64,000 bases of DNA. Origin: a virus (Duplodnaviria > Heunggongvirae > Uroviricota > Caudoviricetes). The stretch lies in the IMG/VR virus record IMGVR_UViG_3300042473_000506, one strand, 5' to 3'. Positions 1 to 64,000 of the stretch are shown here, in pieces. Within the stretch, counting starts at the first letter, position 1; each line of letters starts with the position of its first letter. The notes under the pieces were generated by a model. The model saw only the letters and a program-made list of their open reading frames with translations, was not told the origin of the DNA and searched no databases. The position numbers and the translations under genes were made by a program.

Positions 1-1
1 A

Positions 2-3000
2 GTTGATAGAATTCATAATTATTACGAACCTACAGACAGCATGCCTGGACTAGAATTGCCTCTATTAATGTCTGGTGCAGAATTTGGTGAGACTCAACTG
101 CAAGGTTTAAGATTTGATTATTCTCCACCTTGGGGCCACGGAGCATACGACAACAATTCTGCATGGTCTGACTTAACTGATTACTATGCTTCTGCAAAAT
201 TAGTAGCAGATGCGCTTTACAATACAGGTACACTAGTATTAAGTACCACTGAAGGAATTTCTCCAGGGCAGAAAATTATCTTAACGAACACTGCCTTAAA
301 TTATCTAAGGACAGATACTGTAGTTGTTTCTGTTAACACTGGCGCCAACTCGATTGAAGTTAGTAATTATGAATTTCAAATTAAACGTGTTTGGTCTGAC
401 AGCCTAACTACCAGAGGAACTTTAGTATTCTACACAGTTGAAGATTTCGGCGGCGATATTAGAGTAGGAGACTACGCAGAAATTTGGGGAATTAATGGAG
501 GCGAAGGCGGAACACTTACTGGCTTCGACGGTAGATATCAAGTAACTGGAGTTGGTACAGATAGATTTACTGCAATCGGAACGGGCACACACTGGTCTAG
601 TGTGTTGTCGACATCGACTGTGCGTTCTGCTCCAGCAGGCACAACAGTTCGTATTCCATCAATGTTAAGAGACTACGAAGTTACATCAACTTATAAGATA
701 TATTCTTTTGCTGATGATATCATAAACACTACAACAGTTTATTATGATACTTTAATTTCTATTCAAGATGTTTCAACATCATCTGTTTACTTAGATTATT
801 CTACTTTGCCGTTGCAAACAAGTTCATTGGCTGAATATGTTGAAACAACTGCTACTTCTAGCGGAACACTTGCTCTTACTATTCGTGGGCTAGGCCTAAG
901 TGGTCATCATATTGATGTTGATATTTACGGATATCCAAAATTAGAATTTTGGAAAGATAATTTTAATGTTAACGGAGTTGACACAGAACTTACAGCAGGA
1001 TCCTGGGACAGTGCTGGCAACTTTGTTGGAGCACTAGGAGTAAATCCTACAGACTTAACAGTCAATGGCAGCGGCTTCTTAAATGCTCAATTAGGGTATG
1101 CTCCCGAAGAGCATGTTAAAGGACAGACATTTGATAGTGTTAGTATTAATGTCTATACACAAGAAAATAACTCATCTCCTCTAGTAATTTCAGGCGCTGT
1201 TCCTGTAGTCAGCGGTAGAGTTTCTGTTACTACATTGCCACATCCTGTTACAGAATCCGTAGGTGTTCAGGTAGAATATAAAGGATTAATTTTTGATAGA
1301 TTAGATACTCCACCTAATCCTGGTACAATAGGTCCTTATTTTAGCTCTTCTCTTGCTACGCCAATCGGCGTTTCTGGGGCACCTATCGGAGCCTCTGCCG
1401 GTGACGATACATTTACTGGACCCTATTCGCTAGGGTTTAATTGGAACATGTTTGGTACAGTGTACACTGAAGTGTACGTTGGCACAAATGGTTATGTAAC
1501 GTTTGGCGGAGGAGATACTGAGTACACGCCTTTAAATATCGACGCTCTTGAAAATCCATCAATTATGGTGATGTTCTGCGACTTATGGCAGGCAATAGGA
1601 ATATTCGGTCAACCATTAGAAAACGGACAACTTCCTGGGCTATGGTTCGATACCGGTACGATTTCAGGAACAACTACTCAATTTAATTACTGGAGATTGC
1701 GCTTTCAAGGTAGTCATTACCAGAAAAGAGATGAACCTGGAGTGTTACCTGCGTACCAGTATGAACTCGGATTATATTCTGATGGAGTGAATCAGTATGT
1801 AGAAATGATTTATGAAAACACATGGCGCGAGTATGATCCTTTAAACGCTTCATCTTCTGTTCCAAATGGCGGATTTATAACAGGTATTTCTAATCAAAAT
1901 GGCGCTAATGCCGTTCAGGTGCCGTATACTTCTATACAAAATAATACCAGTCATGTATTCTATAGTACTTCGGAGGGCGGAAACTGGCAGTATGCAGGAC
2001 AAGGAAGTTTTGATCCTAATAAAGAACCGTATAACTTTACAGCAAGAAATCAGTTCTTTATCTATGATCGAACTTTGTACATTGCTCCTCAGACAACAAC
2101 TGGTAGAGCAGGTTATACATTAATGACCATGGGAGGCGATTATCTGTTAGATAGTAACCTAGTATCAGTTAGTGATCAATCATCTGTATTAATTCCTAGT
2201 TTAGCTAGTATAGACGATGTTCGTTCTGTTTATGTAACAGTTAATGGTACTCAAATTTTTGAAACACTATCAACTTCATCATATGGTTATATGGTATCTC
2301 CTACTGGTATTGAAAATAATAGAGCGGCAGTTACAGTTTACAATATTCCTGCTGGTACTAACGTGATTCAAGCATGGTTTTTTGAAACTAACTATCCTGA
2401 GTTTAACGGAGTTTGGACAGAATATTTCAACATTACTACAACTACTACTGTGTTGAATTTAACAAAGCCTATTGCTAATATAGAACCGATTAGTGCTCAG
2501 GTATTAGTAGAATATGAAGCATTGGCTGGAGCAGGCAGAAGAAGACTTTCTCCTCCTGATGTGACTTATTATAAATTTGATGGAACTCAACTTACATTCA
2601 ATATTGACAATAAGCCTAGACCATCAGGTACATATTCTATTGAAACAGTGCATGTTTACTTAAATGGCTTCTTACTAAGATCGGGCTTTGATTATACGCT
2701 ATCCGTAAGTAACAGTACAATTACTTTCCCTACCGGATTACTTGTAAACGGTGATGCAATTGCAATCGAAAGCCTTATTGATTATGATTATATAGTGTCT
2801 GGTAACACGGTTATTTTATCAACTCCTCTTACATCCGGATCTGTAAAAGTAACTACGTTTACAGACCATGATGGCATGTTGATTAGAACAGAACGTTTCT
2901 CAGGTAATTCTATGCGTAGATTTACTCTTAGCTTACCTGTTATTAGTGCAGAGTATGTCTGGGTCTATGTAGACGGAGCACCGTTAATACCTGGATATGA

Positions 3001-4054
3001 CTTTGGACTTCTTCCAGATCAACGAACTATTCAACTTAGTGAATGGATATTTGTCAATACGTCAAACGACATTATGATTACCTCTATTAATTCACCATTA
3101 AGAAATAACGTTACTTTAGGTTATAGAATTTTTAAAGATATTTTTGATAGAACATCATATACTCGATTATCAGATTTTTACAGTACACGTTTAACTAAAG
3201 AGTTAACGCTCACTGATACTGAAATTCACGTTGAAGATTCTAGCAGATTGATTCCTCCTAATCCTATTAGAAATATTCCAGGAGTAGTATTTGTTGACAG
3301 CGAACGTATTGAGTTCTTTGAAAAAGCCAGTAATACATTAAGCAATTTACGAAGAAGCACTCACGGCACAGCACCCGCATTGTTTTCTGAAGTTGGAACT
3401 AAACTAATGGATCAAAGTACACAACAACAAGTTCCCTACAGTGATGTAATTAAGAAGCAATATCATATTACTACCAGCACAACAAATGCTCGAGTATTAA
3501 GTACTGTAACTAACTCGTTCAACACATACACATTTGTTATTAGCACTTCCAGTTATTCCACTGACGTGGGCCCATACCAGTTTGTGTGTGACGGAATTAC
3601 TCTTTCTACATCGACTGATGCAACTAATCAGGTAACTATTAAGTACGGTGGAAGGACACTTCGCAAAACAAGTACCTTGGTACATGATTCTAGAAGAGCC
3701 TATGATACGACTTCAACAAGTTTAGTAACACTGGATTCTGAATTTACTGTAGTTTATAATTCGTTGACTAACAATCATGAATTAAAATTAAATATTGAGG
3801 GATTTGTTTCCGGAGTGAGATTAGAAATTGAACAAAGAACTGGTCAGTTCTGGCAACCGATTGAAGAAGTATCTGCTAATGAGTGGGTAATTAAATCTTC
3901 GTTATTGACTGCTGTAACACCGCAGGCTATGTTTATACAACAGAAAACAACAGAATTACCTGATTATTATTATTATGGTGGAGATCCTACTCTAACAGAC
4001 AATAATAATTTTGAATTGACAGACGACAATAACAATCCGATAGAGGGATATTAA
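2..4054 (+). CDS. Very large virion structural protein (baseplate wedge-like), 5'-truncated by the window edge
   Basis: Frame stays open upstream of the ATG at 41 (VDRIHNYYEPTDS-MPGLELPLLMSG), so the true start lies before the window. Thr/Ser/Val-rich beta-type sequence, first gene of a tightly packed + strand structural block. Contains a nidogen/NIDO-like segment at about 1400-2030. Confidence 0.7.
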   Translation, partial: VDRIHNYYEPTDSMPGLELPLLMSGAEFGETQLQGLRFDYSPPWGHGAYDNNSAWSDLTDYYASAKLVADALYNTGTLVLSTTEGISPGQKIILTNTALNYLRTDTVVVSVNTGANSIEVSNYEFQIKRVWSDSLTTRGTLVFYTVEDFGGDIRVGDYAEIWGINGGEGGTLTGFDGRYQVTGVGTDRFTAIGTGTHWSSVLSTSTVRSAPAGTTVRIPSMLRDYEVTSTYKIYSFADDIINTTTVYYDTLISIQDVSTSSVYLDYSTLPLQTSSLAEYVETTATSSGTLALTIRGLGLSGHHIDVDIYGYPKLEFWKDNFNVNGVDTELTAGSWDSAGNFVGALGVNPTDLTVNGSGFLNAQLGYAPEEHVKGQTFDSVSINVYTQENNSSPLVISGAVPVVSGRVSVTTLPHPVTESVGVQVEYKGLIFDRLDTPPNPGTIGPYFSSSLATPIGVSGAPIGASAGDDTFTGPYSLGFNWNMFGTVYTEVYVGTNGYVTFGGGDTEYTPLNIDALENPSIMVMFCDLWQAIGIFGQPLENGQLPGLWFDTGTISGTTTQFNYWRLRFQGSHYQKRDEPGVLPAYQYELGLYSDGVNQYVEMIYENTWREYDPLNASSSVPNGGFITGISNQNGANAVQVPYTSIQNNTSHVFYSTSEGGNWQYAGQGSFDPNKEPYNFTARNQFFIYDRTLYIAPQTTTGRAGYTLMTMGGDYLLDSNLVSVSDQSSVLIPSLASIDDVRSVYVTVNGTQIFETLSTSSYGYMVSPTGIENNRAAVTVYNIPAGTNVIQAWFFETNYPEFNGVWTEYFNITTTTTVLNLTKPIANIEPISAQVLVEYEALAGAGRRRLSPPDVTYYKFDGTQLTFNIDNKPRPSGTYSIETVHVYLNGFLLRSGFDYTLSVSNSTITFPTGLLVNGDAIAIESLIDYDYIVSGNTVILSTPLTSGSVKVTTFTDHDGMLIRTERFSGNSMRRFTLSLPVISAEYVWVYVDGAPLIPGYDFGLLPDQRTIQLSEWIFVNTSNDIMITSINSPLRNNVTLGYRIFKDIFDRTSYTRLSDFYSTRLTKELTLTDTEIHVEDSSRLIPPNPIRNIPGVVFVDSERIEFFEKASNTLSNLRRSTHGTAPALFSEVGTKLMDQSTQQQVPYSDVIKKQYHITTSTTNARVLSTVTNSFNTYTFVISTSSYSTDVGPYQFVCDGITLSTSTDATNQVTIKYGGRTLRKTSTLVHDSRRAYDTTSTSLVTLDSEFTVVYNSLTNNHELKLNIEGFVSGVRLEIEQRTGQFWQPIEEVSANEWVIKSSLLTAVTPQAMFIQQKTTELPDYYYYGGDPTLTDNNNFELTDDNNNPIEGY

Positions 4055-4057
4055 AAG

Positions 4058-4774
4058 ATGAAAATTAATCAATTACCATTTATAACTTCAGGTACAACTG
4101 TTACAAGTTTTGTAATAGTTGATGAGATACTACCGAGAAGAATCCGTTACACTGACTTAGTTGATCAAGTTGTTACAGAAATAGGTGCCGCCGAATTTAC
4201 TGGTCCCACAGGGCCTGCGGGTCCTAAAGGACCGACTGGACCAGCAGGTTCGAGTGTGGTCCCAGGCCCAACTGGCCCAACTGGACCAGGTCTACCAGAT
4301 GGTGGATCTATTGGGCAGGCGCTGATTAAAATTTCAGGTCTAAACTATGATTATGATTGGGGAACTGTTTCTGGCGGCAGCGGAGTTGGTCTATCTTCGA
4401 GAATATTAACTACTGGAACAACAGCATCTCTTGCTGCTAATGCTAGTGGAAATACAGAAGCAACTGGTTTTAAAACTTATATGTTGTCAAAGGTACAAAC
4501 TTCTCATGCTGCATGGGTTCGAATTTACTCAGACAGCACTAGCAGAACTAATGATGCAGCAAGGACCGAAGGTAATGATCCGTTGCCAGGTAGCGGAGTT
4601 ATTGCGGAAGTTATTACAACTGCATCCTCTCTAACTCAATTAATAACTCCCGGAGTTATAGGGTTTAATAATGATGTGCCTACCACTACTACTGTTTATC
4701 TATCTGTAACAAACAAAGACACGGTATCTAGAACAATCGATGTTACGTTAACATTACTACAACTGGAGTCTTAA
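4058..4774 (+). CDS. Collagen-like repeat virion/fibre protein
   Basis: G-X-Y run GPTGPAGPKGPTGPAG...GPTGPTGPG at about 4202-4290; structural context. Confidence 0.75.
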   Translation: MKINQLPFITSGTTVTSFVIVDEILPRRIRYTDLVDQVVTEIGAAEFTGPTGPAGPKGPTGPAGSSVVPGPTGPTGPGLPDGGSIGQALIKISGLNYDYDWGTVSGGSGVGLSSRILTTGTTASLAANASGNTEATGFKTYMLSKVQTSHAAWVRIYSDSTSRTNDAARTEGNDPLPGSGVIAEVITTASSLTQLITPGVIGFNNDVPTTTTVYLSVTNKDTVSRTIDVTLTLLQLES

Positions 4775-4775
4775 A

Positions 4776-6443
4776 ATGAGTTCTGAAGCTAGAGAGTATA
4801 TTATAACTTTAAAAAATAAAGAAGATCTTGAATCTTTTTATAATGATATGGAGTTGTCTAACGGGGCAAAATTTATTCCTCACCGCGCCATTCCGGTAAA
4901 GGATAGAAGACCGGTAAGTCGAAATACTCATTATACGTTATATGCATCTGAAGCCGAACTTATTAAAAACGATCCTAGAGTGTTGCATGTTGAATTGAGC
5001 CTTGAAGAACAAGGTTTAAAATTTAAACCATTTTGGACACAAGCTAGTACGTTATGGAACAGGTCTAATACTCTAAGTTCATCTCATAGAAACTGGGGAA
5101 TATTAAGATCTGTTGAAGGAGTACAAAGAAGTGGATGGGGAACAAACGGAACTACTAATGTATCCGGAACAGTTAATACAACTTCGAGCGGAAAATATGT
5201 TGATGTGGTTATAGTAGACGGACATTTTAATCCCTTACATCCCGAGTTTGCAGTCAATGCAGACGGCTCTGGTGGGTCTAGGGTTGTTCAATATAATTGG
5301 TTACAACATAACCTAGCTGTACTAGGAACAGCACCTGGTACATATGCTTATACTCCTTATATTGATCCTTCATATCCAGATAACAATCTTGATGGAATAT
5401 CTGACAGAACAGTAGACGGCGATCACGGGACACACGTTGCTTCTACAGCATGTGGTAACACCTACGGATGGGCAAGAGATGCAAACATTTATAATATAAG
5501 TCCGTACTCAACGAATCCATCTAATACAGGAGCACGGACAATAGATTACATCAGAGAGTGGCATAGAACTAAGCCTATTAATCCTGCCACAGGTAGACGT
5601 AATCCTACGGTTACTAATCACAGTTATGGAGTATCTATTGAAGTACCTATTTCTGAAATTACTATTGTTAGATTTCAAGGTACAGAATTTAGTGGTCCTT
5701 TTACGGAATCAGAATTAACCAATTATGGATTGGTTGTAAGTGCAGGAAACGTAGCATTTCCAATAAGAAGCGTTGCATACGAGGAAGATTTAATAGATGC
5801 GATGAACGAAGGGATTATCGTTGTCGGAGCCGCAGGAAACGATTATACAAAAATTTCTAATTTTACAGTTGATACTGGGGATGACTATAATAATTACATT
5901 GTTCAAAGTGATGTGTTTACTTATTACTATAACAGGGGCCCATTAGGTGCAGCATCTGGATCAATTTGTGTCGGCGGCGCAGACGCAAATACAACTGAAA
6001 CAAAAATTGTTTACAGTAATTGCGGACCTAGGATAGACTTGTATGCTCCGGGAAGATTTATTGTTGGCGGAGTAAACTCTACTACTGGAGTTACAACTGG
6101 AGATAGTAGAAACTCTGCGTATAGAGTGACTAAAAGATCTGGAACTAGTATGTCTAGCCCACAAGTTGCGGGAGTTCTAGCCTGTCTTGCAGAGCAATGG
6201 CCTACTATGAAACAATCACAGGCTAGGGATTACATTAGAAATAAAGCTAAAATAGGGCAAATTACTGCTACTACAGGCGGTATAGGTGACTATACAGACT
6301 TGCAAGGGTCTACAAATAGATTCCTATACTACAATAAAGAACGCCTAGATCAAGGTATGGTTGGTCCCAAAGTTAATCAAGGTAATCGATCTAGTACAGG
6401 GCACATATGGCCTAGAACTAAAATCTACCGATACGGAAGATAA
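4776..6443 (+). CDS. Subtilisin-like serine protease (peptidase S8) with N-terminal prodomain
   Basis: Catalytic motifs DVVIVDG (Asp), HGTHVAS (His), GTSMSSPQVAG (Ser) and oxyanion AAGND. Confidence 0.92.
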   Translation: MSSEAREYIITLKNKEDLESFYNDMELSNGAKFIPHRAIPVKDRRPVSRNTHYTLYASEAELIKNDPRVLHVELSLEEQGLKFKPFWTQASTLWNRSNTLSSSHRNWGILRSVEGVQRSGWGTNGTTNVSGTVNTTSSGKYVDVVIVDGHFNPLHPEFAVNADGSGGSRVVQYNWLQHNLAVLGTAPGTYAYTPYIDPSYPDNNLDGISDRTVDGDHGTHVASTACGNTYGWARDANIYNISPYSTNPSNTGARTIDYIREWHRTKPINPATGRRNPTVTNHSYGVSIEVPISEITIVRFQGTEFSGPFTESELTNYGLVVSAGNVAFPIRSVAYEEDLIDAMNEGIIVVGAAGNDYTKISNFTVDTGDDYNNYIVQSDVFTYYYNRGPLGAASGSICVGGADANTTETKIVYSNCGPRIDLYAPGRFIVGGVNSTTGVTTGDSRNSAYRVTKRSGTSMSSPQVAGVLACLAEQWPTMKQSQARDYIRNKAKIGQITATTGGIGDYTDLQGSTNRFLYYNKERLDQGMVGPKVNQGNRSSTGHIWPRTKIYRYGR

Positions 6444-6464
6444 ACCGCTTATAATTTAGATGGA

Positions 6465-6470
6465 TAAATA
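6465..6470 (+). promoter_or_regulatory. T4-like late promoter core TAAATA
   Basis: GATAAATA-tcatt-ATG directly before the 6476 gene; the same TAAATATCATTATG string recurs at 41234. Confidence 0.6.
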
Positions 6471-6475
6471 TCATT

Positions 6476-7105
6476 ATGGATAACAGAAACATGAACAATT
6501 TACCGAATGAAGCTGGAGCAATAGGCATCCAGGGTCATATTAAAATCTACGATCCTATCTCTCAAGAAGTCTTTATTAATAAAAGAAACGCTATTCATTA
6601 TGAGAATTTTTCCATAGCATTGGCACAGAGTATAGCAAATCAAGGCGAAGGACCCATTGCCGAGATGGTGTTCGGCAACGGAGGAAGCAGAGTTGATAGT
6701 ACAGGAATCATTACTTACCTTACACCTAACAGTGTAGGAACAAGTGCTAGCCTATATAATCAAACTTATTATAAAACTGTTGATTCGAAAAGTTCATACT
6801 CGTTAGATCCTGCACGTAATTTTATGGAAACTAGACACATTGCTGGCACAGTTTATACTGACGTGCTAGTAAGTTGTTTGCTTGATTTTGGTGAGCCGAG
6901 CGGTCAAGCCGCATTTGATACAGAAACAAACACTGAATCTAATTTTGTGTTTGATGAATTAGGATTGAGATCCTTTAATCCAGAAGGTCCGAATACAGGA
7001 ATGTTATTAACACATGTTATCTTCCACCCTGTTCAGAAATCATTAAACAGGATGATTCAGGTAGATTATACAATTAGGATCCAAAGTTTGAGCACCGGAG
7101 TTTAA
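6476..7105 (+). CDS. Baseplate/tail-region structural protein (hypothetical)
   Basis: Intact 209-aa ORF between structural genes, with a late-promoter motif upstream. Confidence 0.6.
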   Translation: MDNRNMNNLPNEAGAIGIQGHIKIYDPISQEVFINKRNAIHYENFSIALAQSIANQGEGPIAEMVFGNGGSRVDSTGIITYLTPNSVGTSASLYNQTYYKTVDSKSSYSLDPARNFMETRHIAGTVYTDVLVSCLLDFGEPSGQAAFDTETNTESNFVFDELGLRSFNPEGPNTGMLLTHVIFHPVQKSLNRMIQVDYTIRIQSLSTGV

Positions 7106-7108
7106 AAC

Positions 7109-8929
7109 ATGGCTAATTCATATACACTTCGATTCTCAGACCCTACAAACACTGGCACAGTGCAGGTATTAGGAACAACATTAGGTCCTGGAAAGAACAA
7201 TTATAGTACCAGTCTTGATCTAGTCGGGCCAGGATATACTAATTACGGTCTTGATACTACACAAAATTTTTTAAAATTGTTGGAAAATTTTGCAGGACCT
7301 AACCCTCCTATTAATTCAATTAAGGGACAACTATGGTATGATACTAGCAATCCTAACAGAAAAGTTTTAAGAGTTAATAATGGTGACATTACAAGTAATC
7401 GATGGCCAGCTGCTAGCGGAATCTATCAACAAAATTCTGATCCTAGTTTAAGTTATAGTTCTGGAGTAACAATTGGAGACATCTGGGTTGATACAGTTTC
7501 GAATCAATTAAACATACGTGATGCCGATGGATGGACTCTTGTTGGTCCTAGTAGCTTATCTGGTACTTCAAAGTCCGGAGCAGAAGTTAGAGTCATTGAA
7601 ACTAATACTAGTACCGTTGCTAATAAAGTAGAGTATCCTGTTATTTTAAACTGGGCAAACGGCAAAGTAGTTGAAATTATCTCTTATAATGAATTTACTC
7701 CTAGAAGTGTTATTGATGGTTTTACTGTTATTAAGGCAGGAACAAATTTAACTTCCAGAATTCCTACAAGATACAACGGAGTAGCAGAAAGTGCTGCATC
7801 TTTATATCTCAGTTCGGGTGTAACCGTTAAAGCATCTGATGTATTAAGAAATAAATCTATACTTGCACCTCAGATTCATACAGGTACCTTTGTAGTTGAG
7901 TCATCTGGCGGTATTCAAATTAAAAAAGATACAACTGCAAAAGCTATTAAAATATATAGTACTGCATCTGAGGCATTTGTTACCTACGCTAACACTAGCT
8001 CTTCTGGAATGAAGATAGGTATTTCTGATAGTTTCTTTGACAAGTCTTATTTAAAGCTCACATCTGCAGGATTTGTGGGAGTTAATAATCCTATTCCTAC
8101 CAAAACATTAGATGTTACAGGTAGCGGTAAGTTTTCAGATGATGTAACAATTACTTCTAATACCGATTCTGCTCTAGATGTTTCCGGTGGCGGGTCGTTT
8201 GGAAGAACTTTAGAAGCAAACACATTAACTGTAGTAACAACTTCTTCAATGGTTGGGCTAATTACAATAGGTCAGCCCGGCGGAAGCGGCACTATTTTAC
8301 AACCAGCAGAAAACAATTCATATGAATTAGGATCTCCAACTAGAGCATTTCGTAGAATTTATACATCACAAATTGGTTCAACTGGATCTACACTTACAAT
8401 ATACGGAGTTGCTTCACAGGCTGTTCAATTAGAAGCTTCTCGACAATTTAGTGTTATTGGACAGTTTGCAACAACCGGATCTGTATCATTTAATGGATTA
8501 GGTAATGTAGCTCTTAATACTACTGCTACCACAGCTTTAATTACAGCACAGTCAACAGTTACATCGACCACTGCTACTCAGACGTTGTTAGTAGTTGACA
8601 CCGCAACATCTACAACTATAGAGCAAGGTGTAAGACAAATCAGCAAGGCAGATTTCTTATCAGATGTTTACGACATGGTAATGCAGCCAGGGATGATTAT
8701 TCCGTGGCCAACTTCAACACCTCCCTCAGCGGTTAAGCCAGACGGTCAGCCTACATGGATTTTATGCAATGGCGGGTCTACATCTACCGTGTTACAGGGA
8801 GATTTATTTGGTGTAATTGGTTATACATTTGGTGGAGCAAGTGGTAGCTTTAGTGTTCCGGATTTGAGATATGCTACTACCACTACAAACATTGTACCAG
8901 TTACAATGAACTATATTATAAAGACATAA
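7109..8929 (+). CDS. Baseplate/short tail fibre protein with C-terminal tail-collar domain
   Basis: C-terminal PGMIIPW...WILCNG...LFGVIGYTFGG...FSVPDLR is the phage tail-collar signature; the N-terminal motif is shared with the next two genes. Confidence 0.8.
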   Translation: MANSYTLRFSDPTNTGTVQVLGTTLGPGKNNYSTSLDLVGPGYTNYGLDTTQNFLKLLENFAGPNPPINSIKGQLWYDTSNPNRKVLRVNNGDITSNRWPAASGIYQQNSDPSLSYSSGVTIGDIWVDTVSNQLNIRDADGWTLVGPSSLSGTSKSGAEVRVIETNTSTVANKVEYPVILNWANGKVVEIISYNEFTPRSVIDGFTVIKAGTNLTSRIPTRYNGVAESAASLYLSSGVTVKASDVLRNKSILAPQIHTGTFVVESSGGIQIKKDTTAKAIKIYSTASEAFVTYANTSSSGMKIGISDSFFDKSYLKLTSAGFVGVNNPIPTKTLDVTGSGKFSDDVTITSNTDSALDVSGGGSFGRTLEANTLTVVTTSSMVGLITIGQPGGSGTILQPAENNSYELGSPTRAFRRIYTSQIGSTGSTLTIYGVASQAVQLEASRQFSVIGQFATTGSVSFNGLGNVALNTTATTALITAQSTVTSTTATQTLLVVDTATSTTIEQGVRQISKADFLSDVYDMVMQPGMIIPWPTSTPPSAVKPDGQPTWILCNGGSTSTVLQGDLFGVIGYTFGGASGSFSVPDLRYATTTTNIVPVTMNYIIKT

Positions 8930-8933
8930 TAAC

Positions 8934-9902
8934 ATGGCATATATCATATATAGAAGTGACGGTACAGTATTGTTAACCATGGCAGATGGAGATGTAGATT
9001 CTATCACTACTAGTTTAGATTTAATAGGTAAGAATGTTAACAAGTACGGACAGTATGTAAACAATAATTTTGTAAAACTGTTGACTAATTTTGCTTCTCC
9101 TAATCAACCTTTACAAGCACAAGTTGGTCAGTTGTGGTACGACACAATTAACAGTAAATTAACAGTCTATGATGGTGTAGAGTTTAATCCTACATACGGC
9201 GCAACTATCAGTGGTACGCAACCCGTAACAACAAGTACAGGAGATTTGTGGTACAATAGCACTAATGGTGAATTTAAAATCTGGCAAGGATATCCTTTAA
9301 ATCAATGGTTCCTTGTTGATCCTAGAGTAGATCTACAAAATGGTAAAATGGGAGTTATGGTTCCTCCTGTAAATATTTTAGAGAATACGTTTAACCAAAA
9401 ACAAAATGTTTCAGTGCTGTATTCTTACGGTGCTCCGACTGCGTTAGTGACTACTGCATCCTTTACAATGAGTGCTTCTAGCTCAACAGTGTACTTTGGA
9501 CAGACAACAGCAACTAATGTTGTTAACGGTATTACAATTTTAGATGACCTTGATGTAAAAGGAAATTTATATGTAAGGGGTAATACAGTTTATGATAAGA
9601 ATTTAACAACTGCATTTGATATTACCACATACGGTGATACAAAAACTGGCACAACTGGAACAAATCTAACAAACATCAATGATGGAAACAATGCTTTAAG
9701 ATTAAAAGCATTGCCTAATTTGTTTAGTACCGCAACCTATGTTATAGGATCTCAGGCTAAAGTGCTGTGTAATTACAATGCTCTTCTTTCTGTTAGACAC
9801 TTTACATTAACAAATGTAGGAGGACTTGCTCGCTGGGATACTGTAGATGCATATTATAATTCTTTTACCACTTTTAACAATAACATTACATATCAGGAAT
9901 AA
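8934..9902 (+). CDS. Baseplate/fibre structural protein, paralog of 7109 and 9905
   Basis: Shared N-terminal motif TSLDLIGKN..KYG...NNFVKLLTNFA...GQLWYDT. Confidence 0.7.
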   Translation: MAYIIYRSDGTVLLTMADGDVDSITTSLDLIGKNVNKYGQYVNNNFVKLLTNFASPNQPLQAQVGQLWYDTINSKLTVYDGVEFNPTYGATISGTQPVTTSTGDLWYNSTNGEFKIWQGYPLNQWFLVDPRVDLQNGKMGVMVPPVNILENTFNQKQNVSVLYSYGAPTALVTTASFTMSASSSTVYFGQTTATNVVNGITILDDLDVKGNLYVRGNTVYDKNLTTAFDITTYGDTKTGTTGTNLTNINDGNNALRLKALPNLFSTATYVIGSQAKVLCNYNALLSVRHFTLTNVGGLARWDTVDAYYNSFTTFNNNITYQE

Positions 9903-9904
9903 TT

Positions 9905-11173
9905 ATGCCTTACATTCTCAATAAAACAGATGGAACACAGATTACGATAGTACAAGATGCTTCGTTGGATCTCACAACTGATTTAATTTTTGTTGGAAGA
10001 AACTATGCAGGTTACGGTGAATGGCAAAATGAAAACTTTTTAAAATTGCTTGAGAATTTTTCAAATACTATTCCTCCATCTAAACCGATTGATGGTCAAC
10101 TTTGGTATGATACTGCAAACAAAAGACTCAATGTGTTTGATGGCGCAAATTGGAAAAGCATTTCCAATTTAGATGTTAATACTGAAAATCCTAACAATAC
10201 TAAAATCTACGAATCAGGCGATCTATGGTTTGATAGTAGAGAAGAACAACTTTATGCCTACAATGGTGAGAATTTTGTTTTAATAGGTCCTCCTAGCGGC
10301 GCCGACACCAGAGCTCAATGGAAAGGCGATGTCGAATACGCACAAGAAGATACTGGTACACCAAAATACAATATTAAAGCTATTGTAGGAGCAAATGATG
10401 AAGTAGTTGCTATGGTTTCTGCAGAAACATATACAGTAACTCAAGCAGATCAACCACCACTACCAAAATATCCTATCTATGATTCAGGTTCTACATCAAC
10501 GATCAGTAAAGGTATTACTTTAAGAGGTGCAAACTACTCAACAGGTGAATCAGCGTCTCAGGGAATTTACTTTTGGGGAAGTGCAAGGCATGCAGTTAAT
10601 GCAAATACTGCAACCACTGCAATCGGACTTGTTACAGATATTCCGCCAAGTGTAGGTACATTTCCTATTCCGTTTACAACTGGCACAACTTATACCAAAA
10701 CAGACGCAATCTACACTACTTCATCGTTTTATTATAATCCATTTGATAAAAGTGTTAAAGCTGATATTTTTAAAGGCGTTGCAACCAGTGCATATTATGC
10801 TGACATTGCTGAACGCTATGCCGCAGATGCGGCATATGAATTTGGAACTGTACTAATGTTAGGCGGAGAAAAAGAAGTTACTCTTGCTACATTACAGGCA
10901 ACGACAACGGTTGCAGGAGTAGTGAGTAAAAATCCGGCATATATGATGAATTCCGAGGCAGGAACCGACGAAACTCACCCCTATATTGCCTTAAAAGGTC
11001 GTGTTCCTTGCAAGATTTGTGGCCCCGTTAAGAAGGGCGACCTATTAGTTACCAGTGGATATAAACAGGGATATGCTACTAAGAAACAGGATCATGACAG
11101 TTCGGATGCTGTAATAGGAAAAGCCCTCGAAGATTTCGAAGGCTCTTTTGGTGTAATAGAAATTAAAGTTTAA
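9905..11173 (+). CDS. Tail fibre/spike protein with C-terminal intramolecular chaperone (peptidase G2-like) domain
   Basis: Shared N-terminal motif; C-terminal YADIAERY...GTVL...GVVS.NPAY.MN...IALKGRVP.K...KGDLLVTS...IGKALED is typical of auto-cleaved chaperone domains. Confidence 0.75.
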   Translation: MPYILNKTDGTQITIVQDASLDLTTDLIFVGRNYAGYGEWQNENFLKLLENFSNTIPPSKPIDGQLWYDTANKRLNVFDGANWKSISNLDVNTENPNNTKIYESGDLWFDSREEQLYAYNGENFVLIGPPSGADTRAQWKGDVEYAQEDTGTPKYNIKAIVGANDEVVAMVSAETYTVTQADQPPLPKYPIYDSGSTSTISKGITLRGANYSTGESASQGIYFWGSARHAVNANTATTAIGLVTDIPPSVGTFPIPFTTGTTYTKTDAIYTTSSFYYNPFDKSVKADIFKGVATSAYYADIAERYAADAAYEFGTVLMLGGEKEVTLATLQATTTVAGVVSKNPAYMMNSEAGTDETHPYIALKGRVPCKICGPVKKGDLLVTSGYKQGYATKKQDHDSSDAVIGKALEDFEGSFGVIEIKV

Positions 11174-12054
11174 ACAGCCATTGGTGCTTTAATAGCATCG
11201 TGACTAGTATAATTTACCAATTCAATATCGTCCATTGTAAACCCTGTGATGTTTTTGACAGCAGGGTTTAGTTTTAACTCTGGCAACGGTAATGGCTTAC
11301 GTGCTAATTGCTCGTTAACCTGATCAACATGATTGGTGTAGATATGAGCGTCACCTAGGGTAATAATAAGTTCGCCGACTTCTAATTCACAGGCTTGTGC
11401 AATCATATGTGTGAACAGTGCATAGCTGGCAATGTTAAACGGTACTCCGAGGAACATGTCTGCACTACGTTGATACATTGAACAACTTAGTTTCCCGTTG
11501 CTTACGTAGAATTGACTCATCATATGGCACGGAGGTAATGCCATTAGTTCTAGTTCGCCTGGATTCCATGCAGTAATGATATGTCTACGACCGTAAGGGT
11601 CTTTCTTTAAGCCGTCAATTAAATTAAGCAACTGGTCGCAATTTTGTAGGACAACTTTGTTAATACGAACTAACGGAGCACGCCACTTTCGCCATTGCAC
11701 GCCGTAGACACGACCGAGATCACCTGCATGCCGCTGGAGTCGTTTGTTTGTCCAGTAAGGTGCTGTGGCATTATCTGACCATATAGTTTTCTTATCGGTA
11801 TAACGCTCACCGTGTAGGATTTCCTTTAAGCGATTCTCATCACCACTGCCTTCAATAAACCAAAGCAGTTCGCTAACACAGGCACGCCATGCTAGCTTCT
11901 TAGTAGTAACAGCAGGAAATCCTTTCTGCAGATCAAATCGCAATTGTACACCGAACTTACTAATAGTCCCGACTCCAGTTCTATCGGGTCGCTGTTCACC
12001 TGTTGCTAAAATGTCTTTAAGTGCATTGAGATATGCTTGTTCTGGATGTGTCAT
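11170..12054 (-). CDS. thyA: Thymidylate synthase
   Basis: DRTGVGT, ELLWF, YGVQWR, TAWNP, LPPCH, YQRSADMFLGVPFNIASY, GDAHIY motifs. Confidence 0.98.
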   Translation of the reverse strand: MTHPEQAYLNALKDILATGEQRPDRTGVGTISKFGVQLRFDLQKGFPAVTTKKLAWRACVSELLWFIEGSGDENRLKEILHGERYTDKKTIWSDNATAPYWTNKRLQRHAGDLGRVYGVQWRKWRAPLVRINKVVLQNCDQLLNLIDGLKKDPYGRRHIITAWNPGELELMALPPCHMMSQFYVSNGKLSCSMYQRSADMFLGVPFNIASYALFTHMIAQACELEVGELIITLGDAHIYTNHVDQVNEQLARKPLPLPELKLNPAVKNITGFTMDDIELVNYTSHDAIKAPMAV

Positions 12055-12527
12055 AAGTTGTATTCTTTTATTGTATATTTTATCGGGTCATTAAGTATAG
12101 CGTGTTCTTTAACCTTTGTAAAGTGTTCTTTTACATAGGTAAGGTCAAAAAACTTATCACACTCATAGTCTGCATCTATTTCGGTAATATAAAATCTGTC
12201 AATAATATCGAGATATTGTTCATAAACGGCACTTCCGCCGATAATGAAAATTTCCTTATCAGGGTATTCTACAGAACAAAAATCTAAGGCAGCACCGCAG
12301 TCGTCAAAGGTGTGATCACCTAGCACTCTCTTTCTGCTTATCACTACATTAATTCTATTAGGTAAAGATTTACCCAAACTATCATATGTGGTTGAACCCA
12401 TAATAACAACTTGATTAGTTGTCATTTGTTTAAACCACTGCATATCACCCCTAAGGTGAGGCCAGGGCATTTGACCATTAAATCCTATGCCCTGGTTTCG
12501 TTCAACTGCAACTAAACAGTTAATCAT
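12051..12527 (-). CDS. folA: Dihydrofolate reductase
   Basis: GIGFNGQMPW, D..WFKQMT, VIMG..T, LPNRINVVIS, IIGGSAVY; overlaps thyA by 4 nt. Confidence 0.95.
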   Translation of the reverse strand: MINCLVAVERNQGIGFNGQMPWPHLRGDMQWFKQMTTNQVVIMGSTTYDSLGKSLPNRINVVISRKRVLGDHTFDDCGAALDFCSVEYPDKEIFIIGGSAVYEQYLDIIDRFYITEIDADYECDKFFDLTYVKEHFTKVKEHAILNDPIKYTIKEYNL

Positions 12528-13132
12528 TAAGCTTCGGCTTTTGTTGCCTTAGCCGTCTTCTTAACTGGCGGAGACATTTCGTCTGCTTTGCGGCGCATCT
12601 CTGCTGCCTGCTTAGAAAGTTTGTCTGCCATTGACCGCAAGTCAGATGCAGTAACTGGTGCTTCTGCAATTGTAGGAGCAGTGTCGACAATAATATCATC
12701 GACAATAATTTCTTCCTTGGCTTCTTTTTTAGTAACGGTAGATTTTTTCTGACCATCACTAACAGCCAAATCCTCAACAGTGATTCCTTTCTGAGTTGCA
12801 ATCATTTCATTGAGTTCATTCAATGGAATTTGTGTTTGAGTATTGGGAGTCATTAACACGAGATTAGTGGGAACTTTTTTAAGTTGTCCACGGGCGTGTA
12901 ACCAACTTAGCATTACATCACCGTCTGGGAATCGGCGTGTTGCTAAGATGTCAGCTAACTCGTTTGCTTGTTGACCGGATTCACTTTGAATAACGCTCAT
13001 CAAAGCATCGTGATTAGCATCTGGCAAGCCACTAGTCCCAACTACTAATGCGTTGTTGGGCTCTCCCGGAACAGTCCTATAAACTACTGCTACTCGAGCA
13101 GCATTATTTTTCATTTTTCCCACATGTTTCAT
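12527..13132 (-). CDS. Hypothetical protein
   Basis: 201-aa ORF translationally coupled to folA; AGGAG upstream. Confidence 0.75.
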   Translation of the reverse strand: MKHVGKMKNNAARVAVVYRTVPGEPNNALVVGTSGLPDANHDALMSVIQSESGQQANELADILATRRFPDGDVMLSWLHARGQLKKVPTNLVLMTPNTQTQIPLNELNEMIATQKGITVEDLAVSDGQKKSTVTKKEAKEEIIVDDIIVDTAPTIAEAPVTASDLRSMADKLSKQAAEMRRKADEMSPPVKKTAKATKAEA

Positions 13133-13144
13133 GTGAATCTCCTT

Positions 13145-13387
13145 TTATTGTTTTGGTGCTTTGTCGTCTGACTTAGGAGGTGCAACAGCATTTAAGAATG
13201 CGTTTAGTTTATCAAATACTGTGCCTACTCCGGACGCTTCTGAAGCTCCAAATGCCCCTCTACGAACTGCAACATCAATGATCGCACGGATATTTGTTAG
13301 ATCAGTGATTGTAAGATCTGGTTGTTGCGGTGGCGCAGCCTCTGGAGTTACTTGACTAGCGTCTTGAACTGTTTCTTGGTTTTCCAT
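13145..13387 (-). CDS. Hypothetical protein
   Basis: 80-aa ORF in the operon; AAGGA upstream. Confidence 0.7.
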   Translation of the reverse strand: MENQETVQDASQVTPEAAPPQQPDLTITDLTNIRAIIDVAVRRGAFGASEASGVGTVFDKLNAFLNAVAPPKSDDKAPKQ

Positions 13388-13678
13388 TTAATTAATTCCT
13401 TTTTTATGTAAATGTTGACATCCTAATGATAACATAGTTAGTTCTTTAGGATCCTCGATTCCTATTTCAATAACAGAAATCATTTTCCTATTTGCATCTA
13501 AACTATATTTTCCTTGTATAGCGTATCTGCTATTTAAATTATATTCGATCCATTGTTCTATAATTTTGGTATCAAACTTTGAATCAATAGAGATTTTGGA
13601 AAAATGTTCTGGAATAAAAGATAGTTTTCTAAATCCTAGAACATTTAAAGCATTTACCGTTCCTCTATTTAATGCCAT
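13388..13678 (-). CDS. Hypothetical protein
   Basis: 96-aa ORF abutting its neighbours. Confidence 0.65.
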   Translation of the reverse strand: MALNRGTVNALNVLGFRKLSFIPEHFSKISIDSKFDTKIIEQWIEYNLNSRYAIQGKYSLDANRKMISVIEIGIEDPKELTMLSLGCQHLHKKGIN

Positions 13679-13690
13679 AATCTACCTATA

Positions 13691-14959
13691 TTATTTATAA
13701 TGCGCGGTCTGGCCGAATGGAGAAATTATGGCATCGTTACCGTGAATAATAAAGATAGTATCACAATAATCTTCATCTCCCCAGCTACCGCAGGGATAAC
13801 CGTCAGTAAACATAATAAACTTCTTGGGTTGAATATCATTGTACTTCATGAATTCCCAGTTTGCATCAAAATCAGTACCACCGCCACCTTGGCAATCGTA
13901 CTCGTTAATATCATCAGCAGTATCTCCGGTAAATTGTTTGTAACCGTATACGTTAGTATCAAAACACCACAAATCTAATTTAAAGTCCTTGTACTCATCC
14001 ATAATACCTTTGACTTCTGACAAGAAATCTTTAGCCATAGCATCTGAAATACTACCAGACATATCGATTGCTACAGATACGTCAATAGTTTCTTCATTCA
14101 TCATACCTGGCAAGATAGCGCCACATTGTTGACTCTTGCGGTTAGGGCGAGCAAAGCTAAAATTGCTTTTAAGAATACTTTGGATATTCATGCGCAACAG
14201 TTGTCGCCAGTCCATCTTTGGCTCAGTAAAGTCTTTGATCATTCTAGCAATACCTGCAGGCACTTTACCTGCACCTGCTGATTGAGCAGCCGCTACCATA
14301 GCTTCTTTGATCTCATCACGGATTTGTTTCTTTTCTTCTGCAGTCAAACGTGGCCGGCCCTTACCACTTCCGTTAATTTCTTCTCCATCTTTGCCTTCAC
14401 CTTCCCCATCTTCACCCTCACCATCTAGGTGTTCGTCGAGCAATTCCCCTAATTGGGAAATATCAATCTTTTCAGCCTTGTCGTAAAGGTCCTGATAAAT
14501 CTGCTCGTAACTCCATCCGCGATATTTGTCGTCCTGGAAAATCTTAATAAAGCTAGGAACTGTACCGATACGTTCGTCTTTAAGAATTTGGTTAGCGGCA
14601 TAGTCTGCGGCAATGTTTGACAGTTGAGGGTCGCGCCCGTCTCGCCGACCCATATGATCAAATACATTATGGAGGACCTCGTGTGCAAAGCCAAACTCTG
14701 CTTCCTTAGGAGTAAGTTTATTTACAAATCCTAAATTAAAATAAAAATTGCGACCATCTGTTGCAAGGGTTTGACACCAGTCGCTAGCCTCTACCATTTT
14801 CATTCGGGTAGCAAGATTACCAAAAAACGGATGGCGGAGCAAGAGCCCAACTCGTGCGGTAATTAGTTTATCGAGAATTTTAGCTTTTTCACTTTCGCTA
14901 AAAGTTTTACCTAACCAATCTTGTTTCTTTTGTTTTTCTTGTTTCATTACTGCGGACAT
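13691..14959 (-). CDS. Putative metallopeptidase plus VWA-like domain protein (DUF2201-type), partner of MoxR ATPase
   Basis: ATDG...AHEVLH (HExxH), acidic/Gly linker, MIDAS motif AIDMSGS, GGGTDF, FTDG. Confidence 0.88.
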   Translation of the reverse strand: MSAVMKQEKQKKQDWLGKTFSESEKAKILDKLITARVGLLLRHPFFGNLATRMKMVEASDWCQTLATDGRNFYFNLGFVNKLTPKEAEFGFAHEVLHNVFDHMGRRDGRDPQLSNIAADYAANQILKDERIGTVPSFIKIFQDDKYRGWSYEQIYQDLYDKAEKIDISQLGELLDEHLDGEGEDGEGEGKDGEEINGSGKGRPRLTAEEKKQIRDEIKEAMVAAAQSAGAGKVPAGIARMIKDFTEPKMDWRQLLRMNIQSILKSNFSFARPNRKSQQCGAILPGMMNEETIDVSVAIDMSGSISDAMAKDFLSEVKGIMDEYKDFKLDLWCFDTNVYGYKQFTGDTADDINEYDCQGGGGTDFDANWEFMKYNDIQPKKFIMFTDGYPCGSWGDEDYCDTIFIIHGNDAIISPFGQTAHYK

Positions 14960-14985
14960 TTATTACTCCTAGTTGCGATAGTACT

Positions 14986-15014
14986 ATTATACATTCAATT
15001 TATCAAAAGAGCAA
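14986..15014 (-). promoter_or_regulatory. Sigma70-type promoter for the VWA gene
   Basis: TTGCTC-17 nt-TATAAT on the - strand; AGGAG RBS downstream. Confidence 0.65.
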
Positions 15015-15016
15015 GT

Positions 15017-15035
15017 AAAAAGGCCCCTAAGGGCC
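15017..15035 (-). terminator. Intrinsic terminator after the MoxR ATPase gene
   Basis: GGCCC-TTAG-GGGCC followed by TTTTT on the - strand, just after the stop at 15040. Confidence 0.6.
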
Positions 15036-15039
15036 AATT

Positions 15040-16122
15040 TTAACCTTCCATTGCCTGGATAATGTACTTGCCGTACTTATCGTGGAACTTGTCAAAGTTC
15101 TTCAATTTGCTAGCATCAAACGGCAGTTGATAGTTAGTCAACGCAACCTTTGCACCCATAACAACTAATTCAGTTGGGAAGTTATCCATCATGAATCCAA
15201 AGAAGTTGTCTGCCATTTCATCCCAGTTCTTAGCTTTCTTTTTATCAGCTTCTTGGAGCTCGTAGCACAGGCTAATAGTCAACGAATACATAGCAGAGAT
15301 TTCTTTGATATCCGATTTCTTAATCTTACCTGCTAAGATATCTTCTGGTTTCGGCATCTGTTTAGCAACCTTGCGGTGTGCCATAAATTTAACAGCAAGG
15401 CCCTCACCGATAGCACCTGCAATCAAATCAGTTAATGTGTTTTCTGGAACATCATCTTCCTCCAACAATTCGGATACAAATGACCACGAGCGAGGAGTAG
15501 CAAATGAGCGTGAGCTAGACTTTGGATCAAAGTCATACAAGTCCTGCTTGGCAAAACCAATATAACCGACAACCTGTTCGTGAATTCTATTGTTAACTGC
15601 CCACTGATGCCAGTCTTCAAAATCTGTACGGAGTTCCAAATGCAGGAAACGGTTAGCCAACGGAGCAGGCATACGATAAGTAACACCCTTGTCAGTTTCA
15701 CGGTTACCTGCGGCAACAATGCTAACACCTTTTGGCAATTGATAAGTACCAACACGACGATTCAATACTAACTGGAAAGCCGCTGCCTGTGTAGCAGGAG
15801 CCGCAGAGTTCAATTCATCCAAAAACAGAATAGCAGTAGACTCTGGATCTGTAGGCAGTTCTGCAGGAGGTGCCCAAGTCATTGTATTGGAAGTAGAATT
15901 GTAATACGGAATACCTTTAATGTCAGTAGGTTCCCATAAACTCAAACGAACGTCGATGACTTCGCGATCTGACTCATCGCCTAGTTGTTTAACAATATCG
16001 GATTTACCAATACCGGGGGGACCCCACATAAAAACCGGACGTTGCTTTTTCAAGCATTTACGGATAGCTGCCTTAGCTTCGTTTGGACCAACTGTGCGAT
16101 TTGCGGAAATTTCTTTTGACAT
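15040..16122 (-). CDS. MoxR-like AAA+ ATPase
   Basis: Walker A GPPGIGKS, Walker B ILFLDELN, AAGN, PLANRF, TPRSW. Confidence 0.92.
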   Translation of the reverse strand: MSKEISANRTVGPNEAKAAIRKCLKKQRPVFMWGPPGIGKSDIVKQLGDESDREVIDVRLSLWEPTDIKGIPYYNSTSNTMTWAPPAELPTDPESTAILFLDELNSAAPATQAAAFQLVLNRRVGTYQLPKGVSIVAAGNRETDKGVTYRMPAPLANRFLHLELRTDFEDWHQWAVNNRIHEQVVGYIGFAKQDLYDFDPKSSSRSFATPRSWSFVSELLEEDDVPENTLTDLIAGAIGEGLAVKFMAHRKVAKQMPKPEDILAGKIKKSDIKEISAMYSLTISLCYELQEADKKKAKNWDEMADNFFGFMMDNFPTELVVMGAKVALTNYQLPFDASKLKNFDKFHDKYGKYIIQAMEG

Positions 16123-16172
16123 AGTGCGCTTTCTTTAAAAAACTGTTAAAGTAAATTGTTTACAGTGTCACT

Positions 16173-16201
16173 ATTGTAGCAAAGATCTGCGGTCTTGTCA
16201 A
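16173..16201 (-). promoter_or_regulatory. Near-consensus sigma70 (early) promoter for the MoxR ATPase gene
   Basis: TTGACA-17 nt-TACAAT on the - strand. Confidence 0.75.
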
Positions 16202-16587
16202 GATGTTTTCTGTTTTTCTGTAAATCTTTTTTGGGCTCTATGAAATTTAGCTATGTTGCCAGAAAACAACACTAATTGTACTGCGGTTTTCTCACCAAAA
16301 ACCCATATTTTTCGAGCAGTTAAGTAAAACGGGCAATCAATATTTTGATCTATCCAAATGGCTAATTCATTAGTGAATAAAATGGGTTCTTCAAATTTTA
16401 TCTCATAACATTTAATATCTGCTTTCTGGAGACATTCGAACCCTTGCTCAGTTAGGCGTAGCCCACCTTTGAGCTTGTTTCTGGTGTTAACCCACCAGGT
16501 AGGAATAGTTTTTTTGATCCTTTGTTCGTCGGCGGGCAATCCTAATGACTCCAGGACAGCTTTGGTTATTTCATGCTTCGGATTCAT
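16198..16587 (-). CDS. Hypothetical protein
   Basis: 129-aa ORF overlapping the upstream gene. Confidence 0.7.
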   Translation of the reverse strand: MNPKHEITKAVLESLGLPADEQRIKKTIPTWWVNTRNKLKGGLRLTEQGFECLQKADIKCYEIKFEEPILFTNELAIWIDQNIDCPFYLTARKIWVFGEKTAVQLVLFSGNIAKFHRAQKRFTEKQKTS

Positions 16588-16870
16588 TTTCGACTTTTTC
16601 TCCGGTAGTCAACTTATACACGGAAAAGTCTGTTGTATTGAAAGTTTTGTTTAGTTTTTCGGATAGATTAAACGCATGTCCACTATTTGAAAAACTTACT
16701 TTTTTATACTTTGGACCTAGTTGTTGTGCTACTACACTGCTGGTTTTTAAATTGATAGGTTTGTCTTTGTAGAATACAGCCCAGATAGCATCAGCTTCCA
16801 AAACCTGATCAGTTTTGTAATTCTTTTTATTTGTAATCTCTAATAAAATATTTGGTTTTGGTCTGCTCAT
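16571..16870 (-). CDS. Hypothetical protein
   Basis: 99-aa ORF; GGAG RBS and TAAATA upstream. Confidence 0.75.
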   Translation of the reverse strand: MSRPKPNILLEITNKKNYKTDQVLEADAIWAVFYKDKPINLKTSSVVAQQLGPKYKKVSFSNSGHAFNLSEKLNKTFNTTDFSVYKLTTGEKVENESEA

Positions 16871-16911
16871 ACATACGTCTCCGAAAAGTGCGTATATATT
16901 TAGCAGGGTAT

Positions 16912-17133
16912 TTAAAATTTACCACCATCCATTTTAATCTGGATTACATCATTATTTTGATTTTTTGCTATTACATCTAACTCGCCTGCAAGCCTAGTCA
17001 TTACAATACTAAGACTATTTTGCAAATCTGTAACCTCTTTTATGCTTAAAGTAACTGAATTTTGATTACTTTTAATTGCAATTCTAGCTTTATTTAAAAA
17101 GTCTTCAATCGGTAATGTATTGAGTTGTTTCAT
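16912..17133 (-). CDS. Hypothetical protein
   Basis: 73-aa ORF with an ATGA overlap to the upstream gene. Confidence 0.65.
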   Translation of the reverse strand: MKQLNTLPIEDFLNKARIAIKSNQNSVTLSIKEVTDLQNSLSIVMTRLAGELDVIAKNQNNDVIQIKMDGGKF

Positions 17134-17627
17134 TGTTTGTTAACTGTGTTTAGTGCAGCTTTCATTTCGGATTCTGTTTTGTAAGGCCCATGAAAGGGAT
17201 ACCTTTCAAGAGTAATTAATTTAGGACAAAAACTTTTAACCCACCCTTTACGGAATTTAATAACATAGTAACCTGCACAATATTGACTTTTACTTTTATC
17301 ACTTTTAGCAAATAACGGTAACTTTTTCTTTACGTTATACATAGGATCGTATGGTTTAGATCCGCAAGGATAATCATATATGGAAAATGTTACAGATTCT
17401 GGTTCGTTAGATTTTTTAACAGAATCACTTAAGGTAATTCCTAACTCTTGTTTAAGTTCATCTAAATTTTTAAATTCAAACTTTTGTCCTTTGCGTAAAA
17501 ATTCGTAACCTTTTTTATGTTTAGCAATGGACCCTATTTTTTTGTCTTCGTCCTTAATAAGCCATTCTTTATTTGGTACTAATACTTTTGAAATTACATT
17601 CATATTATCTTCCTTGCTGATATTCAT
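17130..17627 (-). CDS. Hypothetical protein
   Basis: 165-aa ORF with ATGA overlaps; the start may be the second Met (MNVISK), which follows an AAGGA. Confidence 0.7.
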   Translation of the reverse strand: MNISKEDNMNVISKVLVPNKEWLIKDEDKKIGSIAKHKKGYEFLRKGQKFEFKNLDELKQELGITLSDSVKKSNEPESVTFSIYDYPCGSKPYDPMYNVKKKLPLFAKSDKSKSQYCAGYYVIKFRKGWVKSFCPKLITLERYPFHGPYKTESEMKAALNTVNKQ

Positions 17628-18616
17628 GCTGAGTAACGAGCATTAAGAGGTTCTGCATAACTAGTAACCTGCTCGCCAATCTTAGGCAGATCGTATTCTG
17701 CACAGTATTTTAATAGTCGTACACCGACTTGTGGAATATTCTTATTTGCAGTGGTTGCACCAGTGATTGTTTCTGTAATTAACAACTTAATATTATTGGG
17801 CTGTGCGGTAAGATCGCACAACACTACATTTCGATTATAATCATCCAATACACGATGCTCGACACCTTCGTGATCAGTCCACTTCTGCAACATCATATTG
17901 TTCCAATTGTAGCCTTTGCTATCGCGGTCTGCAAATGCTTCACGAAGTCCAATTTTGTTCTTTGTACCCTTTTCACGGACACCGGGATATGCACTGAAGA
18001 TGTTGTCGCTTGTATCGCCACGCATACATTTTTCAAACAACAACCAAATAGGATCAGGTTCGGGTTTCGGCAACAGTGTTTTCTTGTCGATTACACGTTT
18101 ACCTTTTTCATCAAAGTAGCCCTGGTGCGTTGTAGTAACTTGCATTACTCCGTTATACTGTTTTACATTTGGTGCAATTAATTGTGCGAAGTCGCCGTCT
18201 GTCGAAATAATCACATGGCTGTCAGCTGGATGACTTTGAATCCAGCCTGCAATTAAATCATCAGCTTCGAGCTGCGGATGTTGTAAAACAGTACAATTAG
18301 TCTTGTTGGTAACAAAATCTTTAAACTGATCAAACGTTTCCCAAAACACTCGATCCTCTTCTTGTTCGCGTGGACTCTGAGCTGCCCGGGCTTCTGTACG
18401 CTGCCGCTTATAGGGAGCATAATAGTCCTTGCGCCAGCTACGCCCCTCTAAGAAAAAGATAACATGGTTACCATTAAATTCTCGCCACGCCTTGCGAACA
18501 CTGCTCAATACAGTAGAGATACTCATACCTACTTTGTCTTCGATGCTGCCACGAACTACGTGACGTGCCCGAAAGAACGTGTTTGCTGTATCCACAAGGA
18601 TATATGTTTTTGACAT
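17624..18616 (-). CDS. rnh: T4 RNase H-like 5'-3' exonuclease / flap endonuclease
   Basis: ILVDTAN, EADDLIA, ISTDGDFAQL, RGDTSDNIFSAYPG: PIN/FEN-family acidic motifs. Confidence 0.9.
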   Translation of the reverse strand: MSKTYILVDTANTFFRARHVVRGSIEDKVGMSISTVLSSVRKAWREFNGNHVIFFLEGRSWRKDYYAPYKRQRTEARAAQSPREQEEDRVFWETFDQFKDFVTNKTNCTVLQHPQLEADDLIAGWIQSHPADSHVIISTDGDFAQLIAPNVKQYNGVMQVTTTHQGYFDEKGKRVIDKKTLLPKPEPDPIWLLFEKCMRGDTSDNIFSAYPGVREKGTKNKIGLREAFADRDSKGYNWNNMMLQKWTDHEGVEHRVLDDYNRNVVLCDLTAQPNNIKLLITETITGATTANKNIPQVGVRLLKYCAEYDLPKIGEQVTSYAEPLNARYSA

Positions 18617-19083
18617 TAAAATACTTCCGACTTACCGTCGCCTAAATTGTTTACGTTAATAAATCCACTACCTCTACGATCCATGTCAACGCCAGATTCT
18701 GACCCAACACCTTTGCAAAGTTCTTGGAACCACTGATCAACAACTGCCTCTTCTGTTTCGCCTTTGTAACCAGCTTCTTTTAACTGTAACACAAAGTATT
18801 CATTCCAGTCAAGCTCAAAAAAACCATTGCGGATATTGTCCTTGTTTACATGAGTATCCAGTACCGCCACCCAAGGTTCTTTTTTTTCAGTAGCAAGCGC
18901 CTTTGGTCCAAGCTTCGCAAGTCTTTCTTCTTCTTGTGCTTGTACTGCTGCCTGTCTTGCTCGTTCCGCTTCTCTTTGTTGAGCCGCCGTTTCGTCTACT
19001 GCTTGACTCATTCTAGTCTCGGCATCGGAAATAGCTTTTTCGATCTTATCAATGCCAAAAAGTTTTTTAATAAATTTGTTCAT
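18616..19083 (-). CDS. Hypothetical protein (N-terminal coiled coil)
   Basis: 155-aa ORF coupled to rnh. Confidence 0.7.
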   Translation of the reverse strand: MNKFIKKLFGIDKIEKAISDAETRMSQAVDETAAQQREAERARQAAVQAQEEERLAKLGPKALATEKKEPWVAVLDTHVNKDNIRNGFFELDWNEYFVLQLKEAGYKGETEEAVVDQWFQELCKGVGSESGVDMDRRGSGFINVNNLGDGKSEVF

Positions 19084-19084
19084 A

Positions 19085-19933
19085 TCAAGTACCCCATTCG
19101 TTCTTAAACAATGGAACTTGCAATCTATCGCTATAACGGAGTCCGTTTTTCATAGCGGCTATTGCTACTGTTTTATTATTTAATGCGTAAACACTCTCTA
19201 CTCCACCTACCGGCATCAAATATACATGGCCAGTAAATCCTTCAGCGCGGAATTCTTCTGTAGCCCTTAGTGCATCTTCGATATCTTGTTCTGTTTCTAC
19301 AACAAACTTCAAATATGCTGTTCCATAATTCTCATAGTCGCAAACAACTTTGGGTTTAATAGCATCTTTCCAGGGCTCGCCGCTTGCCGGCAGTTTAGCA
19401 CTTACGCTAAATGTAATCTCTCTATCATCTCCGCCGAATGTCCAGTCTGTTAGATATTCTTTAAACTTTTCAGTTAAACGCATTGTACCGTTAGTTTCAA
19501 AAGTAATTTCTTTAAGACCTTTCATGCAAGGTTGATTCAGCAAATCTGGATAGGCCTTTTGCCACCCCAACAACGGCTCACCACCCGTGATAACAAGATG
19601 TTCGTCACGCCATTCTTTAAACGGCAATGTATCAACTACAGCCTTAGCAAGACCTTCAGTTTCGATCATCGGGCTTAGGTCTTTAAATGCAGGATGCCAA
19701 CTTGCATAACTGTCGCAGCCTGTGCTAACTAGCGGAAGTGATTTGTATTCTGCAAATTCAACAGCACGTTCTGCAATTTTATCTGCTTCTGCGCTCAGTT
19801 CACCGCGTGGCATACCAAAACCTTGACAGGTAAAGTTGCAGCCATATGTACGTAAGAATACAGAAGGGACGCCCATATAACGCCCTTCTCCTTGGATTGA
19901 ATAGAATAGTTCGGATACTTTAATTTTGCTCAT
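19085..19933 (-). CDS. queE: 7-carboxy-7-deazaguanine synthase (radical SAM)
   Basis: ELFYSIQGEG, VFLRTYGC, VITGGEPLL, FETNGT, SVSAKL, YLKFVV, YSDRLQ; Cys motif expanded to Cx3Cx36C. Confidence 0.9.
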   Translation of the reverse strand: MSKIKVSELFYSIQGEGRYMGVPSVFLRTYGCNFTCQGFGMPRGELSAEADKIAERAVEFAEYKSLPLVSTGCDSYASWHPAFKDLSPMIETEGLAKAVVDTLPFKEWRDEHLVITGGEPLLGWQKAYPDLLNQPCMKGLKEITFETNGTMRLTEKFKEYLTDWTFGGDDREITFSVSAKLPASGEPWKDAIKPKVVCDYENYGTAYLKFVVETEQDIEDALRATEEFRAEGFTGHVYLMPVGGVESVYALNNKTVAIAAMKNGLRYSDRLQVPLFKNEWGT

Positions 19934-19963
19934 TTAATAGACCTTTAAGAGAGGTGATAAGTA

Positions 19964-19991
19964 ATTATACATTATTATTTAGGCGTGTCAA
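19964..19991 (-). promoter_or_regulatory. Sigma70-type promoter for queE, with an embedded TAAATA late-type box
   Basis: TTGACA-16 nt-TATAAT on the - strand; TAAATA at 19976-19981 lies in the spacer. Confidence 0.7.
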
Positions 19992-20009
19992 CTATAAAGG
20001 TAAAAATAA

Positions 20010-20861
20010 ATGAAAACAGTAGTAATCTGGCAGATACATAATTATTGCACAGGCGGCTGCGAATATTGTCCAAAAACATTTTGGGGAGGTGACAAACCTA
20101 GACACGTAGATGAATATCTAGCAGTAGCAAACACATTTATAGACCATTATGATAAAAAATTAGGAAGACATATTGACTGGATATTTAATGGTGGCGATCC
20201 GTTGGAATTTTTTGATTTCCCTGCACTGTTAAAACTATGTAAAGAAAATGGCGGAAATACTACACTACATACTGCCGGAGGAAAACTTTGGATGGATTGG
20301 TGGGCTATAGAACCTCATGTAGATTTTTTAAATCTTACATGCCACTCTTGGCAAAATTTAAATCTTATTAAATTTATTGTAAAAGCATTTCAAAAAAAAT
20401 ATAAACCATTTCATTTAGGTGTTCCTATTCGACCTGATTTTTTTGATGAAGATCTTAACCGCATAGATGAGCTCGAATCTTCACTAGGAATTAAAGTTGG
20501 AAAAGAATTATTATATGTACAGGCTAGCAACTATCTAGGAAGATTAAACTATACCAAAGACCAGTTGATATATTTGTTTGGGGAAGAATGGGTTTTAAAC
20601 AATCATGTCAGTGTTAACAAAACTTTTGAAGAAAGATCTGCAGAGAGTGTGCAGTCTAATCCTGTCTTTACAGGCAAACTATGTAATACAGGTATAGAAA
20701 GAATTAATATAAGTGGAGAAGGTTGGGTCCGAGGAAGCGATTGTAATAATTCGCCTTTGGGAAATATATTTGATGGTAGTTTAGAACTACCATCTACTCC
20801 TCAAATTTGTAAAATGCAAGCCTGCATTTCGTCCGCAGATCAACTTATAACAAAATTTTAA
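20010..20861 (+). CDS. Radical SAM protein with Cys-rich (SPASM/twitch-like) C-terminus
   Basis: YCTGGCEYC (Cx3Cx2C), FNGGDPL, C-terminal CNTG...C...C..QAC. Confidence 0.82.
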   Translation: MKTVVIWQIHNYCTGGCEYCPKTFWGGDKPRHVDEYLAVANTFIDHYDKKLGRHIDWIFNGGDPLEFFDFPALLKLCKENGGNTTLHTAGGKLWMDWWAIEPHVDFLNLTCHSWQNLNLIKFIVKAFQKKYKPFHLGVPIRPDFFDEDLNRIDELESSLGIKVGKELLYVQASNYLGRLNYTKDQLIYLFGEEWVLNNHVSVNKTFEERSAESVQSNPVFTGKLCNTGIERINISGEGWVRGSDCNNSPLGNIFDGSLELPSTPQICKMQACISSADQLITKF

Positions 20862-21133
20862 GTATTAAAAATATTAGACCATTGTTTTAATTTTTCAATC
20901 TTAGCAGCTTTTGCAACTTCTAAGTGCTCTAACGATATTACATTCTTTTCCAACATAATATCGATCATTGCTAACATATCGCCTAATTCTTCTTCAAGGT
21001 GTTCTCGATTAGTTTTGGACTTACCTGGCTTGAAGTTGTCAATACCGAATCGACTAATCTTACTTACTGCTTGAATTACTTCAGCACATTCTTCTTGTAG
21101 AATGTCCATCACTTCTTTAGTTTGACTGTTCAT
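20858..21133 (-). CDS. MazG-like NTP pyrophosphohydrolase
   Basis: LQEECAEVIQAVSK...LEEELGDMLA (EExxE...EExGD). Confidence 0.8.
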   Translation of the reverse strand: MNSQTKEVMDILQEECAEVIQAVSKISRFGIDNFKPGKSKTNREHLEEELGDMLAMIDIMLEKNVISLEHLEVAKAAKIEKLKQWSNIFNT

Positions 21134-21138
21134 TTATA

Positions 21139-21315
21139 TTATCCGTTATTGAGTTGTTCTTGGAATCTGCTAGTAAATGCATCTTTTAGGCATGAGTATT
21201 TTTGTTGTGTCTTTGAGTTTACATAAAAGATCCAAGTTTGCTCGTTGATAATTTCTATATTTTTGATAATAAATGTTGTTCTATCAGCCGATTGCCAGAC
21301 ACTTCCAATTTTCAT
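21139..21315 (-). CDS. Small hypothetical protein (58 aa, not in the ORF track)
   Basis: My translation: MKIGSVWQSADRTTF...FTSRFQEQLNNG; ATGA overlap with the 21312 gene and fills the gap exactly. Confidence 0.65.
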   Translation of the reverse strand: MKIGSVWQSADRTTFIIKNIEIINEQTWIFYVNSKTQQKYSCLKDAFTSRFQEQLNNG

Positions 21316-21770
21316 TTTACTGCCTTTTCTTCTAGATATTCTGTATTATGGATCCACTTATTCTTTACAAGAAAACCCCATTCTCGTTTTTGTGGACCAG
21401 GCATGAACATTGTCCAACAGTCTGTTCCTTCTTTAAGCTCAACACGGTGATAGCTATTAGCAGGGCAAATACGGCAGTGCCCAGGACCACGCCAATGCCG
21501 TGTTTCACTGATCTTGGCACCTTGTGAATCAAAGTTAGGAGTCCATTCATAATAACCGCCTTTTAAGATAAGTGTAGCGTAAGACCATGGATGATCATGT
21601 ACATCATCGGGGTCTGACTTAAGAAACTTGTGAATGAACACATTAAAGGGGAAATGCTTTCTGTCTTTAAGAAAAATGTAGTAGCGTTCGAGGTAAGGTT
21701 CATTATTTTGTCTATCCATTACAATTCTTTTGCGACCAACACGTTCTAAAAAGTTTAGAAACCATTTCAT
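21312..21770 (-). CDS. Cupin-fold protein
   Basis: VHDHPW...ILKGGYYEW...YHRVEL...CWTMF resembles cupin motifs 1 and 2 with metal-binding His/Glu. Confidence 0.65.
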   Translation of the reverse strand: MKWFLNFLERVGRKRIVMDRQNNEPYLERYYIFLKDRKHFPFNVFIHKFLKSDPDDVHDHPWSYATLILKGGYYEWTPNFDSQGAKISETRHWRGPGHCRICPANSYHRVELKEGTDCWTMFMPGPQKREWGFLVKNKWIHNTEYLEEKAVK

Positions 21771-22840
21771 TTGATCATCTCCAGTAATTTATTTGCACTA
21801 AAGAATAGTTCTGTTAAATCAGCTGCCTGCTTGCGAACCTGCGGCACCCGCTTGTCATAATGAGACATAGTAACAATAATGTGATGACATAATTCTTGTC
21901 TATGTGCTAGGTAACTGTTCCAGTCCTTAGTCCACTCACTAGGATATTTGAATCCTTCATAATACATTTCACTATAACTTAATCTATCCGGCACCATAGG
22001 TATAGCATCTACTAATGCACCTTCGTAGCAACTAATACCCAGTGTCTCTTGCAAATTTGCACTGAAAATAATCTTAGCACGACCTAGCAACTTGTGATAT
22101 TCATGCTTGTCCAACTGCGTATCTTGACACACAATAAATTCATATTGTGGTAAGTGTGTAGCCAAGTCACGGAAAATTTCAACCTGTTTCTCTGGAGCAA
22201 TACGATGTGGGAACAAGATAAGATCATGCTTGGAACTGGTGTTATAGTTCTCTAAGGTATCAGCCATATATTCCATGGGCCACCCTGTACGAACAATTTG
22301 CTTGTCCTGCATATAACGCATAGAACCTGTTCGGAAATCAATACCTAACAAATTTTCCATAAACATTTCAATATGAAATTTTGTTGCAAAATAGTTGTGA
22401 TCAAATGCGTGGAAGAAACTCTTTTCGGCGTGTCTAACCCAGGGCCTGTTGCCAACAAGACGACCTAGGAAGTCTTGAGGGTCATAACTACCGGCGTGCC
22501 ATAGTCCATGTGTTGTTACTGGAATACCCAGCAACTCACTCATATACTTGAGATTGATGATACCAGGGTGCCAAGCATCAGTAAATATAAAATGATCACC
22601 TGCATGAACGGCTCCGTCGCAAAATAGCCGACCCATCTGCTCAACCTGCCGAGCTTTGTAGATGTTTGTGCCGCCAAAATTAAGAAAAGCCCCAGGGGTA
22701 GTAGCACTAGGAATATCTGTGGGACCAGAGATAATTTGAACATTGTGTCCTGCCTTTTTAAGTAGATCAGGTACATGAGTCTTCCATTGACCCGTATACC
22801 TTGTCTCGACAGATTCTAAATCAACGAGAAAAATTGTCAT
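21767..22840 (-). CDS. Glycosyltransferase (GT-B fold, GT4-like)
   Basis: C-terminal FPHRIAPEKQ...IIFSANLQETLGISCYEG...PMVPDRLSYSEMY is the GT-B nucleotide-sugar-binding ExFGxxxxE-type signature. Confidence 0.8.
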   Translation of the reverse strand: MTIFLVDLESVETRYTGQWKTHVPDLLKKAGHNVQIISGPTDIPSATTPGAFLNFGGTNIYKARQVEQMGRLFCDGAVHAGDHFIFTDAWHPGIINLKYMSELLGIPVTTHGLWHAGSYDPQDFLGRLVGNRPWVRHAEKSFFHAFDHNYFATKFHIEMFMENLLGIDFRTGSMRYMQDKQIVRTGWPMEYMADTLENYNTSSKHDLILFPHRIAPEKQVEIFRDLATHLPQYEFIVCQDTQLDKHEYHKLLGRAKIIFSANLQETLGISCYEGALVDAIPMVPDRLSYSEMYYEGFKYPSEWTKDWNSYLAHRQELCHHIIVTMSHYDKRVPQVRKQAADLTELFFSANKLLEMIK

Positions 22841-23063
22841 TGTTTTGGCCTCTAGGCTTATAATCCTTGCGGTAGTTTTTACGATCGCCCTGATAAGGAG
22901 GACGAGAAAAATACCTGTATTCCTGTGACCTATACAAGTCTGAAGGGTTATAAGGAAGGAGGTTAAATCTGCAATGATCTAACCAAGCATCGAGATCATC
23001 AAAGATCTTTTCAACTTCGGGTTTCATACGAAGAGTTTTCTGAATGTAGGCAGGTTGTGCCAT
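22821..23063 (-). CDS. Hypothetical protein
   Basis: 80-aa ORF in the operon; AAAGG upstream. Confidence 0.65.
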   Translation of the reverse strand: MAQPAYIQKTLRMKPEVEKIFDDLDAWLDHCRFNLLPYNPSDLYRSQEYRYFSRPPYQGDRKNYRKDYKPRGQNNDNFSR

Positions 23064-23069
23064 AATGTT

Positions 23070-23471
23070 TTACCTTTGTGTAGTATTAAAGGGTTGAGGA
23101 AATTTAATGAAGCAGCCATTCTCGCCGTCTTCACTTACGTCAATCCAGATCTCACGACCTGGATATCTTGCCGAAATGGTTCCATGAAGATCACGGCTTA
23201 TCATTTCACAGGATTTGTGGTTAAGTTCGAGTGTACCATCTGCATAGCAGTGCTCTAACCAACGCTTAAACTGAATAAACTCAATATCACGATCATCGTG
23301 AAATACTTGAATATAGATTTTAAAATGGAAAATGTGACGGTGCGGAGTACCGAGGAAACTAACATCGTACATGTTGCCTGTGGCAAGTTTGGGGTCTGTA
23401 GCCGCAGCCGGATACATATGAACACCCTCCTTACGAAAGGTGACCCAAATCATATTAAGTTCTTGATTCAT
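23070..23471 (-). CDS. QueD-paralog T-fold protein (DpdL-like, predicted CDG decarboxylase)
   Basis: LGTPHRHIF, i.e. LxxxHRHxF in place of the QueD CxxxHGH; also DRDIEFIQFK and SCEMI. Confidence 0.7.
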   Translation of the reverse strand: MNQELNMIWVTFRKEGVHMYPAAATDPKLATGNMYDVSFLGTPHRHIFHFKIYIQVFHDDRDIEFIQFKRWLEHCYADGTLELNHKSCEMISRDLHGTISARYPGREIWIDVSEDGENGCFIKFPQPFNTTQR

Positions 23472-23644
23472 TACTGTGCTTTAACCTTTGTGGTTTTTTT
23501 AGCGGGTGCCGATTTTTCAGGAAGATTATCTTTCATCATATTATAGATTTCCCATAACTTCCAGTCAATGCTTTCGAGCAATTTAAATAATTTTTCTTCT
23601 GAACTTTGTTGATTTGCTTGTTTTGTAACTTTAGAGTTAATCAT
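23471..23644 (-). CDS. Small hypothetical protein (57 aa, not in the ORF track)
   Basis: My translation: MINSKVTKQANQQSSEEKLFKLLESIDWKLWEIYNMMKDNLPEKSAPAKKTTKVKAQ; ATGA and TAATG overlaps on the two sides. Confidence 0.7.
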   Translation of the reverse strand: MINSKVTKQANQQSSEEKLFKLLESIDWKLWEIYNMMKDNLPEKSAPAKKTTKVKAQ

Positions 23645-24153
23645 TTTATTACCTTGTCGTTTTTATATTGTGCCCAGTCTGTAAACTTACTACGATCCAT
23701 TAGTGTGTGTAGACTGTGGGACCATACACCGGGATTAGTTGCCTTAAAATCTTTGTCGTCAATCTTTAACATAGTGTTATAGTTCCAAAGACGAATGTAA
23801 GGAATAGGTACACGAATTTGTGGAATAAAATTATCACGCTCGCAAAGCCCGCCTTCGTGGAATTCTTCTACTTGGTGAATTGGAATATCCAATGAACACA
23901 GGTATTCTTTATCAAGGAAGAACATAATCATTTCTTCCCAGACTTTGTGTTCTTCGTAAGTTTGTGGATTATAACTATGATTTGCGCCAAAGAAAATATG
24001 CTCGCAACCTTGCAAGTTTAGTGCAATATGCTCGCTAGATTGAACTCCTGTAACAAACAATGTTTTCATGCCGTATGCAGGAGTGTGCTCAACTTCAGTA
24101 CCAGTAAAGAAAATTACATCTTCACTAATACCTGTATCGTAATCACGCTTCAT
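23641..24153 (-). CDS. Uncharacterised enzyme-like protein in the deazaguanine cluster
   Basis: 170-aa ORF with FTGTEVEHTPAYG, HIFFGANHSY, KIDD.DF.ATNPGVW; coupled to its neighbours. Confidence 0.7.
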   Translation of the reverse strand: MKRDYDTGISEDVIFFTGTEVEHTPAYGMKTLFVTGVQSSEHIALNLQGCEHIFFGANHSYNPQTYEEHKVWEEMIMFFLDKEYLCSLDIPIHQVEEFHEGGLCERDNFIPQIRVPIPYIRLWNYNTMLKIDDKDFKATNPGVWSHSLHTLMDRSKFTDWAQYKNDKVIK

Positions 24154-24427
24154 TTTTCTTCTTACGTTTAGTTTTAGTAGTATTAACTTTAACAGAATTC
24201 TCGTACTCTGTCAAGGCTTTTTGGACATCTCTGAGTAATGCCTCATCGTCCCATTCTAAAACAGTTTTACCGTCTGGAAATGTAGTAACAGTTAAATGAC
24301 TGCCTTTTACCACAGTGGGATCATTTGGAAATGTTAATCTAGCACTGCCAATAGTACCGGGCATTTCCATAGACTCTGATATTTCGGCAGACATAATAAT
24401 GTCTGTTTTCTTTTTACCTGTTGCCAT
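24143..24427 (-). CDS. Hypothetical protein
   Basis: 94-aa ORF in the operon. Confidence 0.65.
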   Translation of the reverse strand: MATGKKKTDIIMSAEISESMEMPGTIGSARLTFPNDPTVVKGSHLTVTTFPDGKTVLEWDDEALLRDVQKALTEYENSVKVNTTKTKRKKKNEA

Positions 24428-24428
24428 A

Positions 24429-24632
24429 TTATTCCTTAAAATAACTTTCCATTATGTCCAACTTGTCTTGATATTCAGCAATCAATGCTACTTCTTTTTC
24501 AATAGCATCCATTAAGTCAGTATGGTCATGTAGTGCCATGGGATTGCTCAACATAATGTCTACATTCATTTTGTGCTTGAAAATGTGTGCTTTAAAATGG
24601 TGTTTTAATACGCTAATAATTTCTTGTCTCAT
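24429..24632 (-). CDS. Hypothetical protein
   Basis: 67-aa ORF with an ATGA overlap to the TGT-like gene. Confidence 0.65.
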   Translation of the reverse strand: MRQEIISVLKHHFKAHIFKHKMNVDIMLSNPMALHDHTDLMDAIEKEVALIAEYQDKLDIMESYFKE

Positions 24633-26287
24633 TCTATATCTCCTAATGTGCCTTCTTCAAGTTTTCGTAGTTCGTCGTCATCTGGGTTAGCAAGATCAAT
24701 TTCTTCAACCTTAGTAACTTCTTCAATTTCGAACAAGTTATTAAACTTGTTTTGAGCAGGACCGCCTTGTAGTCGAGCACCTTCTAAACTACGCAGGAAT
24801 GGACCAGCTTGTTCGATCATTGCAAATGCATCTGCTTTAGTAGCAGTATTAAATAAGTCTTCAACAAAGCTGTTGAAGTATAAGATATTACGGGGAACCC
24901 AATCACTAAACTCATCGCTCATATCCTGTCCCTTGACTTTCTTCCATTGCTTCCAAGTCAGCTTGTCTTTAGATTTAGCAATCTCAATGTCCATTAATTG
25001 TTGAGCACGTTGAACAGCAACAATATGACATTCGACATTATGTCCCATCATCAATGCATAGGCAAAGCTATCCCAACTTGTTCTATTTGGAATCTTACCT
25101 AATTTGTTAAGTCTAGGTACAACATGGTAGTGTTCTGGTTCTAAATGGTTAAATTCAATTTTTCCACCACGTGGACCAAAACCTAATTCTTCGTCTGTTT
25201 TACGAACGCCTAAATCGTAGTAGGCAATGTCAGCCATTGTTAGTCTGCGACCGATTGACGATTCGAAAGGGAACGGGATATCTGATCCTGATAGTGCTTT
25301 GTTATCTGGTGCCTTGTCCATAATAACACTCCACCTTTTTGGCGTGTGGACTGCGTTTGTGTAGACAAGTCCGTGCGCTGTTGCAATGAACGGTGAGGCG
25401 CAGTCAAAAGATATGGTAATTTCTTCATTGATGTGTTTCCTGATTTGTCTTTGAATTAAAGTTAAGTAGCAACTCCAGTCAAGTTGCGCTGTACCCAAGA
25501 AGTGGATCCAGTTTTTGCCCTTCAGCAAACCATCTTCTCTAAGTGTCATTAAACGCTTGAGAGTAATATCCATCTTGCACATGTTAGCACCACCAAAGGC
25601 CCAACCTTCTGCTTCACGCCCTGCATACTTACCTGCCGGGTCGCTAAATTCTTTTACACCTGCATACCACTTTTCAGCAGTGTCCCAATCACTACCTTGC
25701 AGAACGTTGAGCCATTTAGTTTGACCCATTCTGTTCATCAAAAAGTAATCGTTATTGTATCGAGTCTTATCTAAGCAGTCATCAAATGTCTTTAGTCCAG
25801 TTTTAGGACTGTGAATGTGATCACATGCCCATGTTGGAACGTCTAGCATCATTGACCAATCGGCTGTGACTTCGAGCCACTCGAGAATCTTCTGACGAGT
25901 CTTAGTAGCTTCCTTGCCTTCAAAGTCTAACCAGTCAAACTTAAGAACACCCTTACCAATCTGGTATCCACCTGAGTCGCCTAAGATCATAGTGTTATTA
26001 CGATCACGCTGTTGAATCATGGACTCTTGTTCTAAACTCTTAGTAAGATCTAATTGTGCATGACCCGCAGAGTACAGACCGTATTTGTAAGTAAAGTATC
26101 CTTGTTCAGGATTTAAAAAGTTCATACCTTCGATACCACGATCAAAACCTGCAGGAATACGATCTGTTGGTACGAATTCACCTAGTCGTTGTTTAGCAAC
26201 ATAGGTACTGTAGAAACTACTAATTGCAGGCAAATAGACTGCATAGTCTTTCTGTAATGGTGTTAGGTTAACTTGTTGTTTCGTCAT
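24629..26287 (-). CDS. dpdA: tRNA-guanine-transglycosylase-like protein (DNA deazaguanine transglycosylase, DpdA family)
   Basis: ILGDSGGYQ (TGT catalytic Asp motif), MMLDVP, LNVLQG, GWAFGG, IHFLG, ISFDCASP; no Zn-binding tRNA-TGT motif seen; clustered with queE next to the DNA polymerase. Confidence 0.78.
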   Translation of the reverse strand: MTKQQVNLTPLQKDYAVYLPAISSFYSTYVAKQRLGEFVPTDRIPAGFDRGIEGMNFLNPEQGYFTYKYGLYSAGHAQLDLTKSLEQESMIQQRDRNNTMILGDSGGYQIGKGVLKFDWLDFEGKEATKTRQKILEWLEVTADWSMMLDVPTWACDHIHSPKTGLKTFDDCLDKTRYNNDYFLMNRMGQTKWLNVLQGSDWDTAEKWYAGVKEFSDPAGKYAGREAEGWAFGGANMCKMDITLKRLMTLREDGLLKGKNWIHFLGTAQLDWSCYLTLIQRQIRKHINEEITISFDCASPFIATAHGLVYTNAVHTPKRWSVIMDKAPDNKALSGSDIPFPFESSIGRRLTMADIAYYDLGVRKTDEELGFGPRGGKIEFNHLEPEHYHVVPRLNKLGKIPNRTSWDSFAYALMMGHNVECHIVAVQRAQQLMDIEIAKSKDKLTWKQWKKVKGQDMSDEFSDWVPRNILYFNSFVEDLFNTATKADAFAMIEQAGPFLRSLEGARLQGGPAQNKFNNLFEIEEVTKVEEIDLANPDDDELRKLEEGTLGDIE

Positions 26288-26639
26288 GTTCTTTACTTAA
26301 TATTATTGTAGCATCTAGTTGTATCTTGGCTTTCTTTAAATTACCCAAGGCAATGTTAATAGCAGGGTGTTCTTTAGCCAATACTTCGAGCTGCAATTCT
26401 TCGTCACGCTTTTTTCGTGCCCAGTCAAGTAATGCTTCTGCCTCACTAGTTAATGCTACATTGGCAAAGTTTGAAGATACTTCTTTCCAAACTTGCCCGT
26501 CGTATACTTCTATGGTATTGATATTTGTATTATAGCGCAACATTCCCGCAGATTGCCCACCGGAAGGAATGTACGGATTCATTGGACTACCTCCTTGTAC
26601 CTGGAGATATCGACCTGAATGAGCTATTCCTTTTATCAT
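26268..26639 (-). CDS. Hypothetical protein
   Basis: 123-aa ORF coupled to its neighbours. Confidence 0.65.
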   Translation of the reverse strand: MIKGIAHSGRYLQVQGGSPMNPYIPSGGQSAGMLRYNTNINTIEVYDGQVWKEVSSNFANVALTSEAEALLDWARKKRDEELQLEVLAKEHPAINIALGNLKKAKIQLDATIILSKEHDETTS

Positions 26640-27370
26640 GTCTGTGCAGGAATGATATACTTGTAAGTAGCTAAACCGCTGTCAAGTGTAATCTGTAGAG
26701 CACCTTCGTTGCTTAAACTCATCATAGTATTATTAACATCTGATGCTTTAAGAATTGCAAGTACGGGAGCAACAGGCCAAGTCCATCCTTTATTTAGGTT
26801 GCCGGTGACACCTGTAGCAAAAATAAATTCACCACCGTGGCTTGCTTGATCACCAAAAGTAAACTTCAACTTGTCACCATCTGTCTTAGCCAAGAAAGTT
26901 GTGTGCTCATTGTTAGCGGCTGCTTGAAACGCAAATCTTTGCACACTAGCTAAACTTGGAGCAACTTCAACATCCCACTTAACACCACGGAACTTAACAG
27001 TCTTTAACTTTTCGTTAATGATTTCAGTGTTCATAAAGCGGTAGTCATTCTTAAAGTCGCCCCCTTTGTTTTCAAAGTGTAGGCCTGTTGGAATTTCTTC
27101 ACCGTTGCGATCTTGTTTAACAACTTCAATCTTTGCATCTTCTTTGTATTCTGGGCAATCTAGCAAATACTTTAATTTGTTCATTTGCGGCATACCAAAA
27201 ACGCCAGTCATGTCTGCTTGCGGGCTAGCAGTTTCACCATACATAATAACTGTACGGTCATCGGCCATACTGTCGATAGTGGTCTTTTTATCGTCGCCTG
27301 TAATTTTAACGATGTTTAAGAAGCCCAGGCTATGTGTGTGGCTTACGATGTCTTGTAGAATGTCTTTCAT
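26636..27370 (-). CDS. Sliding clamp (T4 gp45-like DNA polymerase processivity factor)
   Basis: 244 aa with a two-domain beta-clamp-like pattern; immediately downstream of the family B polymerase; clamp loader present in the window. Confidence 0.6.
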   Translation of the reverse strand: MKDILQDIVSHTHSLGFLNIVKITGDDKKTTIDSMADDRTVIMYGETASPQADMTGVFGMPQMNKLKYLLDCPEYKEDAKIEVVKQDRNGEEIPTGLHFENKGGDFKNDYRFMNTEIINEKLKTVKFRGVKWDVEVAPSLASVQRFAFQAAANNEHTTFLAKTDGDKLKFTFGDQASHGGEFIFATGVTGNLNKGWTWPVAPVLAILKASDVNNTMMSLSNEGALQITLDSGLATYKYIIPAQT

Positions 27371-27425
27371 ATTAATTCCTTTTGTTTAGTTTATTTAGAT
27401 TTGCGAGTAAAGTCAATGATTATTT

Positions 27426-30098
27426 TCAATCAAAGGAAAATAATTTGCCAAAGGTATTGTCTTGGGTAGTTGATTCTAAATCCCAATCCAGCACACCGAT
27501 GAGGTTGTCCAGTTTGTTGTTAATGATAGCAGTTTCCATTTCGCTGTGATCGAATGGCAGGTCTTGGAACCATTTAGGTAATCGCATCTCATCGACCGGA
27601 TAAGCAATGGATGTGTAGCCTAATGGATTGTCTTTAACTTTACAAACAATGACCTTCATGCCGTCAACAATGCCCATTGAGTATTTGTCACCGTTCATGC
27701 GTTTTAGCGTATTCCAGTTAATAGCAGCACGGACATGCCCTGGCATATTAGCCTTGCCTTGTTTAGCTTCCTTGGCTTGATACTCTGTGATGTTGTTAGC
27801 TCGTTTGGGACTACCCTTCTCCCAACCTGGACGGGCTTTGAACTCAGTCCGGAACGCACTGATCATTTCTAGAATTTCTTGTTCCTCTGCACCATTCAGT
27901 ACTCGAGTAAGAACTTCTTCTAAGAACTTTTGCATAAATTCGGGAGTATCACTACGCTTAAGATCTAGACCCATAGCTTTGATCTTACCTGGCTTACCGT
28001 CAGTGTCCTGTCTCTTACCATCTTTGTCGTAATACAATACTGCATAACGTTTCTTGGTAATGAACAGGCCTTTAACAGCAACAATTTCTCGCCCACCTTT
28101 GATAACCTCACCGCGTGTCTTTGGGCAATGAAATGCATCCAACATGAACTGCGGGAATGTTGCATTTACGTTTTCGGCAATCTGATCATACAACTGAATA
28201 ACAACATCTCTATCCCAAGGGATTAGCTTTTTGTTAATATCAGTCTTTAGCGTATTATAAGCTGAGAAGTAGCAACTGTCAGTATCACCGTAGATAATAC
28301 TCTTACCTACGTGATCAAACTCACCGGTAATCATTTCATTGACTTTGCCTGCCATATGCTTGGCAATCTGCCTGCCAACAAGTGTAGTGGACTGCCCAAT
28401 ACGCTTATCAAAGAATCTGCAACCAGGATTCAAAATAGCACCATACAAACTATTCAAGTTAATCTTCTTGACCAACTGTCGCTTGTCCCAATACTCTTCT
28501 TCGATCTTGTTACCTGCTTCGATAGCTGCCTTGAGCTTCTTCTGCATATCTTTACGTTCAGCATACCATCGCTTTAACAGTCCAGGAATAATGCCTTCAT
28601 GTTCATAGGTAAAGATAGTGCCGTTGGCGCTTAACATCCAAGGTTGATTACTGTCAAAGATTAACTTATATGCTTCAGCTGCACTCATAATATCACTTTG
28701 ATCGTTTTCCCAATCAACTGTAATTTCAAATGCACGGTCCTGTTGCATAACTGCTTCATACTCTAGGCTACCAAACATACCTTCCCAAGCCGCCGCAAAT
28801 GATTTTTTATGAACCATCATTTGTTCATCGATATGTTGATCTGTCCTGTCCTGACGTAACTGACCGATGATAGTTTCTGGACCCATGTTGAGCGCACGAA
28901 TAGCTGACGGATACAATGAGTTAATGTCAATAGATCCGATCCAGTCGTGGATACCTTTCTTGGGATATGCAACATAAGCACCTGCTGCCTGATTATTTGC
29001 GTCCTCGTCACGTTTGGCACGATTGGGCACAATGAGACCACGGTGGTGGGCTTCGTTTACAATAGCCTGTTCAGTTACAGCAACTGCACCCATTGTGGTC
29101 TGTAATAGCACCGTACATTCGTGTGCCAGTGTGTTAGCAAGATCGATAAACTTTAGTTTCTTATCCAGCTTGTCTAACAATGCGGTATCTTGTCTGTTGT
29201 ACTCAATGAACTTACGGAAGTCATTGTTATATAACTGATCAAGTGTACCTTCATAGTGAGTCTTGCTCTCGCCTACTTCCATCTCTCCAATGGCATCCAG
29301 TCGGTAAGTGTGTCGCTCTTCATATGTGTATTTGCGGTACAGCTCGAGACTGTCCAGATGAACACGACCAACCAGATCATAAGTAACAGCCGCTTTTCCA
29401 TATTTTTCGTACTCTCTCTTCTTGGGAAATTGACCCCACAGACAAAATCTACGAGTGTCTTCTTTACTCAGTGCTTTGATAACTCTGTTAACTGTGTAAG
29501 GGATATCATAGCCTTCACTGTTCCATCCACTGAGAATGTCAGCATCTTGAATGAGATCCAAAAACGCATCTAACATCTCTGCTTCAGTTTCAAACAGATG
29601 TGTATTAGGAAAGTCCTTAACTAACGCTGTTGCTTGCTCCATTGTCAGGGTCTTTGGAGGAACAGCAAAGCAGACCAGTGTGTCTAACCATTGTAGGTGA
29701 ACAGCAATCGATGTAATAGGCATGAAAGCATCCTCGGGGGTGCTATAACCTCTTTCAGGATCAAAGTCCACCTCAATGTCGAAGAACGCCACATTGAGTT
29801 TAGGCGGTTCGTGATTGAGATAGTTTTCTTCTAGGGTTTTGAATACAGTGTTGATGTCTGATTCATACAGTCTGTGGCTGCTGTGGATCCGTTGTTCTTT
29901 TTGAAAGTCTTTGTAGGACCTTGTGACAACTTTATTTAGATTTTCACCGTAAATTGATTTGTATTTTCCGCGTTGATCGGGATAATAAAATGTATATCTT
30001 GCAGGAAACTCCTGAAAGATTCTGCCTTTCTTTAGATCACGCTCAACGACATGCACAATGTCTTTGTCGCGATCCCACATGGCATCGACGTAGCTCAT
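27426..30098 (-). CDS. Family B DNA polymerase with 3'-5' exonuclease
   Basis: Exo motifs FDIE, GWNSEGYD, YNRQD; pol motifs DINSLYPS, KINLNSLYG, YGDTDS, KKRY, GLDLKRSD. Start moved to the ATG at 30098 (MSYVD), which follows an AAGGAG RBS. No intein. Confidence 0.97.
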   Translation of the reverse strand: MSYVDAMWDRDKDIVHVVERDLKKGRIFQEFPARYTFYYPDQRGKYKSIYGENLNKVVTRSYKDFQKEQRIHSSHRLYESDINTVFKTLEENYLNHEPPKLNVAFFDIEVDFDPERGYSTPEDAFMPITSIAVHLQWLDTLVCFAVPPKTLTMEQATALVKDFPNTHLFETEAEMLDAFLDLIQDADILSGWNSEGYDIPYTVNRVIKALSKEDTRRFCLWGQFPKKREYEKYGKAAVTYDLVGRVHLDSLELYRKYTYEERHTYRLDAIGEMEVGESKTHYEGTLDQLYNNDFRKFIEYNRQDTALLDKLDKKLKFIDLANTLAHECTVLLQTTMGAVAVTEQAIVNEAHHRGLIVPNRAKRDEDANNQAAGAYVAYPKKGIHDWIGSIDINSLYPSAIRALNMGPETIIGQLRQDRTDQHIDEQMMVHKKSFAAAWEGMFGSLEYEAVMQQDRAFEITVDWENDQSDIMSAAEAYKLIFDSNQPWMLSANGTIFTYEHEGIIPGLLKRWYAERKDMQKKLKAAIEAGNKIEEEYWDKRQLVKKINLNSLYGAILNPGCRFFDKRIGQSTTLVGRQIAKHMAGKVNEMITGEFDHVGKSIIYGDTDSCYFSAYNTLKTDINKKLIPWDRDVVIQLYDQIAENVNATFPQFMLDAFHCPKTRGEVIKGGREIVAVKGLFITKKRYAVLYYDKDGKRQDTDGKPGKIKAMGLDLKRSDTPEFMQKFLEEVLTRVLNGAEEQEILEMISAFRTEFKARPGWEKGSPKRANNITEYQAKEAKQGKANMPGHVRAAINWNTLKRMNGDKYSMGIVDGMKVIVCKVKDNPLGYTSIAYPVDEMRLPKWFQDLPFDHSEMETAIINNKLDNLIGVLDWDLESTTQDNTFGKLFSFD

Positions 30099-30167
30099 AT
30101 AGTTCTCCTTACCGCTTATGGCCGGCAACCGTTCTTGTGATCATTTATAGCTGATCAAACTTTTCTC

Positions 30168-30467
30168 TTATATATTTAACAATCTAATATAGCCGATGAC
30201 GTCTATAGTGACTAACAGTAGGTAGTTGGCTACCATACCTGTGCTCTTTCGAGTCCATGATGCCCATGCAAAAATTGCACATTGCAAAATAAATATCGGA
30301 TACAGATAGAAAAACAGCGGATCAGTTGCACCTGCTGCCAATGTCAGAGAGCAGCCTAAACTCATTAACCATGCTGAAATTTCTAACGAAAATCGGACAG
30401 GCCATTCTCGATAGTCATTCCTGGCCCAGTTGTACACGTTTCCAAGTACAGTTGTAAGTCTAGTCAT
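30168..30467 (-). CDS. Small membrane protein (about 3 TM segments)
   Basis: Three hydrophobic stretches in 99 aa. Confidence 0.65.
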   Translation of the reverse strand: MTRLTTVLGNVYNWARNDYREWPVRFSLEISAWLMSLGCSLTLAAGATDPLFFYLYPIFILQCAIFAWASWTRKSTGMVANYLLLVTIDVIGYIRLLNI

Positions 30468-30820
30468 TAATCTGCCTGTCTTGTAATAAAATTTACCCTA
30501 ATTTTTTTAGGATTAAAATATTTTGTTACTACATTCTGTGCAGTTAGCAAATCAAACTCTTTACAACTAAAAATATCAAAGTATGCAGTTCCGTCGAGTT
30601 CCATAAAATGACCACAAATATTACTTGTAGTTATTAGCTGCATTAAGCTGTAACCTTGTTTTGAATCTCCAGGTAACAAATATTCGATTATAGGTTCTCC
30701 GTACGCGACCATGTCGATCTTGTCAACAAGGTCTTTTACAAAATTATAAATGTTATCTTTGCAGTGAATTTGTTCACAACCACTACAATCTAACATTAAA
30801 TGATATCCCCAGTGGCTCAT
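30467..30820 (-). CDS. speD: Pyruvoyl-dependent S-adenosylmethionine decarboxylase family protein (SpeD/SpeH type)
   Basis: GYHLMLDC, GYSLMQLITT-SNICGHF (autocleavage Ser), FDIFSCKEF. Confidence 0.82.
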   Translation of the reverse strand: MSHWGYHLMLDCSGCEQIHCKDNIYNFVKDLVDKIDMVAYGEPIIEYLLPGDSKQGYSLMQLITTSNICGHFMELDGTAYFDIFSCKEFDLLTAQNVVTKYFNPKKIRVNFITRQAD

Positions 30821-31089
30821 TAGTCTTCACGACGATTAGCGTGACCTGCAATATCGACAATAGTTTCAAGATCGTCGAATTCACGGAACACTTGATCCCA
30901 TTGATCTTTCTGTGCAATTTTGATTGCTTTGCGAATAACACTAGGTTTTACCTCTAGTTCTTCTGCCACTGCTTTGATAGTTTCATTCAAACCTTCAGTG
31001 AGGTCTTGAATTTCCTGCATAACAGTCATACCTTCGGATACGATCTGTTTGATTTTTGCCTGTTCTGGTGCGCCAAATGCTTTTCCCAT
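30820..31089 (-). CDS. Small helical dsDNA-binding protein (T4 DsbA/GapR-like)
   Basis: EIQDLTEGLNETIKAVAEELEVKPSVIRKAIKIA: coiled-coil plus HTH-like pattern. Confidence 0.55.
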   Translation of the reverse strand: MGKAFGAPEQAKIKQIVSEGMTVMQEIQDLTEGLNETIKAVAEELEVKPSVIRKAIKIAQKDQWDQVFREFDDLETIVDIAGHANRRED

Positions 31090-31109
31090 AATATCTCCTG
31101 TGAGTATAT

Positions 31110-31138
31110 AGTATACAGGGTTGTGATTACAAGGTCAA
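31110..31138 (-). promoter_or_regulatory. Sigma70-type promoter
   Basis: TTGACC-17 nt-TATACT on the - strand; AGGAG RBS before 31089. Confidence 0.65.
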
Positions 31139-31756
31139 ACTTTTTTCTGTGTATTCTGCCCTAGTCCAACCAAGAAGAAAGTTTGCTTTCCAATCATTTT
31201 GTGCAAAGCCAGTAAGGTTTTTCCATTGATCTCTGTGTGCTAGAACCTGTCGAGATGCATCACGCCAGTCAGTGTGTCGTACCTTAAAATCAAACATCTG
31301 CATAGATTTTAGGAATGTGTCGTAGTCGTAGTTGTCATACTCGACGTGCAGTACTTCATAGATATTACCAGCGTCATCTACTGCATCTAATGCAAAATCA
31401 AATCCCCATTTCTGTGGAGTTTTCAATAACCACTCTGCCTCGGGAATATCCTTTTTTATTTTTCTTAGTTGATGTTCTGCGTAGTCCTCGTATCTGCAAC
31501 GATGCAGGATCAATGAGTGATCTAGTATTAGACCTATATCGTTATATTCTAGAGCAAACCAAGGTTCTTGCCAGCAGCGATGATTAAGTATAGGATGGTC
31601 TATAGGATGGTGCATCATCCCGTAATATTTCTGTTCTGCTTGATTTAATTCAAATCCGTCTTTGTCATAGAATTTAAAATCTTCTGCAACAACATTGTAG
31701 ATGGGCTCACTACAGACAGGATTTGATACTACCGGTACATCAAATCTTTTAAACAT
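31127..31756 (-). CDS. Hypothetical protein
   Basis: 209-aa intact ORF. Confidence 0.7.
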   Translation of the reverse strand: MFKRFDVPVVSNPVCSEPIYNVVAEDFKFYDKDGFELNQAEQKYYGMMHHPIDHPILNHRCWQEPWFALEYNDIGLILDHSLILHRCRYEDYAEHQLRKIKKDIPEAEWLLKTPQKWGFDFALDAVDDAGNIYEVLHVEYDNYDYDTFLKSMQMFDFKVRHTDWRDASRQVLAHRDQWKNLTGFAQNDWKANFLLGWTRAEYTEKSLTL

Positions 31757-31759
31757 GTT

Positions 31760-31993
31760 TTATTTTTTTGTGGGCTGCTTTGCATCGTAGTAGGCTGCTA
31801 TAGCCATACGATCTTTCTTTTCTGGATCTTTGTTTTTAAATTGACGATATTGATTTGGGTCAGCAGTTTGAAAACGTTGTTTCCAATAGTCAATAGGCAT
31901 ATCGGGCCTTAGTTTAGGCTGTGGTCCGACTGGCTTAGTTTGTTGAGCAGGCTCCTCTGTCGGTGCCACCGGTTCCTGCTCAATTACTTTTTT
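31760..31993 (-). CDS. -1 frame extension of the 897-aa polyprotein (or an independent 69-aa ORF from the GTG at 31969)
   Basis: The frame is open upstream through the stop of the 31984 gene: KKVIEQEPVAPTEEPAQQ...YYDAKQPTKK. Confidence 0.6.
   Translation of the reverse strand, partial: KKVIEQEPVAPTEEPAQQTKPVGPQPKLRPDMPIDYWKQRFQTADPNQYRQFKNKDPEKKDRMAIAAYYDAKQPTKK
31943..31993 (-). promoter_or_regulatory. Candidate programmed -1 ribosomal frameshift signal
   Basis: In-phase A_AAA_AAG (31993-31987), then TAA, then a 9-bp stem TTGAGCAGG/CCTGCTCAA. Confidence 0.6.
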
Positions 31994-34677
31994 GATTTCT
32001 TCTTTTCAGGAAGACCTTTGTGCTTAGTTGATGCAAAGTCTTTGGCATCTTTCTTGCCCATATCCTTGGCTACTTTGGCAACTTCTTTACTGGCAGGCTT
32101 TTCACCTTTTTGTGCAGCATGAACCATGCCCATAAACTTTTGTTGCTGCTTGCTTACTGCTTTTTCACTCAGGACCTGTTGCAATGAGTGGGCAAGACTT
32201 TCCATATATACATCAACTTCGGATACTGACTGTTCCATACTTCTCAACTCACCAAGTGTGTCGGAAACAAAGTCTTCATCATAGCTGATCAAATATCTTG
32301 CCTCCTTTGGCGACATGTTTAATTCTTTGACCAGCACCATGCCTATTGCGTTGATCAATTCATTTTCTTGTGCAGGATCGTATTTGATTCCACGATCTGA
32401 TAGAATTTTAGCAACTTGATAACTTGTGCGATCTTCCGGTGCTTCCGCTACACCTTGCTCACTCTCGCCTATTTCAAGTTCGCCGCGACTAGCCATTCGG
32501 TTTTGTAATTTATCCAGATTACCCGACTGCAACTGACTATCAAATTGTGGTAGCATTTGAGCAAGGGTATCAGGATCCATTTCAATATCAAATTGATTTG
32601 ATAGTATCTGTTGCCAATTTAGTATTCTTCTTTTTTCTGGTGTTCCTATAGGAGCCATGACTACTGCTTTTAGATATGCCATTGCTAAATGTGTTTTGTT
32701 TGCTCCAGAGCCTTCCGCCACACCTTGCTCAGGACTATGTCTCAGATTGGCTATGTAACCATTGGGACCAGTCCATTGATCTTTATAGTCTTGCCATTCG
32801 TTCTGACTCCATGCTATAGGGAACATTTGCCAGGCCCACATTCCATGGGTATTAAACTCGCTAGAAAATTCCTGTATGTCTGCCAGTGTAATACCCGAGG
32901 TCTTGGTCTGTTTAGCAACATCAATCAACCAGTGCGCCATGGTTTCGCCACCGTCTTCGAATTCGCTTAATTTTTTTAATTTATTAAATCTATCTGCACC
33001 TTGCTTGGCAAACTCACGGCAAAGATCTTCAAGCCATTTTATAAATTCCTGACCAAATTTGGCCAATGCAGTCTCGGGGTCGCTGCCTGTTCTTGCAGTG
33101 AGGGACTTATTCAAATTATCTACACCTTGCCTGGCACCAGCACCGCCTGTGATCTGTCCCATCATGCTGTCAAATCTCTCATCGCCTGTTGCCTCCGCCA
33201 CACCTTGCTTTTTATTTCGCAACAGGCCCACCTGTTTTAGTTTTGGGTCCATGAAGTAATAAACATTCCCGTCAGCACCCACAGCATGACTTTTACTTGC
33301 AGTGTATCCAGTTCTTAATTCATCAGGAGTTGCAGGTCTTACTTGTTTCACTGATTCACGCAAATCGCCTTCTTCAGGGTCTTGGCCAGTTTTTACAAAA
33401 TGTTCAAGTTCTTCAAGTGAATAACCAACTTGATCGGCTAGGTTTTGTTTGTCTTCTGGCGACATTCTGCGCCATCCACTTCTTATTGTTTGTAGTTGTA
33501 GGGACAACTCGTGGCGTCTGGTCATTTCGTTACCAGCATTAGTTACTGGACCGTTTAAAATGTTTCTGATTTCTGAAGTATAGTATGCGTCTGCTTTACC
33601 TGCCATTTGACTACCGTACTGTTGACCTAATGTTTTCCCACCAAACTTTTTGACTTGTTGTGCGCTTAATACTTTGGCAAGATGCGTAAAATCTTTTCCG
33701 TTTCTTATTGCGGCTACTAGTTTTTCTTCGGCCGCTTCAATCCATTCTTGGAATTCAGGATCTGCTTGAACGGCCAAGTTGTCTACTTCTTGATTATAGA
33801 AGTCAATTGATTGTTGGTGCCCATCTGTACCTGCGGCATTAGCTGGCATGTTTACACTTGAGCTACCAAATGCCTCCGCCACACCTTGCTTTGGCAAATC
33901 ACTTAATTGATCCGGAATATAGTCTTCATCGTAACTTAATAAGTAACGAATTTGTTTTGAACTCATTCCTGCTTTCTTCATGTATTGAGCCATCAATCCG
34001 ATGAGTTCATCTTCTTTATCTGGGCTGTAGGTAATGCCGTCTTGAGCCATTTGCTGTCCAATGGACAACTTAGTTTGATCCGCTGGGATACTCAAATACT
34101 GGTCGCCTGGCATACTGGCTCCACCTTCCTCTACACCTTGCTGCTCTGCTTTTGCTTTGGCCTCATCTCTAGTACGACTATAACCTTGGGCTATTGCTAG
34201 TTGTACTTGATTAGGGTAGACAGACGTTTTGAACATTTTACCATCTTTAACAACATACCAGTCTGTTGGATCTAAGTCGTGTCGTTCATCATCGCCGCGA
34301 TTGAATGCACCACCTACTCCACGAAATGGCATGCCTGCTTCTGCTAACTTTGATTTTAGTTGATCAATTTTTGTGCGTAGAGATTCCATATAGGGCTTTT
34401 TATGTTTTGCAGCGCCCTGCTTTTGTTCTTTTTTCTTATCCTTGTGTGCGCCTGCACCACTGGACTTGGCATTCTTAGCAACAAAATTACGGGGAGTAGT
34501 TGCAGGAACTTTGTCTTTACCTGCTTCTTGTGCCAAGATATTTCCGCGCTTTTGGACTTTGCCTAACGAGCTCGGTGCTGTAGCAACACTACCTGAACCG
34601 GTTGCACCTGCTGTCATTGACTCTAATGTATAGCGAGTTTCGTTATTGCTTTTTGATTTTTTAAATTCGTTGTTCAT
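31984..34677 (-). CDS. Modular head-internal-like polyprotein with QGVAE linkers
   Basis: Five QGV(A/E)E linkers plus LAE/LRE/VSE/LSE junctions separate unrelated 75-230-aa modules; basic C-terminal module KAVSKQQQKFMGMVHA...FASTKHKGLPEK. Confidence 0.75.
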   Translation of the reverse strand: MNNEFKKSKSNNETRYTLESMTAGATGSGSVATAPSSLGKVQKRGNILAQEAGKDKVPATTPRNFVAKNAKSSGAGAHKDKKKEQKQGAAKHKKPYMESLRTKIDQLKSKLAEAGMPFRGVGGAFNRGDDERHDLDPTDWYVVKDGKMFKTSVYPNQVQLAIAQGYSRTRDEAKAKAEQQGVEEGGASMPGDQYLSIPADQTKLSIGQQMAQDGITYSPDKEDELIGLMAQYMKKAGMSSKQIRYLLSYDEDYIPDQLSDLPKQGVAEAFGSSSVNMPANAAGTDGHQQSIDFYNQEVDNLAVQADPEFQEWIEAAEEKLVAAIRNGKDFTHLAKVLSAQQVKKFGGKTLGQQYGSQMAGKADAYYTSEIRNILNGPVTNAGNEMTRRHELSLQLQTIRSGWRRMSPEDKQNLADQVGYSLEELEHFVKTGQDPEEGDLRESVKQVRPATPDELRTGYTASKSHAVGADGNVYYFMDPKLKQVGLLRNKKQGVAEATGDERFDSMMGQITGGAGARQGVDNLNKSLTARTGSDPETALAKFGQEFIKWLEDLCREFAKQGADRFNKLKKLSEFEDGGETMAHWLIDVAKQTKTSGITLADIQEFSSEFNTHGMWAWQMFPIAWSQNEWQDYKDQWTGPNGYIANLRHSPEQGVAEGSGANKTHLAMAYLKAVVMAPIGTPEKRRILNWQQILSNQFDIEMDPDTLAQMLPQFDSQLQSGNLDKLQNRMASRGELEIGESEQGVAEAPEDRTSYQVAKILSDRGIKYDPAQENELINAIGMVLVKELNMSPKEARYLISYDEDFVSDTLGELRSMEQSVSEVDVYMESLAHSLQQVLSEKAVSKQQQKFMGMVHAAQKGEKPASKEVAKVAKDMGKKDAKDFASTKHKGLPEKKKSKK

Positions 34678-35039
34678 TTCTTCATCCAGTTTGCTACAGG
34701 GCTTACGGTATATGTATTGTCCAGTTCGCGACTTTCCATATCACCTTTATTTACATCTTTATAGTTTGCACCAACTACCTTGTATGCTTGTTTAAGCATT
34801 TCTTGTTCTTCTTTACTGTAAGGATGAGTAGTTTTAGTTTTACCCGCCCAACTCTTACCATTCATTTCGATGGGGTCTTTTCCGTTGGCTCCTGCTACTG
34901 CCATGCCTAATCTATAGGATGTATAAGTGCTGTCGGCTCTTTCACCGTCCTTGTAGGTATTTAAACCACGAGTAGCCTGTTGCTGTCTCTTGGTAATTTT
35001 ACCTGTTTTCATCTCAGTGATTAGTTCATTGATGCGCAT
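34674..35039 (-). CDS. Small head-internal-like protein with T4-IP-like N-terminal leader
   Basis: Start moved to MRINELITE (ATG at 35039), 5 nt after TAAATA; the leader resembles the T4 capsid-targeting sequence MKTYQEFIAE. Confidence 0.65.
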   Translation of the reverse strand: MRINELITEMKTGKITKRQQQATRGLNTYKDGERADSTYTSYRLGMAVAGANGKDPIEMNGKSWAGKTKTTHPYSKEEQEMLKQAYKVVGANYKDVNKGDMESRELDNTYTVSPVANWMKK

Positions 35040-35043
35040 AATG

Positions 35044-35319
35044 TTATTTATTTCTTCCGTACCATAGTTCAAACCATGCGGGAGAACCAGATTTAATTCC
35101 ATGCTCTTTCATGTATTTAGCCTTATCTACAGCACCAGATTTAACGTAATTGGATTCTCTTACGGATGCATTGTATTCGTGCAGTCGTTCTGTAGCATTT
35201 AGCCCGCCCATATAGCTAACAGTCTTTAAGGCGTGTATAGGATCTTCCGGTGCAAGATAGCAATCGTCCGGACTGTCCTTTACCATGTTTTCGTGAGTGA
35301 TGTAATACTGCTTGATCAT
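35044..35319 (-). CDS. Hypothetical protein
   Basis: 91-aa ORF with an ATGA overlap to the 1606-aa gene. Confidence 0.7.
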   Translation of the reverse strand: MIKQYYITHENMVKDSPDDCYLAPEDPIHALKTVSYMGGLNATERLHEYNASVRESNYVKSGAVDKAKYMKEHGIKSGSPAWFELWYGRNK

Positions 35320-38300
35320 TTTCTAATAAGATTTTCGATCAGTGCGCCCATAATATTTTCAACATCTTCACCTACTGGCACACACTTGTCTTTACCGTTC
35401 TCAGTACCGTTGTAGCGATAATTTTTCCAACAGGCTTTACCATCAGCACCTTTTTTCTTAGCTTCGTCAACGGCATTCATCTTGTTTAATAGTTCCTGTG
35501 CCTTTTCAACACTGATCATATAACGACCAGTTCTATTAGGATCAGCGGCTTTTTGCAACCACTCTTTATTAAATCCTGCAGATGCTGCTGGTTTAACATC
35601 GCTAGGAGCGACCTGTGTTACATTGGGTTTGCCTGTTAAACGATTGATATTAGGATCATCGCCAGGTGTAACTCGAGCATTTGCTCCAGCGGACCCTAGT
35701 GCCATTGCACCTGCAAGTCCTAATCCTGCTAGTTTAGATCCAAGTCCTTCATCGACCTCTTCCGACATACCTTGCTGAAAAGATTTGAATACCACACGAG
35801 CAATTTCTTCAACATTCTTTGGAGATAGTTTTTTACCTAGCTGTTCTTTTGCCTGTTGATAGATATCGTTGATGTTTGGGTTTTCAAAGTTATTTTCGGA
35901 ATCCCAATATGTAAATGATACTTCTTCACCATTTACTGTGAGTGTGTAAATATTTTGATTAACATCAGTATCTAAGTCAACGAGCTCAACGCCTTGCGTC
36001 ACAGGCTTTTGAACCTGTTCAGGACCCACTACTCCCAAATACTTAACAGCATAGTCCAGTGCTCGTTTAACACCAGCTGGTCCTGCCAATGAATCAAACG
36101 CAGGCTGGCCACGTTTGAAATTGACCTGATCGCCAACTTCATCCCAGTCTCCGTGTGCTGTAATGTCTATCAACTCACGAGCCGAACCCGGAAATTCTTC
36201 AAATCGAGTCTGGCCCATTCTGCCCCACAAGTTAGGTAGGGCGGTGTGACGACCACGTGCATCTATGTATTCATTAGTCTCTTGATCACGCACATACGCA
36301 TGTACTACTGAGTGTCGGCTGATATCGTTTGAGATTTCTTCTTGTTCTTCTGGACTTAGATCGTTCCACTCATCATCATCCATTTGCATGTCCGGTGCGC
36401 CAGCAGACATGTTGTATTCCCAGATATATCCTATTGGATACCTCTTTGGATTATGCTGATTTATAGCAACGGCCAGTACCATGCATTGTCCTTCCATGTA
36501 GTCGGCTTGCGCCTCTGCTCGGTCAGCGTCTTCCGCCACATTGTAATCAGGCATAGGTCTTTGACCAGGGCGACCTTTAACTCCACGCTTCTCTGTGCTT
36601 GGTGGTTTCGTTGGAGGAACAATGTCACCCTGATTTCTATATGGCTGCGGAGCCTTTTTAGGATTGCGGACATCGATAGGAGACTGTGCTACTACGATAG
36701 GAGCACCTTCCGCCACACCTTTAGTATCGTTAGCAAACTGTTTCTTAGTTGCCTTGACAATGCCACTGAAACGCTTGTCGGCTTTTTTAGTGTTGCCTGC
36801 CTTGTCAGCAGCACTGGCTTGTGCGCCGGCAGCCTTCTTATACTGTCCTAACTTTTCATTGGACAACTCTGCAACAATCTGCTTCAATCCTGCTAACGCA
36901 CGACTTTCATTAACTTTAGGGTCCATGCCTAGTTCTTTCTGACTCTGCAAATAGTCCCAAACACTGACCAACATCATCTCGGCCTTGGCAATCTTTTCTT
37001 GTCCCCACTCTGGTAAGTTGTCGTTGTTCTTGATTGTTTTTAACAAGCCATCAACAGCACGAGCCATAGTGCGTAGATTGCTCTGCGCCATTCCTGCTTC
37101 GTCGTCGTATTCACTATTGAATTCTTCTTTCTTTAAATTGCCCCAATCGTCTTTCTCGCTAGAATACTTGCGGCTATTACGATCTGCTAATGCACCTTTC
37201 TCCATCTTGGCTCTGCGCTGTTCTCTATCACTGTCGAACTTAGCATACTTCTGTGCTTCGCGTCCTTGTGGATTGATTAGGTCTCTAACCATTTGACTGG
37301 TCGGCGCATTTTCAAACATTGGCGTTTTCTGTGTTCTAATCAATGCGTTAAATAATCTTTGTTCTGCAACCGGTACTGGTTGTGGTGCTGCTGCGGGCTG
37401 TTGAACAATGCCCATACCTTTTCTTGAGATGTCCATAAGATGTAGTATCCAATCTTTACCTAATTGTTGTGCGTTAAATCCCTGCGCCCATACTGCATAC
37501 TGCTGTTCCGGAGTAGCATTGGGATTTTTTAGAACATCGCGTAGTTTAGTAAAACTTATAGGTCGTGTTCTTGGGATAGTTTCCAAACCGACCTTAACAT
37601 GCTCGTAGCCCGGAAACTTATTAACAGCCTTCATTAGCGCACCTGCGATAGGCATGTCTTTACGATCTTCACCTACCATGATAACAATGTTGTCATACTT
37701 GGGAGGCTTGCCCGGCTGCGGACTGATCAATTCGTGTTTGACCTTTTGCATTAAACTTCCACCTTGCATTACAGCACCGATATTGTCAGCATACTGCGGA
37801 TATAGTTTATGCCATGTCTGTACCTTAACGTCTGTTGGGATAGGATCGTCTGCACCCACTGCATTGCCAATAAACAGGTAAGGATCACCGCCTAATTCGT
37901 TGGCCTTCTTAACAGTTTCGTTAAACAAGTCTTCGTGTCCTAGATGTCCTGCAAAACTACCAACTGCTACCACTGCGGTCTTTAGGGGACCTTGACGTTT
38001 TGCACCCGGTTGAGCCATTTTAGCAGCCATAGCCGACTTCATCTGCTGACTAGTGACTTTAAATATTTGACCGTTAGGCATATTAACAACAACACCTTCC
38101 ATGTTGTCGCCTAGCGCATCTTTGCCTGCTAATTTAGGATTATTAATAATAGCATCGCTTAGTGCTTGTTTAGCTTGATCGAACGCAGGCTTATTAGCTT
38201 TGTCTTTAGGATCTAAGTTTAGAATAGGATTAATAATCTTGCTGACGTTAATGCCTTTTTGTTCTAGATTATTACTGACAATTTTAATGTTGCTATCACT

Positions 38301-40136
38301 GGCTGCTAACAAACGCTTTTTGATCTTGTCAGCATCGGGTCTTTCGTCTCCTGTGCTGTATTGTTTGAATACAAAAGGCACCAGTGTCATCTGCTTGCCT
38401 AGCTTTTTAGGATCGTAAGGAATATTGACAAATTTTAGTCCTTGGTCAGTTTGTTGTGCCATGGGATTATACATCATTTCTGCTTGTACAATAGTGTCTG
38501 CAGGTAGTGATTGTATAAACTTGCTACCGGTAATCAATGCCAGTGCATTGTCATAATTCTTTGTTCTTGCCAATGTCTCTGCATCCTGACCTTTTTCTTG
38601 ACCAAAGCTGGTAAAATAACCTACATCATCTTGATACAATGGAGTAGTCACTTTGCTGGTCATGAAGAACGGACGACCACTTTGATCTTTACCGAATCGA
38701 ATGCCTGCGCCGTCTACTTTCAAACTGATAGGCACACCGTCAAGTTTGCCACCATTGTCTGCAATTGCCTTGGCAATTTCTAAGAAATCTGCATTCTTCA
38801 TTTCTGCTGTACTTACACGACCATCTGGCAGTCTGTTGTACAGGTGTTTGATACCTTGGCGAGCATAGTCTGGCTTTGCTGCTACTTCTGCTGCGGCATC
38901 TTCTGCTACTTCGGTACTGAGTGCATTTCCTCGTTTGGCATTGAACTGGTCTGCATAGTCCATTGCCATCTTAACTGCTTCTTGTCTTAGGCCTTGAGCA
39001 TTTGGTAAGTTTAGAGGCTTAACCCCTCCACCGCCTAGCAACATAGCATCTACTGCGGCAAACTTAACATCACGATCTCGAGCTGGATCATCTTTAGTAA
39101 TCATCTGTGCTCCGGGTCCAAATAGAATGTCTAGGAATGCACGAGTTACGGATTCAATTTGTTCAGGTTCAAACGACTTGTTCATTAGCTGTAGTGTTCC
39201 TACAAAGCTACCTTGCAAGTTTCGATCAGCAACACCACGCTTACGACCGAAGTTCATCTGGAACTGTTGGTCTAAATTTTGAATATAGTCGCGGTCTTTT
39301 GGATCCAGCAGTTGCATAACAGGAATGCCGTCTTTTTCCATATGCTGTCCTGTAGCAGGATCGATGTATGGCTTATACTTTATGCTCATGCCGCCGCCCT
39401 GAGAACTGCTGACTGCAAAACTGTAGTCGCTGTCTGTAACGGGAGCATCACTAATCTTAACACTTTTCTTAAGTACTCGGGCTACATACTTTTCACTGGA
39501 CTGTGCATGTGTTAGAGCACGGTTGATATATTTGTGGAATACACCTTTAATACCAGCAGCCATGTCATCATAGTGACTACTATGACTGTAGGCAAACCAT
39601 TCAGTTGGTGCATTTGTTTTAGCGTCATACGGACCTAATTCATAATCAACTTGAATACGAACCTGCGGATCATCTAGCAACCAAATGCTTGATAACGAAC
39701 TGTTAAATCCTAAGAATGTGCCGTTGCCAACTTTCTTACCAATAATACTCTTTAACCAAGCAGTGACTTCATCGCCCATATCCTGGTCAATCTGCGTGTC
39801 GATGTCGCCAACTTTTGTTTTCTTTAGTTTGTTTAAGAAGTCCTGTGTATTGATTCCCTTAACATCAAAGAATTGTAAGCTGCTACCACTGAGCATCTTT
39901 CCCGATGCCAATAGTTTTGGATCCCAAATATATTTGCCGTAGGCTGCTTTAAATGATTCGTTTTGTGCAGACAATAATTCTCGCAGTTGAGCCACCATGT
40001 GATCACGGTCGTGAATCTTTAGATCAATTTCTTCTGCTTCTTGATCAGCAGCACCTTGCCAACCTGGACTTTGACTTGATACATTGCCGCCTTCGAGCAA
40101 TGGTTTTTTATTTCTGATTAGGTCGAACAACTGCAT
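35316..40136 (-). CDS. 1606-aa multidomain polyprotein: Pol-beta-like nucleotidyltransferase + KxDG ligase-type domain + HxGH cytidylyltransferase-like domain + small modules
   Basis: LSGSS...GDIDTQID...IQVDYE; LKVDG...EGVVV...FKV; GSFAGHLGH...MVGEDR...PISFTKLR; then modules separated by hydrophobic-x-E junctions. Confidence 0.75.
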   Translation of the reverse strand: MQLFDLIRNKKPLLEGGNVSSQSPGWQGAADQEAEEIDLKIHDRDHMVAQLRELLSAQNESFKAAYGKYIWDPKLLASGKMLSGSSLQFFDVKGINTQDFLNKLKKTKVGDIDTQIDQDMGDEVTAWLKSIIGKKVGNGTFLGFNSSLSSIWLLDDPQVRIQVDYELGPYDAKTNAPTEWFAYSHSSHYDDMAAGIKGVFHKYINRALTHAQSSEKYVARVLKKSVKISDAPVTDSDYSFAVSSSQGGGMSIKYKPYIDPATGQHMEKDGIPVMQLLDPKDRDYIQNLDQQFQMNFGRKRGVADRNLQGSFVGTLQLMNKSFEPEQIESVTRAFLDILFGPGAQMITKDDPARDRDVKFAAVDAMLLGGGGVKPLNLPNAQGLRQEAVKMAMDYADQFNAKRGNALSTEVAEDAAAEVAAKPDYARQGIKHLYNRLPDGRVSTAEMKNADFLEIAKAIADNGGKLDGVPISLKVDGAGIRFGKDQSGRPFFMTSKVTTPLYQDDVGYFTSFGQEKGQDAETLARTKNYDNALALITGSKFIQSLPADTIVQAEMMYNPMAQQTDQGLKFVNIPYDPKKLGKQMTLVPFVFKQYSTGDERPDADKIKKRLLAASDSNIKIVSNNLEQKGINVSKIINPILNLDPKDKANKPAFDQAKQALSDAIINNPKLAGKDALGDNMEGVVVNMPNGQIFKVTSQQMKSAMAAKMAQPGAKRQGPLKTAVVAVGSFAGHLGHEDLFNETVKKANELGGDPYLFIGNAVGADDPIPTDVKVQTWHKLYPQYADNIGAVMQGGSLMQKVKHELISPQPGKPPKYDNIVIMVGEDRKDMPIAGALMKAVNKFPGYEHVKVGLETIPRTRPISFTKLRDVLKNPNATPEQQYAVWAQGFNAQQLGKDWILHLMDISRKGMGIVQQPAAAPQPVPVAEQRLFNALIRTQKTPMFENAPTSQMVRDLINPQGREAQKYAKFDSDREQRRAKMEKGALADRNSRKYSSEKDDWGNLKKEEFNSEYDDEAGMAQSNLRTMARAVDGLLKTIKNNDNLPEWGQEKIAKAEMMLVSVWDYLQSQKELGMDPKVNESRALAGLKQIVAELSNEKLGQYKKAAGAQASAADKAGNTKKADKRFSGIVKATKKQFANDTKGVAEGAPIVVAQSPIDVRNPKKAPQPYRNQGDIVPPTKPPSTEKRGVKGRPGQRPMPDYNVAEDADRAEAQADYMEGQCMVLAVAINQHNPKRYPIGYIWEYNMSAGAPDMQMDDDEWNDLSPEEQEEISNDISRHSVVHAYVRDQETNEYIDARGRHTALPNLWGRMGQTRFEEFPGSARELIDITAHGDWDEVGDQVNFKRGQPAFDSLAGPAGVKRALDYAVKYLGVVGPEQVQKPVTQGVELVDLDTDVNQNIYTLTVNGEEVSFTYWDSENNFENPNINDIYQQAKEQLGKKLSPKNVEEIARVVFKSFQQGMSEEVDEGLGSKLAGLGLAGAMALGSAGANARVTPGDDPNINRLTGKPNVTQVAPSDVKPAASAGFNKEWLQKAADPNRTGRYMISVEKAQELLNKMNAVDEAKKKGADGKACWKNYRYNGTENGKDKCVPVGEDVENIMGALIENLIRK

Positions 40137-40140
40137 TAAA

Positions 40141-40503
40141 TTATCCTAGATTGTATTTGTCTTTTTTAATATCTTCACGATAGTGATCGTATAGTCTCTT
40201 GCACATTTCTTCACGTAGGTCTTTGGGAAATACTTTGCCTAACTTGCCCTTCATTTCCTTGTACTCGTAATATTCTTTGCAACCTTTTTCCACCATGGGC
40301 ATAAACAATTCCAGCACCATTTCTGGGCCACACTCTTTTAGAGTTTTAAGTTTTTTAGCAATAGGAAAGAAGTAGTCTTTGTGCAGTTTATCGTGGTCAA
40401 CGATGTACCAGAAAAGATCATCGTCAAATTTTTCATCAGTTTGATCTTTTCTTTTGTTAGTGTTGAGGTCCATAGACCTACCGAAGAATTCTACTAGTTT
40501 CAT
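40141..40503 (-). CDS. Hypothetical protein (MKLVEF-type leader)
   Basis: 120 aa; TAAATA 7 nt upstream of the ATG. Confidence 0.7.
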   Translation of the reverse strand: MKLVEFFGRSMDLNTNKRKDQTDEKFDDDLFWYIVDHDKLHKDYFFPIAKKLKTLKECGPEMVLELFMPMVEKGCKEYYEYKEMKGKLGKVFPKDLREEMCKRLYDHYREDIKKDKYNLG

Positions 40504-40513
40504 AATCTAATAT

Positions 40514-41218
40514 TTACCCTTTTAACTTGGCTAAACCCAAAAACTCTAGCCCTTTAATGTACATCCAACCTATGTCAAATTCCCACCACTTCTGACTAAA
40601 CTTAGGATTTGCGATATCTGCATGGTGATTATTGTGCAATTCCTCACCGCCGATCCATATGCCCCATGGCATTAAATTTTTACTCTTATCTTTAGTGTCA
40701 GTATTGCGATATCCCCACCAATGTGCTAGTCCGTTTATTACACCTGCTGCAAAAAAAGGTATCCACAACATCTGTACACCCCATACTAAGAATCCCCACC
40801 AACCAAATAACAACACGTCTATAACCAACATTACGAGAATACCCAATCGGTGATGGGGTGTATAAAGTGTACGTTCAATCCAGTCTTTAGGAGTACCCAT
40901 TCCGTATTTCATAACCATGTCAGCATCACTGCCTGCTTGATTATAATACTTGACTCCTCTAAATACTAAATTCCAAATACCAAACACATGCGGACTGTGT
41001 GGATCACCTTCTACGTCAGTATTTTGATGATGTTTACGATGTACTGCCACCCATTGTTTAGTGGTCATACCTGTAGTGAGCCATAACCAGAAACGCATAG
41101 CGTGTGCCAGTACTGGGTGAAATTCAACGCCTCTGTGACTTTGACTGCGATGTAGATATAGTGTAACACACATTATAGTAATGTGTGTAAACAGTAACGT
41201 TATTAAAATTAAATTCAT
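40514..41218 (-). CDS. Membrane fatty-acid desaturase (delta-9 acyl-lipid/acyl-CoA type)
   Basis: His boxes HRSQSH, HRKHH and HNNHH; DPHSP; WWEFDIGW; TM segments. Confidence 0.95.
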   Translation of the reverse strand: MNLILITLLFTHITIMCVTLYLHRSQSHRGVEFHPVLAHAMRFWLWLTTGMTTKQWVAVHRKHHQNTDVEGDPHSPHVFGIWNLVFRGVKYYNQAGSDADMVMKYGMGTPKDWIERTLYTPHHRLGILVMLVIDVLLFGWWGFLVWGVQMLWIPFFAAGVINGLAHWWGYRNTDTKDKSKNLMPWGIWIGGEELHNNHHADIANPKFSQKWWEFDIGWMYIKGLEFLGLAKLKG

Positions 41219-41222
41219 AGTG

Positions 41223-41239
41223 TATTTACCCTATAAATA
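41223..41239. promoter_or_regulatory. Back-to-back divergent late-promoter boxes
   Basis: TAAATA on the - strand (41223-41228, 4 nt from the desaturase ATG) and TATAAATA on the + strand (41232-41239, 5 nt from ATG 41245). Confidence 0.6.
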
Positions 41240-41244
41240 TCATT

Positions 41245-41697
41245 ATGAGTATCAGCGACGACCCGCAATATTGGATCAACTTACAGTGGCCAGCGGCTCC
41301 TAATCAAGACGATTATTCTGTATTTTCTAGCTATTGTATAGGTCGTGTTTTACTGTTAGGTAGCACTCGACTGCTGTTGCCCTTGTGTACAGAAGCGTGG
41401 GACGTAAATCCTGTATATGATGACCCTAAAATCCAGTCTAGGGATTGGTTTACACTAGACAAACACTGGGATACTATTATCGTAGACGGTGCGTTAGCAT
41501 TTGGTAAAGATTACTGCGAGCAGTTGTTAAAAGCAGTATTGCCAAACTGTGATCGTTTTATTGCCCGTAGTTTCCTAAACCCTAACTGGCCCACTAAGTA
41601 TGCTCAATATTTTCCTAGAGCACACGAATTAACACCTGTTCCACAAGAACACCCCATCAACGAAGTTTATACATTTTACATATGGAACAACAAGTAA
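41245..41697 (+). CDS. Hypothetical protein (possible degenerate Rossmann/methyltransferase-like fold)
   Basis: VLLLGST..L, WDTIIVDGAL and FIARSF resemble class I MTase motifs I and IV; weak. Confidence 0.55.
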   Translation: MSISDDPQYWINLQWPAAPNQDDYSVFSSYCIGRVLLLGSTRLLLPLCTEAWDVNPVYDDPKIQSRDWFTLDKHWDTIIVDGALAFGKDYCEQLLKAVLPNCDRFIARSFLNPNWPTKYAQYFPRAHELTPVPQEHPINEVYTFYIWNNK

Positions 41698-42272
41698 TAT
41701 TAGCCATGTACTCAGGCGGCCTGGACAGCCTAGGTATGATCTACAAACTGTTAACAGAACCCGAGTATAAACACTATGTTCTACACATACATCACATACA
41801 CCATCACAATGTAGAACATAGAGATCGTGCTGAAGCTGTAGTTGTTGACCGTGTGCTGAAAGAATTAGAAAGTATGGGCTATAGTTTTATCTTCAGTGAA
41901 AGTGAGATAGGCTCACAGCCCTACAATGGGCAGTTCATGTATGACACAGACAGCATCAACTTCTTTGCTGGCTATATTTGCTCTGTTAATCCACGTATTG
42001 TACGAGTTGCTATGGGGATGCAGGCCAACGATCATAACCATAGTTTAGAGGAACGCAGAATACGTGCCAATGCTATACTGACAGCATTTACACCTGTGGA
42101 GAAAATATATCCTGTGTTAGATATGACCAAGCGTGAAATATACGATATGTTACCAGAAGGTTTGCGTAACATGTTTTGGTCGTGCCGGCGTCCAGTGTAC
42201 AGTGAAAAAAATATCGCACCTTGTCTAAAGTGCGATACTTGTGTGAAACTGCGTGAGCAGGGTATACGTTAA
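41682..42272 (+). CDS. queC: QueC-like PP-loop ATPase (7-cyano-7-deazaguanine synthase family)
   Basis: YSGGLDS PP-loop; C-terminal SCRRP...CLKCDTC Zn motif; shorter than canonical QueC. Confidence 0.72.
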   Translation: MEQQVILAMYSGGLDSLGMIYKLLTEPEYKHYVLHIHHIHHHNVEHRDRAEAVVVDRVLKELESMGYSFIFSESEIGSQPYNGQFMYDTDSINFFAGYICSVNPRIVRVAMGMQANDHNHSLEERRIRANAILTAFTPVEKIYPVLDMTKREIYDMLPEGLRNMFWSCRRPVYSEKNIAPCLKCDTCVKLREQGIR

Positions 42273-42274
42273 AC

Positions 42275-44671
42275 TTATACTGCTGTAAATGTTTTAGTCA
42301 ACGGAACTAATGTAATCGCAGTTGATATTTTGTTAGTTGAACCATATTGGAATATTGGATCAGCATACAGTACTGTGTTTGTACCAGTACCGTTGATAGC
42401 ACGATTTGAACCATCTCCAACAGGTATGTTGAATGTACACACACCAAACTGCATGGATGCTGAACCACTCATTGTAATACCGTGAGTATCGGACCCTGCT
42501 CCAGTGTTGTTAAGAATAACTTCACCCATACCCCATTGTACTGAACCACTTAGGGTAATAACAGAGCCAGTGTTGGCATCCAATGAACTTCTCAACATAG
42601 TTCCTAATGAATCGTTTGCTTGGTTAAGTACTTGTCCTGTACCGTTAGTTTCAAGATTGTTTATACTACAAAAGCCACGTTGGATATCTATTAGATATAC
42701 AGAGCCACCGGCTCTAGCCATGGTACAATCATTCATTTCCACTCTGCTACCTGTGCCAGTGTTATCCGCATAAACACAACTCTTAGTGGCGTTGCCTTGA
42801 TAGCAGTATACATCGTTTAGGTAAAGTTTTGCTGGATTAGATCCAGTTAACTCGATACTGTGATACGTATCGTCGGTGCGAACGGCAATATTAAATAGGC
42901 CAAATCTATTAACGTTTATAGCGTTTGTGCCGGTGTTTGCCGGAGTGATAGTAACATGTCCCTCAATCCAAATAGGTACATGGCCGGCATCGGGAGTTTC
43001 GCCACAGATAAAAATATTTCCACGAGTCAACGCCACATTCTCTGTGATAGAACTCTTTAGGAAAATAAACTGTGGGTTATCAACGATAGAACCGTTTATG
43101 TCAATTACTAAACTAGTATCAGCAATCCTTGCTTCAATATAGGCCAATGCCGACGCGATATTTTTGAAAGGTTTGTGTAAACTGCCATCAGCGGTGTATG
43201 TGCCCGTATTAGTTGGGTCGACAATCCATTGACTATCCGCTGTGTCGATATATACACTAACGCCTTCACTGTCGAGGATATCGCCCGGTACTGTTAGAGT
43301 ACCATCATTGCCAAATTCCCAAGTATTGCCACCAAGAACATCACCATTGGTGTAGCCACCTGTGATTACCTGTACAACTCCAGACTGTGTGGTTTCTGTG
43401 TAAGCACGGCCGCCTGTGATTCTAACATCGCCACCATAACTACTGCCTGCGGCATTCTCAACAGTTACATCGCCGCCGGTGATTTCCACAAATCCAGGAT
43501 TGCCCGTGGTAGAAGTGTTAAAGTGAGCAACATTGCCCCCTTCAATCCTAACATAGCCACCTGTGTCGTTAAGGCCTTCGCCGCCGCGTAATTTAACATC
43601 GCCACCACTGCCGCCACCTTGGCCCCATCCTTCAGTGTTGCCGTTGGTGTCACCTCCAACTCCGCCCCAAATGTAAACATCGCCGCCTTCACCTGTGGTG
43701 CTGGTTGAGCCGTAGCCACGCTGGCCTTGGATCACAATACGTTGAGCGTTGGTGTTGTTTTCTGTAGCTGTCGGTCCTGTGACGATAACTTGATTTTCGC
43801 TGTCGTTGCTTAACTGTAGTGTTGGACCACTAAGGGTGGTAGTAACATCGTAGCCCATATTAGATTTAGTTGGCAGAGTCAAGCCTTCCGGTAGTTCTAG
43901 ACTGCCATCAAATCTAAATGTCCATGTGTAGTCAGTTGACGTGGTCTCTGTAGTAATCTCAATTCCGCTATTGGCAGGCATGTCAGCTTGGTTTACAAGT
44001 GTTAATTGAAATTCATTGCCTCCTGATATGTAAACATCGTCTGCGGCGTCTAACGTAATATCTCTTCCTGAACGAATAGTTATATCATCGTCGCCAGTGG
44101 CCATGCCAAAGTAACTGTTACTTTCACCAACACCGTTAACTATGTCCAACCCAATGGTGTTGATGTAGTTGTAATTAAAATCAATGTCATCTATTGTTAT
44201 AGGCTCTGGGTGTGCTGTAGCCAGTGTTATGGTGTACAATGGTGGATTACCACTAGAGATTACATTGGTCACTGTTGATGCGAGATCATCAGTGTTGGGA
44301 TTTATCACTAGGTTGATGTTGCTGTAATTATAGGGAAAGGCAAGATTGCCATCAAAATACTCCACCCATCTTGACAACAGATCATCGAGATACAGTCCAA
44401 TATTATCTCCCATCTGTACAGCAATAGATCCAGTGGTATAGGCAAAAGTGTGTTCACTACCGTCGTTAAAATTATCTGAATAAGTTTTTTCTGCTGTTAT
44501 TTTATTACCAGTACCACCAATGGATTCTAATCCGCTCCATACCGTTGTGCCATCACCAACTCTCAGTTGATTATTAGTAGTGTCGTAGCCTGCTTCACCT
44601 AAGGCCAGTACCGGATCGTTAGTAGTCCAATTAGCGGCTGTATCTCTACGTAGTTTGATTCTTGTTGTCAT
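42275..44671 (-). CDS. Tail fibre/adhesin with Mtd-N-like N-terminus, Gly-rich repeats and probable C-terminal beta-helix
   Basis: RIKLRRDTAANW...PVLALGE.GYDT....LRVGDG is the Mtd_N/hyaluronidase-type N-terminus; GG.V.I.GG repeats. Confidence 0.8.
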   Translation of the reverse strand: MTTRIKLRRDTAANWTTNDPVLALGEAGYDTTNNQLRVGDGTTVWSGLESIGGTGNKITAEKTYSDNFNDGSEHTFAYTTGSIAVQMGDNIGLYLDDLLSRWVEYFDGNLAFPYNYSNINLVINPNTDDLASTVTNVISSGNPPLYTITLATAHPEPITIDDIDFNYNYINTIGLDIVNGVGESNSYFGMATGDDDITIRSGRDITLDAADDVYISGGNEFQLTLVNQADMPANSGIEITTETTSTDYTWTFRFDGSLELPEGLTLPTKSNMGYDVTTTLSGPTLQLSNDSENQVIVTGPTATENNTNAQRIVIQGQRGYGSTSTTGEGGDVYIWGGVGGDTNGNTEGWGQGGGSGGDVKLRGGEGLNDTGGYVRIEGGNVAHFNTSTTGNPGFVEITGGDVTVENAAGSSYGGDVRITGGRAYTETTQSGVVQVITGGYTNGDVLGGNTWEFGNDGTLTVPGDILDSEGVSVYIDTADSQWIVDPTNTGTYTADGSLHKPFKNIASALAYIEARIADTSLVIDINGSIVDNPQFIFLKSSITENVALTRGNIFICGETPDAGHVPIWIEGHVTITPANTGTNAINVNRFGLFNIAVRTDDTYHSIELTGSNPAKLYLNDVYCYQGNATKSCVYADNTGTGSRVEMNDCTMARAGGSVYLIDIQRGFCSINNLETNGTGQVLNQANDSLGTMLRSSLDANTGSVITLSGSVQWGMGEVILNNTGAGSDTHGITMSGSASMQFGVCTFNIPVGDGSNRAINGTGTNTVLYADPIFQYGSTNKISTAITLVPLTKTFTAV

Positions 44672-44684
44672 TTATCTGCTCCGA

Positions 44685-44891
44685 TTATGCTGTTCCACCA
44701 TCTAAGGTGATGTCTGTTGCTGTAGTGTAGGTCCAGGCTGAATCGCCACCTTCTACATAGTATTTTGCTTGATTGTTGGTGATTGCCAGGCTAGACGACC
44801 AACGATCGCCGGTCCATGTGTAGGTTACTGCGTTGGTAGCCACATAACTTTGGCCCACTGTGGGCGATGAGGGAAATGTTATTGCTGTCAT
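44685..44891 (-). CDS. Small virion-associated protein
   Basis: FPSSPTVGQ...TYTWTG.RW motif typical of fibre-associated modules; TAAATA 6 nt upstream of the ATG. Confidence 0.6.
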   Translation of the reverse strand: MTAITFPSSPTVGQSYVATNAVTYTWTGDRWSSSLAITNNQAKYYVEGGDSAWTYTTATDITLDGGTA

Positions 44892-44908
44892 AATGTGTAT
44901 TTACCCTA

Positions 44909-45616
44909 TCATAGTCCGAATCTTGCCCGTAGAGCCGCATAGTTCTGTAGTTGTTCTGCTTCAGTTAGCACTCTATTGTATAGTAGGATAACAGCAAGTT
45001 TGCCTTTGAATCCTCTACTAAAGTAACCTTCCCCCCATACATAAGGAGTAGATCCCCATGATTGATTGGTTCTGGCGGCTCCTAGTATATTCCAACCTGT
45101 GACCAAATTCCCTGCTCCTGGAATAACAGTACCGTTTATGTAATAGTTAGTTGCTGTTAGATATGCCCAGTCAGCGTTGTTGCCTGGATTTTGTATACTC
45201 CATGGACTTGATCCGTTAGCATTACCAAATCGCATGGTACGGTCAGCATCAACACCTAGTCCATATGCTAGATTAGCATCATCTACATTGTAACTGAAAT
45301 CAGGTTGAAATACCAGTGTACAATCTTGATAGTTCTGTGATAGGCTTGATGTCATACAATTTGCCGAGTCGCCATCAAATATAAAGTAACTAGAAGTACC
45401 GCTGTTGACAAATCCCACGGTCCCATTTAATGAAGCATCAGCACCTTGACCACTTATATCAAACCATGTGGCAGATTGCGAGCCTGGATAACTGGCTGTG
45501 ATGCCTGCATCTAGATGAGCGATAAGGCCGTCTGTGACAATGGGCGGAGGCGGCGTGTGACCCCTCAGTGTAACACCGTTGCTGATAGTCTGTGCTGATC
45601 TAATAGTTATTGACAT
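44909..45616 (-). CDS. Concanavalin A/LamG-like lectin domain protein
   Basis: IVTDGL..HLDAG...SYPG....W.DISG...GKL....LYNRVLT..E..QNY.A...RFGL. Confidence 0.85.
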   Translation of the reverse strand: MSITIRSAQTISNGVTLRGHTPPPPIVTDGLIAHLDAGITASYPGSQSATWFDISGQGADASLNGTVGFVNSGTSSYFIFDGDSANCMTSSLSQNYQDCTLVFQPDFSYNVDDANLAYGLGVDADRTMRFGNANGSSPWSIQNPGNNADWAYLTATNYYINGTVIPGAGNLVTGWNILGAARTNQSWGSTPYVWGEGYFSRGFKGKLAVILLYNRVLTEAEQLQNYAALRARFGL

Positions 45617-45633
45617 ACTTTTATTTTACCGTT

Positions 45634-48600
45634 TTAAGTAACAAGAGTTGTTCCATACAGAGGCCACCAAGATGTAACGCCGTCACCAACAAGATAAATC
45701 AATTCTGCTGTTCCCTCAGGAGCAACATTTACCGCACCGTCGATGGCTCCATCTACAGTTAATGTACAATTACTGGAGATGTTGACAATAACTAATCGTT
45801 GTCCCGCCGTCCCGGGAGGCAATACAACAGTATGACCATCACTGCCACTATAACCACCAACCACTGTACAGAACAGTAAGTTGAATGTAACATTAGTAAT
45901 CGTTAGCGTAGTATTAACACCATCAAACTCGTAGGTTTCTTGTCCTGTAACTACTGTCAATACTGAAGTACCAGAACTATTTTTAATGTCTCCACCATCA
46001 GGCAGTGTTAAACTACCATCCCCAGCAAAGGTCCACAACTGTGAAGTAGCACTGGTATCAACATTTGGTACTTTTATGTATATTTGATCATCTGCGGCCA
46101 CTTTGACATACTTGTCATCGTTGCCCAGGAATATGCTGGTCTGTGCCATATTCTCACTGATCAAATGTATGTGTCCGCTTTCACTGCCTTCGGTTGTGCC
46201 GTCTACTATATTGACACGCAGGTAATTGGATCCAGCACCTGGAGCATAAGTTCCAGTAGTAACAATAGTGACAGTAAATGTTTCTTCGCCTTCAACAATA
46301 GCATCGTTAGCTATCATTAGCATGTTGGTATTAGTATAATTAAAACCGCCACCATCTAAAGTCCAATTAGCAGCCGCAAATGTTCCTGTTAGTACGGCAG
46401 GTGTGAAGTCTGCGGCTGTAATACCTGTGCCGGTAATTATGTATTCTACATCACCCTGAACATACTGAAGACCGCTAGCGTCCCACAATGTTATAGAAAT
46501 AACAGTACCTTCTGTGCCAGTGCTCACATAAGGGTCAGGATATGTCACTGGATCAAGTTCATGTAAGTATTGCTGATAACCTTGATCAGTGGGGTAGTCA
46601 GCAGTCATATACGAATTATATGTCGAACGCAGAACTAGACTAGTTGCCTGTCCCGGACTGTTTGGAGTCAATACTAATGTGCTAGTCGTGTCTACAATGG
46701 TAGCACCGTTTGGTAATGTTAACCCACCATCTGCGGCAAATGTCCAAGTATTAATTGCTGTTGATGTGCTAGCAGTTTCAATGTAGACATTAGGATCACT
46801 GTTGTTGCCCAGGATTGTGCTGGCTGTGCTTAATGTTAAGACACCATCTGTGCCAAATACCCAAGTGCTGGTTGTAGCAGTTGAATAAGTTTGAACAACA
46901 ATATTACCCCCATTCTTTTCAATCTTAACATACTGATCATCATCGCCTAGGAATAGATCAACTGTGGTAGGATTGCCTGATATCAAGTGTATGTGATTTG
47001 TTTCAGTAGTGCTGGTACTGCCAGTTGGACGAATAACCAAACTCTGTCCAGCACTGGCTCCAGGTGGGGATATAATCGTAGTAGTGTTTGTTTCACTTAT
47101 GGTGCTACCTTGGGGGAATTCTAATTCCCCATCTGTGCCAAATGTCCAGGTGCTGTTGGTAACAGTTGAGTAAGTTCCAACAACTATGTCACCACCGTGA
47201 TCTATTTTAACAAACTGGTCATCGTTGCCTAGATATAGATCAGTCTCGCCACCAAAGCCTGCTGTCAAGTGTATGTGATTACCATCAACAACTGTGGGAT
47301 AAATCAGCAATGCTTGAGTAGCACTAGATGCACCTGCGGGTTCAATTCTAAAAGCCCCCATACCCGATGATATAGTAGCACCGTCGTTTAATGTTAATGT
47401 ACCATCCGATTCAAGTATAAATTCAGCGTCATTGTTAACTAATCTATCACCTAATGCTGTGGTACTGTCACCTGTGTACAGTGTGCCTATTAGAAAGGCA
47501 CTGCTGTCGACGATTGGTGTAACAGTGGCAACGGTTATGTTTGACGTATTGTCAGTGTCAGTCTTATCTGCGTTGACCACTGTAATGTCGCTGGCCGATG
47601 TGTCTAATGTACCAGTAAGATTTGAGGCTCTGAAATCCCATGCACCCACTGCGAACGGGTCGCCTGTGGCAGGTAACTGTGCTATTAGAGCATGGAAGTC
47701 ACTTGGACCTTCAAACGACCCAAAGCCACCGGCAAGTGCTACATAATCTTGTTTGACCGCTAGGTTACTTCCGCCGCCTTGACCAGCCAAGAAGTCGGAA
47801 CCACTGACTGAAAGCGTATCTATATTATCTAATAGTCGTTGCCATACTACTGTACCATCTAGATTATATTTGGCCACTACACAGGAAATGTCAATAGGAT
47901 CGTCGGGCCCTGGATTGGGCACAGTTGTAGTGAACAGTGAACCAGACAGATAAAGTTTATCATCAGCACCAACCACTATGCTGGTGGCAATTGCTCCACA
48001 GTCGCCCTCTACACGACGGCTCCACTGTTTGACACCTGCACTGTTGAATTTAACTAAATTCATACAAATACCGGGTCCAGCATTGTCGACTTCGTATTGT
48101 CCGCAGACATAGACGTTACCCTCACTGTCAATGTCAGCATCTGCTCCAGTACTGTCATATCCCTCGTCAAACAATATGGCCCTTTGCCAGTCAATGGTAC
48201 CATCGCTGAGATACTTGACCACCAGCATGTGATTGTCTGTATCGCCTTCCCCACCCAGTTGATCCATATATCCAACGGCTACTACTTCGCCTGTGGGTCC
48301 AACTGCCATGCCGTAGGCTTCTTCGTCATCCTGTCCGTCTAGTTTTTTTGACCAAATGATTGAACCATCTTCAGCATCAACTTTAGTGGTTGTCACATAG
48401 CCACCGCCAAGGTTGTCAAAAGTGTAACCAACCATGACGGGATTTCCGTCCGATGCTACATCAACTACCTGGCTGTTACTGTTAATGCTCTCGCCAAACG
48501 CATAGGTCTTGCTCCATTCAACTGAGCCGCCGCCGCTGGCAATTTTAGTTAAAGTGGACTTTTCCTGTCCGCCATCGGTATTTGTTTTTCCCGCTACATA

Positions 48601-51600
48601 GATGAATCCATTGGTTGGATCTACGGCCAGGCCCCATCCATCTGTTTCGTAGCCTGTACTAAATCGTGTGGTCCAAATTCGTGTGCCAGATGTGGTGTAC
48701 TTGCCCACTGAATAAAATGACCCGCCACTGTCTTCCCCGTGATAGAAAAGAGCAATCACGTTGCCAACACTGTCATATTCTACACTCAGTGCTATCAGTG
48801 GTGTATCTAGTAGAGGAGTTGCTGACTCAAATGTCTGTACCCACACGTTGCTGGCAGCACTGCCGCCGCCCAATACACTAACTCCATTGCTGTCAAGGAT
48901 ATCACCACCTGGTGGTAGTATGATATTGTTGTTGACAAATGTCCAAGTGTTGGTTACAGTAGAAGATCCACTGACACTGCCCAAGGCCAGTGTTTCACCA
49001 GTGAGTCCAACTATGTCAGTGACATAACTAACGCTGAGACTACTTGTTGACAATATTGCGGTTGATGTACCGGTTGACCACGTCAGGGTAGTCACAGTAT
49101 ATGTGCCAGTTGAAGAAATACTATCTATGTCACTGGTAAGATCAGCTATGGTTATATTGCCAAAGGTGCCAGTAACGCTGCCATCGATGGGCAGTTGTGC
49201 CACCAATACTCTTGTCTCATTAGTGCCAGTACTGTCATCAATATCCGAACTGGTTACAGCAGTGACCGCTATCTTATCTTGATATATATCGCCTACTCTG
49301 TGGCCAGAACTGCCGCCGCCGTCAGCACCTTGATCTATTATAACTACACCCGCATCAGTTATCAGTATACGACTGTATAACATTTCTCCGTTGGCAGGAT
49401 TGAGTTTTGTTATCCATAACTGTGGCTGTCCTACTGGCGGACCAGGTATGGTTCCAGTTACATATACATTGCCACTGGCGTCAAAACTTAAATCGTATGC
49501 TCCTGTACTGTAGGAGCCGGGGCCGCCGTCTGTAATAGGGTCAAGTTCTCCCGTCGCTAGATATGAAGCCCATATCAAGTCACCATCTGTGTCGAATTTA
49601 GATACCACGGCCTTTTGATCAGGGTCATCGTTGACTATGGTATAAACATAGCCACCGTTGTATATCACCGCAGCGGCTAGATCTCCTGTGGTAGTGACTA
49701 ATTCTTTGGTCCATTGGTGTATGCCATTGATGTCCCACTTGGATAACATCGCACGTAAACCGCCGTCATAATAATCACCTATGGCCCAAACATCACCAGT
49801 GGCAGGGTTAACAGTCACAGCACGGTATTGTCCATCGACAGGAAGGTCTTCAAAATCCTCGGGTATGATATTGCCGGTCCAAATTGGTGTTCCGCTGTCT
49901 CCATCGATTTTAATCACTACAGGAGTAGTACTGTACGAGATGTTGTCATAGTAAGAACCTGCTAGATAATAATTTCCAGAATTATCACAGGCTATATCCA
50001 CAGCAGAAACATACCCATCCACGAAACCTAGACTTCCTTGGGCTATTCCGCCCAGTCCAAGATTTCCATCAGTGTCCATATAGCCGGACCAGCAACCGAA
50101 GCCGCTGACAACAGCAGTGGCCAACCAGTAGATTCGATCATTGCTGTCTATGGCAAAGGCCTGATTGACCGCACCGCAATTGGCACCACTGTTGTCATGC
50201 CATGTTCTACTCCATAATAAATTACCATTGGTATCGTATTTTAACAGTAGACTATCTACATCATTTAGGCCGCCGTCACCAAATAGTACACCACCTAGCA
50301 CATATACATTGCCCACGCTGTCATAGAAAGCACCGGTGCCTATGGTATAACTAGAAGTAGTGACCGCAGTGGTTATGCCGCCAAATTCTGCTGCCCAGTA
50401 TGGACGAATTACTCCACTACTGGGTACTTGTATTGTCACGCTGTTGTTGCTGACAGATAACTTGGTATTATCGCCACCATCTATGACAATGGCATCGCTG
50501 TCAACATTGGCAGTACTGATAACGGTACCATCAATGGCCAATCCGTCTAGGTATGTTTCTGGACTTGGGATCTGTGTTGGACTTGCGTCTAACCATACAC
50601 CGCCGGTGGCAACATAGGTACGTCCTTCAACAGTGTCAAACCATTGCGAACCAGGCGTAGTCGCTGCTGGAGCAGTATCTGAAATTATCACTGCACCGAG
50701 TACAATGTTGGTATCTCCCTGGACAGTTAAGTTGCCGGTGGTGTTTACTGTGATGAGAGGGTTGCCGTCAACTGTGACATAGTTGTCTTGGTTAACTCCC
50801 AGTGCCACTCCGCCGATATAGATCGTGCCTGTTCCAACATAGATACTACGCCATTGACTTGATGTAGATCCTAGATCGTACTCTAGATCAGCGTCGGGAA
50901 GGATATGGCCAGGCGCAGTCAGTGCACCATCTTTACCAAAACTCCAAAGATTTGTCACATCTGTACCAATCTGTACACCCACGTTGGTCAAAGTTGAATC
51001 ATAGGGTAACTTGACGTAGTTAAGGTCATCACCGAAGAATAGATCTACAGTGGTAGGGTCATCACGCATGATGTGGAAATGTGATGCGACGGTTGGCACA
51101 CACTCCGGAGTGTTACCAAACAATACTGTGCCACGATCGGTGGTTAGTTTAATACCATCTAAAGTACCGCTACCAATAGTTCCGTACGGTAATACGATAT
51201 CTCCAGGGGCAGTTAATGTGCCATTACCACCAAATGTCCAATTGCTACCAACATCATCGCCGGCACTGATTTGTATGTCTGCAATAGATTTAATTAATGC
51301 GTTAGTCGTTGTGTATAACGCATTACTAGAGGTGGTTAATGTTATTGTACCATCAGTACCTAATATTACACTGTAACTGCCTGTAGTTAATCTATCTTCT
51401 TGTGCTCGCTCACCTTGTGGACCAGTTGGTCCTGGATCTCCTTGTGGACCTGTTGGACCTACAGAACCTGGATCACCTGTTGCACCTGCTGGTCCTGGAT
51501 CACCGATGTCACCTTGTGGACCAACAATTTGTCCAACATCGTTCCACGCTGTATTCGTTCCCCAGAACCATACACGACCTGTATCAACAGCAATATAACC

Positions 51601-52254
51601 TTCACCGAAGTTAGCACTCAGTGGAAGAGACAATGAATTAGTTACTGTACCTAATAGAACAATACTGACACCTTGATCTCCAGTTAGACCTCTAGGACCG
51701 GGATCGCCCTGTGGACCAGTTGGACCAACAGCACCCGGATCTCCACTTGCGCCTGCTGGGCCAGCAGGCCCACTAATACCTGTATTACCTTGTGGACCAG
51801 TTGGTCCTACAGCCCCGTTTTCACCCGCAACGCCTTGGGGCCCTTGAACGCCTTGTGGACCTGTGGGGCCTGTTACTCCTGCATTTCCTTGAGCACCCGA
51901 AGGTCCAGATGGTCCAACATCGCCTTGAATGCCCTGAGGGCCTGTTGCTCCTGCATTTCCTTGAGCACCCGAAGGTCCAGTTGGCCCCACTGCACCTGCA
52001 TTTCCTTGTGGACCAGTTGCACCCGAAGGTCCTTGTGGACCAGTACTACCGTTTACACCTGAAGGGCCAGTTAGTCCTACATTTCCTTGTGGACCAGTTG
52101 CACCCGAAGGCCCAGTTGGTCCAGAAACGCCGCCACCTATTCCGCCTGCATAAATTTCGTCGAAGTTAGCATTTACTTTGACAAATGCAGAACGAATGCT
52201 TTCACCATCACCTGCTAGTTCTCCCGAACCTATACTAATTGTCTGTTTTGTCAT
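45634..52254 (-). CDS. 2206-aa long tail fibre/adhesin: collagen-like stalk, two beta-propeller blocks, four HxH fibre knots
   Basis: N-terminal anchor [21 protein letters not shown]; G-X-Y repeats at about 51410-52120; YDxxGN...W-type repeats; repeated WTFGxDGxL and H(I/F)H(L/I)...LGxDxxYVK units. Confidence 0.82.
51410..52120 (-). repeat. Collagen-like G-X-Y coding repeats
   Basis: GPTGPSGA(T/Q)GPQG-type units; DNA repeats such as CATTTCCTTGTGGACCAGTTGCACCCGAAGG near 52000 and 52080. Confidence 0.9.
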
Positions 52255-52263
52255 TGCAAGTCC

Positions 52264-52698
52264 TTAATGATTAATTCTAATATTGTTTACAGTACCATCA
52301 GTCCAATCACTTACTCTGGCTCTAATCCAGACATAGTTTCCGGTAAAATTATAACTCTTTATATTAGTAGTTGCAGTAGTGTATTCGACGCTTGAAATGT
52401 TTTCTTCGCTAATCAGTCCTGTTGTATCAATAGACATGTTGTTTGTGCCTAGCTCAACAGAAAACCAGTCAGTGGACTGCGGTGAGGACGCAAGCGACCC
52501 CTGCATCTCTATCTTTCCGATAAACTCGTTTATATTGATTTGGACAGTGTGAAAACCGTCGCTACCCCCGAAGTAACCGTCACCTTTTATAGGATCGCTG
52601 GCATAAATTAGGGCAGTTGTACCTGTATTAGGATAATCTAATACTACTGTACTGGATGAATTGACGTTGAACGTTAAACTTTGGCTTAGTGATGGCAT
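52264..52698 (-). CDS. Hypothetical (probably structural) protein
   Basis: 144 aa, beta-rich; TAAATA 8 nt upstream of the ATG. Confidence 0.65.
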   Translation of the reverse strand: MPSLSQSLTFNVNSSSTVVLDYPNTGTTALIYASDPIKGDGYFGGSDGFHTVQININEFIGKIEMQGSLASSPQSTDWFSVELGTNNMSIDTTGLISEENISSVEYTTATTNIKSYNFTGNYVWIRARVSDWTDGTVNNIRINH

Positions 52699-52732
52699 AG
52701 TAACAATATTTATGCTACTATACCACTTTCAC

Positions 52733-53422
52733 TTATACGGAAAAAGCAGTCTCTCTAAGGATAAACTCTTCAACTTTTTTGATGTATCCGCTCAAATATA
52801 TGCCTACCATGCTGAGCATTTTGTCGTCTTCTACGTACATAAAGGGATCTTGTGCGTAGTGTCTAGTGCTTACAAGCCATCGTCTACTGGTTTCGCTAAT
52901 GTCTAGCTTGTCTCCGTACTTATCTGCCCAGGTTACAAATGTAGCTCGCTTGTCTGCAGGGAATCTTGATTTAAAATATACCCTGTATTTGTACTTTTCT
53001 TTGGGAAATACGTCTCGCAGTATCTTTTTATGACCATTACTAAGCATGAATTCTAGTTCTTGGTCCGTAGTCGGCCCGCTTATCTTTCTAATCCACTTGT
53101 TTAGATCTTTATCTATTGTTTCTAATATAGATTTGTCTGTGCAAAATAGATTAAAATGCGACCCTTCTACTCGAATTTTTACATCGGGGTTGTCAATGAA
53201 CGGTGCTACTAAGTTAGTAAACTCTAAGTAATCTGCTTTGTTGATTTGCAAAGCAGACAGCCTATCAACGTGCATACCTTTACCAGTAGCACACCACTCT
53301 CGAACAATATCGACTCCGCTGTGAACAATTCTAGAGGCTCCTACTTGTCTACATTCGACTTTGTAGGGCCACTTGTTATAGAACAGTTTACTGGAGTTCA
53401 GTTTCTGTATCTGTGTTTTCAT
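52733..53422 (-). CDS. Hypothetical protein
   Basis: Likely start MKTQIQK (ATG at 53422), overlapping the clpA end. Confidence 0.65.
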   Translation of the reverse strand: MKTQIQKLNSSKLFYNKWPYKVECRQVGASRIVHSGVDIVREWCATGKGMHVDRLSALQINKADYLEFTNLVAPFIDNPDVKIRVEGSHFNLFCTDKSILETIDKDLNKWIRKISGPTTDQELEFMLSNGHKKILRDVFPKEKYKYRVYFKSRFPADKRATFVTWADKYGDKLDISETSRRWLVSTRHYAQDPFMYVEDDKMLSMVGIYLSGYIKKVEEFILRETAFSV

Positions 53423-55679
53423 CTGGAATCTTTGATTTAATGACTGGCATAACATCAACAATGTTAAGTTTTAGTTGTTCGTCTACTACATTAACTTCAA
53501 CTACTCCGCCGTTTGTTAATTTACCAAAAAGAATTTCACGACTCATAGGTTTCTTAATGAATTCGTCAATAGTTCTTTGCAAAGGACGAGCACCCATTTT
53601 ACTATTAAATCCTTTGGCAATTAAAAATTCAACTGCTTCGGCATTGGGTTTAACATGAATATTTTTGTCTTTAACTAATGCATTGAGCTCGTCAATAAAT
53701 TTCTTAACAACTTTGATCATTGTAACATGGTCTAACTTACCAAACTTAACAATACCATCTAAACGATTGCGGAATTCAGGCGCAAAGAATTTGTTAACAG
53801 CATCTTTAGGATCACTATCACGCTCTAGACTACCAAAGCCTACTGAATTCTTTTCAGCATCTGCGGAACCTAAGTTTGATGTCATAATGATAATAGCATT
53901 GCGACCATCTGCCTTTTTGCCGTTACTACCGGTAATAAAACCATTGTCCATTAATTGTAGCATAACAGTTAGTACATCCGGGTGAGCCTTTTCGACTTCG
54001 TCTAATAAAAGAACACAGTTAGGTGTTTCTTGTAAGCATGTAATCAACTGTCCTGCATTTTCATCAAATCCTACGTATCCAGGCGGCGCTCCAATAAATT
54101 TAGCAACACTATGTTTTTCCTGAAATTCACTCATATCAAATCGTACAAGTTTAATTCCCATACCAGTGGCGAGCTGTTTAGCAGCTTCAGTCTTTCCTAC
54201 GCCAGTAGGACCTACAAACAAGAAACTACCGACCGGCTTATTAAATGGTTTTAATCCTGCTTGGGCAATAAAAATCTTATCTAACAGGCTAGTGATAGCA
54301 TTTTCTTGACCGAAAACCTTGTTACGTAGGCCTTTTTCCAGACTTGCAAGATTAACACCTTCTTTTGAGCTAACCTGTTCAATTGGAAGATTAGCCAGTC
54401 TTGCAACTTCAAAAACAATCTCGTCATGATCAACAACTCCGTTTTCTTCGTCCTTAACTTTAAATCGAGCACATGCACAATCAATTAAGTCTAGCGCCTT
54501 ATCTGGAAGCTTCTTGTCAGTCATGTACTTAACAGAGTAGGTTACTGCATCAGTAATGGCTTGATTGGTAATCTTAACACCGTGGTGTTTTTCGTAATAC
54601 TTCTTAACACCTTTTAGGATCTTAATAGTAACTGCTTCACTAGGCTCGTCAATAGTAACACGCTGGAATCGACGCATTAGGGCGCGATCTTTTTCAAAGT
54701 GCTTGCGATATTCTTCCCAGGTAGTACTGGCGATAACTTTTAGTGTACCTTTTGTCAGCATAGGCTTGAGCATATTTGCCATGTCGTTACTGTTACCATT
54801 TGCAGCGCCTGCCCCGTTCATCATATGTGCTTCATCGATAAACAGAATACAATTTTTCTTCTTTTCTAACGCACTGATAATAGCTTTAAGACGTTCTTCA
54901 AAATCACCACGATACTTACTACCGGCAAGCATAGAACTAATGTCCATACTATAAACAGTGTGATCTTGAATAAATGTAGGAACAGTACCTTCAATGATTT
55001 TTTTAGCCAAGCCTTCTGCAATAGCAGTTTTACCTACACCGGGATCACCGATTAAAATAACGTTACTTTTGTTTCTTCGAGCAAGTACTAGTTGAACTTC
55101 TTCGATTTCTTTTTCACGACCGATAACTGGATCAATTTTCTTTGATTTTGCTTTTGCAGTTAGATTGGTGCAGAACTGACTAATCATCCTTTCAAGTTGG
55201 AGATTAGATCGTGTGCTACCTGCAGAACTCTCCTCATTGTCTTCTTTGCTATATTCTTTTTGGATAAAATTTAGGAATTTATCTTTATCGATATTTGCTT
55301 TTTTAATAAAGTGCGTGGCATAGCTTTTCTTTTCAGCAAACATGCTGATAAAACAATCAACTGGTTCAATAACATTTCTACCAGTAAACAACACCTGAGT
55401 AAACGCTCGATTTAAAACGCGATCAACTGTATTTGTTTTTTTAGGACGATCGACGCTTGGGTTAACAATTTCCTTTAAATCTTCTGATATATATTTTTCT
55501 AAGTCTGTAATTAAACTTTTAACGTCAGCACCAAAGCTACCGAGGAGTTTTGCAAATTCTTCGTTAGTAACTAGCCCGTGCAAGAAGTGTTCAAGAGTAA
55601 CATACTCGTGTTCGTGTTCGTTGGCTAGACTCACGGCTGATTCGAAAATCTGCTCAAGATCTTTATTTGGTTGTAGCAT
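53388..55679 (-). CDS. clpA: ATP-dependent Clp protease ATP-binding subunit ClpA
   Basis: N-domain HEYVTLEH; two AAA modules GDPGVGKT/LFIDEAH and GPTGVGKT/LLLDEVEKAH; FDMSEFQEKH, GAPPGYVG, GARPL. Confidence 0.96.
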   Translation of the reverse strand: MLQPNKDLEQIFESAVSLANEHEHEYVTLEHFLHGLVTNEEFAKLLGSFGADVKSLITDLEKYISEDLKEIVNPSVDRPKKTNTVDRVLNRAFTQVLFTGRNVIEPVDCFISMFAEKKSYATHFIKKANIDKDKFLNFIQKEYSKEDNEESSAGSTRSNLQLERMISQFCTNLTAKAKSKKIDPVIGREKEIEEVQLVLARRNKSNVILIGDPGVGKTAIAEGLAKKIIEGTVPTFIQDHTVYSMDISSMLAGSKYRGDFEERLKAIISALEKKKNCILFIDEAHMMNGAGAANGNSNDMANMLKPMLTKGTLKVIASTTWEEYRKHFEKDRALMRRFQRVTIDEPSEAVTIKILKGVKKYYEKHHGVKITNQAITDAVTYSVKYMTDKKLPDKALDLIDCACARFKVKDEENGVVDHDEIVFEVARLANLPIEQVSSKEGVNLASLEKGLRNKVFGQENAITSLLDKIFIAQAGLKPFNKPVGSFLFVGPTGVGKTEAAKQLATGMGIKLVRFDMSEFQEKHSVAKFIGAPPGYVGFDENAGQLITCLQETPNCVLLLDEVEKAHPDVLTVMLQLMDNGFITGSNGKKADGRNAIIIMTSNLGSADAEKNSVGFGSLERDSDPKDAVNKFFAPEFRNRLDGIVKFGKLDHVTMIKVVKKFIDELNALVKDKNIHVKPNAEAVEFLIAKGFNSKMGARPLQRTIDEFIKKPMSREILFGKLTNGGVVEVNVVDEQLKLNIVDVMPVIKSKIPDENTDTETELQ

Positions 55680-56172
55680 TAATTTTTTCCTTTTTAGCTT
55701 TCTTTGCGGCCATTGTCCATTTTAATGGACTGGTCCTATCTTGATAAGTAATACCTTCTAAATGATCGAACTCATGTAAAAAGCACTTACAGTTGTATCC
55801 GTCGAACTCACCTTCTTCCCATTCTCCGGAACTGTTTTGCCAACGTGCTTTAATAGCTGTTGGTCTTTTAATTTTAACATAAATTCCAGGGAAACTCAAA
55901 CATCCTTCCTCCAAATCTTCTGTTTCATTTGTATTTGCAATGATAATGGGATTAAAAAATGCCATGCCTGCATCTGGACTTTCTCGATGTCCCATAACAA
56001 ATACTCTAGCTGTTAGACCTAATTGATTTGCAGCAAGACCTATGCCATCTTGTGCGTACATAAATTCGAGCATCTGCCTTTCGAGTTCTTTTGGATTTAA
56101 TATCGGATTATTAAAATCAAAGTCTGGCATTCTTTCTCTAAGAATTGGGTTTGGAAATTTTACTATGTTCAT
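55663..56172 (-). CDS. def: Peptide deformylase
   Basis: GIGLAANQ, EGCLS, HEFDH. Confidence 0.96.
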   Translation of the reverse strand: MNIVKFPNPILRERMPDFDFNNPILNPKELERQMLEFMYAQDGIGLAANQLGLTARVFVMGHRESPDAGMAFFNPIIIANTNETEDLEEGCLSFPGIYVKIKRPTAIKARWQNSSGEWEEGEFDGYNCKCFLHEFDHLEGITYQDRTSPLKWTMAAKKAKKEKINATTK

Positions 56173-56180
56173 AATAATAT

Positions 56181-57005
56181 TTAAGAAACTATTTGACGTA
56201 TAAGATCTTTTTGTTGATCAGTAAGGTTTGTGGGTGTTTTTAAATTAATAGTTATCAGTAATCTACCCCGCATTCGATTATCTTGCATAAATGGCATACC
56301 GTATCCCTGCACACTCATTATTTGTCCGTGTTGTGTACCCGGGGGAATGTTTATTTCTAATGTTTTATTATCTAATGTAGTAAATTGTTTCAAACACCCA
56401 ATAATTGCTTCTAAAGAATTTACATCTAACGTTCTTACTAAATCGTCATTGTTTCGTTGAAAGACTGCATGTGGTATGACATGAATAGTTAAATGAATAT
56501 CACCTCTAGGTACACCACTAATACTGTCATCACCCATTTCTGATAGTCTTAGTGTAGTTCCATCCCTAACACCTGCTGGAATTTTTACTTCAAGTAATTG
56601 TTCTCTACCGGATGGTAGTTGTATATTGGCGATCAATTCTTTTCCACTAAATGCTTCCTCTAGCGTTATTTGAGTTTGAAGATTCATTATCCTGTTGCGA
56701 ACAGGTTGCTGTCTACGCTGTCCAAATATATCACCAAATGGGCCGCCCCCAAACCCCCGTAGGATATCTTCAAACCCCGGAGGCATTCCTCCGTACTGTT
56801 GAAATCCACCCTGTGGCTGCGGATTATCATATTGTGCTTTTTTATCTACATCCCCTAACGTGTCGTATGCTACTGATATTTCTTGAAACTTGGCAGTGTC
56901 TCCTCCACGATCCGGATGGTGTTTGGCTGCAAGTTTACGATATGCTTTCTTGATATCGTCTTGCGATGCCGAACGATCAACGCCTAAAATATTGTAATAA
57001 TCCAT
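56181..57005 (-). CDS. dnaJ: DnaJ-family co-chaperone (class II/CbpA-like, no Zn finger)
   Basis: J-domain YY.ILGV...IKKAYRKLA.KHHPD, G/F-rich linker, C-terminal IPAG...GD and IPPGTQ.G...GYGMP motifs. Confidence 0.93.
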   Translation of the reverse strand: MDYYNILGVDRSASQDDIKKAYRKLAAKHHPDRGGDTAKFQEISVAYDTLGDVDKKAQYDNPQPQGGFQQYGGMPPGFEDILRGFGGGPFGDIFGQRRQQPVRNRIMNLQTQITLEEAFSGKELIANIQLPSGREQLLEVKIPAGVRDGTTLRLSEMGDDSISGVPRGDIHLTIHVIPHAVFQRNNDDLVRTLDVNSLEAIIGCLKQFTTLDNKTLEINIPPGTQHGQIMSVQGYGMPFMQDNRMRGRLLITINLKTPTNLTDQQKDLIRQIVS

Positions 57006-57006
57006 A

Positions 57007-57043
57007 AGTAGAAAAAGGTATAGTAAATTATACTATACCTTTT
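57007..57043 (-). terminator. Intrinsic terminator after the 57063 gene
   Basis: 13-bp stem AAAAGGTATAGTA/TACTATACCTTTT followed by a T-rich tail on the - strand. Confidence 0.65.
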
Positions 57044-57055
57044 GGGTTGTGTCAA
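57027..57055 (-). promoter_or_regulatory. Perfect-consensus sigma70 promoter for dnaJ-def-clpA
   Basis: TTGACA-17 nt-TATAAT; the -10 box lies in the hairpin stem/loop. Confidence 0.75.
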
Positions 57056-57062
57056 CTGCTAG

Positions 57063-57293
57063 TTATTTCTTTTCCGGAACTGCTGTTCCCTCTACCTTTT
57101 TACGAACTTTAACCTTTTTGCATTCCTGCACAGGCTTACCGTCTTTGCCGTTAATTACTTTACCGGCTTTGTCTTTTTTCTCTGTGCATACTTCTTTCAT
57201 TTCCCCTTTTCCTGGACCTTCTTTGTCGTCGGCAGCATATGCATTACCCATAAGTGCTAGTGCAAGTCCTGCTACAAAAATAATATTTTTCAT
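57063..57293 (-). CDS. Small exported protein with signal peptide
   Basis: MKNIIFVAGLALALMGNAYA-A signal peptide; Lys-rich mature part with two Cys. Confidence 0.7.
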   Translation of the reverse strand: MKNIIFVAGLALALMGNAYAADDKEGPGKGEMKEVCTEKKDKAGKVINGKDGKPVQECKKVKVRKKVEGTAVPEKK

Positions 57294-57304
57294 TTTAATT
57301 TCCT

Positions 57305-57709
57305 TTAAATTAATGGTTGTGGTTCTTGTGGTACTATTAGTTTACCACTTACGGTTGTTGCATACGGAGATGCACTGGTACTGCCTGTCGAAGGTACGCC
57401 AAATGTTGGAGCCCTGCTTGATAATATGTCGGTTGTTGAGTTGCCATTTATAACTCCTCCTAATTTTTCCTGTCCTCTGCTCCACGCAGTAACTCCTACT
57501 ATAGCACCCATTGCTATATGAAAAAGTCCTGCACCTTGCAGTGTTAACGGTTGCCACTGAGATGTTACACTTCCTTTGTCCATAGCTTGTAACATGCTCC
57601 ATAAGATTGGAAATATAATAAAGTCAGTTATGCATACTATCATATACATCCATCCCATAGCTGGACGCCATTTTGTATTCATCCAGTCTTCTTTGCTACG
57701 GGCTGTCAT
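57305..57709 (-). CDS. Holin-like membrane protein (GTA 3TM-holin-like)
   Basis: WRPAMGWMY...FIIFP...GLFHIAMGAIVG..AWSRGQEK; lysis cassette context. Confidence 0.65.
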   Translation of the reverse strand: MTARSKEDWMNTKWRPAMGWMYMIVCITDFIIFPILWSMLQAMDKGSVTSQWQPLTLQGAGLFHIAMGAIVGVTAWSRGQEKLGGVINGNSTTDILSSRAPTFGVPSTGSTSASPYATTVSGKLIVPQEPQPLI

Positions 57710-57715
57710 AATATA

Positions 57716-58252
57716 TTATAGTTCAGGTTGTGGTTCTTCTGGAACAATACGTTTACCACTTGCAGTCATTGCAAATGTTTGACTATTTCCTTGTTGACCA
57801 AATCCGCCAAAACCTACGGGGACATTATTTCCAAAACTACTAGTCGGTGTTGCTCCGAATGCTGGCCCTGAACCGAATCCACCGTTGTTTGTTGAAGAAA
57901 TAGTAGAAGAACCTAATGGTCCACTAATTGTTGTCGATGAAGTTTTTGGTCCTCTATCCCATCCGGAATTTGCCGCCTTCAATGCTTCTTTCTGTGCTTC
58001 CTTGTCACCGGGACTTGCCAACATGATACCACTTAGTGTACCTGTTAAGAATGTAGCAATAGGAATGATTAATTCAAAGAACTTTTGATCAATTGGGCTA
58101 ATAGCGTTAAGTGGTTGTGTGACAAAAATTAACGAATATAACACTACGAATACAATTCCAAATAATGTCAATGACAAGCAAATGCCGATGAAAAATTTCA
58201 ATCGAGCCATTAACTGCTCTTCGGTATAAATGTGTTCTGTTTTATTTTCCAC
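57716..58252 (-). CDS. Two-TM membrane protein with low-complexity G/S/T tail
   Basis: Likely start is the GTG at 58252 after AAGGAG; two TM segments; C-terminus SGKRIVPEEPQPEL resembles SGKLIVPQEPQPLI of the holin-like gene. Confidence 0.65.
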   Translation of the reverse strand: MENKTEHIYTEEQLMARLKFFIGICLSLTLFGIVFVVLYSLIFVTQPLNAISPIDQKFFELIIPIATFLTGTLSGIMLASPGDKEAQKEALKAANSGWDRGPKTSSTTISGPLGSSTISSTNNGGFGSGPAFGATPTSSFGNNVPVGFGGFGQQGNSQTFAMTASGKRIVPEEPQPEL

Positions 58253-58532
58253 AGTTTGCTCCTTGTGTGTTAGGCGCTCCTGCAACTGGAGCAGAAATTG
58301 TTTTAGTCGGTTCATCTTTTGGTGGTCCTAATCTTGGGTCTCGTTGCCCTTTAAAAATGTGTTCGGGACAGGTACGAGTTACATCACAGGTGGGTAACTT
58401 GCATATTTGTTTATCCCAGTTATCTGGATTTTGGCAAGGATAACGAAAACTGTCACCATTGCTAAAATATGCTAACGCAAGCGGTGCTAATAGTAATACA
58501 AACACCCACTTGAGTAATTTTTTATCTTCCAT
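58242..58532 (-). CDS. Membrane-anchored protein with four-Cys periplasmic domain
   Basis: N-terminal TM; RYPCQNP..W....CK.P.C.V...C; AGGAG RBS. Confidence 0.7.
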   Translation of the reverse strand: MEDKKLLKWVFVLLLAPLALAYFSNGDSFRYPCQNPDNWDKQICKLPTCDVTRTCPEHIFKGQRDPRLGPPKDEPTKTISAPVAGAPNTQGANCGK

Positions 58533-58554
58533 TACTCGGCTCCTTTATATACCA

Positions 58555-58827
58555 TTATTTAACGCTTTCAAAGATTTTTCTTTGGGTGTTATACCACTCA
58601 TTCCAGCCATCTACTTTATTAGCACACTCGTAATATAATCCGTAGTTCTTAACCACAGTTTTAAGCAAGTCAGTGATAGCTACTTCTTTGCCAGTATTAT
58701 CTACTGTAGATAATTCTGGGCATTTTTCTTGTAGAGCAGGAACAGCATCTGGAAAGTTTCTTTTAACTGGAGTAGGTGCCGCACATCCTACCAATAATAC
58801 AGCAAGTCCTAAAATAATTATTTTCAT
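58555..58827 (-). CDS. Outer-membrane spanin (Rz1-like lipoprotein)
   Basis: Lipobox LLVG-C, Pro-rich N-terminus, two further Cys; directly downstream of the i-spanin. Confidence 0.75.
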   Translation of the reverse strand: MKIIILGLAVLLVGCAAPTPVKRNFPDAVPALQEKCPELSTVDNTGKEVAITDLLKTVVKNYGLYYECANKVDGWNEWYNTQRKIFESVK

Positions 58828-59357
58828 TTCTTAGGCTCTCCTGCTGCTTTGTTTAGTTTTGCCGCGGCATCATGTATATCGATTAATTCTTTAGGAACTG
58901 GGCAATTTTCAATATACTTTATAACTTCTTCTACGCGAACTCTTTCGGGACCCTGTACTTCTTTGATAATTTCTTTAGTTTCTAATTTATCAATATACTT
59001 TGTTATATACTCTGTCTTGCCCTTAATATACTCTTTTTGTTTTACAATTTTTTCTTGTACAACAACATTTTCTTTCTTAGACTCAACTTCGGCCGCAGCA
59101 ACTTTAGTTTCTAACTCTTTAACTCGATCACGCCACATCATTTCTGTAGTGTAGCCGCCTTTAAAATAAATTCCCGCAGTTAACAATACAGCACTGACTA
59201 TTTGAAATGCTAATGCGTATTTTGACAGTCCGGGAATTTTGTTTAAAATTTTGTGCAGTACAAAAAACGCCAGGATGAAACTAATAACCCCTACAATCAA
59301 TATTATATTGACAATGTACATCAACAGGGTGTCAGGGAGGAATGATAGTAACCACAT
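58824..59357 (-). CDS. Inner-membrane spanin (Rz-like)
   Basis: N-terminal TM segments, periplasmic coiled coil, C-terminal Cys (NCPVP...IHD.AA). Confidence 0.72.
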   Translation of the reverse strand: MWLLSFLPDTLLMYIVNIILIVGVISFILAFFVLHKILNKIPGLSKYALAFQIVSAVLLTAGIYFKGGYTTEMMWRDRVKELETKVAAAEVESKKENVVVQEKIVKQKEYIKGKTEYITKYIDKLETKEIIKEVQGPERVRVEEVIKYIENCPVPKELIDIHDAAAKLNKAAGEPKK

Positions 59358-59358
59358 A

Positions 59359-59994
59359 TTAATGGCCTAGAACGTGAAGTGCGTGATTGTAATGTTTGAT
59401 ACGATCTTCTAAACCAATTGTACCACCGTTGATACGCTTAGTCAATGTTAGAATGTCGCCTTTGTCTGCCCACTGATTTAAGTTGTTGGCTTCCCAGAAC
59501 CAGGCAGCACTTTGCACACAACCTTCGAATGTTGTTAGATGTTCGCCAGCTTCTTCAACTGAGATTTCTAAACTTTGTGCATATCGTGTATAGTTGTCCT
59601 TGCCAGTTAGCTGAATTAGACCACGACCGCAATAACGAAAACCGTCGCCTGACTCTTCTGGACCATTGCCCATACGTCCACCGTAGACCTTATTGGCAAT
59701 CATTTCTGGCTTGCCTGCATATTGAGCAGCAATGGCATCGTCGGAGAAATATTTAGGAAAAATCTTGCGTAGTGTCACAGCACGATAGTTTAAGTTTTCT
59801 TTGATTGCTCTATAGCCACCTGACTCGTGTGCAGTCTGTGCTAGGAATGCAGCAACACGTGGCGCTGTTTCAATATCATAATCTGGAAGAATTTGAGATA
59901 TTGCTTCGTACCACTGCTCTGCATACGGAGGATTTCCGCCTACACACTCTTTAAACTTTGCCAATGTAAATTCAAATTTAAATCCGTTACTCAT
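59359..59994 (-). CDS. Endolysin, glycoside hydrolase family 19
   Basis: FLAQTAHESGG, GRGLIQLTGKDNY, SAAWFW, TKRINGG. Confidence 0.93.
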   Translation of the reverse strand: MSNGFKFEFTLAKFKECVGGNPPYAEQWYEAISQILPDYDIETAPRVAAFLAQTAHESGGYRAIKENLNYRAVTLRKIFPKYFSDDAIAAQYAGKPEMIANKVYGGRMGNGPEESGDGFRYCGRGLIQLTGKDNYTRYAQSLEISVEEAGEHLTTFEGCVQSAAWFWEANNLNQWADKGDILTLTKRINGGTIGLEDRIKHYNHALHVLGH

Positions 59995-60013
59995 TTTTTA
60001 TCCTTTTTAAATT

Positions 60014-60763
60014 TTACCAACTGTTTTTTTCTATAACAACAGCCTTGTCGCCGTTCCTTATTAAAAATTTGTTATCTATCTTATTAATTTCGTAGCTGCC
60101 CATGTACTTGGCCAAAAAGAACATTTGACTTTGACTAGCTTCATCTAGACTTAATTTGCCTGGGACAGTATGCTTTACATCTTCATAATCACCGATTGCA
60201 ATAAACTTGGCTTGTATATCACCGGCATAGGGACGTTTGAAAGTTAGCATATTGTTTTCATCTAATGTAACATCCATTGCACCTTGATCAAAGAATTCCT
60301 GTACATCGTTTTCTTTGATTGCTACTATTTTACTTTGATATGCTTCGGACGTCATGGGGATATGTGTTTTTACAGAGTCTTCGTTAAACTCTACACTGGT
60401 AGATTCTTTCTGATAACGGAATCTCCATTCGTTGAATCTGCATAAATGTCCAATTCCACCTAATAATTCTTGTAATTGATTTTTTAGTTGGGGAGTTCTT
60501 TCAATTTCAACGAACACTTGATATTGTCCGTCGTTCTCTTCTCCTGCACTCATGTCGGCATCTAGAATAAAGTCGTAACCTTTTTCAATAAATTCCATTA
60601 GATCAATTGCGGGATGTTTTTCTCTAACACGGAAACTTAGTACAACGATATCAGTATCCTCTCCCATTTTGCTGCTGTATCTGTCAACGGTAAATGTCTC
60701 TGATACGTAGTTTTCTAAATCACCGTAACGGAGACCTTCGTTTAAATTATGCTGTTTGGTCAT
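60014..60763 (-). CDS. Hypothetical (possibly head-associated) protein
   Basis: Likely start MTKQHNLNE-GL (ATG at 60763), with an LxE leader. Confidence 0.65.
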   Translation of the reverse strand: MTKQHNLNEGLRYGDLENYVSETFTVDRYSSKMGEDTDIVVLSFRVREKHPAIDLMEFIEKGYDFILDADMSAGEENDGQYQVFVEIERTPQLKNQLQELLGGIGHLCRFNEWRFRYQKESTSVEFNEDSVKTHIPMTSEAYQSKIVAIKENDVQEFFDQGAMDVTLDENNMLTFKRPYAGDIQAKFIAIGDYEDVKHTVPGKLSLDEASQSQMFFLAKYMGSYEINKIDNKFLIRNGDKAVVIEKNSW

Positions 60764-61277
60764 TTGGTGCAACCTCCTCGGGTGTTTCTTGTGCGACTGA
60801 ATCAACGCTAACTTCTTGATTGCTGTATTTCATTAGCTCTGCCATTCTATTATTTTCTTTATTTTCCTTGCCTATGTAGATATCTTGCATTAATTTTTTA
60901 GGCATTGTAATTTCCACAGTCCAAATAGGATGTGCATCAATCTTACCCTTCTTTGTGCCCGGGCGGTAGTCGCCAGGATCTTTAATCTTTCTGGGCAATA
61001 GCACTTCTTCTTTGGCAAATACAACTTGACATCCGTAATCCACTAAACGCTTTCCGCCTTTAGGATCTGGCATATCTGCCCTGGGCCACATGAACTTACA
61101 GGTAACATCGTAACGATTTACGTCAGGCCCTTTAATAAGTTCTCCGTCTTCCCAGTTTGTAAAAACATAGATATCTAACTCATCAAGTACTCTCTCAAAG
61201 TCTTTTAGTACTTTAAATGCTGAGTTATTCTCGCTGAGTGTTTGTAAGTTTTTGATAACGTCTATAATGTCGTGCAT
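60747..61277 (-). CDS. Hypothetical protein
   Basis: 176 aa; TAAATA and GAGAG upstream. Confidence 0.7.
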   Translation of the reverse strand: MHDIIDVIKNLQTLSENNSAFKVLKDFERVLDELDIYVFTNWEDGELIKGPDVNRYDVTCKFMWPRADMPDPKGGKRLVDYGCQVVFAKEEVLLPRKIKDPGDYRPGTKKGKIDAHPIWTVEITMPKKLMQDIYIGKENKENNRMAELMKYSNQEVSVDSVAQETPEEVAPNDQTA

Positions 61278-61403
61278 TGCGGTTCTCTCTATTGAATATT
61301 TAGCTAAACGATACCTGGGACTCGTTTTTGGCCTATTATGTCGGAGATTTTAAGTTTGATCTTAAATACTTTGCAGGTTGATCAACATGATCAGGAGGTA
61401 AAA

Positions 61404-62159
61404 TTGCCTAGAGCCAAAAGAAGAGAAAGGGATTTTTCTATGGAAAAAGACCCTAGATTCCAAAAGAGCGCCGAGAGTAACTTGATTCCCATCAAGCAAT
61501 ACTTGAAGCGAAACCAGCAAGTCAATATAGTTCCACGGAACTTGTCTCAAGAGCAGTACTTAGAACTGCTTAAAAATCCTAAAAAATGTATAGTATTTGC
61601 CATCGGACCTGCGGGTACGGGTAAAACTATGCTGGCCGTGAAAATGGCTATTAAACTGTTCAAAGAGGGCATGGTTAAAAAGATCGTGGTTACTCGACCA
61701 GCAGTTAGTGTGGATGAAGAGCACGGGTTCTTGCCGGGAGACCTAAACGCTAAAATGGCGCCATGGACTCGACCTATATTCGATGTCTTCGAAGAATACT
61801 ACCACCCGCGAGAAATTGCGAGTATGCTAGAAGATGGTTCAATAGAGATTAGTCCGTTGGCATATATGCGAGGCAGAACATTTAAAAACGCCTTCATCGT
61901 TGCCGACGAAATGCAAAATGCCACACCATCACAGATGAAGATGCTGTTGACACGCATCGGAGATAACAGCCGAATGGTTGTTACAGGAGATTTAAATCAG
62001 GCTGACAGACCCAGAGAAAATGGGTTGCTAGAATTCTGCAATTTATACGGCCAAGGAGGTGATTATCGTATGATTGCTATGGCGGAGTTTGGTATACAAG
62101 ACATCGAACGTCACCCTGTTGTTAAGGAAGTCTTGCGTATTTACAAAGAAGAAGATTAA
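61404..62159 (+). CDS. phoH: PhoH-like ATPase
   Basis: GPAGTGKT, TRP, GFLPG, LAYMRGRTF, DEMQN, TGD..QAD. Start moved to the TTG at 61404 after AGGAGG. Confidence 0.95.
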   Translation: MPRAKRRERDFSMEKDPRFQKSAESNLIPIKQYLKRNQQVNIVPRNLSQEQYLELLKNPKKCIVFAIGPAGTGKTMLAVKMAIKLFKEGMVKKIVVTRPAVSVDEEHGFLPGDLNAKMAPWTRPIFDVFEEYYHPREIASMLEDGSIEISPLAYMRGRTFKNAFIVADEMQNATPSQMKMLLTRIGDNSRMVVTGDLNQADRPRENGLLEFCNLYGQGGDYRMIAMAEFGIQDIERHPVVKEVLRIYKEED

Positions 62160-62164
62160 GAGGG

Positions 62165-62208
62165 TAAACCGGGCGGCAGATCAACCTGCTCCACCTCCGC
62201 CCGGTTTA
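62165..62208. terminator. Hairpin between the convergent phoH and clamp-loader genes (probable bidirectional terminator)
   Basis: 12-bp inverted repeat TAAACCGGGCGG / CCGCCCGGTTTA. Confidence 0.65.
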
Positions 62209-62209
62209 A

Positions 62210-63133
62210 TTACTGAAGTCTTGCCAGTTTAACCAGCGTAGCCGCTAAGTTGATTTCTGCATCTGCAATCAACGTGTGATCAACTAGACCTTGTTTAATG
62301 ACCAGTAGAGCCTGGTCTTTCTTTTCATCACTATCGCCAAACAGTTCGAGATTGTCATACATCCAGCGATAGATGTCTTCCATCTCTTCAGGACGGGCTT
62401 TACCACAGAGCAATTTTCGTGCATCTTGGATTTTACCTTTCTTAAACAATTCGACCATAGCAATCTTATAGTCAGCCCCACCGCTATCACCTGTAGTGGG
62501 TGCAGCTAACACATTATCTTCTGTTACATTTTGTTGTACTAGGTTAATACACTTACGAAGATCTGGGTAAGCAGTTTTAACATAGGTGTCAAGTGTGTCA
62601 AGATCAAAGTCAATATTCTCAGTTACTAAGATTGTAGCGACCCGAGCAGTGAATTCCGTTTGGTCGGTCTTCTCCACATGAAAACCCTGGCAACGACTAT
62701 GCAGTGCAGGAATAATTTTATTCTTATAGTTGCAAGTTAAAATAAATCTTGCTGTATTAGAATAAGTTTCCATTAGCCCTCGCAAAATAGCCTGTGCGTT
62801 AATGGACAAATAATCAGCTTCGTCTAATAGCACAACCTTAAACGGACCAAATGGGATCATTTGTACGAAGTTTGTAATCTTATGGCGTACATTGTCGACA
62901 TCGTTATCTCGACTAGCGTTAATTTCCAATACATCAAATTCTTCAATACCTAGCTCGTTTAATAGAACTTTTGCCAATGTAGTCTTACCAATACCAGCTG
63001 CACCACTTAGCAACAAGTGCGGAATGCTACCCTCCTTGATCCATGACTCAACCTGCCGCTTTTGTGAAGCATCTCGAAATACATAGTCTTCAACCTTTTT
63101 AGGTCGGTACTTTTCTACCCATAGTTCTTTCAT
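62210..63133 (-). CDS. Clamp loader subunit (RFC small subunit / T4 gp44-like)
   Basis: WVEKYRP, GAAGIGKTT, LEINAS, VLLDEAD, FILTCNY, LHSRC. Confidence 0.95.
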   Translation of the reverse strand: MKELWVEKYRPKKVEDYVFRDASQKRQVESWIKEGSIPHLLLSGAAGIGKTTLAKVLLNELGIEEFDVLEINASRDNDVDNVRHKITNFVQMIPFGPFKVVLLDEADYLSINAQAILRGLMETYSNTARFILTCNYKNKIIPALHSRCQGFHVEKTDQTEFTARVATILVTENIDFDLDTLDTYVKTAYPDLRKCINLVQQNVTEDNVLAAPTTGDSGGADYKIAMVELFKKGKIQDARKLLCGKARPEEMEDIYRWMYDNLELFGDSDEKKDQALLVIKQGLVDHTLIADAEINLAATLVKLARLQ

Positions 63134-63225
63134 TCTTCTTTACCTTTTGCTACAACACACAATGATACTACCAACATGCCTAAATAAAAACCTATAAAAA
63201 GTCCACCTATAAATGACCAAATCAT
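63130..63225 (-). CDS. 31-aa single-TM peptide (not in the ORF track)
   Basis: My translation: MIWSFIGGLFIGFYLGMLVVSLCVVAKGKEE; ATGA overlaps on both sides. Confidence 0.6.
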   Translation of the reverse strand: MIWSFIGGLFIGFYLGMLVVSLCVVAKGKEE

Positions 63226-63389
63226 ACCAGTTCCTCAAAAATTCCAAACACTTCTGCTAAAATAATACAAACACCAGCCATTAGCAAATTTCCCTGCATT
63301 AACCAGCAGCCTGCTCCTATGCGAATAACACTCTTTACAAGGCTGACATAAAAATGTCCCTTGCTTGTGTCTTTAGGTTGAATTTCCAC
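63222..63389 (-). CDS. 55-aa two-TM membrane protein (not in the ORF track)
   Basis: GTG start; my translation MEIQPKDTSKGHFYVSLVKSVIRIGAG...FGIFEELV; ATGA overlap. Confidence 0.6.
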   Translation of the reverse strand: MEIQPKDTSKGHFYVSLVKSVIRIGAGCWLMQGNLLMAGVCIILAEVFGIFEELV

Positions 63390-63520
63390 GGCGAAACCAT
63401 CCTTTAATTGTTTGAAAGAGATTATAAAATCTAAAATGATAATTAGTCAGTATCGGTGGATGGTTAGGACACCTGCCTTGATTATAGTCGCATGAAGAAC
63501 TATATTCTTTTTTACATAGA

Positions 63521-63724
63521 TCACACTTCATTAATTAAATCCTTTAGTGCAGAAAAAGTTTTGTCGTCCATGCACATATCAAATCGAGTACGTTCACTGT
63601 TTGGATCTTTGGCACCATCAAAGAAAGTTGATACTCGTAAGTATTTTGTTCCAGTTGGCATGTCGATGTCTCTAATCTCAACATAGGTCTTCATTCCACC
63701 TGTATCGCTAATTAATCGTTTCAT
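63521..63724 (-). CDS. Hypothetical protein
   Basis: 67-aa ORF with an ATGA overlap. Confidence 0.6.
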   Translation of the reverse strand: MKRLISDTGGMKTYVEIRDIDMPTGTKYLRVSTFFDGAKDPNSERTRFDMCMDDKTFSALKDLINEV

Positions 63725-64000
63725 CGTAGTGCCTCCATTGTGATAATTTTGTCAATCTCTTTGCCAAAGTCTGCATCGTTGGTAATGACATACAGACCGT
63801 TTGAACTACGATCAGTCTTTTTATCATAACGGCGTGTTTCTACAACACGACCACCGTTGGCGACATAAACTGTAAAGTGCAAGGCACGTTCTGGTTGATC
63901 AATGCTAGCAGGCCCGGCACTGATTGCCATTGACCTAGAAAGTCTATTCACTGAAACTGCTGAGTCTTTTTCTTGATTTTGTCGCTTCTCCCATTCGGCA
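63721..64000 (-). CDS. Hypothetical protein, 5'-truncated by the window edge
   Basis: The frame is open beyond the GTG at 63951 to the window end (AEWEKRQNQEKDSAVS-VNRLS...). Confidence 0.6.
   Translation of the reverse strand, partial: AEWEKRQNQEKDSAVSVNRLSRSMAISAGPASIDQPERALHFTVYVANGGRVVETRRYDKKTDRSSNGLYVITNDADFGKEIDKIITMEALR

Follow-up and report, generated by a model that had tools for sequence, protein, structure and literature searches.

A probable replication-linked 7-deazaguanine DNA-modification system with a candidate glycosyltransferase in a freshwater jumbo phage

The 64,000-nucleotide stretch of viral DNA analysed here (the window) comes from a freshwater (lake-water) jumbo phage of about 350-375 kb and carries, within its replication module, a cluster for deazaguanine modification of DNA that includes a TGT-fold enzyme, DpdL and QueE, as the original prediction had proposed. 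In the pathway suggested by our analysis, QueE would convert CPH4 into 7-carboxy-7-deazaguanine (CDG), with FolE and QueD coming from the host or from genome regions outside the window; DpdL, by analogy with phage phiST, would convert CDG into 7-deazaguanine; the TGT-fold enzyme, tethered to the sliding clamp by a tail peptide, would exchange guanine in phage DNA for this base; and a GT4-like glycosyltransferase (GT) would most likely add a sugar to the deazaguanine, either once it is in DNA or while the base is still free. We infer the substrates, the product and the order of steps from folds, motifs, synteny and co-occurrence. Clamp-tethered deazaguanine modification of DNA, the core of this proposal, is highly probable, while glycosylation by the GT is close to an even bet, if slightly short of one. 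To the reading as a whole, a replisome-linked QueE-DpdL-TGT-GT system yielding a sugar-bearing base, we give a probability of about 0.5. If it is correct, the final base would carry a sugar and the product would be a base so far undescribed.

Organization and conservation of the cluster

All genes named in the original prediction are intact open reading frames in the window. The relevant features are:

27426..30128, - strand: family B DNA polymerase (PolB; Pfam DNA_pol_B 5e-38, phrog_262 8e-199)
26636..27370, - strand: sliding-clamp-like protein, PCNA/gp45-like, 244 aa (feature neighbours, clamp homologue)
26268..26639, - strand: 123-aa protein (open reading frame; overlapping the clamp gene at one end and DpdA at the other)
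24629..26287, - strand: DpdA-like TGT-fold enzyme, 552 aa (AF2 model, Foldseek, catalytic motifs)
24722..24754, - strand: putative clamp-docking peptide QNKFNNLFEIE, residues 512-522 of the DpdA-like enzyme (motif and complex model)
24429..24632, - strand: 67-aa accessory protein (phrog_1811, annotated without function)
24143..24427, - strand: 94-aa accessory protein (open reading frame)
23641..24153, - strand: conserved 170-aa partner, P0123 (conservation in 26/26 relatives, AF2 model)
23540..23568, - strand: predicted sigma70-like promoter, 11/12 (consensus match only)
23070..23471, - strand: DpdL, QueD-like, 133 aa (motif LGTPHRHIF; homology to phiST and ACP17)
22821..23063, - strand: 80-aa protein between DpdL and GT (conservation in 26/26 relatives)
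21767..22840, - strand: GT4-like (GT-B type) glycosyltransferase, 357 aa (EX7E motif; Pfam matches of homologues)
21312..21770, - strand: cupin, 'cysteine dioxygenase'-like (phrog_4786 2.4e-40)
20858..21133, - strand: short MazG-like NTP pyrophosphohydrolase, 91 aa (Pfam MazG; phrog_4856 8e-23)
20010..20861, + strand: inverted radical SAM protein (CX3CX2C; Pfam match under cut-off)
19964..19991, - strand: predicted promoter, perfect sigma70 consensus TTGACA-16-TATAAT (consensus match only)
19085..19933, - strand: QueE-like radical SAM enzyme, candidate CDG synthase (phrog_2076 2e-52)
41682..42272, + strand: short QueC-like PP-loop protein, 196 aa (Pfam QueC)

The cluster was originally described as a single minus-strand run feeding into the clamp and polymerase genes. 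The genes and their coordinates hold, and the clamp and PolB genes do lie directly upstream, but the single run does not: there appear to be at least three units, with the 11/12 predicted promoter preceding the run of DpdL, 80-aa, GT and cupin genes, and the 12/12 one within the 76 nt that precede QueE. The QueC-like gene, predicted to lie 15 kb off, is found about 15.4 kb away, and neither folE nor a canonical queD occurs within the window, again as anticipated. The window shows no recognisable pathway to hmC or hmU. A ThyA-like gene adjoining DHFR has ordinary thymidylate synthase families as its best matches.

Conservation was assessed in 26 related contigs that span the cluster. The gene order pol, clamp, DpdA, 170 aa, DpdL, 80 aa, GT ... 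QueE is conserved across them: the TGT-fold enzyme is universal in the lineage, the 170-aa protein, DpdL and the 80-aa protein are each present in all 26, and 25 contigs have the GT and 25 have QueE. Other members are more sporadic, namely the cupin (20/26), the 123-aa protein (16/26), the 67-aa protein (7/26), MazG (6/26), the inverted radical SAM gene (4/26) and the 94-aa protein (3/26).

A TGT-fold enzyme with a putative clamp tether

The 552-aa DpdA-like protein has no match in Pfam, PHROG or NCBIfam. Its AF2 model (mean pLDDT 88.7) has a barrel core of ~360 aa, a helical carboxy-terminal domain and a disordered tail, and the 50 PDB matches listed by Foldseek are all tRNA-guanine transglycosylases (E about 3e-6). 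Residues D104, S105, G107, P151, H262, G265 and D295 are invariant among 60 family members, as are the family motifs DSGG(F/Y)Q, LDxP, HFLG and (F/Y)DxASP; the zinc-site motif of tRNA TGTs is absent. The protein is 43% identical to gp168 of phage PA5oct, and aligns by hhalign (96.5%, E 1e-9) with gp123 of phage ACP17, whose gene adjoins ACP17 DpdL. To judge from the model and motifs, it is likely a divergent TGT-fold base-exchange enzyme of the same broad kind as DpdA3.

The adjacent clamp-like protein has no Pfam match and belongs to phrog_12062, which is annotated without function. In the atlas, its feature neighbours fall in clusters of PCNA_N and gp45 sliding clamps (scores 0.93-0.98), and its homologue in phage Phosso is annotated as a sliding clamp. 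PolB ends in ...DNTFGKLFSFD, presumably a clamp-binding peptide, and the pattern N-x-F-x-x-L-F is common to this terminus and the DpdA-like tail, a pairing kept in most of ~60 related contigs. A polymerase-like clamp peptide in the tail points to DNA as the likely substrate. Modelling of the clamp with the tail gave 0.65 against 0.00 for the best control, with the peptide placed in the clamp pocket, an interface at residues 509-524, at least 64% of contacts common to three runs and a partner pLDDT of at least 45. In calibration, the mark used was attained by 51 of 78 solved complexes, as against 2 of 108 mismatched pairs; however, this was a three-copy job, unlike the calibration set-up, and because clamp-peptide complexes have already been solved the pass may reflect likeness to them. 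The tail peptide is presumed, on this modelled interface, to hold the enzyme on the sliding clamp.

DpdL, QueE and precursor supply

The sequence LGTPHRHIF in DpdL fits LxxxHRHxF, a motif defined in PMC10516641 whose residues show little or no variation among 19 sequences. The protein is 56% identical to ACP17 gp125, 50% to PA5oct gp166 and 31% to phiST CGPG_00067. DNA of phiST carries dDG (PMC10516641), and DpdL is the proposed CDG decarboxylase of dDG phages. DpdL typically takes the place of QueC, giving a pattern of FolE and QueD without QueC (PMC10516641); the related contigs show the same pattern, with FolE and QueD present and no Pfam QueC match. QueE matches the NCBIfam QueE models at 1e-13 to 3e-10, under their cut-offs, and is 31% identical to PA5oct gp162.

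The QueC-like protein scores 26.5 bits against the Pfam QueC cut-off of 22 and, as read from its sequence, keeps the SGGLDS PP-loop and a carboxy-terminal Cys cluster, so that preQ0 or ADG is possible as the inserted base. Its gene, however, sits in an island apart from the main cluster and was not found in five related contigs, of which one is about 99% complete, and we count it as an accessory gene of this genome.

The candidate glycosyltransferase

The window's own GT has no Pfam glycosyltransferase match. Its homologues match Glycos_transf_1 weakly, the one in ACP17 at 2.5e-4 (with GT4-conflict at 1.4e-3), and its atlas neighbours carry Glycos_transf_1. E265-x7-E273 is invariant in 20 homologues, and this EX7E motif and other polar residues are unchanged across 36-85% identity. 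QTMAN_N found no match in five relatives.

The association of the GT with the pathway is borne out by its gene neighbourhoods, as it accompanies the cluster in the related contigs, in other phages and in bacteria. The GT gene, whose product is 43% identical to PA5oct gp167 and 33% to ACP17 gp124, adjoins DpdL or the transglycosylase in PA5oct, ACP17, Phosso and BUCT-ZZ01, and in X1, BUDD and BCSR5 it is separated from DpdL by no more than a few kb. In 14 alphaproteobacterial genomes it is likewise next to a member of this transglycosylase family; 13 of these modules have a YhhQ/Vut_1-like transporter and 6 have DpdL. The YhhQ family imports preQ0 and preQ1. Since DpdL was not detected in the fetched flanks of the other 8, the acceptor of the GT may not depend on the DpdL product. 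Conversely, no GT was found near DpdL in RHph_I1_18, and phiST makes dDG without one; the GT is thus not needed for the DpdL pathway. Because 7-deazaguanine has no hydroxyl, an O-glycoside would need a further step, the alternative being an unusual C- or N-glycoside. A literature search found no paper describing glycosylated deazaguanine in DNA, in agreement with the original prediction.

Conserved partners and accessory genes

The 170-aa protein matched no known family or fold in family and structure searches, with no convincing fold match for its AF2 model (mean pLDDT 85.7). Its homologue in ACP17, gp122 (28-31% identity), adjoins the ACP17 DpdA, and the one in PA5oct (44% identity) lies 28 kb from that phage's cluster. 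The 80-aa protein likewise has no family match. We propose that both take part in the system in some way.

The original prediction cast the cupin and radical SAM proteins, together with the GT, as possible tailoring enzymes. Only the link of the GT to the cluster stands, its tailoring activity being our inference; for the other two the case is weak. The cupin and GT genes share 4 nt at the GT stop codon, and the cupin sequence carries HxH...H metal residues, but the family occurs in 112 phage records, no que genes lie near it in the two phage neighbourhoods examined, and it was not found in the cluster regions of PA5oct, ACP17 and Phosso. The radical SAM gene, whose product has CX3CX2C and a Cys-rich carboxy terminus, is transcribed divergently from QueE. 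Three further contigs of the lineage have homologues (45-56% identity) in this inverted position; two of these adjoin QueE, and a single HIT gene separates the third from it. The MazG-like protein scores 29.2 bits against the Pfam cut-off of 22, and phiST MazG also adjoins DpdL. We regard MazG, radical SAM, cupin and the QueC-like gene as accessory to this genome or its sub-lineage.

Alternative explanations

The phage might have a plain dDG system, as in phiST, in which the GT-like protein leaves the base alone and either acts on another target or supports the transglycosylase in an accessory or non-catalytic capacity, as DpdB does for bacterial DpdA. This is unlikely, though a serious contender: it would fit the production of dDG by phiST with DpdL, MazG, QueE, FolE, QueD and DpdA3, the missing hydroxyl acceptor, the missing Pfam match and the pairing of the GT with TGT-like genes even where DpdL is not detected, which suits a protein partnership. 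The invariant EX7E and polar residues argue against it, as do the tight GT-DpdL adjacency recurring in unrelated phage lineages and the targeting of PA5oct by hypermodification-sensing END nucleases, an observation compatible with both dDG and a larger adduct. We consider it improbable that the inserted base is another deazaguanine, whether preQ0 or ADG made through the QueC-like protein or one with a C7 substituent from the radical SAM or cupin proteins, which the GT then decorates. The intact motifs and above-cut-off score of the QueC-like protein, the persistent place of the radical SAM gene at or next to QueE, the metal-binding histidines of the cupin and the YhhQ-like transporter of the bacterial modules are consistent with it, yet the genes concerned are, as described above, sporadic, set in a separate island or widespread beyond the cluster, while DpdL, which typically replaces QueC (PMC10516641), is universal in the lineage.

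Modification could also precede replication, with the polymerase incorporating a deazaguanine nucleotide, MazG removing dGTP and the TGT-like enzyme having a minor role or none. Besides MazG itself, the points in favour are a PRTase gene in 20/26 relatives and a HIT gene in 16/26 in the same slot, an IMPDH/GMP-reductase-like gene in one related contig and PA5oct gp163, also a PRTase. A PRTase could equally salvage guanine released by base exchange, however, the window has neither a PRTase nor a HIT gene, and the universal presence of a TGT-like enzyme with catalytic residues and docking peptide leaves this scheme only a slim chance. A role for the enzyme in tRNA modification of the queuosine or archaeosine type is more improbable still: the fold matches listed are all tRNA-guanine transglycosylases, but the window has no tRNA gene, the zinc-site motif is missing, the gene is flanked by the clamp gene and genes of DNA metabolism and encodes the clamp peptide seen in the polymerase, and it is the DNA of the PA5oct relative that resists G-site enzymes (bioRxiv 10.1101/2025.03.31.646159).

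Comparison with known systems

The dDG system of the Cellulophaga phage phiST (Cui, Hutinet et al., NAR 2023; PMC10516641) shares with the proposed one QueE, DpdL with LxxxHRHxF (31% identity), a MazG-like gene and a TGT-like enzyme beside polymerase genes, and with this lineage's relatives it shares FolE and QueD without QueC. However, its DpdA3 is 259 aa rather than 552 aa and only weakly similar (hhalign 72%, E 3e-5, 84 columns), and it lacks the GT, 170-aa partner and clamp-docking tail, all of which are present here. ACP17 gp119-gp126 include counterparts of the 170-aa protein (gp122), TGT-like enzyme (gp123), GT (gp124), DpdL (gp125) and QueE. ACP17, by contrast, is a T4-like Acidovorax phage of 156 kb with a gp123 of 424 aa and with FolE and QueD inside the cluster (QueD, FolE, gp122-gp125, QueE). 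No report describes a modification of ACP17 DNA, and dDG was not produced when its dpdL and dpdA were expressed together in E. coli (PMC10516641).

The Pseudomonas jumbo phage PA5oct (Wroclawvirus) is syntenic, with pol, clamp-like gp170, gp168, GT gp167, DpdL gp166 and QueE gp162; in place of the window's cupin, MazG and radical SAM genes it carries the PRTase gp163 and a Rossmann protein, gp164. Its DNA resists G-site restriction enzymes, from which the authors infer a modified G, and it is targeted by END nucleases that sense hypermodified bases; that work names only QueE and PTPS, not gp166-168 (bioRxiv 10.1101/2025.03.31.646159). With this resistance, a GT-tailored deazaguanine is plausible, not proven.

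Bacterial Dpd systems (DpdA/DpdB/DpdC), which produce dPreQ0 and dADG in DNA (PMC10164549), also use a TGT-superfamily enzyme to put a 7-deazaguanine into DNA, and in both cases bacterial modules lie in genomic islands. No DpdB or DpdC could be recognised in the scanned proteins; the transglycosylase here is instead accompanied by the GT, a YhhQ-like transporter and sometimes DpdL, and it diverges too far for the Pfam TGT model to match it.

Glycosylation of modified bases has precedents in T4, whose alpha- and beta-glucosyltransferases glucosylate hydroxymethylcytosine, and in vertebrate tRNA, where QTMAN and QTGAL glycosylate queuosine. Those acceptors, hmC and the Q cyclopentenediol, carry hydroxyls whereas 7-deazaguanine does not; as in both systems, the GT here would decorate an already modified base, adding a second layer of protection or tuning.

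Gene order and transcription units

Besides the deazaguanine genes, the window encodes a family B polymerase and a 5'-3' exonuclease, thymidylate synthase and DHFR, a MoxR-type ATPase, and tail-fibre-like and giant structural proteins. Since the identical 552-aa protein occurs on 58 contigs (the largest 376 kb), a related contig of 353 kb has a completeness rating of about 99%, and the stretch recurs in 24 or more metagenome runs from lake water or fresh water, its source can be described as a recurrent freshwater jumbo phage. All open reading frames named in the original prediction are intact and lie where it placed them. The cluster reads as follows, in minus-strand order:

27426-30128, minus strand: family B polymerase
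26636-27370, minus strand: 244-aa clamp-like protein, followed by a 123-aa protein
24629-26287, minus strand: 552-aa DpdA-like protein, followed by 67-aa and 94-aa proteins
23641-24153, minus strand: 170-aa protein
23540-23568, minus strand: sigma70-like promoter (11/12 consensus match) ahead of the DpdL gene
23070-23471, minus strand: 133-aa DpdL, followed by an 80-aa protein
21767-22840, minus strand: 357-aa glycosyltransferase (GT)
21312-21770, minus strand: 152-aa cupin
20858-21133, minus strand: 91-aa MazG
20010-20861, plus strand: radical SAM protein
19964-19991, minus strand: sigma70 promoter (12/12 consensus match) ahead of QueE, in the 76-nt gap between QueE and the divergently transcribed radical SAM gene
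19085-19933, minus strand: QueE

Most neighbouring genes of the cluster overlap by 4-20 nt. The genes of the proposed minus-strand run are thus present, but the run is not a single one, since the promoters ahead of the DpdL and QueE genes divide it into at least three transcription units. These promoter matches suggest that the base-synthesis genes may be transcribed early, by the host polymerase.

Just upstream of the polymerase lies an S-adenosylmethionine decarboxylase-like gene (30467-30820, minus strand; phrog_3125, 9e-22). Elsewhere in the window, a 422-aa protein named 'HNH endonuclease' by PHROGs is paired with the MoxR-type AAA ATPase (13691-16122, minus strand). The name looks misleading, given this pairing and the DUF2201 and DUF2201_N domains of the syntenic counterparts in related contigs.

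A family of DpdA-like transglycosylases

The 552-aa protein is, on its predicted structure, a transglycosylase of the TGT superfamily. The AF2 model (pLDDT 88.7, pTM 0.89) retrieved only tRNA-guanine transglycosylases among the 50 Foldseek PDB matches listed (probability 1.00, E 3e-6 to 2e-5), and this TGT-type barrel, together with the retained catalytic motifs, bears out its description as a DpdA-like transglycosylase. Across 60 family members, GDSGGFQ, HFLG and (F/Y)DxASP do not vary, and LDxP hardly does; among single residues, D104, S105, G107, H262, G265 and D295 are the same throughout, with D149 conserved at 90% or more. We take the catalytic aspartates to be equivalent to D102, D156 and D280 of TGT, an assignment made by motif likeness and not by structural superposition. 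For the CxCxxC...H zinc site of tRNA TGTs, the 552-aa protein has no CxCxxC and the family no invariant Cys.

Neither the protein alone nor its family matches any entry in Pfam, PHROG or NCBIfam. The Pfam TGT model (PF01702) does not match the window protein and reaches E 0.011 in two of the 60 family members, and the family profile found nothing among PDB sequences. An exhaustive search for the family returned 871 clusters at 50% identity, and a word-index search more than 5,000 proteins, none of them named. In hhalign, the family profile matched gp123 of the Acidovorax phage ACP17 with 96.5% probability (E 1e-9), and the DpdA3 of the Cellulophaga phage phiST (CGPG_00065) weakly (72%, E 3e-5, 84 columns), which is why we call the protein DpdA-like and do not file it in DpdA3. 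Thousands of metagenomic proteins belong to this family, which Pfam, PHROGs and NCBIfam all miss, so that current surveys undercount deazaguanine DNA modification in large phages.

By phmmer, the helical C-terminal domain of the protein (residues 442-506; 24770-24964, minus strand) weakly resembles (E 0.0016) a Csm3/Swi3-type protein annotated 'chromosome segregation in meiosis', a replication-fork protection factor. The match may be due to chance or may mark a fork-associated domain.

A putative clamp-docking tail

The polymerase and the DpdA-like protein carry peptides that share the pattern N-x-F-x-x-L-F:

27426-27460, minus strand: DNTFGKLFSFD, C-terminus of the polymerase
24722-24754, minus strand: QNKFNNLFEIE, disordered tail of the DpdA-like protein

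The pattern is kept in most polymerase/DpdA-like pairs of about 60 related contigs, and in some of them the two copies are nearly identical. The 244-aa protein encoded between them has no Pfam match; PCNA_N or gp45-slide_C domains occur in its Atlas neighbours. A complex model of three copies of this clamp-like protein with residues 496-552 of the DpdA-like protein scored 0.65, against 0.00 for the best control. The score mark is reached by 51 of 78 solved complexes and by two of 108 mismatched pairs, in a calibration whose setup is unlike the three-copy one. At least 64% of contacts agree between runs, with a partner pLDDT of at least 45. The modelled interface comprises exactly residues 509-524 of the DpdA-like protein, which contact clamp residues 38-42, 123-130, 196-199, 222-224 and 239-244. 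Since solved clamp-peptide complexes exist, the model's pass may express likeness to them. Together, the shared peptide and the model indicate that the DpdA-like enzyme probably acts on DNA at the replication fork. A tail of this kind points to base exchange coupled with the replication fork, and this coupling could explain the complete replacement of G by some of these enzymes.

DpdL and the proposed synthesis of the base

The 133-aa protein contains LGTPHRHIF, an instance of the DpdL signature LxxxHRHxF, which stands in place of the CxxxHGH of QueD and sets DpdL apart from it (Cui, Hutinet et al., PMC10516641). Among 19 sequences from phages and bacteria, phiST included, L40, H44, H46 and F48 never vary, and R45 is conserved at 90% or more. 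The protein is 31% identical to the named DpdL of phiST (CGPG_00067; E 2e-5) and 56% identical to that of ACP17 (gp125; E 4e-37). Of its description as a DpdL/QueD-like T-fold protein, the DpdL part holds by signature and homology; for the QueD-like T-fold, hhalign of its profile with ACP17 QueD gave a weak match (5%). The 133-aa protein has no match in PDB or Pfam; the phiST DpdL matches PTPS in HHpred at 99.9%, and phiST DNA carries dDG (PMC10516641). The activity proposed for DpdL is decarboxylation of 7-carboxy-7-deazaguanine (CDG). The genome context described for DpdL combines FolE, QueD, QueE and DpdA with a lack of QueC, and five related contigs show this pattern (FolE in 5/5, QueD in 4/5, Pfam QueC in 0/5). 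The window itself departs from it in having a QueC-like gene and, as had been noted, neither FolE nor QueD.

QueE matches phrog_2076 ('QueE-like') at 2e-52 and five NCBIfam QueE models at 1e-13 to 3e-10, with 40-51 bits against cut-offs of 200-300; it has an N-terminal CNFTC, in which the third Cys is unusually spaced. The short (196 aa), divergent QueC-like protein scores 26.5 bits against the Pfam QueC cut-off of 22 and has SGGLDS and a C-terminal C...CLKCDTC, by which it is a real member of the QueC family with a predicted function. The gene was not found in five related contigs. It lies in a small island amid minus-strand structural genes:

40514-42272, both strands: island with a minus-strand fatty-acid-desaturase-like gene (Pfam, 2e-12) and a plus-strand pair, a 150-aa protein of no assigned function and the QueC-like gene

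A GT4-like glycosyltransferase conserved with the cluster

The 357-aa protein has no glycosyltransferase match in Pfam, and phmmer and profile searches against PDB found nothing. Three kinds of evidence nevertheless favour a GT4-like enzyme. Matches to glycosyltransferase families (Glycos_transf_1, Glyco_trans_1_2 and GT4-conflict), all below cut-off, occur in four of 20 homologues, with a best E of 2.5e-4; in its Atlas neighbour clusters PF00534 (Glycos_transf_1) occurs in 29-100% of members; and the two glutamates of an EX7E motif, E265 and E273, are kept without exception across 20 homologues that span 36-85% identity. We read this motif, in the C-terminal domain, as that of GT4 glycosyltransferases. 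A link to queuosine mannosyltransferase is unsupported by sequence, since a search of five related contigs found no QTMAN_N (PF12038).

Gene counts among the 26 IMG/VR contigs that span the cluster
170-aa protein, DpdL, 80-aa protein: 26 each
GT, QueE: 25 each
Cupin, FolE, PRTase: 20 each
HIT protein: 16
MazG: 6
Radical SAM: 4

In other phages the GT adjoins DpdL (PA5oct-like phages, ACP17, Phosso and cyanophage BUCT-ZZ01) or lies within a few kb of it (Xanthomonas phages X1 and BUDD, Burkholderia phage BCSR5). In a bacterial scan, which included one genome per prokaryotic species, GT homologues of 40-52% identity were found in 14 alphaproteobacterial genomes, from genera that include Pelagibacterium, Ochrobactrum, Devosia, Azospirillum, Methylobacterium, Aurantimonas and a Roseobacter, and in all 14 the GT is beside a member of the DpdA-like family (profile E 1e-55 to 1e-127). 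The transglycosylase and GT pair is therefore the most widely conserved unit. The placing of the GT within the cluster is thus well founded, and among the genes beyond the deazaguanine core it is the strongest.

In 13 of the 14 alphaproteobacterial loci a third gene accompanies the pair. It reaches 28.5 bits against the Pfam Vut_1 (YhhQ family) cut-off of 27.2 in one locus, with weaker Vut_1 matches, equivalently placed, in four further genomes and probably one more. To the same family belongs the E. coli preQ0/preQ1 importer, and this independent YhhQ-like gene ties the transglycosylase and GT pair to deazaguanine biology. DpdL is present in six of the 14 genomes, among them Methylobacterium, Aurantimonas and one alphaproteobacterial MAG.

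L111-L124 and L126, alphaproteobacterial loci (e.g. L113:6055-9053): three-gene module of DpdA-like protein, YhhQ/Vut_1-like membrane protein and GT
L113:3430-5991, minus strand: protein of about 850 aa without Pfam match, beside the DpdA-like gene

The latter protein has homologues in seven of the 14 bacterial loci, in most of them on the opposite strand from the DpdA-like gene, and could be an effector or restriction partner of the module. The island of Ochrobactrum sp. MYb379 also holds GmrSD and two integrase-like genes. The occurrence of DpdA-like, YhhQ-like and GT genes together, in islands with restriction genes, points to an undescribed host-side modification system.

The 170-aa protein and the accessory genes

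The 170-aa protein, found throughout the lineage, has homologues in ACP17 and in the Pseudomonas jumbo phage PA5oct, and resembles no recognised fold. Its model gave a best E of 0.058 against PDB in Foldseek and a best Z of 6.5, to a generic alpha/beta fold, in the wide VIA search; AFDB gave just one unnamed homologue and Atlas no usable match. Comparisons by hhalign with the Phosso 'glycosylase', phiST CGPG_00066 and the middle gene of the bacterial module were all negative. Heterologous reconstitution with dpdL and dpdA alone failed to give dDG (PMC10516641). The 170-aa protein may be the factor that was missing, or the GT may be needed.

The cupin and the inverted radical SAM protein, both put forward as tailoring enzymes, are weak candidates. 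The cupin family is widespread in phages (112 records, mostly of Mycobacterium, Gordonia and Burkholderia phages), and no que genes lie near it in the two phage neighbourhoods examined. The radical SAM protein has the cluster motif C-TGG-C-EY-C (CX3CX2C) and scores 21.2 bits against the Pfam Radical_SAM cut-off of 29.5; most of its homologues carry PF04055. Homologues of 45-56% identity occupy the same inverted place in three more contigs from the lineage; in two of these they adjoin QueE, and in the other a HIT gene lies between. The gene is rare, with four of the 26 relatives carrying it. Among 50,697 phage records, the radical SAM and QueC-like proteins have essentially no relatives.

MazG (Pfam, 29.2 bits against a cut-off of 22; phrog_4856, 8e-23) recurs with deazaguanine genes, beside DpdL in phiST and beside QueD in the 353-kb relative. 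The window has MazG and radical SAM where most relatives have FolE, PRTase and HIT protein, and is thus an unusual variant in the composition of this slot. In relatives, this slot, between GT/cupin and QueE, often takes up accessory genes of nucleotide metabolism:

L094:7551-10705, L097:8848-11966 and L001:12416-13380, loci of relatives: slot with FolE, PRTase, HIT protein and an IMPDH/GMP-reductase-like gene, plus a subtilisin-like peptidase in one case

In PA5oct, gp163 (a PRTase) and gp164 (a short, epimerase-like Rossmann protein) occupy this slot.

A proposed pathway and its relation to known systems

Among the purine modifications known from phage DNA, the 7-deazaguanines are the main ones; they defeat restriction enzymes and CRISPR nucleases. 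In the pathway that we propose, QueE would make CDG, DpdL would convert CDG to 7-deazaguanine, and the clamp-tethered transglycosylase would put 7-deazaguanine into replicating DNA, after which the GT would add a sugar. The three steps up to insertion are, taken jointly, very likely on homology and gene context. The exchange of guanine for 7-deazaguanine in DNA is predicted on indirect grounds, namely the clamp-docking peptide and the restriction-resistant DNA of PA5oct. For the addition of a sugar, to which co-occurrence and an intact catalytic motif point, the odds are close to even. Three objections bear on this last step: 7-deazaguanine lacks a hydroxyl group, a GT is not part of the phiST system, and some bacterial modules show no DpdL. 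Of the new, tailored deazaguanine of the original prediction, the part played by the GT is plausible by co-occurrence, while roles for the cupin and the radical SAM protein are doubtful.

A bolder reading, to which we give a probability of roughly 0.4, is that the jumbo phages of this lineage, PA5oct, ACP17, Phosso, BUCT-ZZ01 and a set of alphaproteobacterial islands carry a sugar-bearing 7-deazaguanine in DNA. The GT4 enzyme responsible would be an obligate partner of a new subfamily of clamp-tethered DNA transglycosylases. In the literature we found no account of a glycosylated deazaguanine in DNA, in agreement with the earlier statement that none has been characterised. If true, the sugar-decorated base would be a new class of DNA base and, to our knowledge, the first glycosylated purine in any DNA.

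An experimental anchor is PA5oct, which shares the core with the window: its gp168 is 43% identical to the DpdA-like protein, its GT (gp167) 43%, its DpdL (gp166) 50% and its QueE (gp162) 31%. According to a 2025 preprint, END nucleases that sense hypermodified DNA restrict PA5oct, and a G within GA and/or GG is inferred to be modified; of the genes, QueE and a PTPS are the only ones named there, and the base is given no identity (bioRxiv 10.1101/2025.03.31.646159). A sugar-decorated deazaguanine, if present, would explain the G modification of P. aeruginosa phages of the PA5oct type.

Follow-up and report, generated by a model that had tools for sequence, protein, structure and literature searches.

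The closest described counterparts of the site analysed here lie in the dnaX gene of E. coli, where a -1 frameshift reportedly gives rise to the tau and gamma proteins (Tsuchihashi and Kornberg 1990; Flower and McHenry 1990; Larsen et al. 1994), and in elements of the IS3 family (IS911, IS150), where it yields OrfAB beside OrfA. We describe a putative site of the same type at the end of a large modular gene in a 64,000-nt stretch of viral DNA (Caudoviricetes; IMG/VR record IMGVR_UViG_3300042473_000506), the whole of which is called the window below. As in dnaX, an identical in-phase A_AAA_AAG is followed a few nucleotides downstream by a stable stem-loop in the position of the stimulator. Unlike dnaX, which has an upstream Shine-Dalgarno-like enhancer, the phage site has none that is conserved; the dnaX shift leads to early termination, whereas the phage shift would bypass an adjacent stop and lengthen the protein, and the gene families are unrelated. 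The IS3 elements likewise combine A_AAA_AAG with a downstream structure to fuse overlapping frames, with the zero-frame stop nearby; the phage gene, however, is no transposase or mobile element, its stop adjoins the heptamer, and the domain that would be added is small and terminal rather than catalytic.

Looser parallels exist among phages and eukaryotic viruses. Gene 10A/10B of phages T7 and T3 undergoes a capsid frameshift, and in the Listeria phages A118 and PSA capsid and tail proteins receive C-terminal extensions by frameshifting. The likeness to these lies in a -1 shift within the last codons that gives a minor extended isoform beside a major short one, but the slippery sequences and proteins are others, and in the window a multi-module polyprotein would gain an ancestral C-terminus. 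The lambda tail assembly chaperone gpG/gpGT is similar in that a conserved phage -1 shift fixes the ratio of short to long product; it differs in its heptamer (G_GGA_AAG), in having no hairpin, and in gene position and function, and is not homologous. Retroviral gag/gag-pol and coronavirus ORF1a/1ab also shift by -1 at the end of a polyprotein and produce nested products in a set ratio, and in one relative of the phage gene (L087) the -1 part holds further modules (287 aa); these are, however, eukaryotic RNA viruses with pseudoknot stimulators and added enzymes, and the analogy is one of logic only.

Lake-water metagenomes contain this DNA, and its source, an uncultured lake-water jumbo phage, very probably makes two versions of a large modular protein. 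Phage-type genes in the window encode a family-B DNA polymerase (27426-30128), a ClpB-like ATPase and an Mtd_N fibre protein, and the ORFs also include two of 1606 aa and 2206 aa. The polymerase (PolB) places this phage near two jumbo myoviruses, each of 470-490 kb: its closest relatives are the enzymes of Sinorhizobium phage Phosso, at 50%, and of Agrobacterium phage Atu_ph07, at 46%. Among isolated phages, neither a near-identity DNA search with the locus nor tblastn with the extension described below returned a match. Three DNA runs, whose lake samples differ and date from 2020 and 2024, gave contigs identical to the window over 31700-32400 with no indel; their mean word depths are about 5, 52 and 15. 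All sampled words were present in 22 runs.

On the minus strand, the end of the gene reads ...AAG AAA TCA AAA AAG TAA TTGAGCAGG-(23 nt)-CCTGCTCAA. The features of the locus, in window coordinates, are the following.

34677-31984, minus strand: zero-frame polyprotein ORF (P0001), 897 aa.
32218-34140, minus strand: six Q(G/S)V(A/E/S)E motifs at polyprotein residues 180, 264, 491, 651, 741 and 816, marking its module borders.
31996-32157, minus strand: DUF3008-like last module of the polyprotein, residues 840-893.
31993-31987, minus strand: slippery heptamer A_AAA_AAG in X_XXY_YYZ phase, with AAA AAG as the last two sense codons.
31986-31984, minus strand: zero-frame TAA stop, adjoining the heptamer and ending the short isoform.
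31943..31983, minus strand: hairpin with a 9-bp stem (5' arm TTGAGCAGG, 31983-31975; 3' arm CCTGCTCAA, 31951-31943) and a 23-nt loop (31974-31952).
31916..31987, minus strand: -1 linker, extension residues 1-24 (VIEQEPVAPTEEPAQQTKPVGPQP), rich in Pro, Ala, Glu and Gln and encoding the hairpin.
31763..31915, minus strand: -1 C-terminal domain, extension residues 25-75 (KLRPDMPIDYWKQRFQ...QFKNK...RMAIAAYYDAKQPTKK), small, basic and predicted to be helical.
Down to the TAA at 31762-31760, minus strand: complete -1 extension (P0002), 75 codons, VIEQEPVAP...YYDAKQPTKK.
31762-31760, minus strand: -1 frame TAA stop, which would end the 972-aa long isoform.
Across the junction: predicted trans-frame tryptic peptide (K)VIEQEPVAPTEEPAQQTK, preceded by ...SKK.

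A slip at the heptamer would enter the -1 frame by re-reading the G at 31987 and take the product from 897 aa to 972 aa; the ATG of the next gene lies at 31756. The anatomy given in the original prediction is borne out: the heptamer, read directly in the sequence, stands in the correct phase as the final two sense codons, both arms of a stem starting 3 nt after it are seen, and the -1 frame is open for about 75 codons to 31760. The prediction erred in taking a GTG (31969) for the sole start of the downstream ORF, which also has an in-frame ATG at 31900-31898 with AAGG 6 nt upstream. Among window ORFs of at least 100 codons, this ORF alone combines an in-phase A_AAA_AAG near its end with a -1 extension of at least 25 codons. 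An AAATTTT (in-phase A_AAT_TTT) that lies 6 codons before the stop of a 117-aa ORF (30467-30820; region 30467-30826, minus strand) was rejected as a second candidate; the -1 frame there is simply the next gene, which has its own ATG, and the pattern at this ordinary gene overlap is most likely due to chance.

No Shine-Dalgarno-like enhancer is present about 10 nt 5' of the heptamer, where the window has GAAAAGAAGAAATC upstream and neither GGAG nor AGGA; among relatives, GAGGA is found 6 nt upstream in the L003/L101 group only, and elsewhere it is not conserved. A search of 31700-32200 with Rfam cmscan (E up to 10) returned no family at the heptamer or hairpin, and the single hit to a frameshift family, mycoplasma_FSE at 31747-31835 (22.6 bits against a gathering score of 88), was discarded as noise.

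We looked for a stable RNA structure about 5-9 nt 3' of the heptamer and judged one to be present, its stem beginning 3 nt downstream. The window hairpin has a folding energy of -20.9 kcal/mol (z -2.57), which 2 of 200 shuffled sequences equalled in stability, and the mean hairpin z over all 34 IMG/VR variants of the -1 arrangement is -2.6. For all variants with a GAGCAGG arm, folding predicts a stem-loop of -16 to -25 kcal/mol; its distance from the heptamer is 2-6 nt, in most cases 3-6 nt. The core AGCAGG/CCTGCT is invariant in 24 of 24 variants, and the third codon positions of the arms (GAG CAG ... CCT GCT) are fixed in the same 24; synonymous sites at invariant domain residues of these sequences are free to vary (for one Ala, GCT 8, GCA 11, GCC 4 and GCG 1). 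The distance from 5' to 3' arm is 30, 42 or 48 nt, and the loops differ in both length and sequence. Among 16 sequences of equal spacing, 81.8% of cells pair; sliding the 3' partners by 1-3 columns lowers this share to 24-41%.

The original prediction had looked to homologues for a conserved heptamer, stop and hairpin with compensatory changes in the stem. Heptamer and stop are kept across the -1 relatives, and the hairpin arms across those that carry GAGCAGG (one sub-group, the A9 sub-group described below, has no GAGCAGG hairpin), but the compensatory part came out weak: two of 12 pairs change on both sides (GC/UA and CG/GC), and 29 of 500 shuffles reach the observed covariation score. From conservation and co-occurrence with the heptamer, and not from compensatory changes, we conclude that the stem appears to be under RNA-level selection and is correctly placed for a stimulator. 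Its invariance could be explained in part by codon or peptide constraint on EQE and PAQ.

We sought relatives in IMG/VR and in JGI/ENA metagenome contigs with polyprotein, extension and extension-domain alignments, and classed the loci by frame. (A scan with a 20-nt motif gave about 20 further matches, which were discarded as chance; they are ordinary in-frame K-I/V-x-E-Q-E/D coding with no upstream ORF.) Two junction types were found. Both represent one and the same locus, since each has the conserved 142-aa gene upstream and the conserved ~100-aa leader at the N-terminus of the polyprotein. In both, the junction falls just after a conserved (D/E)xY(M/F)ESL helix. No +1 arrangement was seen among 78 metagenome loci and 90 classified loci (IMG/VR plus the window).

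The -1 type comprises 34 unique junctions in IMG/VR and 16 in metagenomes (about 50 in total), every one of which has an in-phase A_AAA_AAG (the majority) or A_AAA_AAA. TAA adjoins the heptamer in nearly all variants, the exceptions being L118 (TCC TAG) and L006/L131 (AAA TAG). The polyprotein tail before the site differs by lineage (..KHKGLPEKKKSKK, ..EELAKK, ..AWKAKNKSKK, ..KGYKSHKAKK, ..LESKK), and despite these differing protein tails the nucleotides AAAAAAG TAA GTGAGCAGGA are kept. In loci that share modules and the N-terminal leader with the polyprotein (L002/L003 and others), A_AAA_AAG TAA is retained and the homologue of the extension lies in the -1 frame. Variants whose extensions have diverged to 56-75% amino-acid identity still have the A-run, the stop and an open, conserved -1 frame. 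In L123, L130, L147 and L112, no more than 3 nt of open -1 frame precede the heptamer, so the frame change must occur on the heptamer itself.

In the second type (about 30 IMG/VR and 36 metagenome loci, among them L004, L007, L008, L083, L114, L117, L119-L122, L136 and L139-L142), the polyprotein continues in frame into the same domain, which forms its C-terminus. At these junctions there is no A-run or heptamer, no stop, no GAGCAGG arm and no hairpin. Taken together, the -1 junctions and the in-frame orthologues strongly support the central claim of the original prediction, that a dnaX-type -1 frameshift would give a short and a C-terminally extended isoform.

Further observations were made among the relatives. 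The A9 sub-group (L006/L131, L115:2968-3048, L116:1837-1917, L153:2944-3024, L266 and L267) reads TTA AAA AAA AAG TAA GTGAG... at the same junction and has neither the GAGCAGG hairpin nor the Pro/Ala linker; it may represent a switch to transcriptional slippage within one gene family. In L087:2926-3786, L088:691-1095, L090:2926-3318, L115:2986-3321 and L118:2941-3324, the -1 frame runs past the domain into additional modules of up to 287 aa (L087), which end in a conserved ...ENFADGK...SLRKTAKQGGRKGQLAHW(L/M)ANMKAGRAKK. In the one metatranscriptome run, X23, from a wetland, an assembled contig of a relative aligns to 31864-31964 with 2 differences; at its loose end stands AAAAA TAA GTGAGCAGGAC, in keeping with an A_AAA_AAA TAA cassette. 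The cassette is therefore present in an RNA library from a different habitat, although these are contigs only, which do not by themselves prove transcription and give no measure of slippage, strand or expression level in this phage.

The domain carried by the extension has the consensus ..DxW..xF..ADPN.YHQFKNKTPEKK.QMA.AA.Y.A..P.KK and occurs once within the window. AlphaFold2 (36 sequences) predicts residues 1-30 of the extension to be disordered (pLDDT about 51) and places helices at residues 32-41 and 55-70 (pLDDT 82-90); the Pro/Ala/Glu/Gln linker is confined to loci of the frameshift type. A search with the domain profile against 1.84 billion representatives identified 1888 proteins at E <= 0.001, of which 227 reach E <= 1e-10. 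In these proteins, which range from 70 to 997 aa, the domain is nearly always at the extreme C-terminus; the 75-codon ORF is thus no orphan gene, but the normal C-terminus of the family moved into the -1 frame. No family in Pfam or PHROGs matched the extension, a fold search of the PDB with its model found nothing at E <= 0.001, and the fold matches in the ESM atlas were viral hypothetical and DUF5824-type proteins only, with no functional lead. We regard the ~50-aa terminal domain as a candidate new domain family. In public gene calls (P0019, P0103, P0105 and P0078) the extension is annotated as an independent small ORF that starts at an internal Met or at an upstream alternative start overlapping the polyprotein end, and the fusion is missed.

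The zero-frame polyprotein itself begins with the conserved leader of ~100 aa, has a DUF7230-like stretch near the N-terminus and a variable middle, and ends with a DUF3008-like module. The C-terminal module scores 18.1 bits against DUF3008 (PF11450), under the Pfam gathering cut-off of 24, and the same region matches PHROG families at 7e-24. By tblastn it is ~70% identical to small proteins of T4-like cyanophages (cyanomyovirus), and it is the only part of the locus with a match in cyanophages; it is likely, on these alignments, to be a divergent DUF3008 member. The matching protein of Synechococcus phage S-SCSM1 is annotated as 'virion protein'.

T4-type internal head proteins, which the prohead protease processes, are marked by (L/I/V)-x-E cleavage motifs repeated at module borders, a leader that targets them to the capsid, and presence in virions. 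A comparison with them draws on the six Q(G/S)V(A/E/S)E motifs, the conserved N-terminal leader and the position of PolB near Atu_ph07 and Phosso. The motifs may be prohead-protease sites, and the polyprotein may be head-internal. In the in-frame relatives, the last such motif stands directly before the (D/E)xYMESL helix and the terminal domain (e.g. L004 ...EQGVAEGDAYMESL...). Polyvalent proteins of phages and conjugative elements are mosaic, and their processing and packaging have been proposed (Iyer et al. 2017, PMC5512222). They resemble the present protein in being large, multi-module phage proteins with modules shuffled between relatives, but that paper mentions no frameshifting, and no zincin-like MPTase or other polyvalent-protein hallmark domain was detected in the 897-aa protein.

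We consider the whole explanation, in which a modular polyprotein gene of a jumbo phage ends in a dnaX/IS3-type -1 ribosomal frameshift, to be highly probable. That the two frames are expressed as one product in some form is more probable still, and that the ribosome is what shifts by -1 is quite probable. We infer a slip of such efficiency that most ribosomes would read ...TCA AAA AAG, reach TAA and release the 897-aa protein, whereas some would be held by the hairpin 3 nt downstream; a slowly decoded stop next to the heptamer perhaps adds to the delay. In these delayed ribosomes, the Lys-tRNAs would move their pairing from A AAA AAG to AAA AAA, and translation would go on with GTA ATT GAG..., adding a flexible linker of ~24 residues (Pro/Ala/Glu/Gln) and a helical, basic domain of ~50 residues to give 972 aa. 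For the A_AAA_AAG variants, this predicts a host whose sole tRNA-Lys is tRNA-Lys(UUU). The added domain is the ancestral, conserved C-terminus of the polyprotein family; since it is ancestral and in frame in many orthologues, the frameshift would set the fraction of molecules that bear it. In some relatives, frameshifting would also govern up to about 290 aa of downstream modules. As to the role of the domain, our guess, by analogy with T7 10B and lambda gpGT, is anchoring or packaging, for which fewer copies would be needed than of the cargo part.

Slippage by RNA polymerase, in which some transcripts would gain one A (A6 to A7) and so carry the extension in frame, is very improbable as the explanation for the window. 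Such slippage is known for Thermus dnaX and some IS elements, and the A9 relatives, which have no GAGCAGG hairpin, fit it; a second mechanism may operate in the polyprotein family, and in these relatives slippage by the polymerase is a serious candidate. Bacterial RNA polymerase, however, is not known to slip efficiently on runs of fewer than about 8-9 A's, and the window has six only, below the ~9-A run of transcriptional-slippage sites. The conserved hairpin 3-6 nt downstream and the strict phase of the heptamer are, moreover, ribosomal signatures for which polymerase slippage has no need.

It is very unlikely that the 31760 ORF is a separate small gene, initiated at ATG 31900 or GTG 31969, beside which the heptamer is a coincidence. 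An in-frame ATG with AAGG 6 nt upstream is indeed present, and gene callers make separate small proteins of such ORFs from this Met (P0103, P0105, P0078). The GTG start raised as an alternative in the original prediction is nevertheless largely excluded, as GTG 31969 is not conserved in relatives. The ATG fares little better: the Met of PDMPIDYW is Val in L128, L130, L132 and L134, where no in-frame ATG, GTG or TTG precedes the domain, and because the same Met also lies inside in-frame fusions (L007, L139-L142), it is a residue of the domain and not a start signal. Between heptamer and Met lie 24-35 codons that every variant keeps free of stops and conserved as peptide, and about 50 variants show no change in the heptamer, the stop or the relation of the frames. 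Separate initiation cannot explain the relatives that have no start codon, or those in which the -1 frame opens 3 nt before the heptamer. In this particular phage, ATG 31900 with its AAGG could add some independent initiation.

The remaining alternative, an artefact or decaying gene, be it a homopolymer miscall (a true A7 and a plain 972-aa gene, one extra A being enough to fuse both frames, as the original prediction had allowed) or a recent inactivating frameshift, is close to refuted: contigs of the three DNA runs of different samples and years agree without an indel, and 22 runs contain all sampled words. The diverged relatives are the stronger argument, because some of the matching lake samples are possibly the window's own source: in about 50 of these variants the A-run and the stop persist and the -1 frame is open and conserved, where a pseudogene tail would gather stops.

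With a ribosomal -1 frameshift as the preferred reading of the window, we examined how the junction states are distributed in the family. On a tree of the N-terminal leader, which is short and poorly resolved, the three states (in-frame, -1 and A9) are interspersed, with 10 changes, at least 4-5 of which are forced by well-supported branches. The frameshift locus L100 and the in-frame locus L004 have identical leaders, and L100/L003 share middle modules with L004 and differ from it in the C-terminal cassette. This pattern suggests exchange of the C-terminal cassette by recombination, of recent date in the case of L100/L003 and L004, in line with the shuffling of modules in the polyprotein middle among relatives.

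A broader proposal, which we put forward tentatively and regard as possible rather than probable, is that this lineage of freshwater jumbo phages uses recoding as a switch, exchangeable between phages, for the C-terminal anchor domain of its cargo polyprotein. The domain would be always attached in one state, attached to a ribosomally determined fraction of molecules in another, and possibly governed by polymerase slippage in the A9 state; the states would be swapped by recombination between phages that are otherwise near-identical, and in some phages the frameshift would also dose ~290 aa of cargo modules. If true, this switch would be a phage counterpart of gag/gag-pol dosing.

Full-text literature searches found no earlier description of this site or family. 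The mechanism is a known one, of the dnaX/IS3 type, and the gene context is new: here frameshifting governs the making of the C-terminal domain of a jumbo-phage polyprotein. Programmed frameshifting in phages thereby reaches past tail chaperones and capsid decoration into a large modular jumbo-phage polyprotein. Because gene callers split the gene into a big gene and an orphan small ORF, the conserved C-terminal domain goes unrecognised. The family also provides natural controls at a single point of one protein, where ~50 frameshift variants stand beside as many in-frame orthologues and a few A9 variants, and this set is ready data for how frameshift cassettes arise, are tuned and are exchanged. 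Finally, a frameshift at this position implies that fewer copies of the C-terminal domain are needed than of the remainder of the protein, and this lower need is a clue to the role of the domain in assembly of the phage particle or in delivery of its cargo.

Follow-up and report, generated by a model that had tools for sequence, protein, structure and literature searches.

What is a short repeat, conserved as DNA, doing when it recurs in frame between mostly unrelated protein modules? The question is raised by two neighbouring giant ORFs of the 64-kb window (the whole stretch of DNA analysed here), which would derive from an uncultured freshwater jumbo myophage of ~350 kb in the T4 superfamily, near Atu_ph07, Phosso and the Rak2-like phages. 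An earlier note on this DNA had suggested that the repeat is both an in-frame recombination site and a protease site within an integron-like array of effector modules, and had known of no description of such a system. Literature searches found no publication on it either: a query with 'QGVAE' returned alpha-synuclein papers only, and the topics of prohead protease/polyprotein and jumbo-phage cargo yielded no description.

The polyprotein genes and their linker repeat

All features described for this locus lie on the minus strand. The polyprotein P0001 (897 aa; 31984..34677) is made up of a 19-aa leader, ~8 modules and a Lys-rich DUF3008-type tail, and P0002 (1606 aa; 35316..40136) of a 15-aa leader, a conserved ~1140-aa enzyme block and several cassettes, with ~7 modules behind its single leader, so that neither gene follows the T4 arrangement of one cargo per gene. 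Between them is a small gene (34674..35039) whose likely start gives the leader MRINELITE↓M (arrows mark the junction between P1 and P1'), a pattern it has in common with the 91 MRAxEFxxE leaders of related loci. The neighbours of the P0001 and P0002 genes serve replication and metabolism, and any head module lies elsewhere. The T4-type late promoter TATAAATA, present in only two copies in the window, does not occur upstream of the polyprotein genes. An HNH homing-type endonuclease gene is present elsewhere in the window (13691-14959). Both proteins display the 2-15 unrelated domains and variable architectures of polyvalent proteins. Pfam and PHROG scans (sequence profiles) of whole P0001 and P0002 and of 10 pieces identified neither a peptidase nor any of the named polyvalent-protein domains.

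The 16-mer CAAGGTGTGGCGGARG, allowing ≤2 mismatches, has seven matches in the window compared to 0.02 expected from shuffles, starting at 32442, 32712, 33192, 33873, 34125, 35759 and 36707 on the minus strand. With one partial copy at ~36530 these make up the eight linkers in two ORFs previously listed, the coordinates of which were right in plus-strand numbering. All copies are coding, in frame and confined to the P0001 and P0002 ORFs, with none elsewhere in the 64 kb. Those of P0001 are QGVEE (34126..34140; CAA GGT GTA GAG GAA), canonical QGVAE at 33874..33888 (CAA GGT GTG GCG GAG), at 33193..33207 (the left edge of cassette M4) and at 32713..32727 (the M4/M5 boundary), and a GTA GCG variant of QGVAE at 32443..32457 (the right edge of cassette M5). 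Those of P0002 are KGVAE (36708..36722; AAA GGT GTG GCG GAA), the partial linker NVAE↓D (36531..36542; AAT GTG GCG GAA GAC) and the variant QGMSE (35760..35774; CAA GGT ATG TCG GAA). The reported spacings within P0001 (252, 681, 480 and 270 nt, every one a multiple of 3) and the 22 identical bases common to the copies at 33888 and 33207 were both reproduced. Across loci the consensus is (Q/E/K)-G-V-A-E↓(G/A/S), encoded by CAA GGT GTG GCG GAR GGC/GCN. Inside a single reading frame, the linker forms a direct repeat of 15-18 nt without palindromic symmetry, which is not the form of an attC-type site, nor do its coding copies resemble the intergenic promoter and stem-loop found at PeSL breakpoints. 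The modules between linkers are mutually unrelated, much as had been noted, with the exception of M2 (P0001 residues 185-268) and M6 (746-820), which are paralogous.

Judged against codon usage, the synonymous sites of the linker are fixed far beyond what that usage would give, which bears out the earlier view that the repeat is conserved beyond the needs of its peptide. Across 43 window ORFs, GCG accounts for 8% of the Ala codons and GTG for 12% of the Val codons; the GVAE linkers of the window have GCG in 5/5 and GTG in 4/5 cases, and a chance GVAE in an ORF of the tail-fibre region (7778-7789) reads GGA GTA GCA GAA. Among 100 GVAE linkers from relatives' loci picked by protein similarity, 86 carry GTG GCG (48/66 without duplicate contexts) vs ~2% expected. 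VAE without a preceding G has common codons in the same loci, the V-A-E sites inside the conserved P0002 enzyme block have ordinary ones, and the 91 MRAxEFxxE leaders of these loci, used as a control motif, show ordinary synonymous variation (GCG 2%). The exact 17-mer was found in at least 120 IMG/VR contigs, with QGVAE encoded in open frames by 153 of its 160 copies (median frame 545 codons), and a 12-mer is present in 1-6 copies per genome (reversed control 0). Common linker codons (CAA, GGT, GAA) are as strongly fixed as rare ones, which argues that sequence identity is kept and not codon rarity. In the nearest relative, L221, the linker codons are GTT GCT, GTA GCA and ATA GCA and not canonical. 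Among deeply diverged module pairs, conservation at four-fold sites is 0.56 in linkers vs 0.40 in bodies, a modest excess, and canonical linkers show no significant excess beside shuffled modules (35/11 vs 26/12; odds ratio ~1.5). Three other roles for the word were ruled out: a Chi-like or genome-wide signal (it is confined to polyprotein genes, in coding orientation only), a RegB-type GGAG site (most copies have GGAAGG) and an internal translation start (no suitably spaced start codon is present).

Module exchange among related phages

Comparison with related phages strongly supports the linker as the site of module gain, loss, replacement and relocation, with the reading frame kept every time. 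Internal blastn HSP ends (n = 790) fall within 6 nt of a linker in 47% of cases vs 5.7% at random. There are 374 homologues of P0001 in the database, yet each of the 120 matches listed, at 40-95% identity, covers ≤37% of it, the identical sequence P0003 aside. The ends of protein HSPs gather at residues 98, 113-116, 184-185, 268, 495, 655, 745 and 821. A census of related loci gave 563 modules in 354 families. Relatives of P0002 share 40-56% identity over the N-terminal block and differ in their C-terminal modules. Both content and order of modules vary among relatives, even in L221, which at ~89% nucleotide identity in the flanking/polymerase region has different modules at the orthologous locus.

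The most mobile module is cassette M4 (residues 496-655 including the 3' linker; 32713..33192), for which at least six different neighbours were found on the left and at least six on the right. Its region matches L001 at 506/507 nt, there in a different polyprotein, with the 99.8% identity beginning 2 nt upstream of the linker at 33193..33207, and is 92-93% identical to L003, L004, L239, L241, L244 and L246. Pfam gave no match for M4 below E 0.03 and no usable Atlas match was obtained. M5 has a 92.7% HSP to a second ORF of L001, reaching exactly from linker to linker. Core genes of the window phage and L001 are ~66% identical (DNA polymerase and ClpA-like genes 64-69%), and the identical segments of M4 and M5 being bounded by linkers at this level of core divergence was counted as support for cassette transfer. 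On this sequence evidence, cassettes are exchanged within a single phage, from one polyprotein gene to another, as well as across distantly related phages, and the repeat is strongly supported as the in-frame recombination site that had been proposed.

Other junctions of P0001 behave in a similar way. DNA homology to L003/L004 starts at KLAE↓AG (residues 110-113; 34339..34350), where HSP ends lie at 113-116, and a 91.7% HSP to the same loci stops at the QGVEE linker. An HSP to L221 ends at the degenerate junction QSVSE↓V (32218..32232), which corresponds to the cluster of protein HSP ends at 821. The C-terminal module beyond it (31987..32217), a YMESL helix with a Lys-rich DUF3008 domain (PHROG 7e-24, Pfam DUF3008 weak; net charge +9), is found as a small protein of its own in 156 cyanophage records, with the annotation 'virion protein' in that of S-SCSM1. 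Cultured phages gave no match in a near-identity DNA search; by tblastn they contain single modules only, namely DUF3008 (cyanophages) and the N-terminal domain of P0002 (phages of Campylobacter, Vibrio and Xanthomonas).

The window arrangement was recovered unchanged in 11-14 kb contigs from two of four lake runs (2020, 2024) and as overlapping pieces in the other two, and is therefore not an assembly chimera. In the lake contigs examined, joints between 32728 and 36721, 32729 and 33875, and 32730 and 33871 have only 20-21 nt on the short side; these are read not as deletions in the window phage but as repeat-sharing contigs of other phages. No integrase was identified among the 31 window ORFs scanned, and no recombinase or nuclease linked to the polyprotein loci was found within the window. 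The term 'integron-like' survives only as an analogy, there being no integrase found, no attC-like structure and no modules in the form of separate genes.

Leaders, linker glutamate and a candidate protease

In phage T4, the internal proteins IPI, IPII and IPIII as well as Alt begin with the capsid-targeting sequence MKTYQEFIAE, which the prohead protease gp21 cuts away (PMC3012670, PMC5694885, PMC12373910). Such leaders target internal proteins to the core before gp21 takes them off (PMC5694885, PMC3012670), and the proteins are subsequently injected and block host defences (PMC3012670, PMC5694885, PMC12373910). Leaders of this type, ~10-20 residues ending in hydrophobic-x-Glu, were recognised in the present loci as a pattern and not as T4's own sequence, and are enriched on polyproteins (34/96 vs 147/1740, p = 2e-12). 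The P0001 leader, MNNEFKK...YTLE↓S (34621..34677), is a long variant in which P3 is Thr and not hydrophobic. Its junction resembles the major capsid protein (MCP) propeptide junction YLAE↓SATAGAT of related phages, and after E19 (junction 19) P0001 aligns from P1' with a segment behind the short leader MKIGQILE↓ in L229. The P0002 leader, MQLFDLIRNKKPLLE followed by GG (40092..40136), is equivalent to MILNELFRPKKLVVE followed by GG in L201; nine homologues show no variation at E15, G16, G17 or N18, and residues 1-15 are disordered in the model (pLDDT <50).

The linkers share the end of this pattern, with V/M at P3, A at P2, an invariant Glu at P1 and G/A/S at P1' in 76%. The same modules are found behind a linker or directly behind a leader, with homology beginning at P1'; aligned P1 is Glu in 46/100 pairs, and the linker Glu and leader Glu are positionally equivalent. 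In the window, P0001 junction 19 and P0002 junction 1090 are such cases; the module after the latter, QIVAE↓LS (36867..36881; common codons GTT GCA), is 69-73% identical from P1' to a module behind the leader MKPSDFLTE↓ in L194 and L105. The last P0002 module (35319..35759) has a signal-peptide-like hydrophobic start (residues 1469-1487 are the most hydrophobic 19-mer of P0002) and a terminal CW..Y...C-VP-x-x-E mini-motif, and a segment similar to this module is found behind a leader in L111.

A Peptidase_S77 (gp21-type) gene scored above the Pfam cut-off in four motif-bearing contigs, adjoining scaffold and gp23-type capsid genes; in the three of these that also contain the DNA polymerase gene, the latter is 58-64% identical to that of the window. 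In the Peptidase_S77-bearing genomes the capsid propeptide junction is L-x-E↓S. The 64-kb window itself holds no gp21-type protease or capsid gene. Pfam searches for gp21/gp23 gave no match in G001-G005, nor in G006, the closest near-complete contig (DNA polymerase 67%), where a related protease was included as query. These contigs are fragments or possibly missing that region, and the empty searches are no sign that the genes are absent. It is plausible from these sequence patterns that the linker is a cleavage site of the prohead protease. The double role put forward in the earlier note thus stands for recombination, and its protease half is consistent with the leaders, the gp21-type gene and the equivalence of the Glu residues.

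By predicted fold, the P0002 block is a three-domain nucleotidyl-transfer enzyme. Residues 16-412 (38901..40091; AF2 pLDDT 85) are modelled as a Pol-beta-superfamily nucleotidyltransferase-like domain, with VIA-align Z scores of 8.0 for Pol mu, 7.3 for Pol beta and 7.1 for TUT7 and with GS (84-85) and GDID (110-113) invariant; in phages of Campylobacter and Vibrio this domain forms a protein by itself. Residues 413-925 (37362..38900; AF2 pLDDT 80) comprise RNA-ligase-like (KxDG) and HxGH adenylyltransferase-like domains, in which K61, D63, G64, H319 and H322 (segment numbering) are invariant, and Foldseek matched them to PPAT, NMNAT, FAD synthetase, T4 Rnl1 and archaeal RNA ligases (E 1e-5 to 3e-4). 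A PDB sequence search with P0002 gave no match. Effector is no more than a candidate role for the modules: this one block is enzyme-like by fold, and most cassettes are without recognisable function.

Competing explanations, significance and known systems

Taken together, the data make it probable that these genes encode leader-targeted cargo polyproteins, the modules of which are shuffled at a linker that is also a candidate gp21-type protease site, and which would be ejected as cargo. Each ORF would open with a short T4-type capsid-targeting leader ending hydrophobic-x-Glu, behind which unrelated modules of 50-230 aa are joined by linkers, P0002 adding its ~1140-aa enzyme block. Shuffling may proceed in co-infection by homologous or microhomology recombination, or by template switching, between any two 15-18-nt linker copies, and because all copies share one phase, reading frame and linker would survive each exchange. 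The standard linker sequence may persist because cassettes flanked by the majority sequence have the widest choice of recombination partners, their turnover outpacing mutation at silent sites. The leader would carry the whole chain into the prohead, where a gp21-type protease would cut behind each Glu and free the modules, which would stay with the DNA and be ejected into the next host. A bolder version, which we put forward tentatively and which may well not hold, makes the linker a standardised in-frame connector, one DNA word kept by cassette-level selection throughout a clade of lake jumbo phages, possibly with a dedicated nuclease or recombinase, and providing automatic packaging by way of the shared leader and release by way of the protease site.

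It is unlikely that the linkers are recombination joints and flexible spacers only, in uncut multidomain proteins whose likeness to protease sites is incidental. The location of the genes among replication genes and away from the head module fits with this, and the V-A-E sites with ordinary codons in the P0002 enzyme block may belong to folded domains; however, P1 Glu is invariant and P1' small in 76% of linkers, a mere spacer would have no need of a fixed V-A-E, other proteins start the same modules exactly behind the Glu of a T4-type leader, and a gp21-type protease is encoded in the clade. A dedicated nuclease or recombinase that recognises 11-18 nt of linker DNA and drives exchange, as a true site-specific in-frame cassette system, seems decidedly improbable to us. 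Such an enzyme would account for a DNA word conserved across phages with core genes ~60-66% identical, and homing-type endonucleases are present (e.g., the HNH gene at 13691-14959), but within the window no recombinase or nuclease is linked with the polyprotein loci, the linker lacks palindromic symmetry, non-canonical linkers are also found at module boundaries, and recombination in T4-type phages is efficient even where no enzyme of this kind takes part.

Slightly more doubtful again is the view that silent sites are kept for mRNA or translation, for example through ribosomes slowing at rare codons or at the Shine-Dalgarno-like AGGTG/GGAGG, which would allow module-by-module folding. GTG and GCG are indeed rare codons, AGGTG lies in the linker and GGAGG in its GAG variant, but the common codons CAA, GGT and GAA are equally fixed, most copies have GAA and hence no GGAG, L221 as the closest relative is without canonical codons, and the homology breakpoints on the linker would be left unexplained. 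That the shuffling is an artefact of assemblers joining different phages at a shared repeat of 17-22 nt is scarcely credible, even though the relatives are all metagenomic contigs and lake-run contigs break or diverge at repeats. The repeat is shorter than the usual final k-mers of assemblers, two of the four runs gave 11-14 kb contigs with an identical copy of the window arrangement, several other arrangements were each met in more than one independent sample (e.g., L003/L004/L244; L239/L241/L246), and long open frames are kept across all joins.

If the reading as shuffled, leader-targeted cargo polyproteins is true, one 18-nt sequence would solve three problems, namely the loading, release and re-dealing of cargo: one leader would load many cargo proteins, the resident maturation protease would free each, and the cargo set would be re-dealt among phages without breaking the reading frame. 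This would explain the fast diversification of the injected protein arsenal in giant phages, and a mining rule of leader-or-linker plus module would yield hundreds of candidate anti-defence proteins from lake metagenomes. It also suggests a ready-made natural design by which T4-type capsids could be loaded with several foreign proteins, and the linker offers a clean example from nature of silent sites in a coding repeat under selection or recombination-driven homogenisation. Should the connector version be true, any capsid-cargo module would be pluggable into any polyprotein, a prokaryotic-virus counterpart of exon shuffling without introns.

Several known systems share parts of this arrangement. 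Integrons need the IntI integrase and folded attC sites and move whole promoterless genes. Like them, the present loci are arrays of exchangeable units bordered by a recurring short site, but attC-type inverted repeats are absent, no integrase was found among the 31 ORFs scanned and the units are not whole genes. In polymorphic toxins, the junction motifs include VENN in CdiA and PxxxxDPxGL in Rhs. There too a short conserved motif, thought to serve recombination and processing, borders an exchangeable coding module, but in toxin systems only one junction exists, where a variable toxin tip meets the constant body, and an immunity gene is paired with it, whereas here many equivalent junctions stand in series, without immunity genes, in a putative phage-capsid setting. 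The mobile regulatory cassettes of T4-type phages, PeSL (Arbiol, Comeau, Krisch 2010; PMC2839356), are likewise short T4-type repeats where recombination inserts, deletes and replaces genes; PeSL is an intergenic promoter with stem-loop that moves whole genes, and the linker is coding, in frame and moves gene parts. The polyvalent proteins of phages and conjugative elements (Iyer, Burroughs, Anand, de Souza, Aravind 2017; PMC5512222) similarly combine unrelated domains in combinatorial architectures, in a chain that is believed to accompany the DNA on delivery and to be cut into units. They are thought to be self-processed by an embedded metallopeptidase-type domain, unlike P0001 and P0002, in which no peptidase domain was found, and no repeated DNA-conserved linker has been described for them (PMC5512222).

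Among the head and ejection proteins of the jumbo phages phiKZ and SPN3US, gp175/gp245 cuts at (S/A/G)-x-E (PMC5694885, PMC10052503). There, as proposed here for another jumbo phage, many packaged proteins are cut after Glu, some at several sites, but the lineage and motif are different, mostly long propeptides are removed and no cassette exchange at the sites is reported. With the T4 internal proteins these loci share a short leader ending hydrophobic-x-Glu, a gp21-type protease in the clade, and diverse non-homologous cargo that has only the leader in common and whose genes lie apart from the head module. Each T4 cargo protein has one leader and one gene, whereas here up to ~8 modules are chained behind one leader, and the repeated internal site is conserved as DNA whereas the leader is not.

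Linker copies and their genomic setting

The two ORFs carrying the linker, P0001 (31984–34677, minus strand, 897 aa) and P0002 (35316–40136, minus strand, 1606 aa), are co-oriented and every linker copy lies in frame within them. A search of the window for the 16-mer DNA word of the linker located seven minus-strand copies with at most two mismatches (32442, 32712, 33192, 33873, 34125, 35759 and 36707; 0.02 expected from shuffles) and an eighth, partial copy at approximately 36530 (GTG GCG GAA, coding NVAE), and in this form the eight copies described in the earlier note stand. The encoded peptides are QGVEE, QGVAE (four times), KGVAE, QGMSE and NVAE. The spacings of 252, 681, 480 and 270 nt reported previously were correct on recount, as was the 22-nt identity of two copies, and the proposed preference for GTG-GCG was borne out, with GCG at five of five GVAE sites and GTG at four of five. 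Both codons are uncommon in the window, forming 8% of the Ala and 12% of the Val codons, respectively (43 ORFs), and a chance GVAE elsewhere (7778–7789) is coded GGA GTA GCA GAA. Modules M2 (residues 185–268; 33874–34125, minus strand) and M6 (746–820; 32233–32442, minus strand) of P0001 are paralogues, and one cassette family is therefore present twice in this chain; the M6 copy of the related locus L221 shares 43% identity with M2, the motif YL(L/I)SYDED being common to both.

The window is phage DNA, with genes for a family-B DNA polymerase, thymidylate synthase, QueE/QueC-like proteins and a ClpA-like ATPase, and with a tail-fiber gene block that includes a collagen-like fiber of 2206 aa. 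Its polymerase shares 50% identity with that of Sinorhizobium phage Phosso, 46% with that of Atu_ph07 and ~43% with those of Rak2/GAP32-like jumbo phages. No cultured phage with similar DNA was found, and the region is present in at least 24 lake-water metagenome runs, with lake contig records as long as 83–95 kb. Related IMG/VR contigs of 190–230 kb are rated 55–65% complete, thus indicating a genome of ~350 kb. One contig of 524,565 bp (G007, from locus L148) has two copies of the DNA polymerase gene, and its motif positions recur 347,553 bp further on; the record is apparently a genome of ~348 kb concatenated 1.5-fold rather than one of 525 kb.

The polyproteins are flanked by auxiliary genes, all on the minus strand, for a fatty-acid-desaturase-like membrane protein (40514–41218), an S-adenosylmethionine-decarboxylase-like protein (30467–30820) and the ClpA-like AAA+ ATPase (53388–55679). 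The QueE-like radical-SAM gene (19085–19933, minus strand) and the QueC-like gene (41682–42272, plus strand) suggest, from their sequences, 7-deazaguanine modification of the phage DNA. The tail-fiber block also encodes a subtilase (4776–6443, plus strand; Peptidase_S8, E 3e-29), which may act in fiber maturation or on the host surface and is not an obvious candidate for an enzyme cutting after Glu.

Silent-site conservation and cassette exchange

Relatives were gathered by protein similarity using peptide seeds without the linker. Among them GTG GCG encodes 86 of 100 GVAE linkers, against ~2% expected, and 48 of 66 once duplicate contexts are dropped; VAE tripeptides without a preceding Gly use common codons. 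As a codon control, 91 different MRAxEFxxE leaders from the same loci were analyzed. The motif is evidently selected as a peptide, yet its Ala codons are GCA (59%), GCT (22%), GCC (16%) and GCG (2%), with free variation in the Phe and Glu codons. Since a selected leader motif shows ordinary codon variation, peptide-level function alone leaves silent sites unfixed in these genomes, and we regard this control as decisive for the interpretation of linker conservation. Within the linker, CAA, GGT and GAA are common codons and are as fixed as the rare ones; the property retained is sequence identity rather than codon rarity. Conservation at four-fold sites was only moderately higher in the linker than in module bodies for deeply diverged homologous module pairs (0.56 vs. 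0.40), and was 0.99 vs. 0.84 for moderately diverged pairs.

The exact 17-mer was found in at least 120 IMG/VR contigs, with 153 of 160 copies reading QGVAE within long open frames. A role of the word as a genome-wide signal was ruled out, as near-complete genomes hold only one to six copies of the 12-mer, nearly all on the same strand of a given record (two records have one opposite-strand copy each); the reversed 12-mer, used as a control, did not occur in these genomes. Conservation of the linker DNA across the clade is strong, not absolute. In L221, the nearest relative, linker codons differ from the canonical ones (GTT GCT, GGC GTA GCA, ATA GCA and GTG GCA in L221:10–1855), all still at module boundaries; these junctions may be decayed linkers or may mark a lineage that departed from the common ‘standard.’

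The earlier note had taken the linker to be a recombination point at which modules are exchanged, and comparison of relatives upholds this. When 137 polyprotein ORFs were compared by blastn, 47% of the 790 internal homology ends lay within 6 nt of a linker, vs. 5.7% for random positions. Splitting at linkers gave 563 modules, forming 354 families. In a collection of 5.8 billion proteins, independent hits to P0001 end at residues 98, 113–116, 184–185, 268, 495, 655, 745 and 821, coinciding with the linkers and with three degenerate junctions (PYME, KLAE and QSVSE). Apart from the identical sequence, each of the 120 listed homologs (374 found) covers no more than 37% of P0001, with identities of up to 95%. 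Orthologous loci likewise differ in module content: despite ~89% identity over the polymerase region, P0001 and the L221 polyprotein at the same locus share no more than one module and the leader region, and the latter includes a module found in P0002 in the window.

Module M4 of P0001 (160 aa) has at least six different neighbors on each side. Shared genes of L001 and the window, among them those for DNA polymerase and the ClpA-like protein, are 64–69% identical in nucleotides, yet in this related locus M4 is identical at 506 of 507 positions and M5 at 92.7%. Each of these segments spans from one linker to the next, and they are housed in two separate ORFs of L001, which marks a recent movement of single cassettes between distant phages. 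Assembly chimerism is an unlikely source of the shuffling. The window arrangement is intact in single contigs of 11–14 kb in two of the four lake runs compared (2020 and 2024) and was recovered as overlapping pieces in the remaining two, and alternative module arrangements were seen repeatedly in independent samples.

Leaders and the candidate cleavage site

Most polyproteins, and many neighboring single-module proteins, start with M-(K/R)-x-x-(D/E)-hydrophobic-hydrophobic-x-E, a form closely resembling the T4 capsid-targeting sequence MKTYQEFIAE. The strict pattern was found in 34 of 96 polyproteins vs. 147 of 1740 other ORFs (p = 2e-12), many of the latter being clearly the same kind of protein. 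At the N-terminus of P0002 (minus strand) the leader reads MQLFDLIRNKKPLLE followed by GG; residues E15-G16-G17-N18 do not vary, and the structure model shows the leader as disordered. The small minus-strand gene between P0001 and P0002 (34674–35039) starts MRINELITE. It is listed as a 142-aa ORF (34674–35102), and an internal ATG at 35039, giving a 121-aa protein, is probably the true start; because the upstream ORF ends at 35044, this start avoids an overlap. P0001 has a 19-residue variant leader ending in YTLE before S (34621–34677, minus strand). Its end, NETRYTLE followed by SMTAGATGSGSVAT, resembles ENTRKYLAE followed by SATAGATAASNVAT, where the propeptide of the gp23-type capsid protein joins the mature N-terminus in related phages (L251–L254), and it could mimic the scaffold- or protease-binding segment of the capsid protein.

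We infer from sequence that the linker serves as a protease site. In the logo of 92 unique junctions, P5 is Q, P4 is G, P3 is V or M, P2 is A and P1 is E, with G, A or S at P1' in 76%, which fits a site of hydrophobic-x-Glu followed by a small residue. Genes for a gp21-type protease (Peptidase_S77), a coiled-coil scaffold and a gp23-type capsid protein lie side by side in four motif-bearing contigs, three of which also carry a polymerase gene 58–64% identical to that of the window, and the capsid propeptide junction in related contigs is L-(A/S/K)-E before S, at the T4 gp23 cut position. In L256 the ORF of the gp21-type protease is 212 aa long. The strongest point for a protease site is the positional equivalence of leader and linker. 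Identical module types occur after a linker in one protein and directly after a leader in another, with homology beginning exactly at P1'. Of 100 unique linker/leader pairs, 46 have Glu opposite P1, and several of the others are shifted by one or two positions. For example, the module after QIVAE(1090) of P0002 matches the one that follows MKPSDFLTE in L194 and L105 from the first residue on, with 69–73% identity, and the segment after E19 of P0001 aligns with that after MKIGQILE in L229. T4 leaders are removed (PMC5694885, PMC3012670), and if the same holds here, cutting at the linker would yield identical mature proteins.

Several observations count against a protease site. No gp21-type protease gene was found in the 64-kb window, and the nearest near-complete contig by DNA polymerase (67%), G006, gave no gp21 or gp23 match by Pfam models or with a related protease sequence. 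This IMG/VR contig of L137 is 342,865 bp long, is rated 99% complete and has five linker words. Furthermore, the polyprotein genes are placed amid replication genes, and a search for a T4-type late promoter found none for them.

Cargo modules and comparison with known systems

Most cassettes gave no recognizable family match. P0001 ends in a Lys-rich DUF3008-type domain that also exists on its own as a small protein in 156 cyanophage records, one of which labels it a virion protein. In P0002 the conserved block at the N-terminus is, judging by structure modeling, an enzyme. Residues 16–412, modeled confidently (pLDDT 85), resemble Pol-beta-superfamily nucleotidyltransferases (Z 8.0–6.5, a moderate match) with invariant GS and GDID motifs, and in Campylobacter CP21/CP220-type and Vibrio phages this domain forms a separate protein of ~388 aa. 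Residues 413–925 comprise two further domains. One is RNA-ligase-like, has an invariant KxDG and is similar to T4 Rnl1 and archaeal RNA ligases; the other has an HxGH adenylyltransferase fold similar to PPAT, NMNAT and FAD synthetase. Three nucleotidyl-transfer domains are thus apparently combined (37362–40091, minus strand). A capsid-delivered enzyme of RNA repair or nucleotide transfer is possible; that it acts early in infection in this way is a reasonable guess and no more.

The last module of P0002 (35319–35759, minus strand) has a signal-peptide-like stretch, LAGLGLAGAMALGSAGANA, directly after the QGMSE junction, which might conceivably serve as an export signal that only cleavage would expose. 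The module ends in a two-Cys mini-motif, CW.NY...C-VP-x-x-E, which recurs in many relatives as a small cassette.

The comparisons demonstrate a modular architecture with a DNA-fixed linker, at which cassettes are exchanged both inside a phage lineage and across lineages, and they also demonstrate that leader and linker are equivalent; proteolysis and packaging of the polyproteins we infer from sequence. Exchange would proceed through homologous or microhomology recombination, or template switching, during co-infection, using identities of 15–18 nt. One ‘standard’ word would be maintained across the clade because cassettes flanked by the majority version have most partners and turnover outpaces silent-site decay. 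The leader would direct the polyprotein into the prohead, a gp21-type protease would cleave after each Glu, and the released modules would be ejected together with the DNA.

A literature search found no paper describing this linker-joined polyprotein system. The nearest known system is the T4 arrangement of internal proteins, capsid-targeting sequences and gp21, followed by polyvalent proteins (PMC5512222), polymorphic-toxin junction motifs and PeSL shuffling (PMC2839356). Unlike in those systems, the cargo modules here are chained serially behind a single leader, and the repeated internal site also serves as the exchange point and is fixed at the DNA level.
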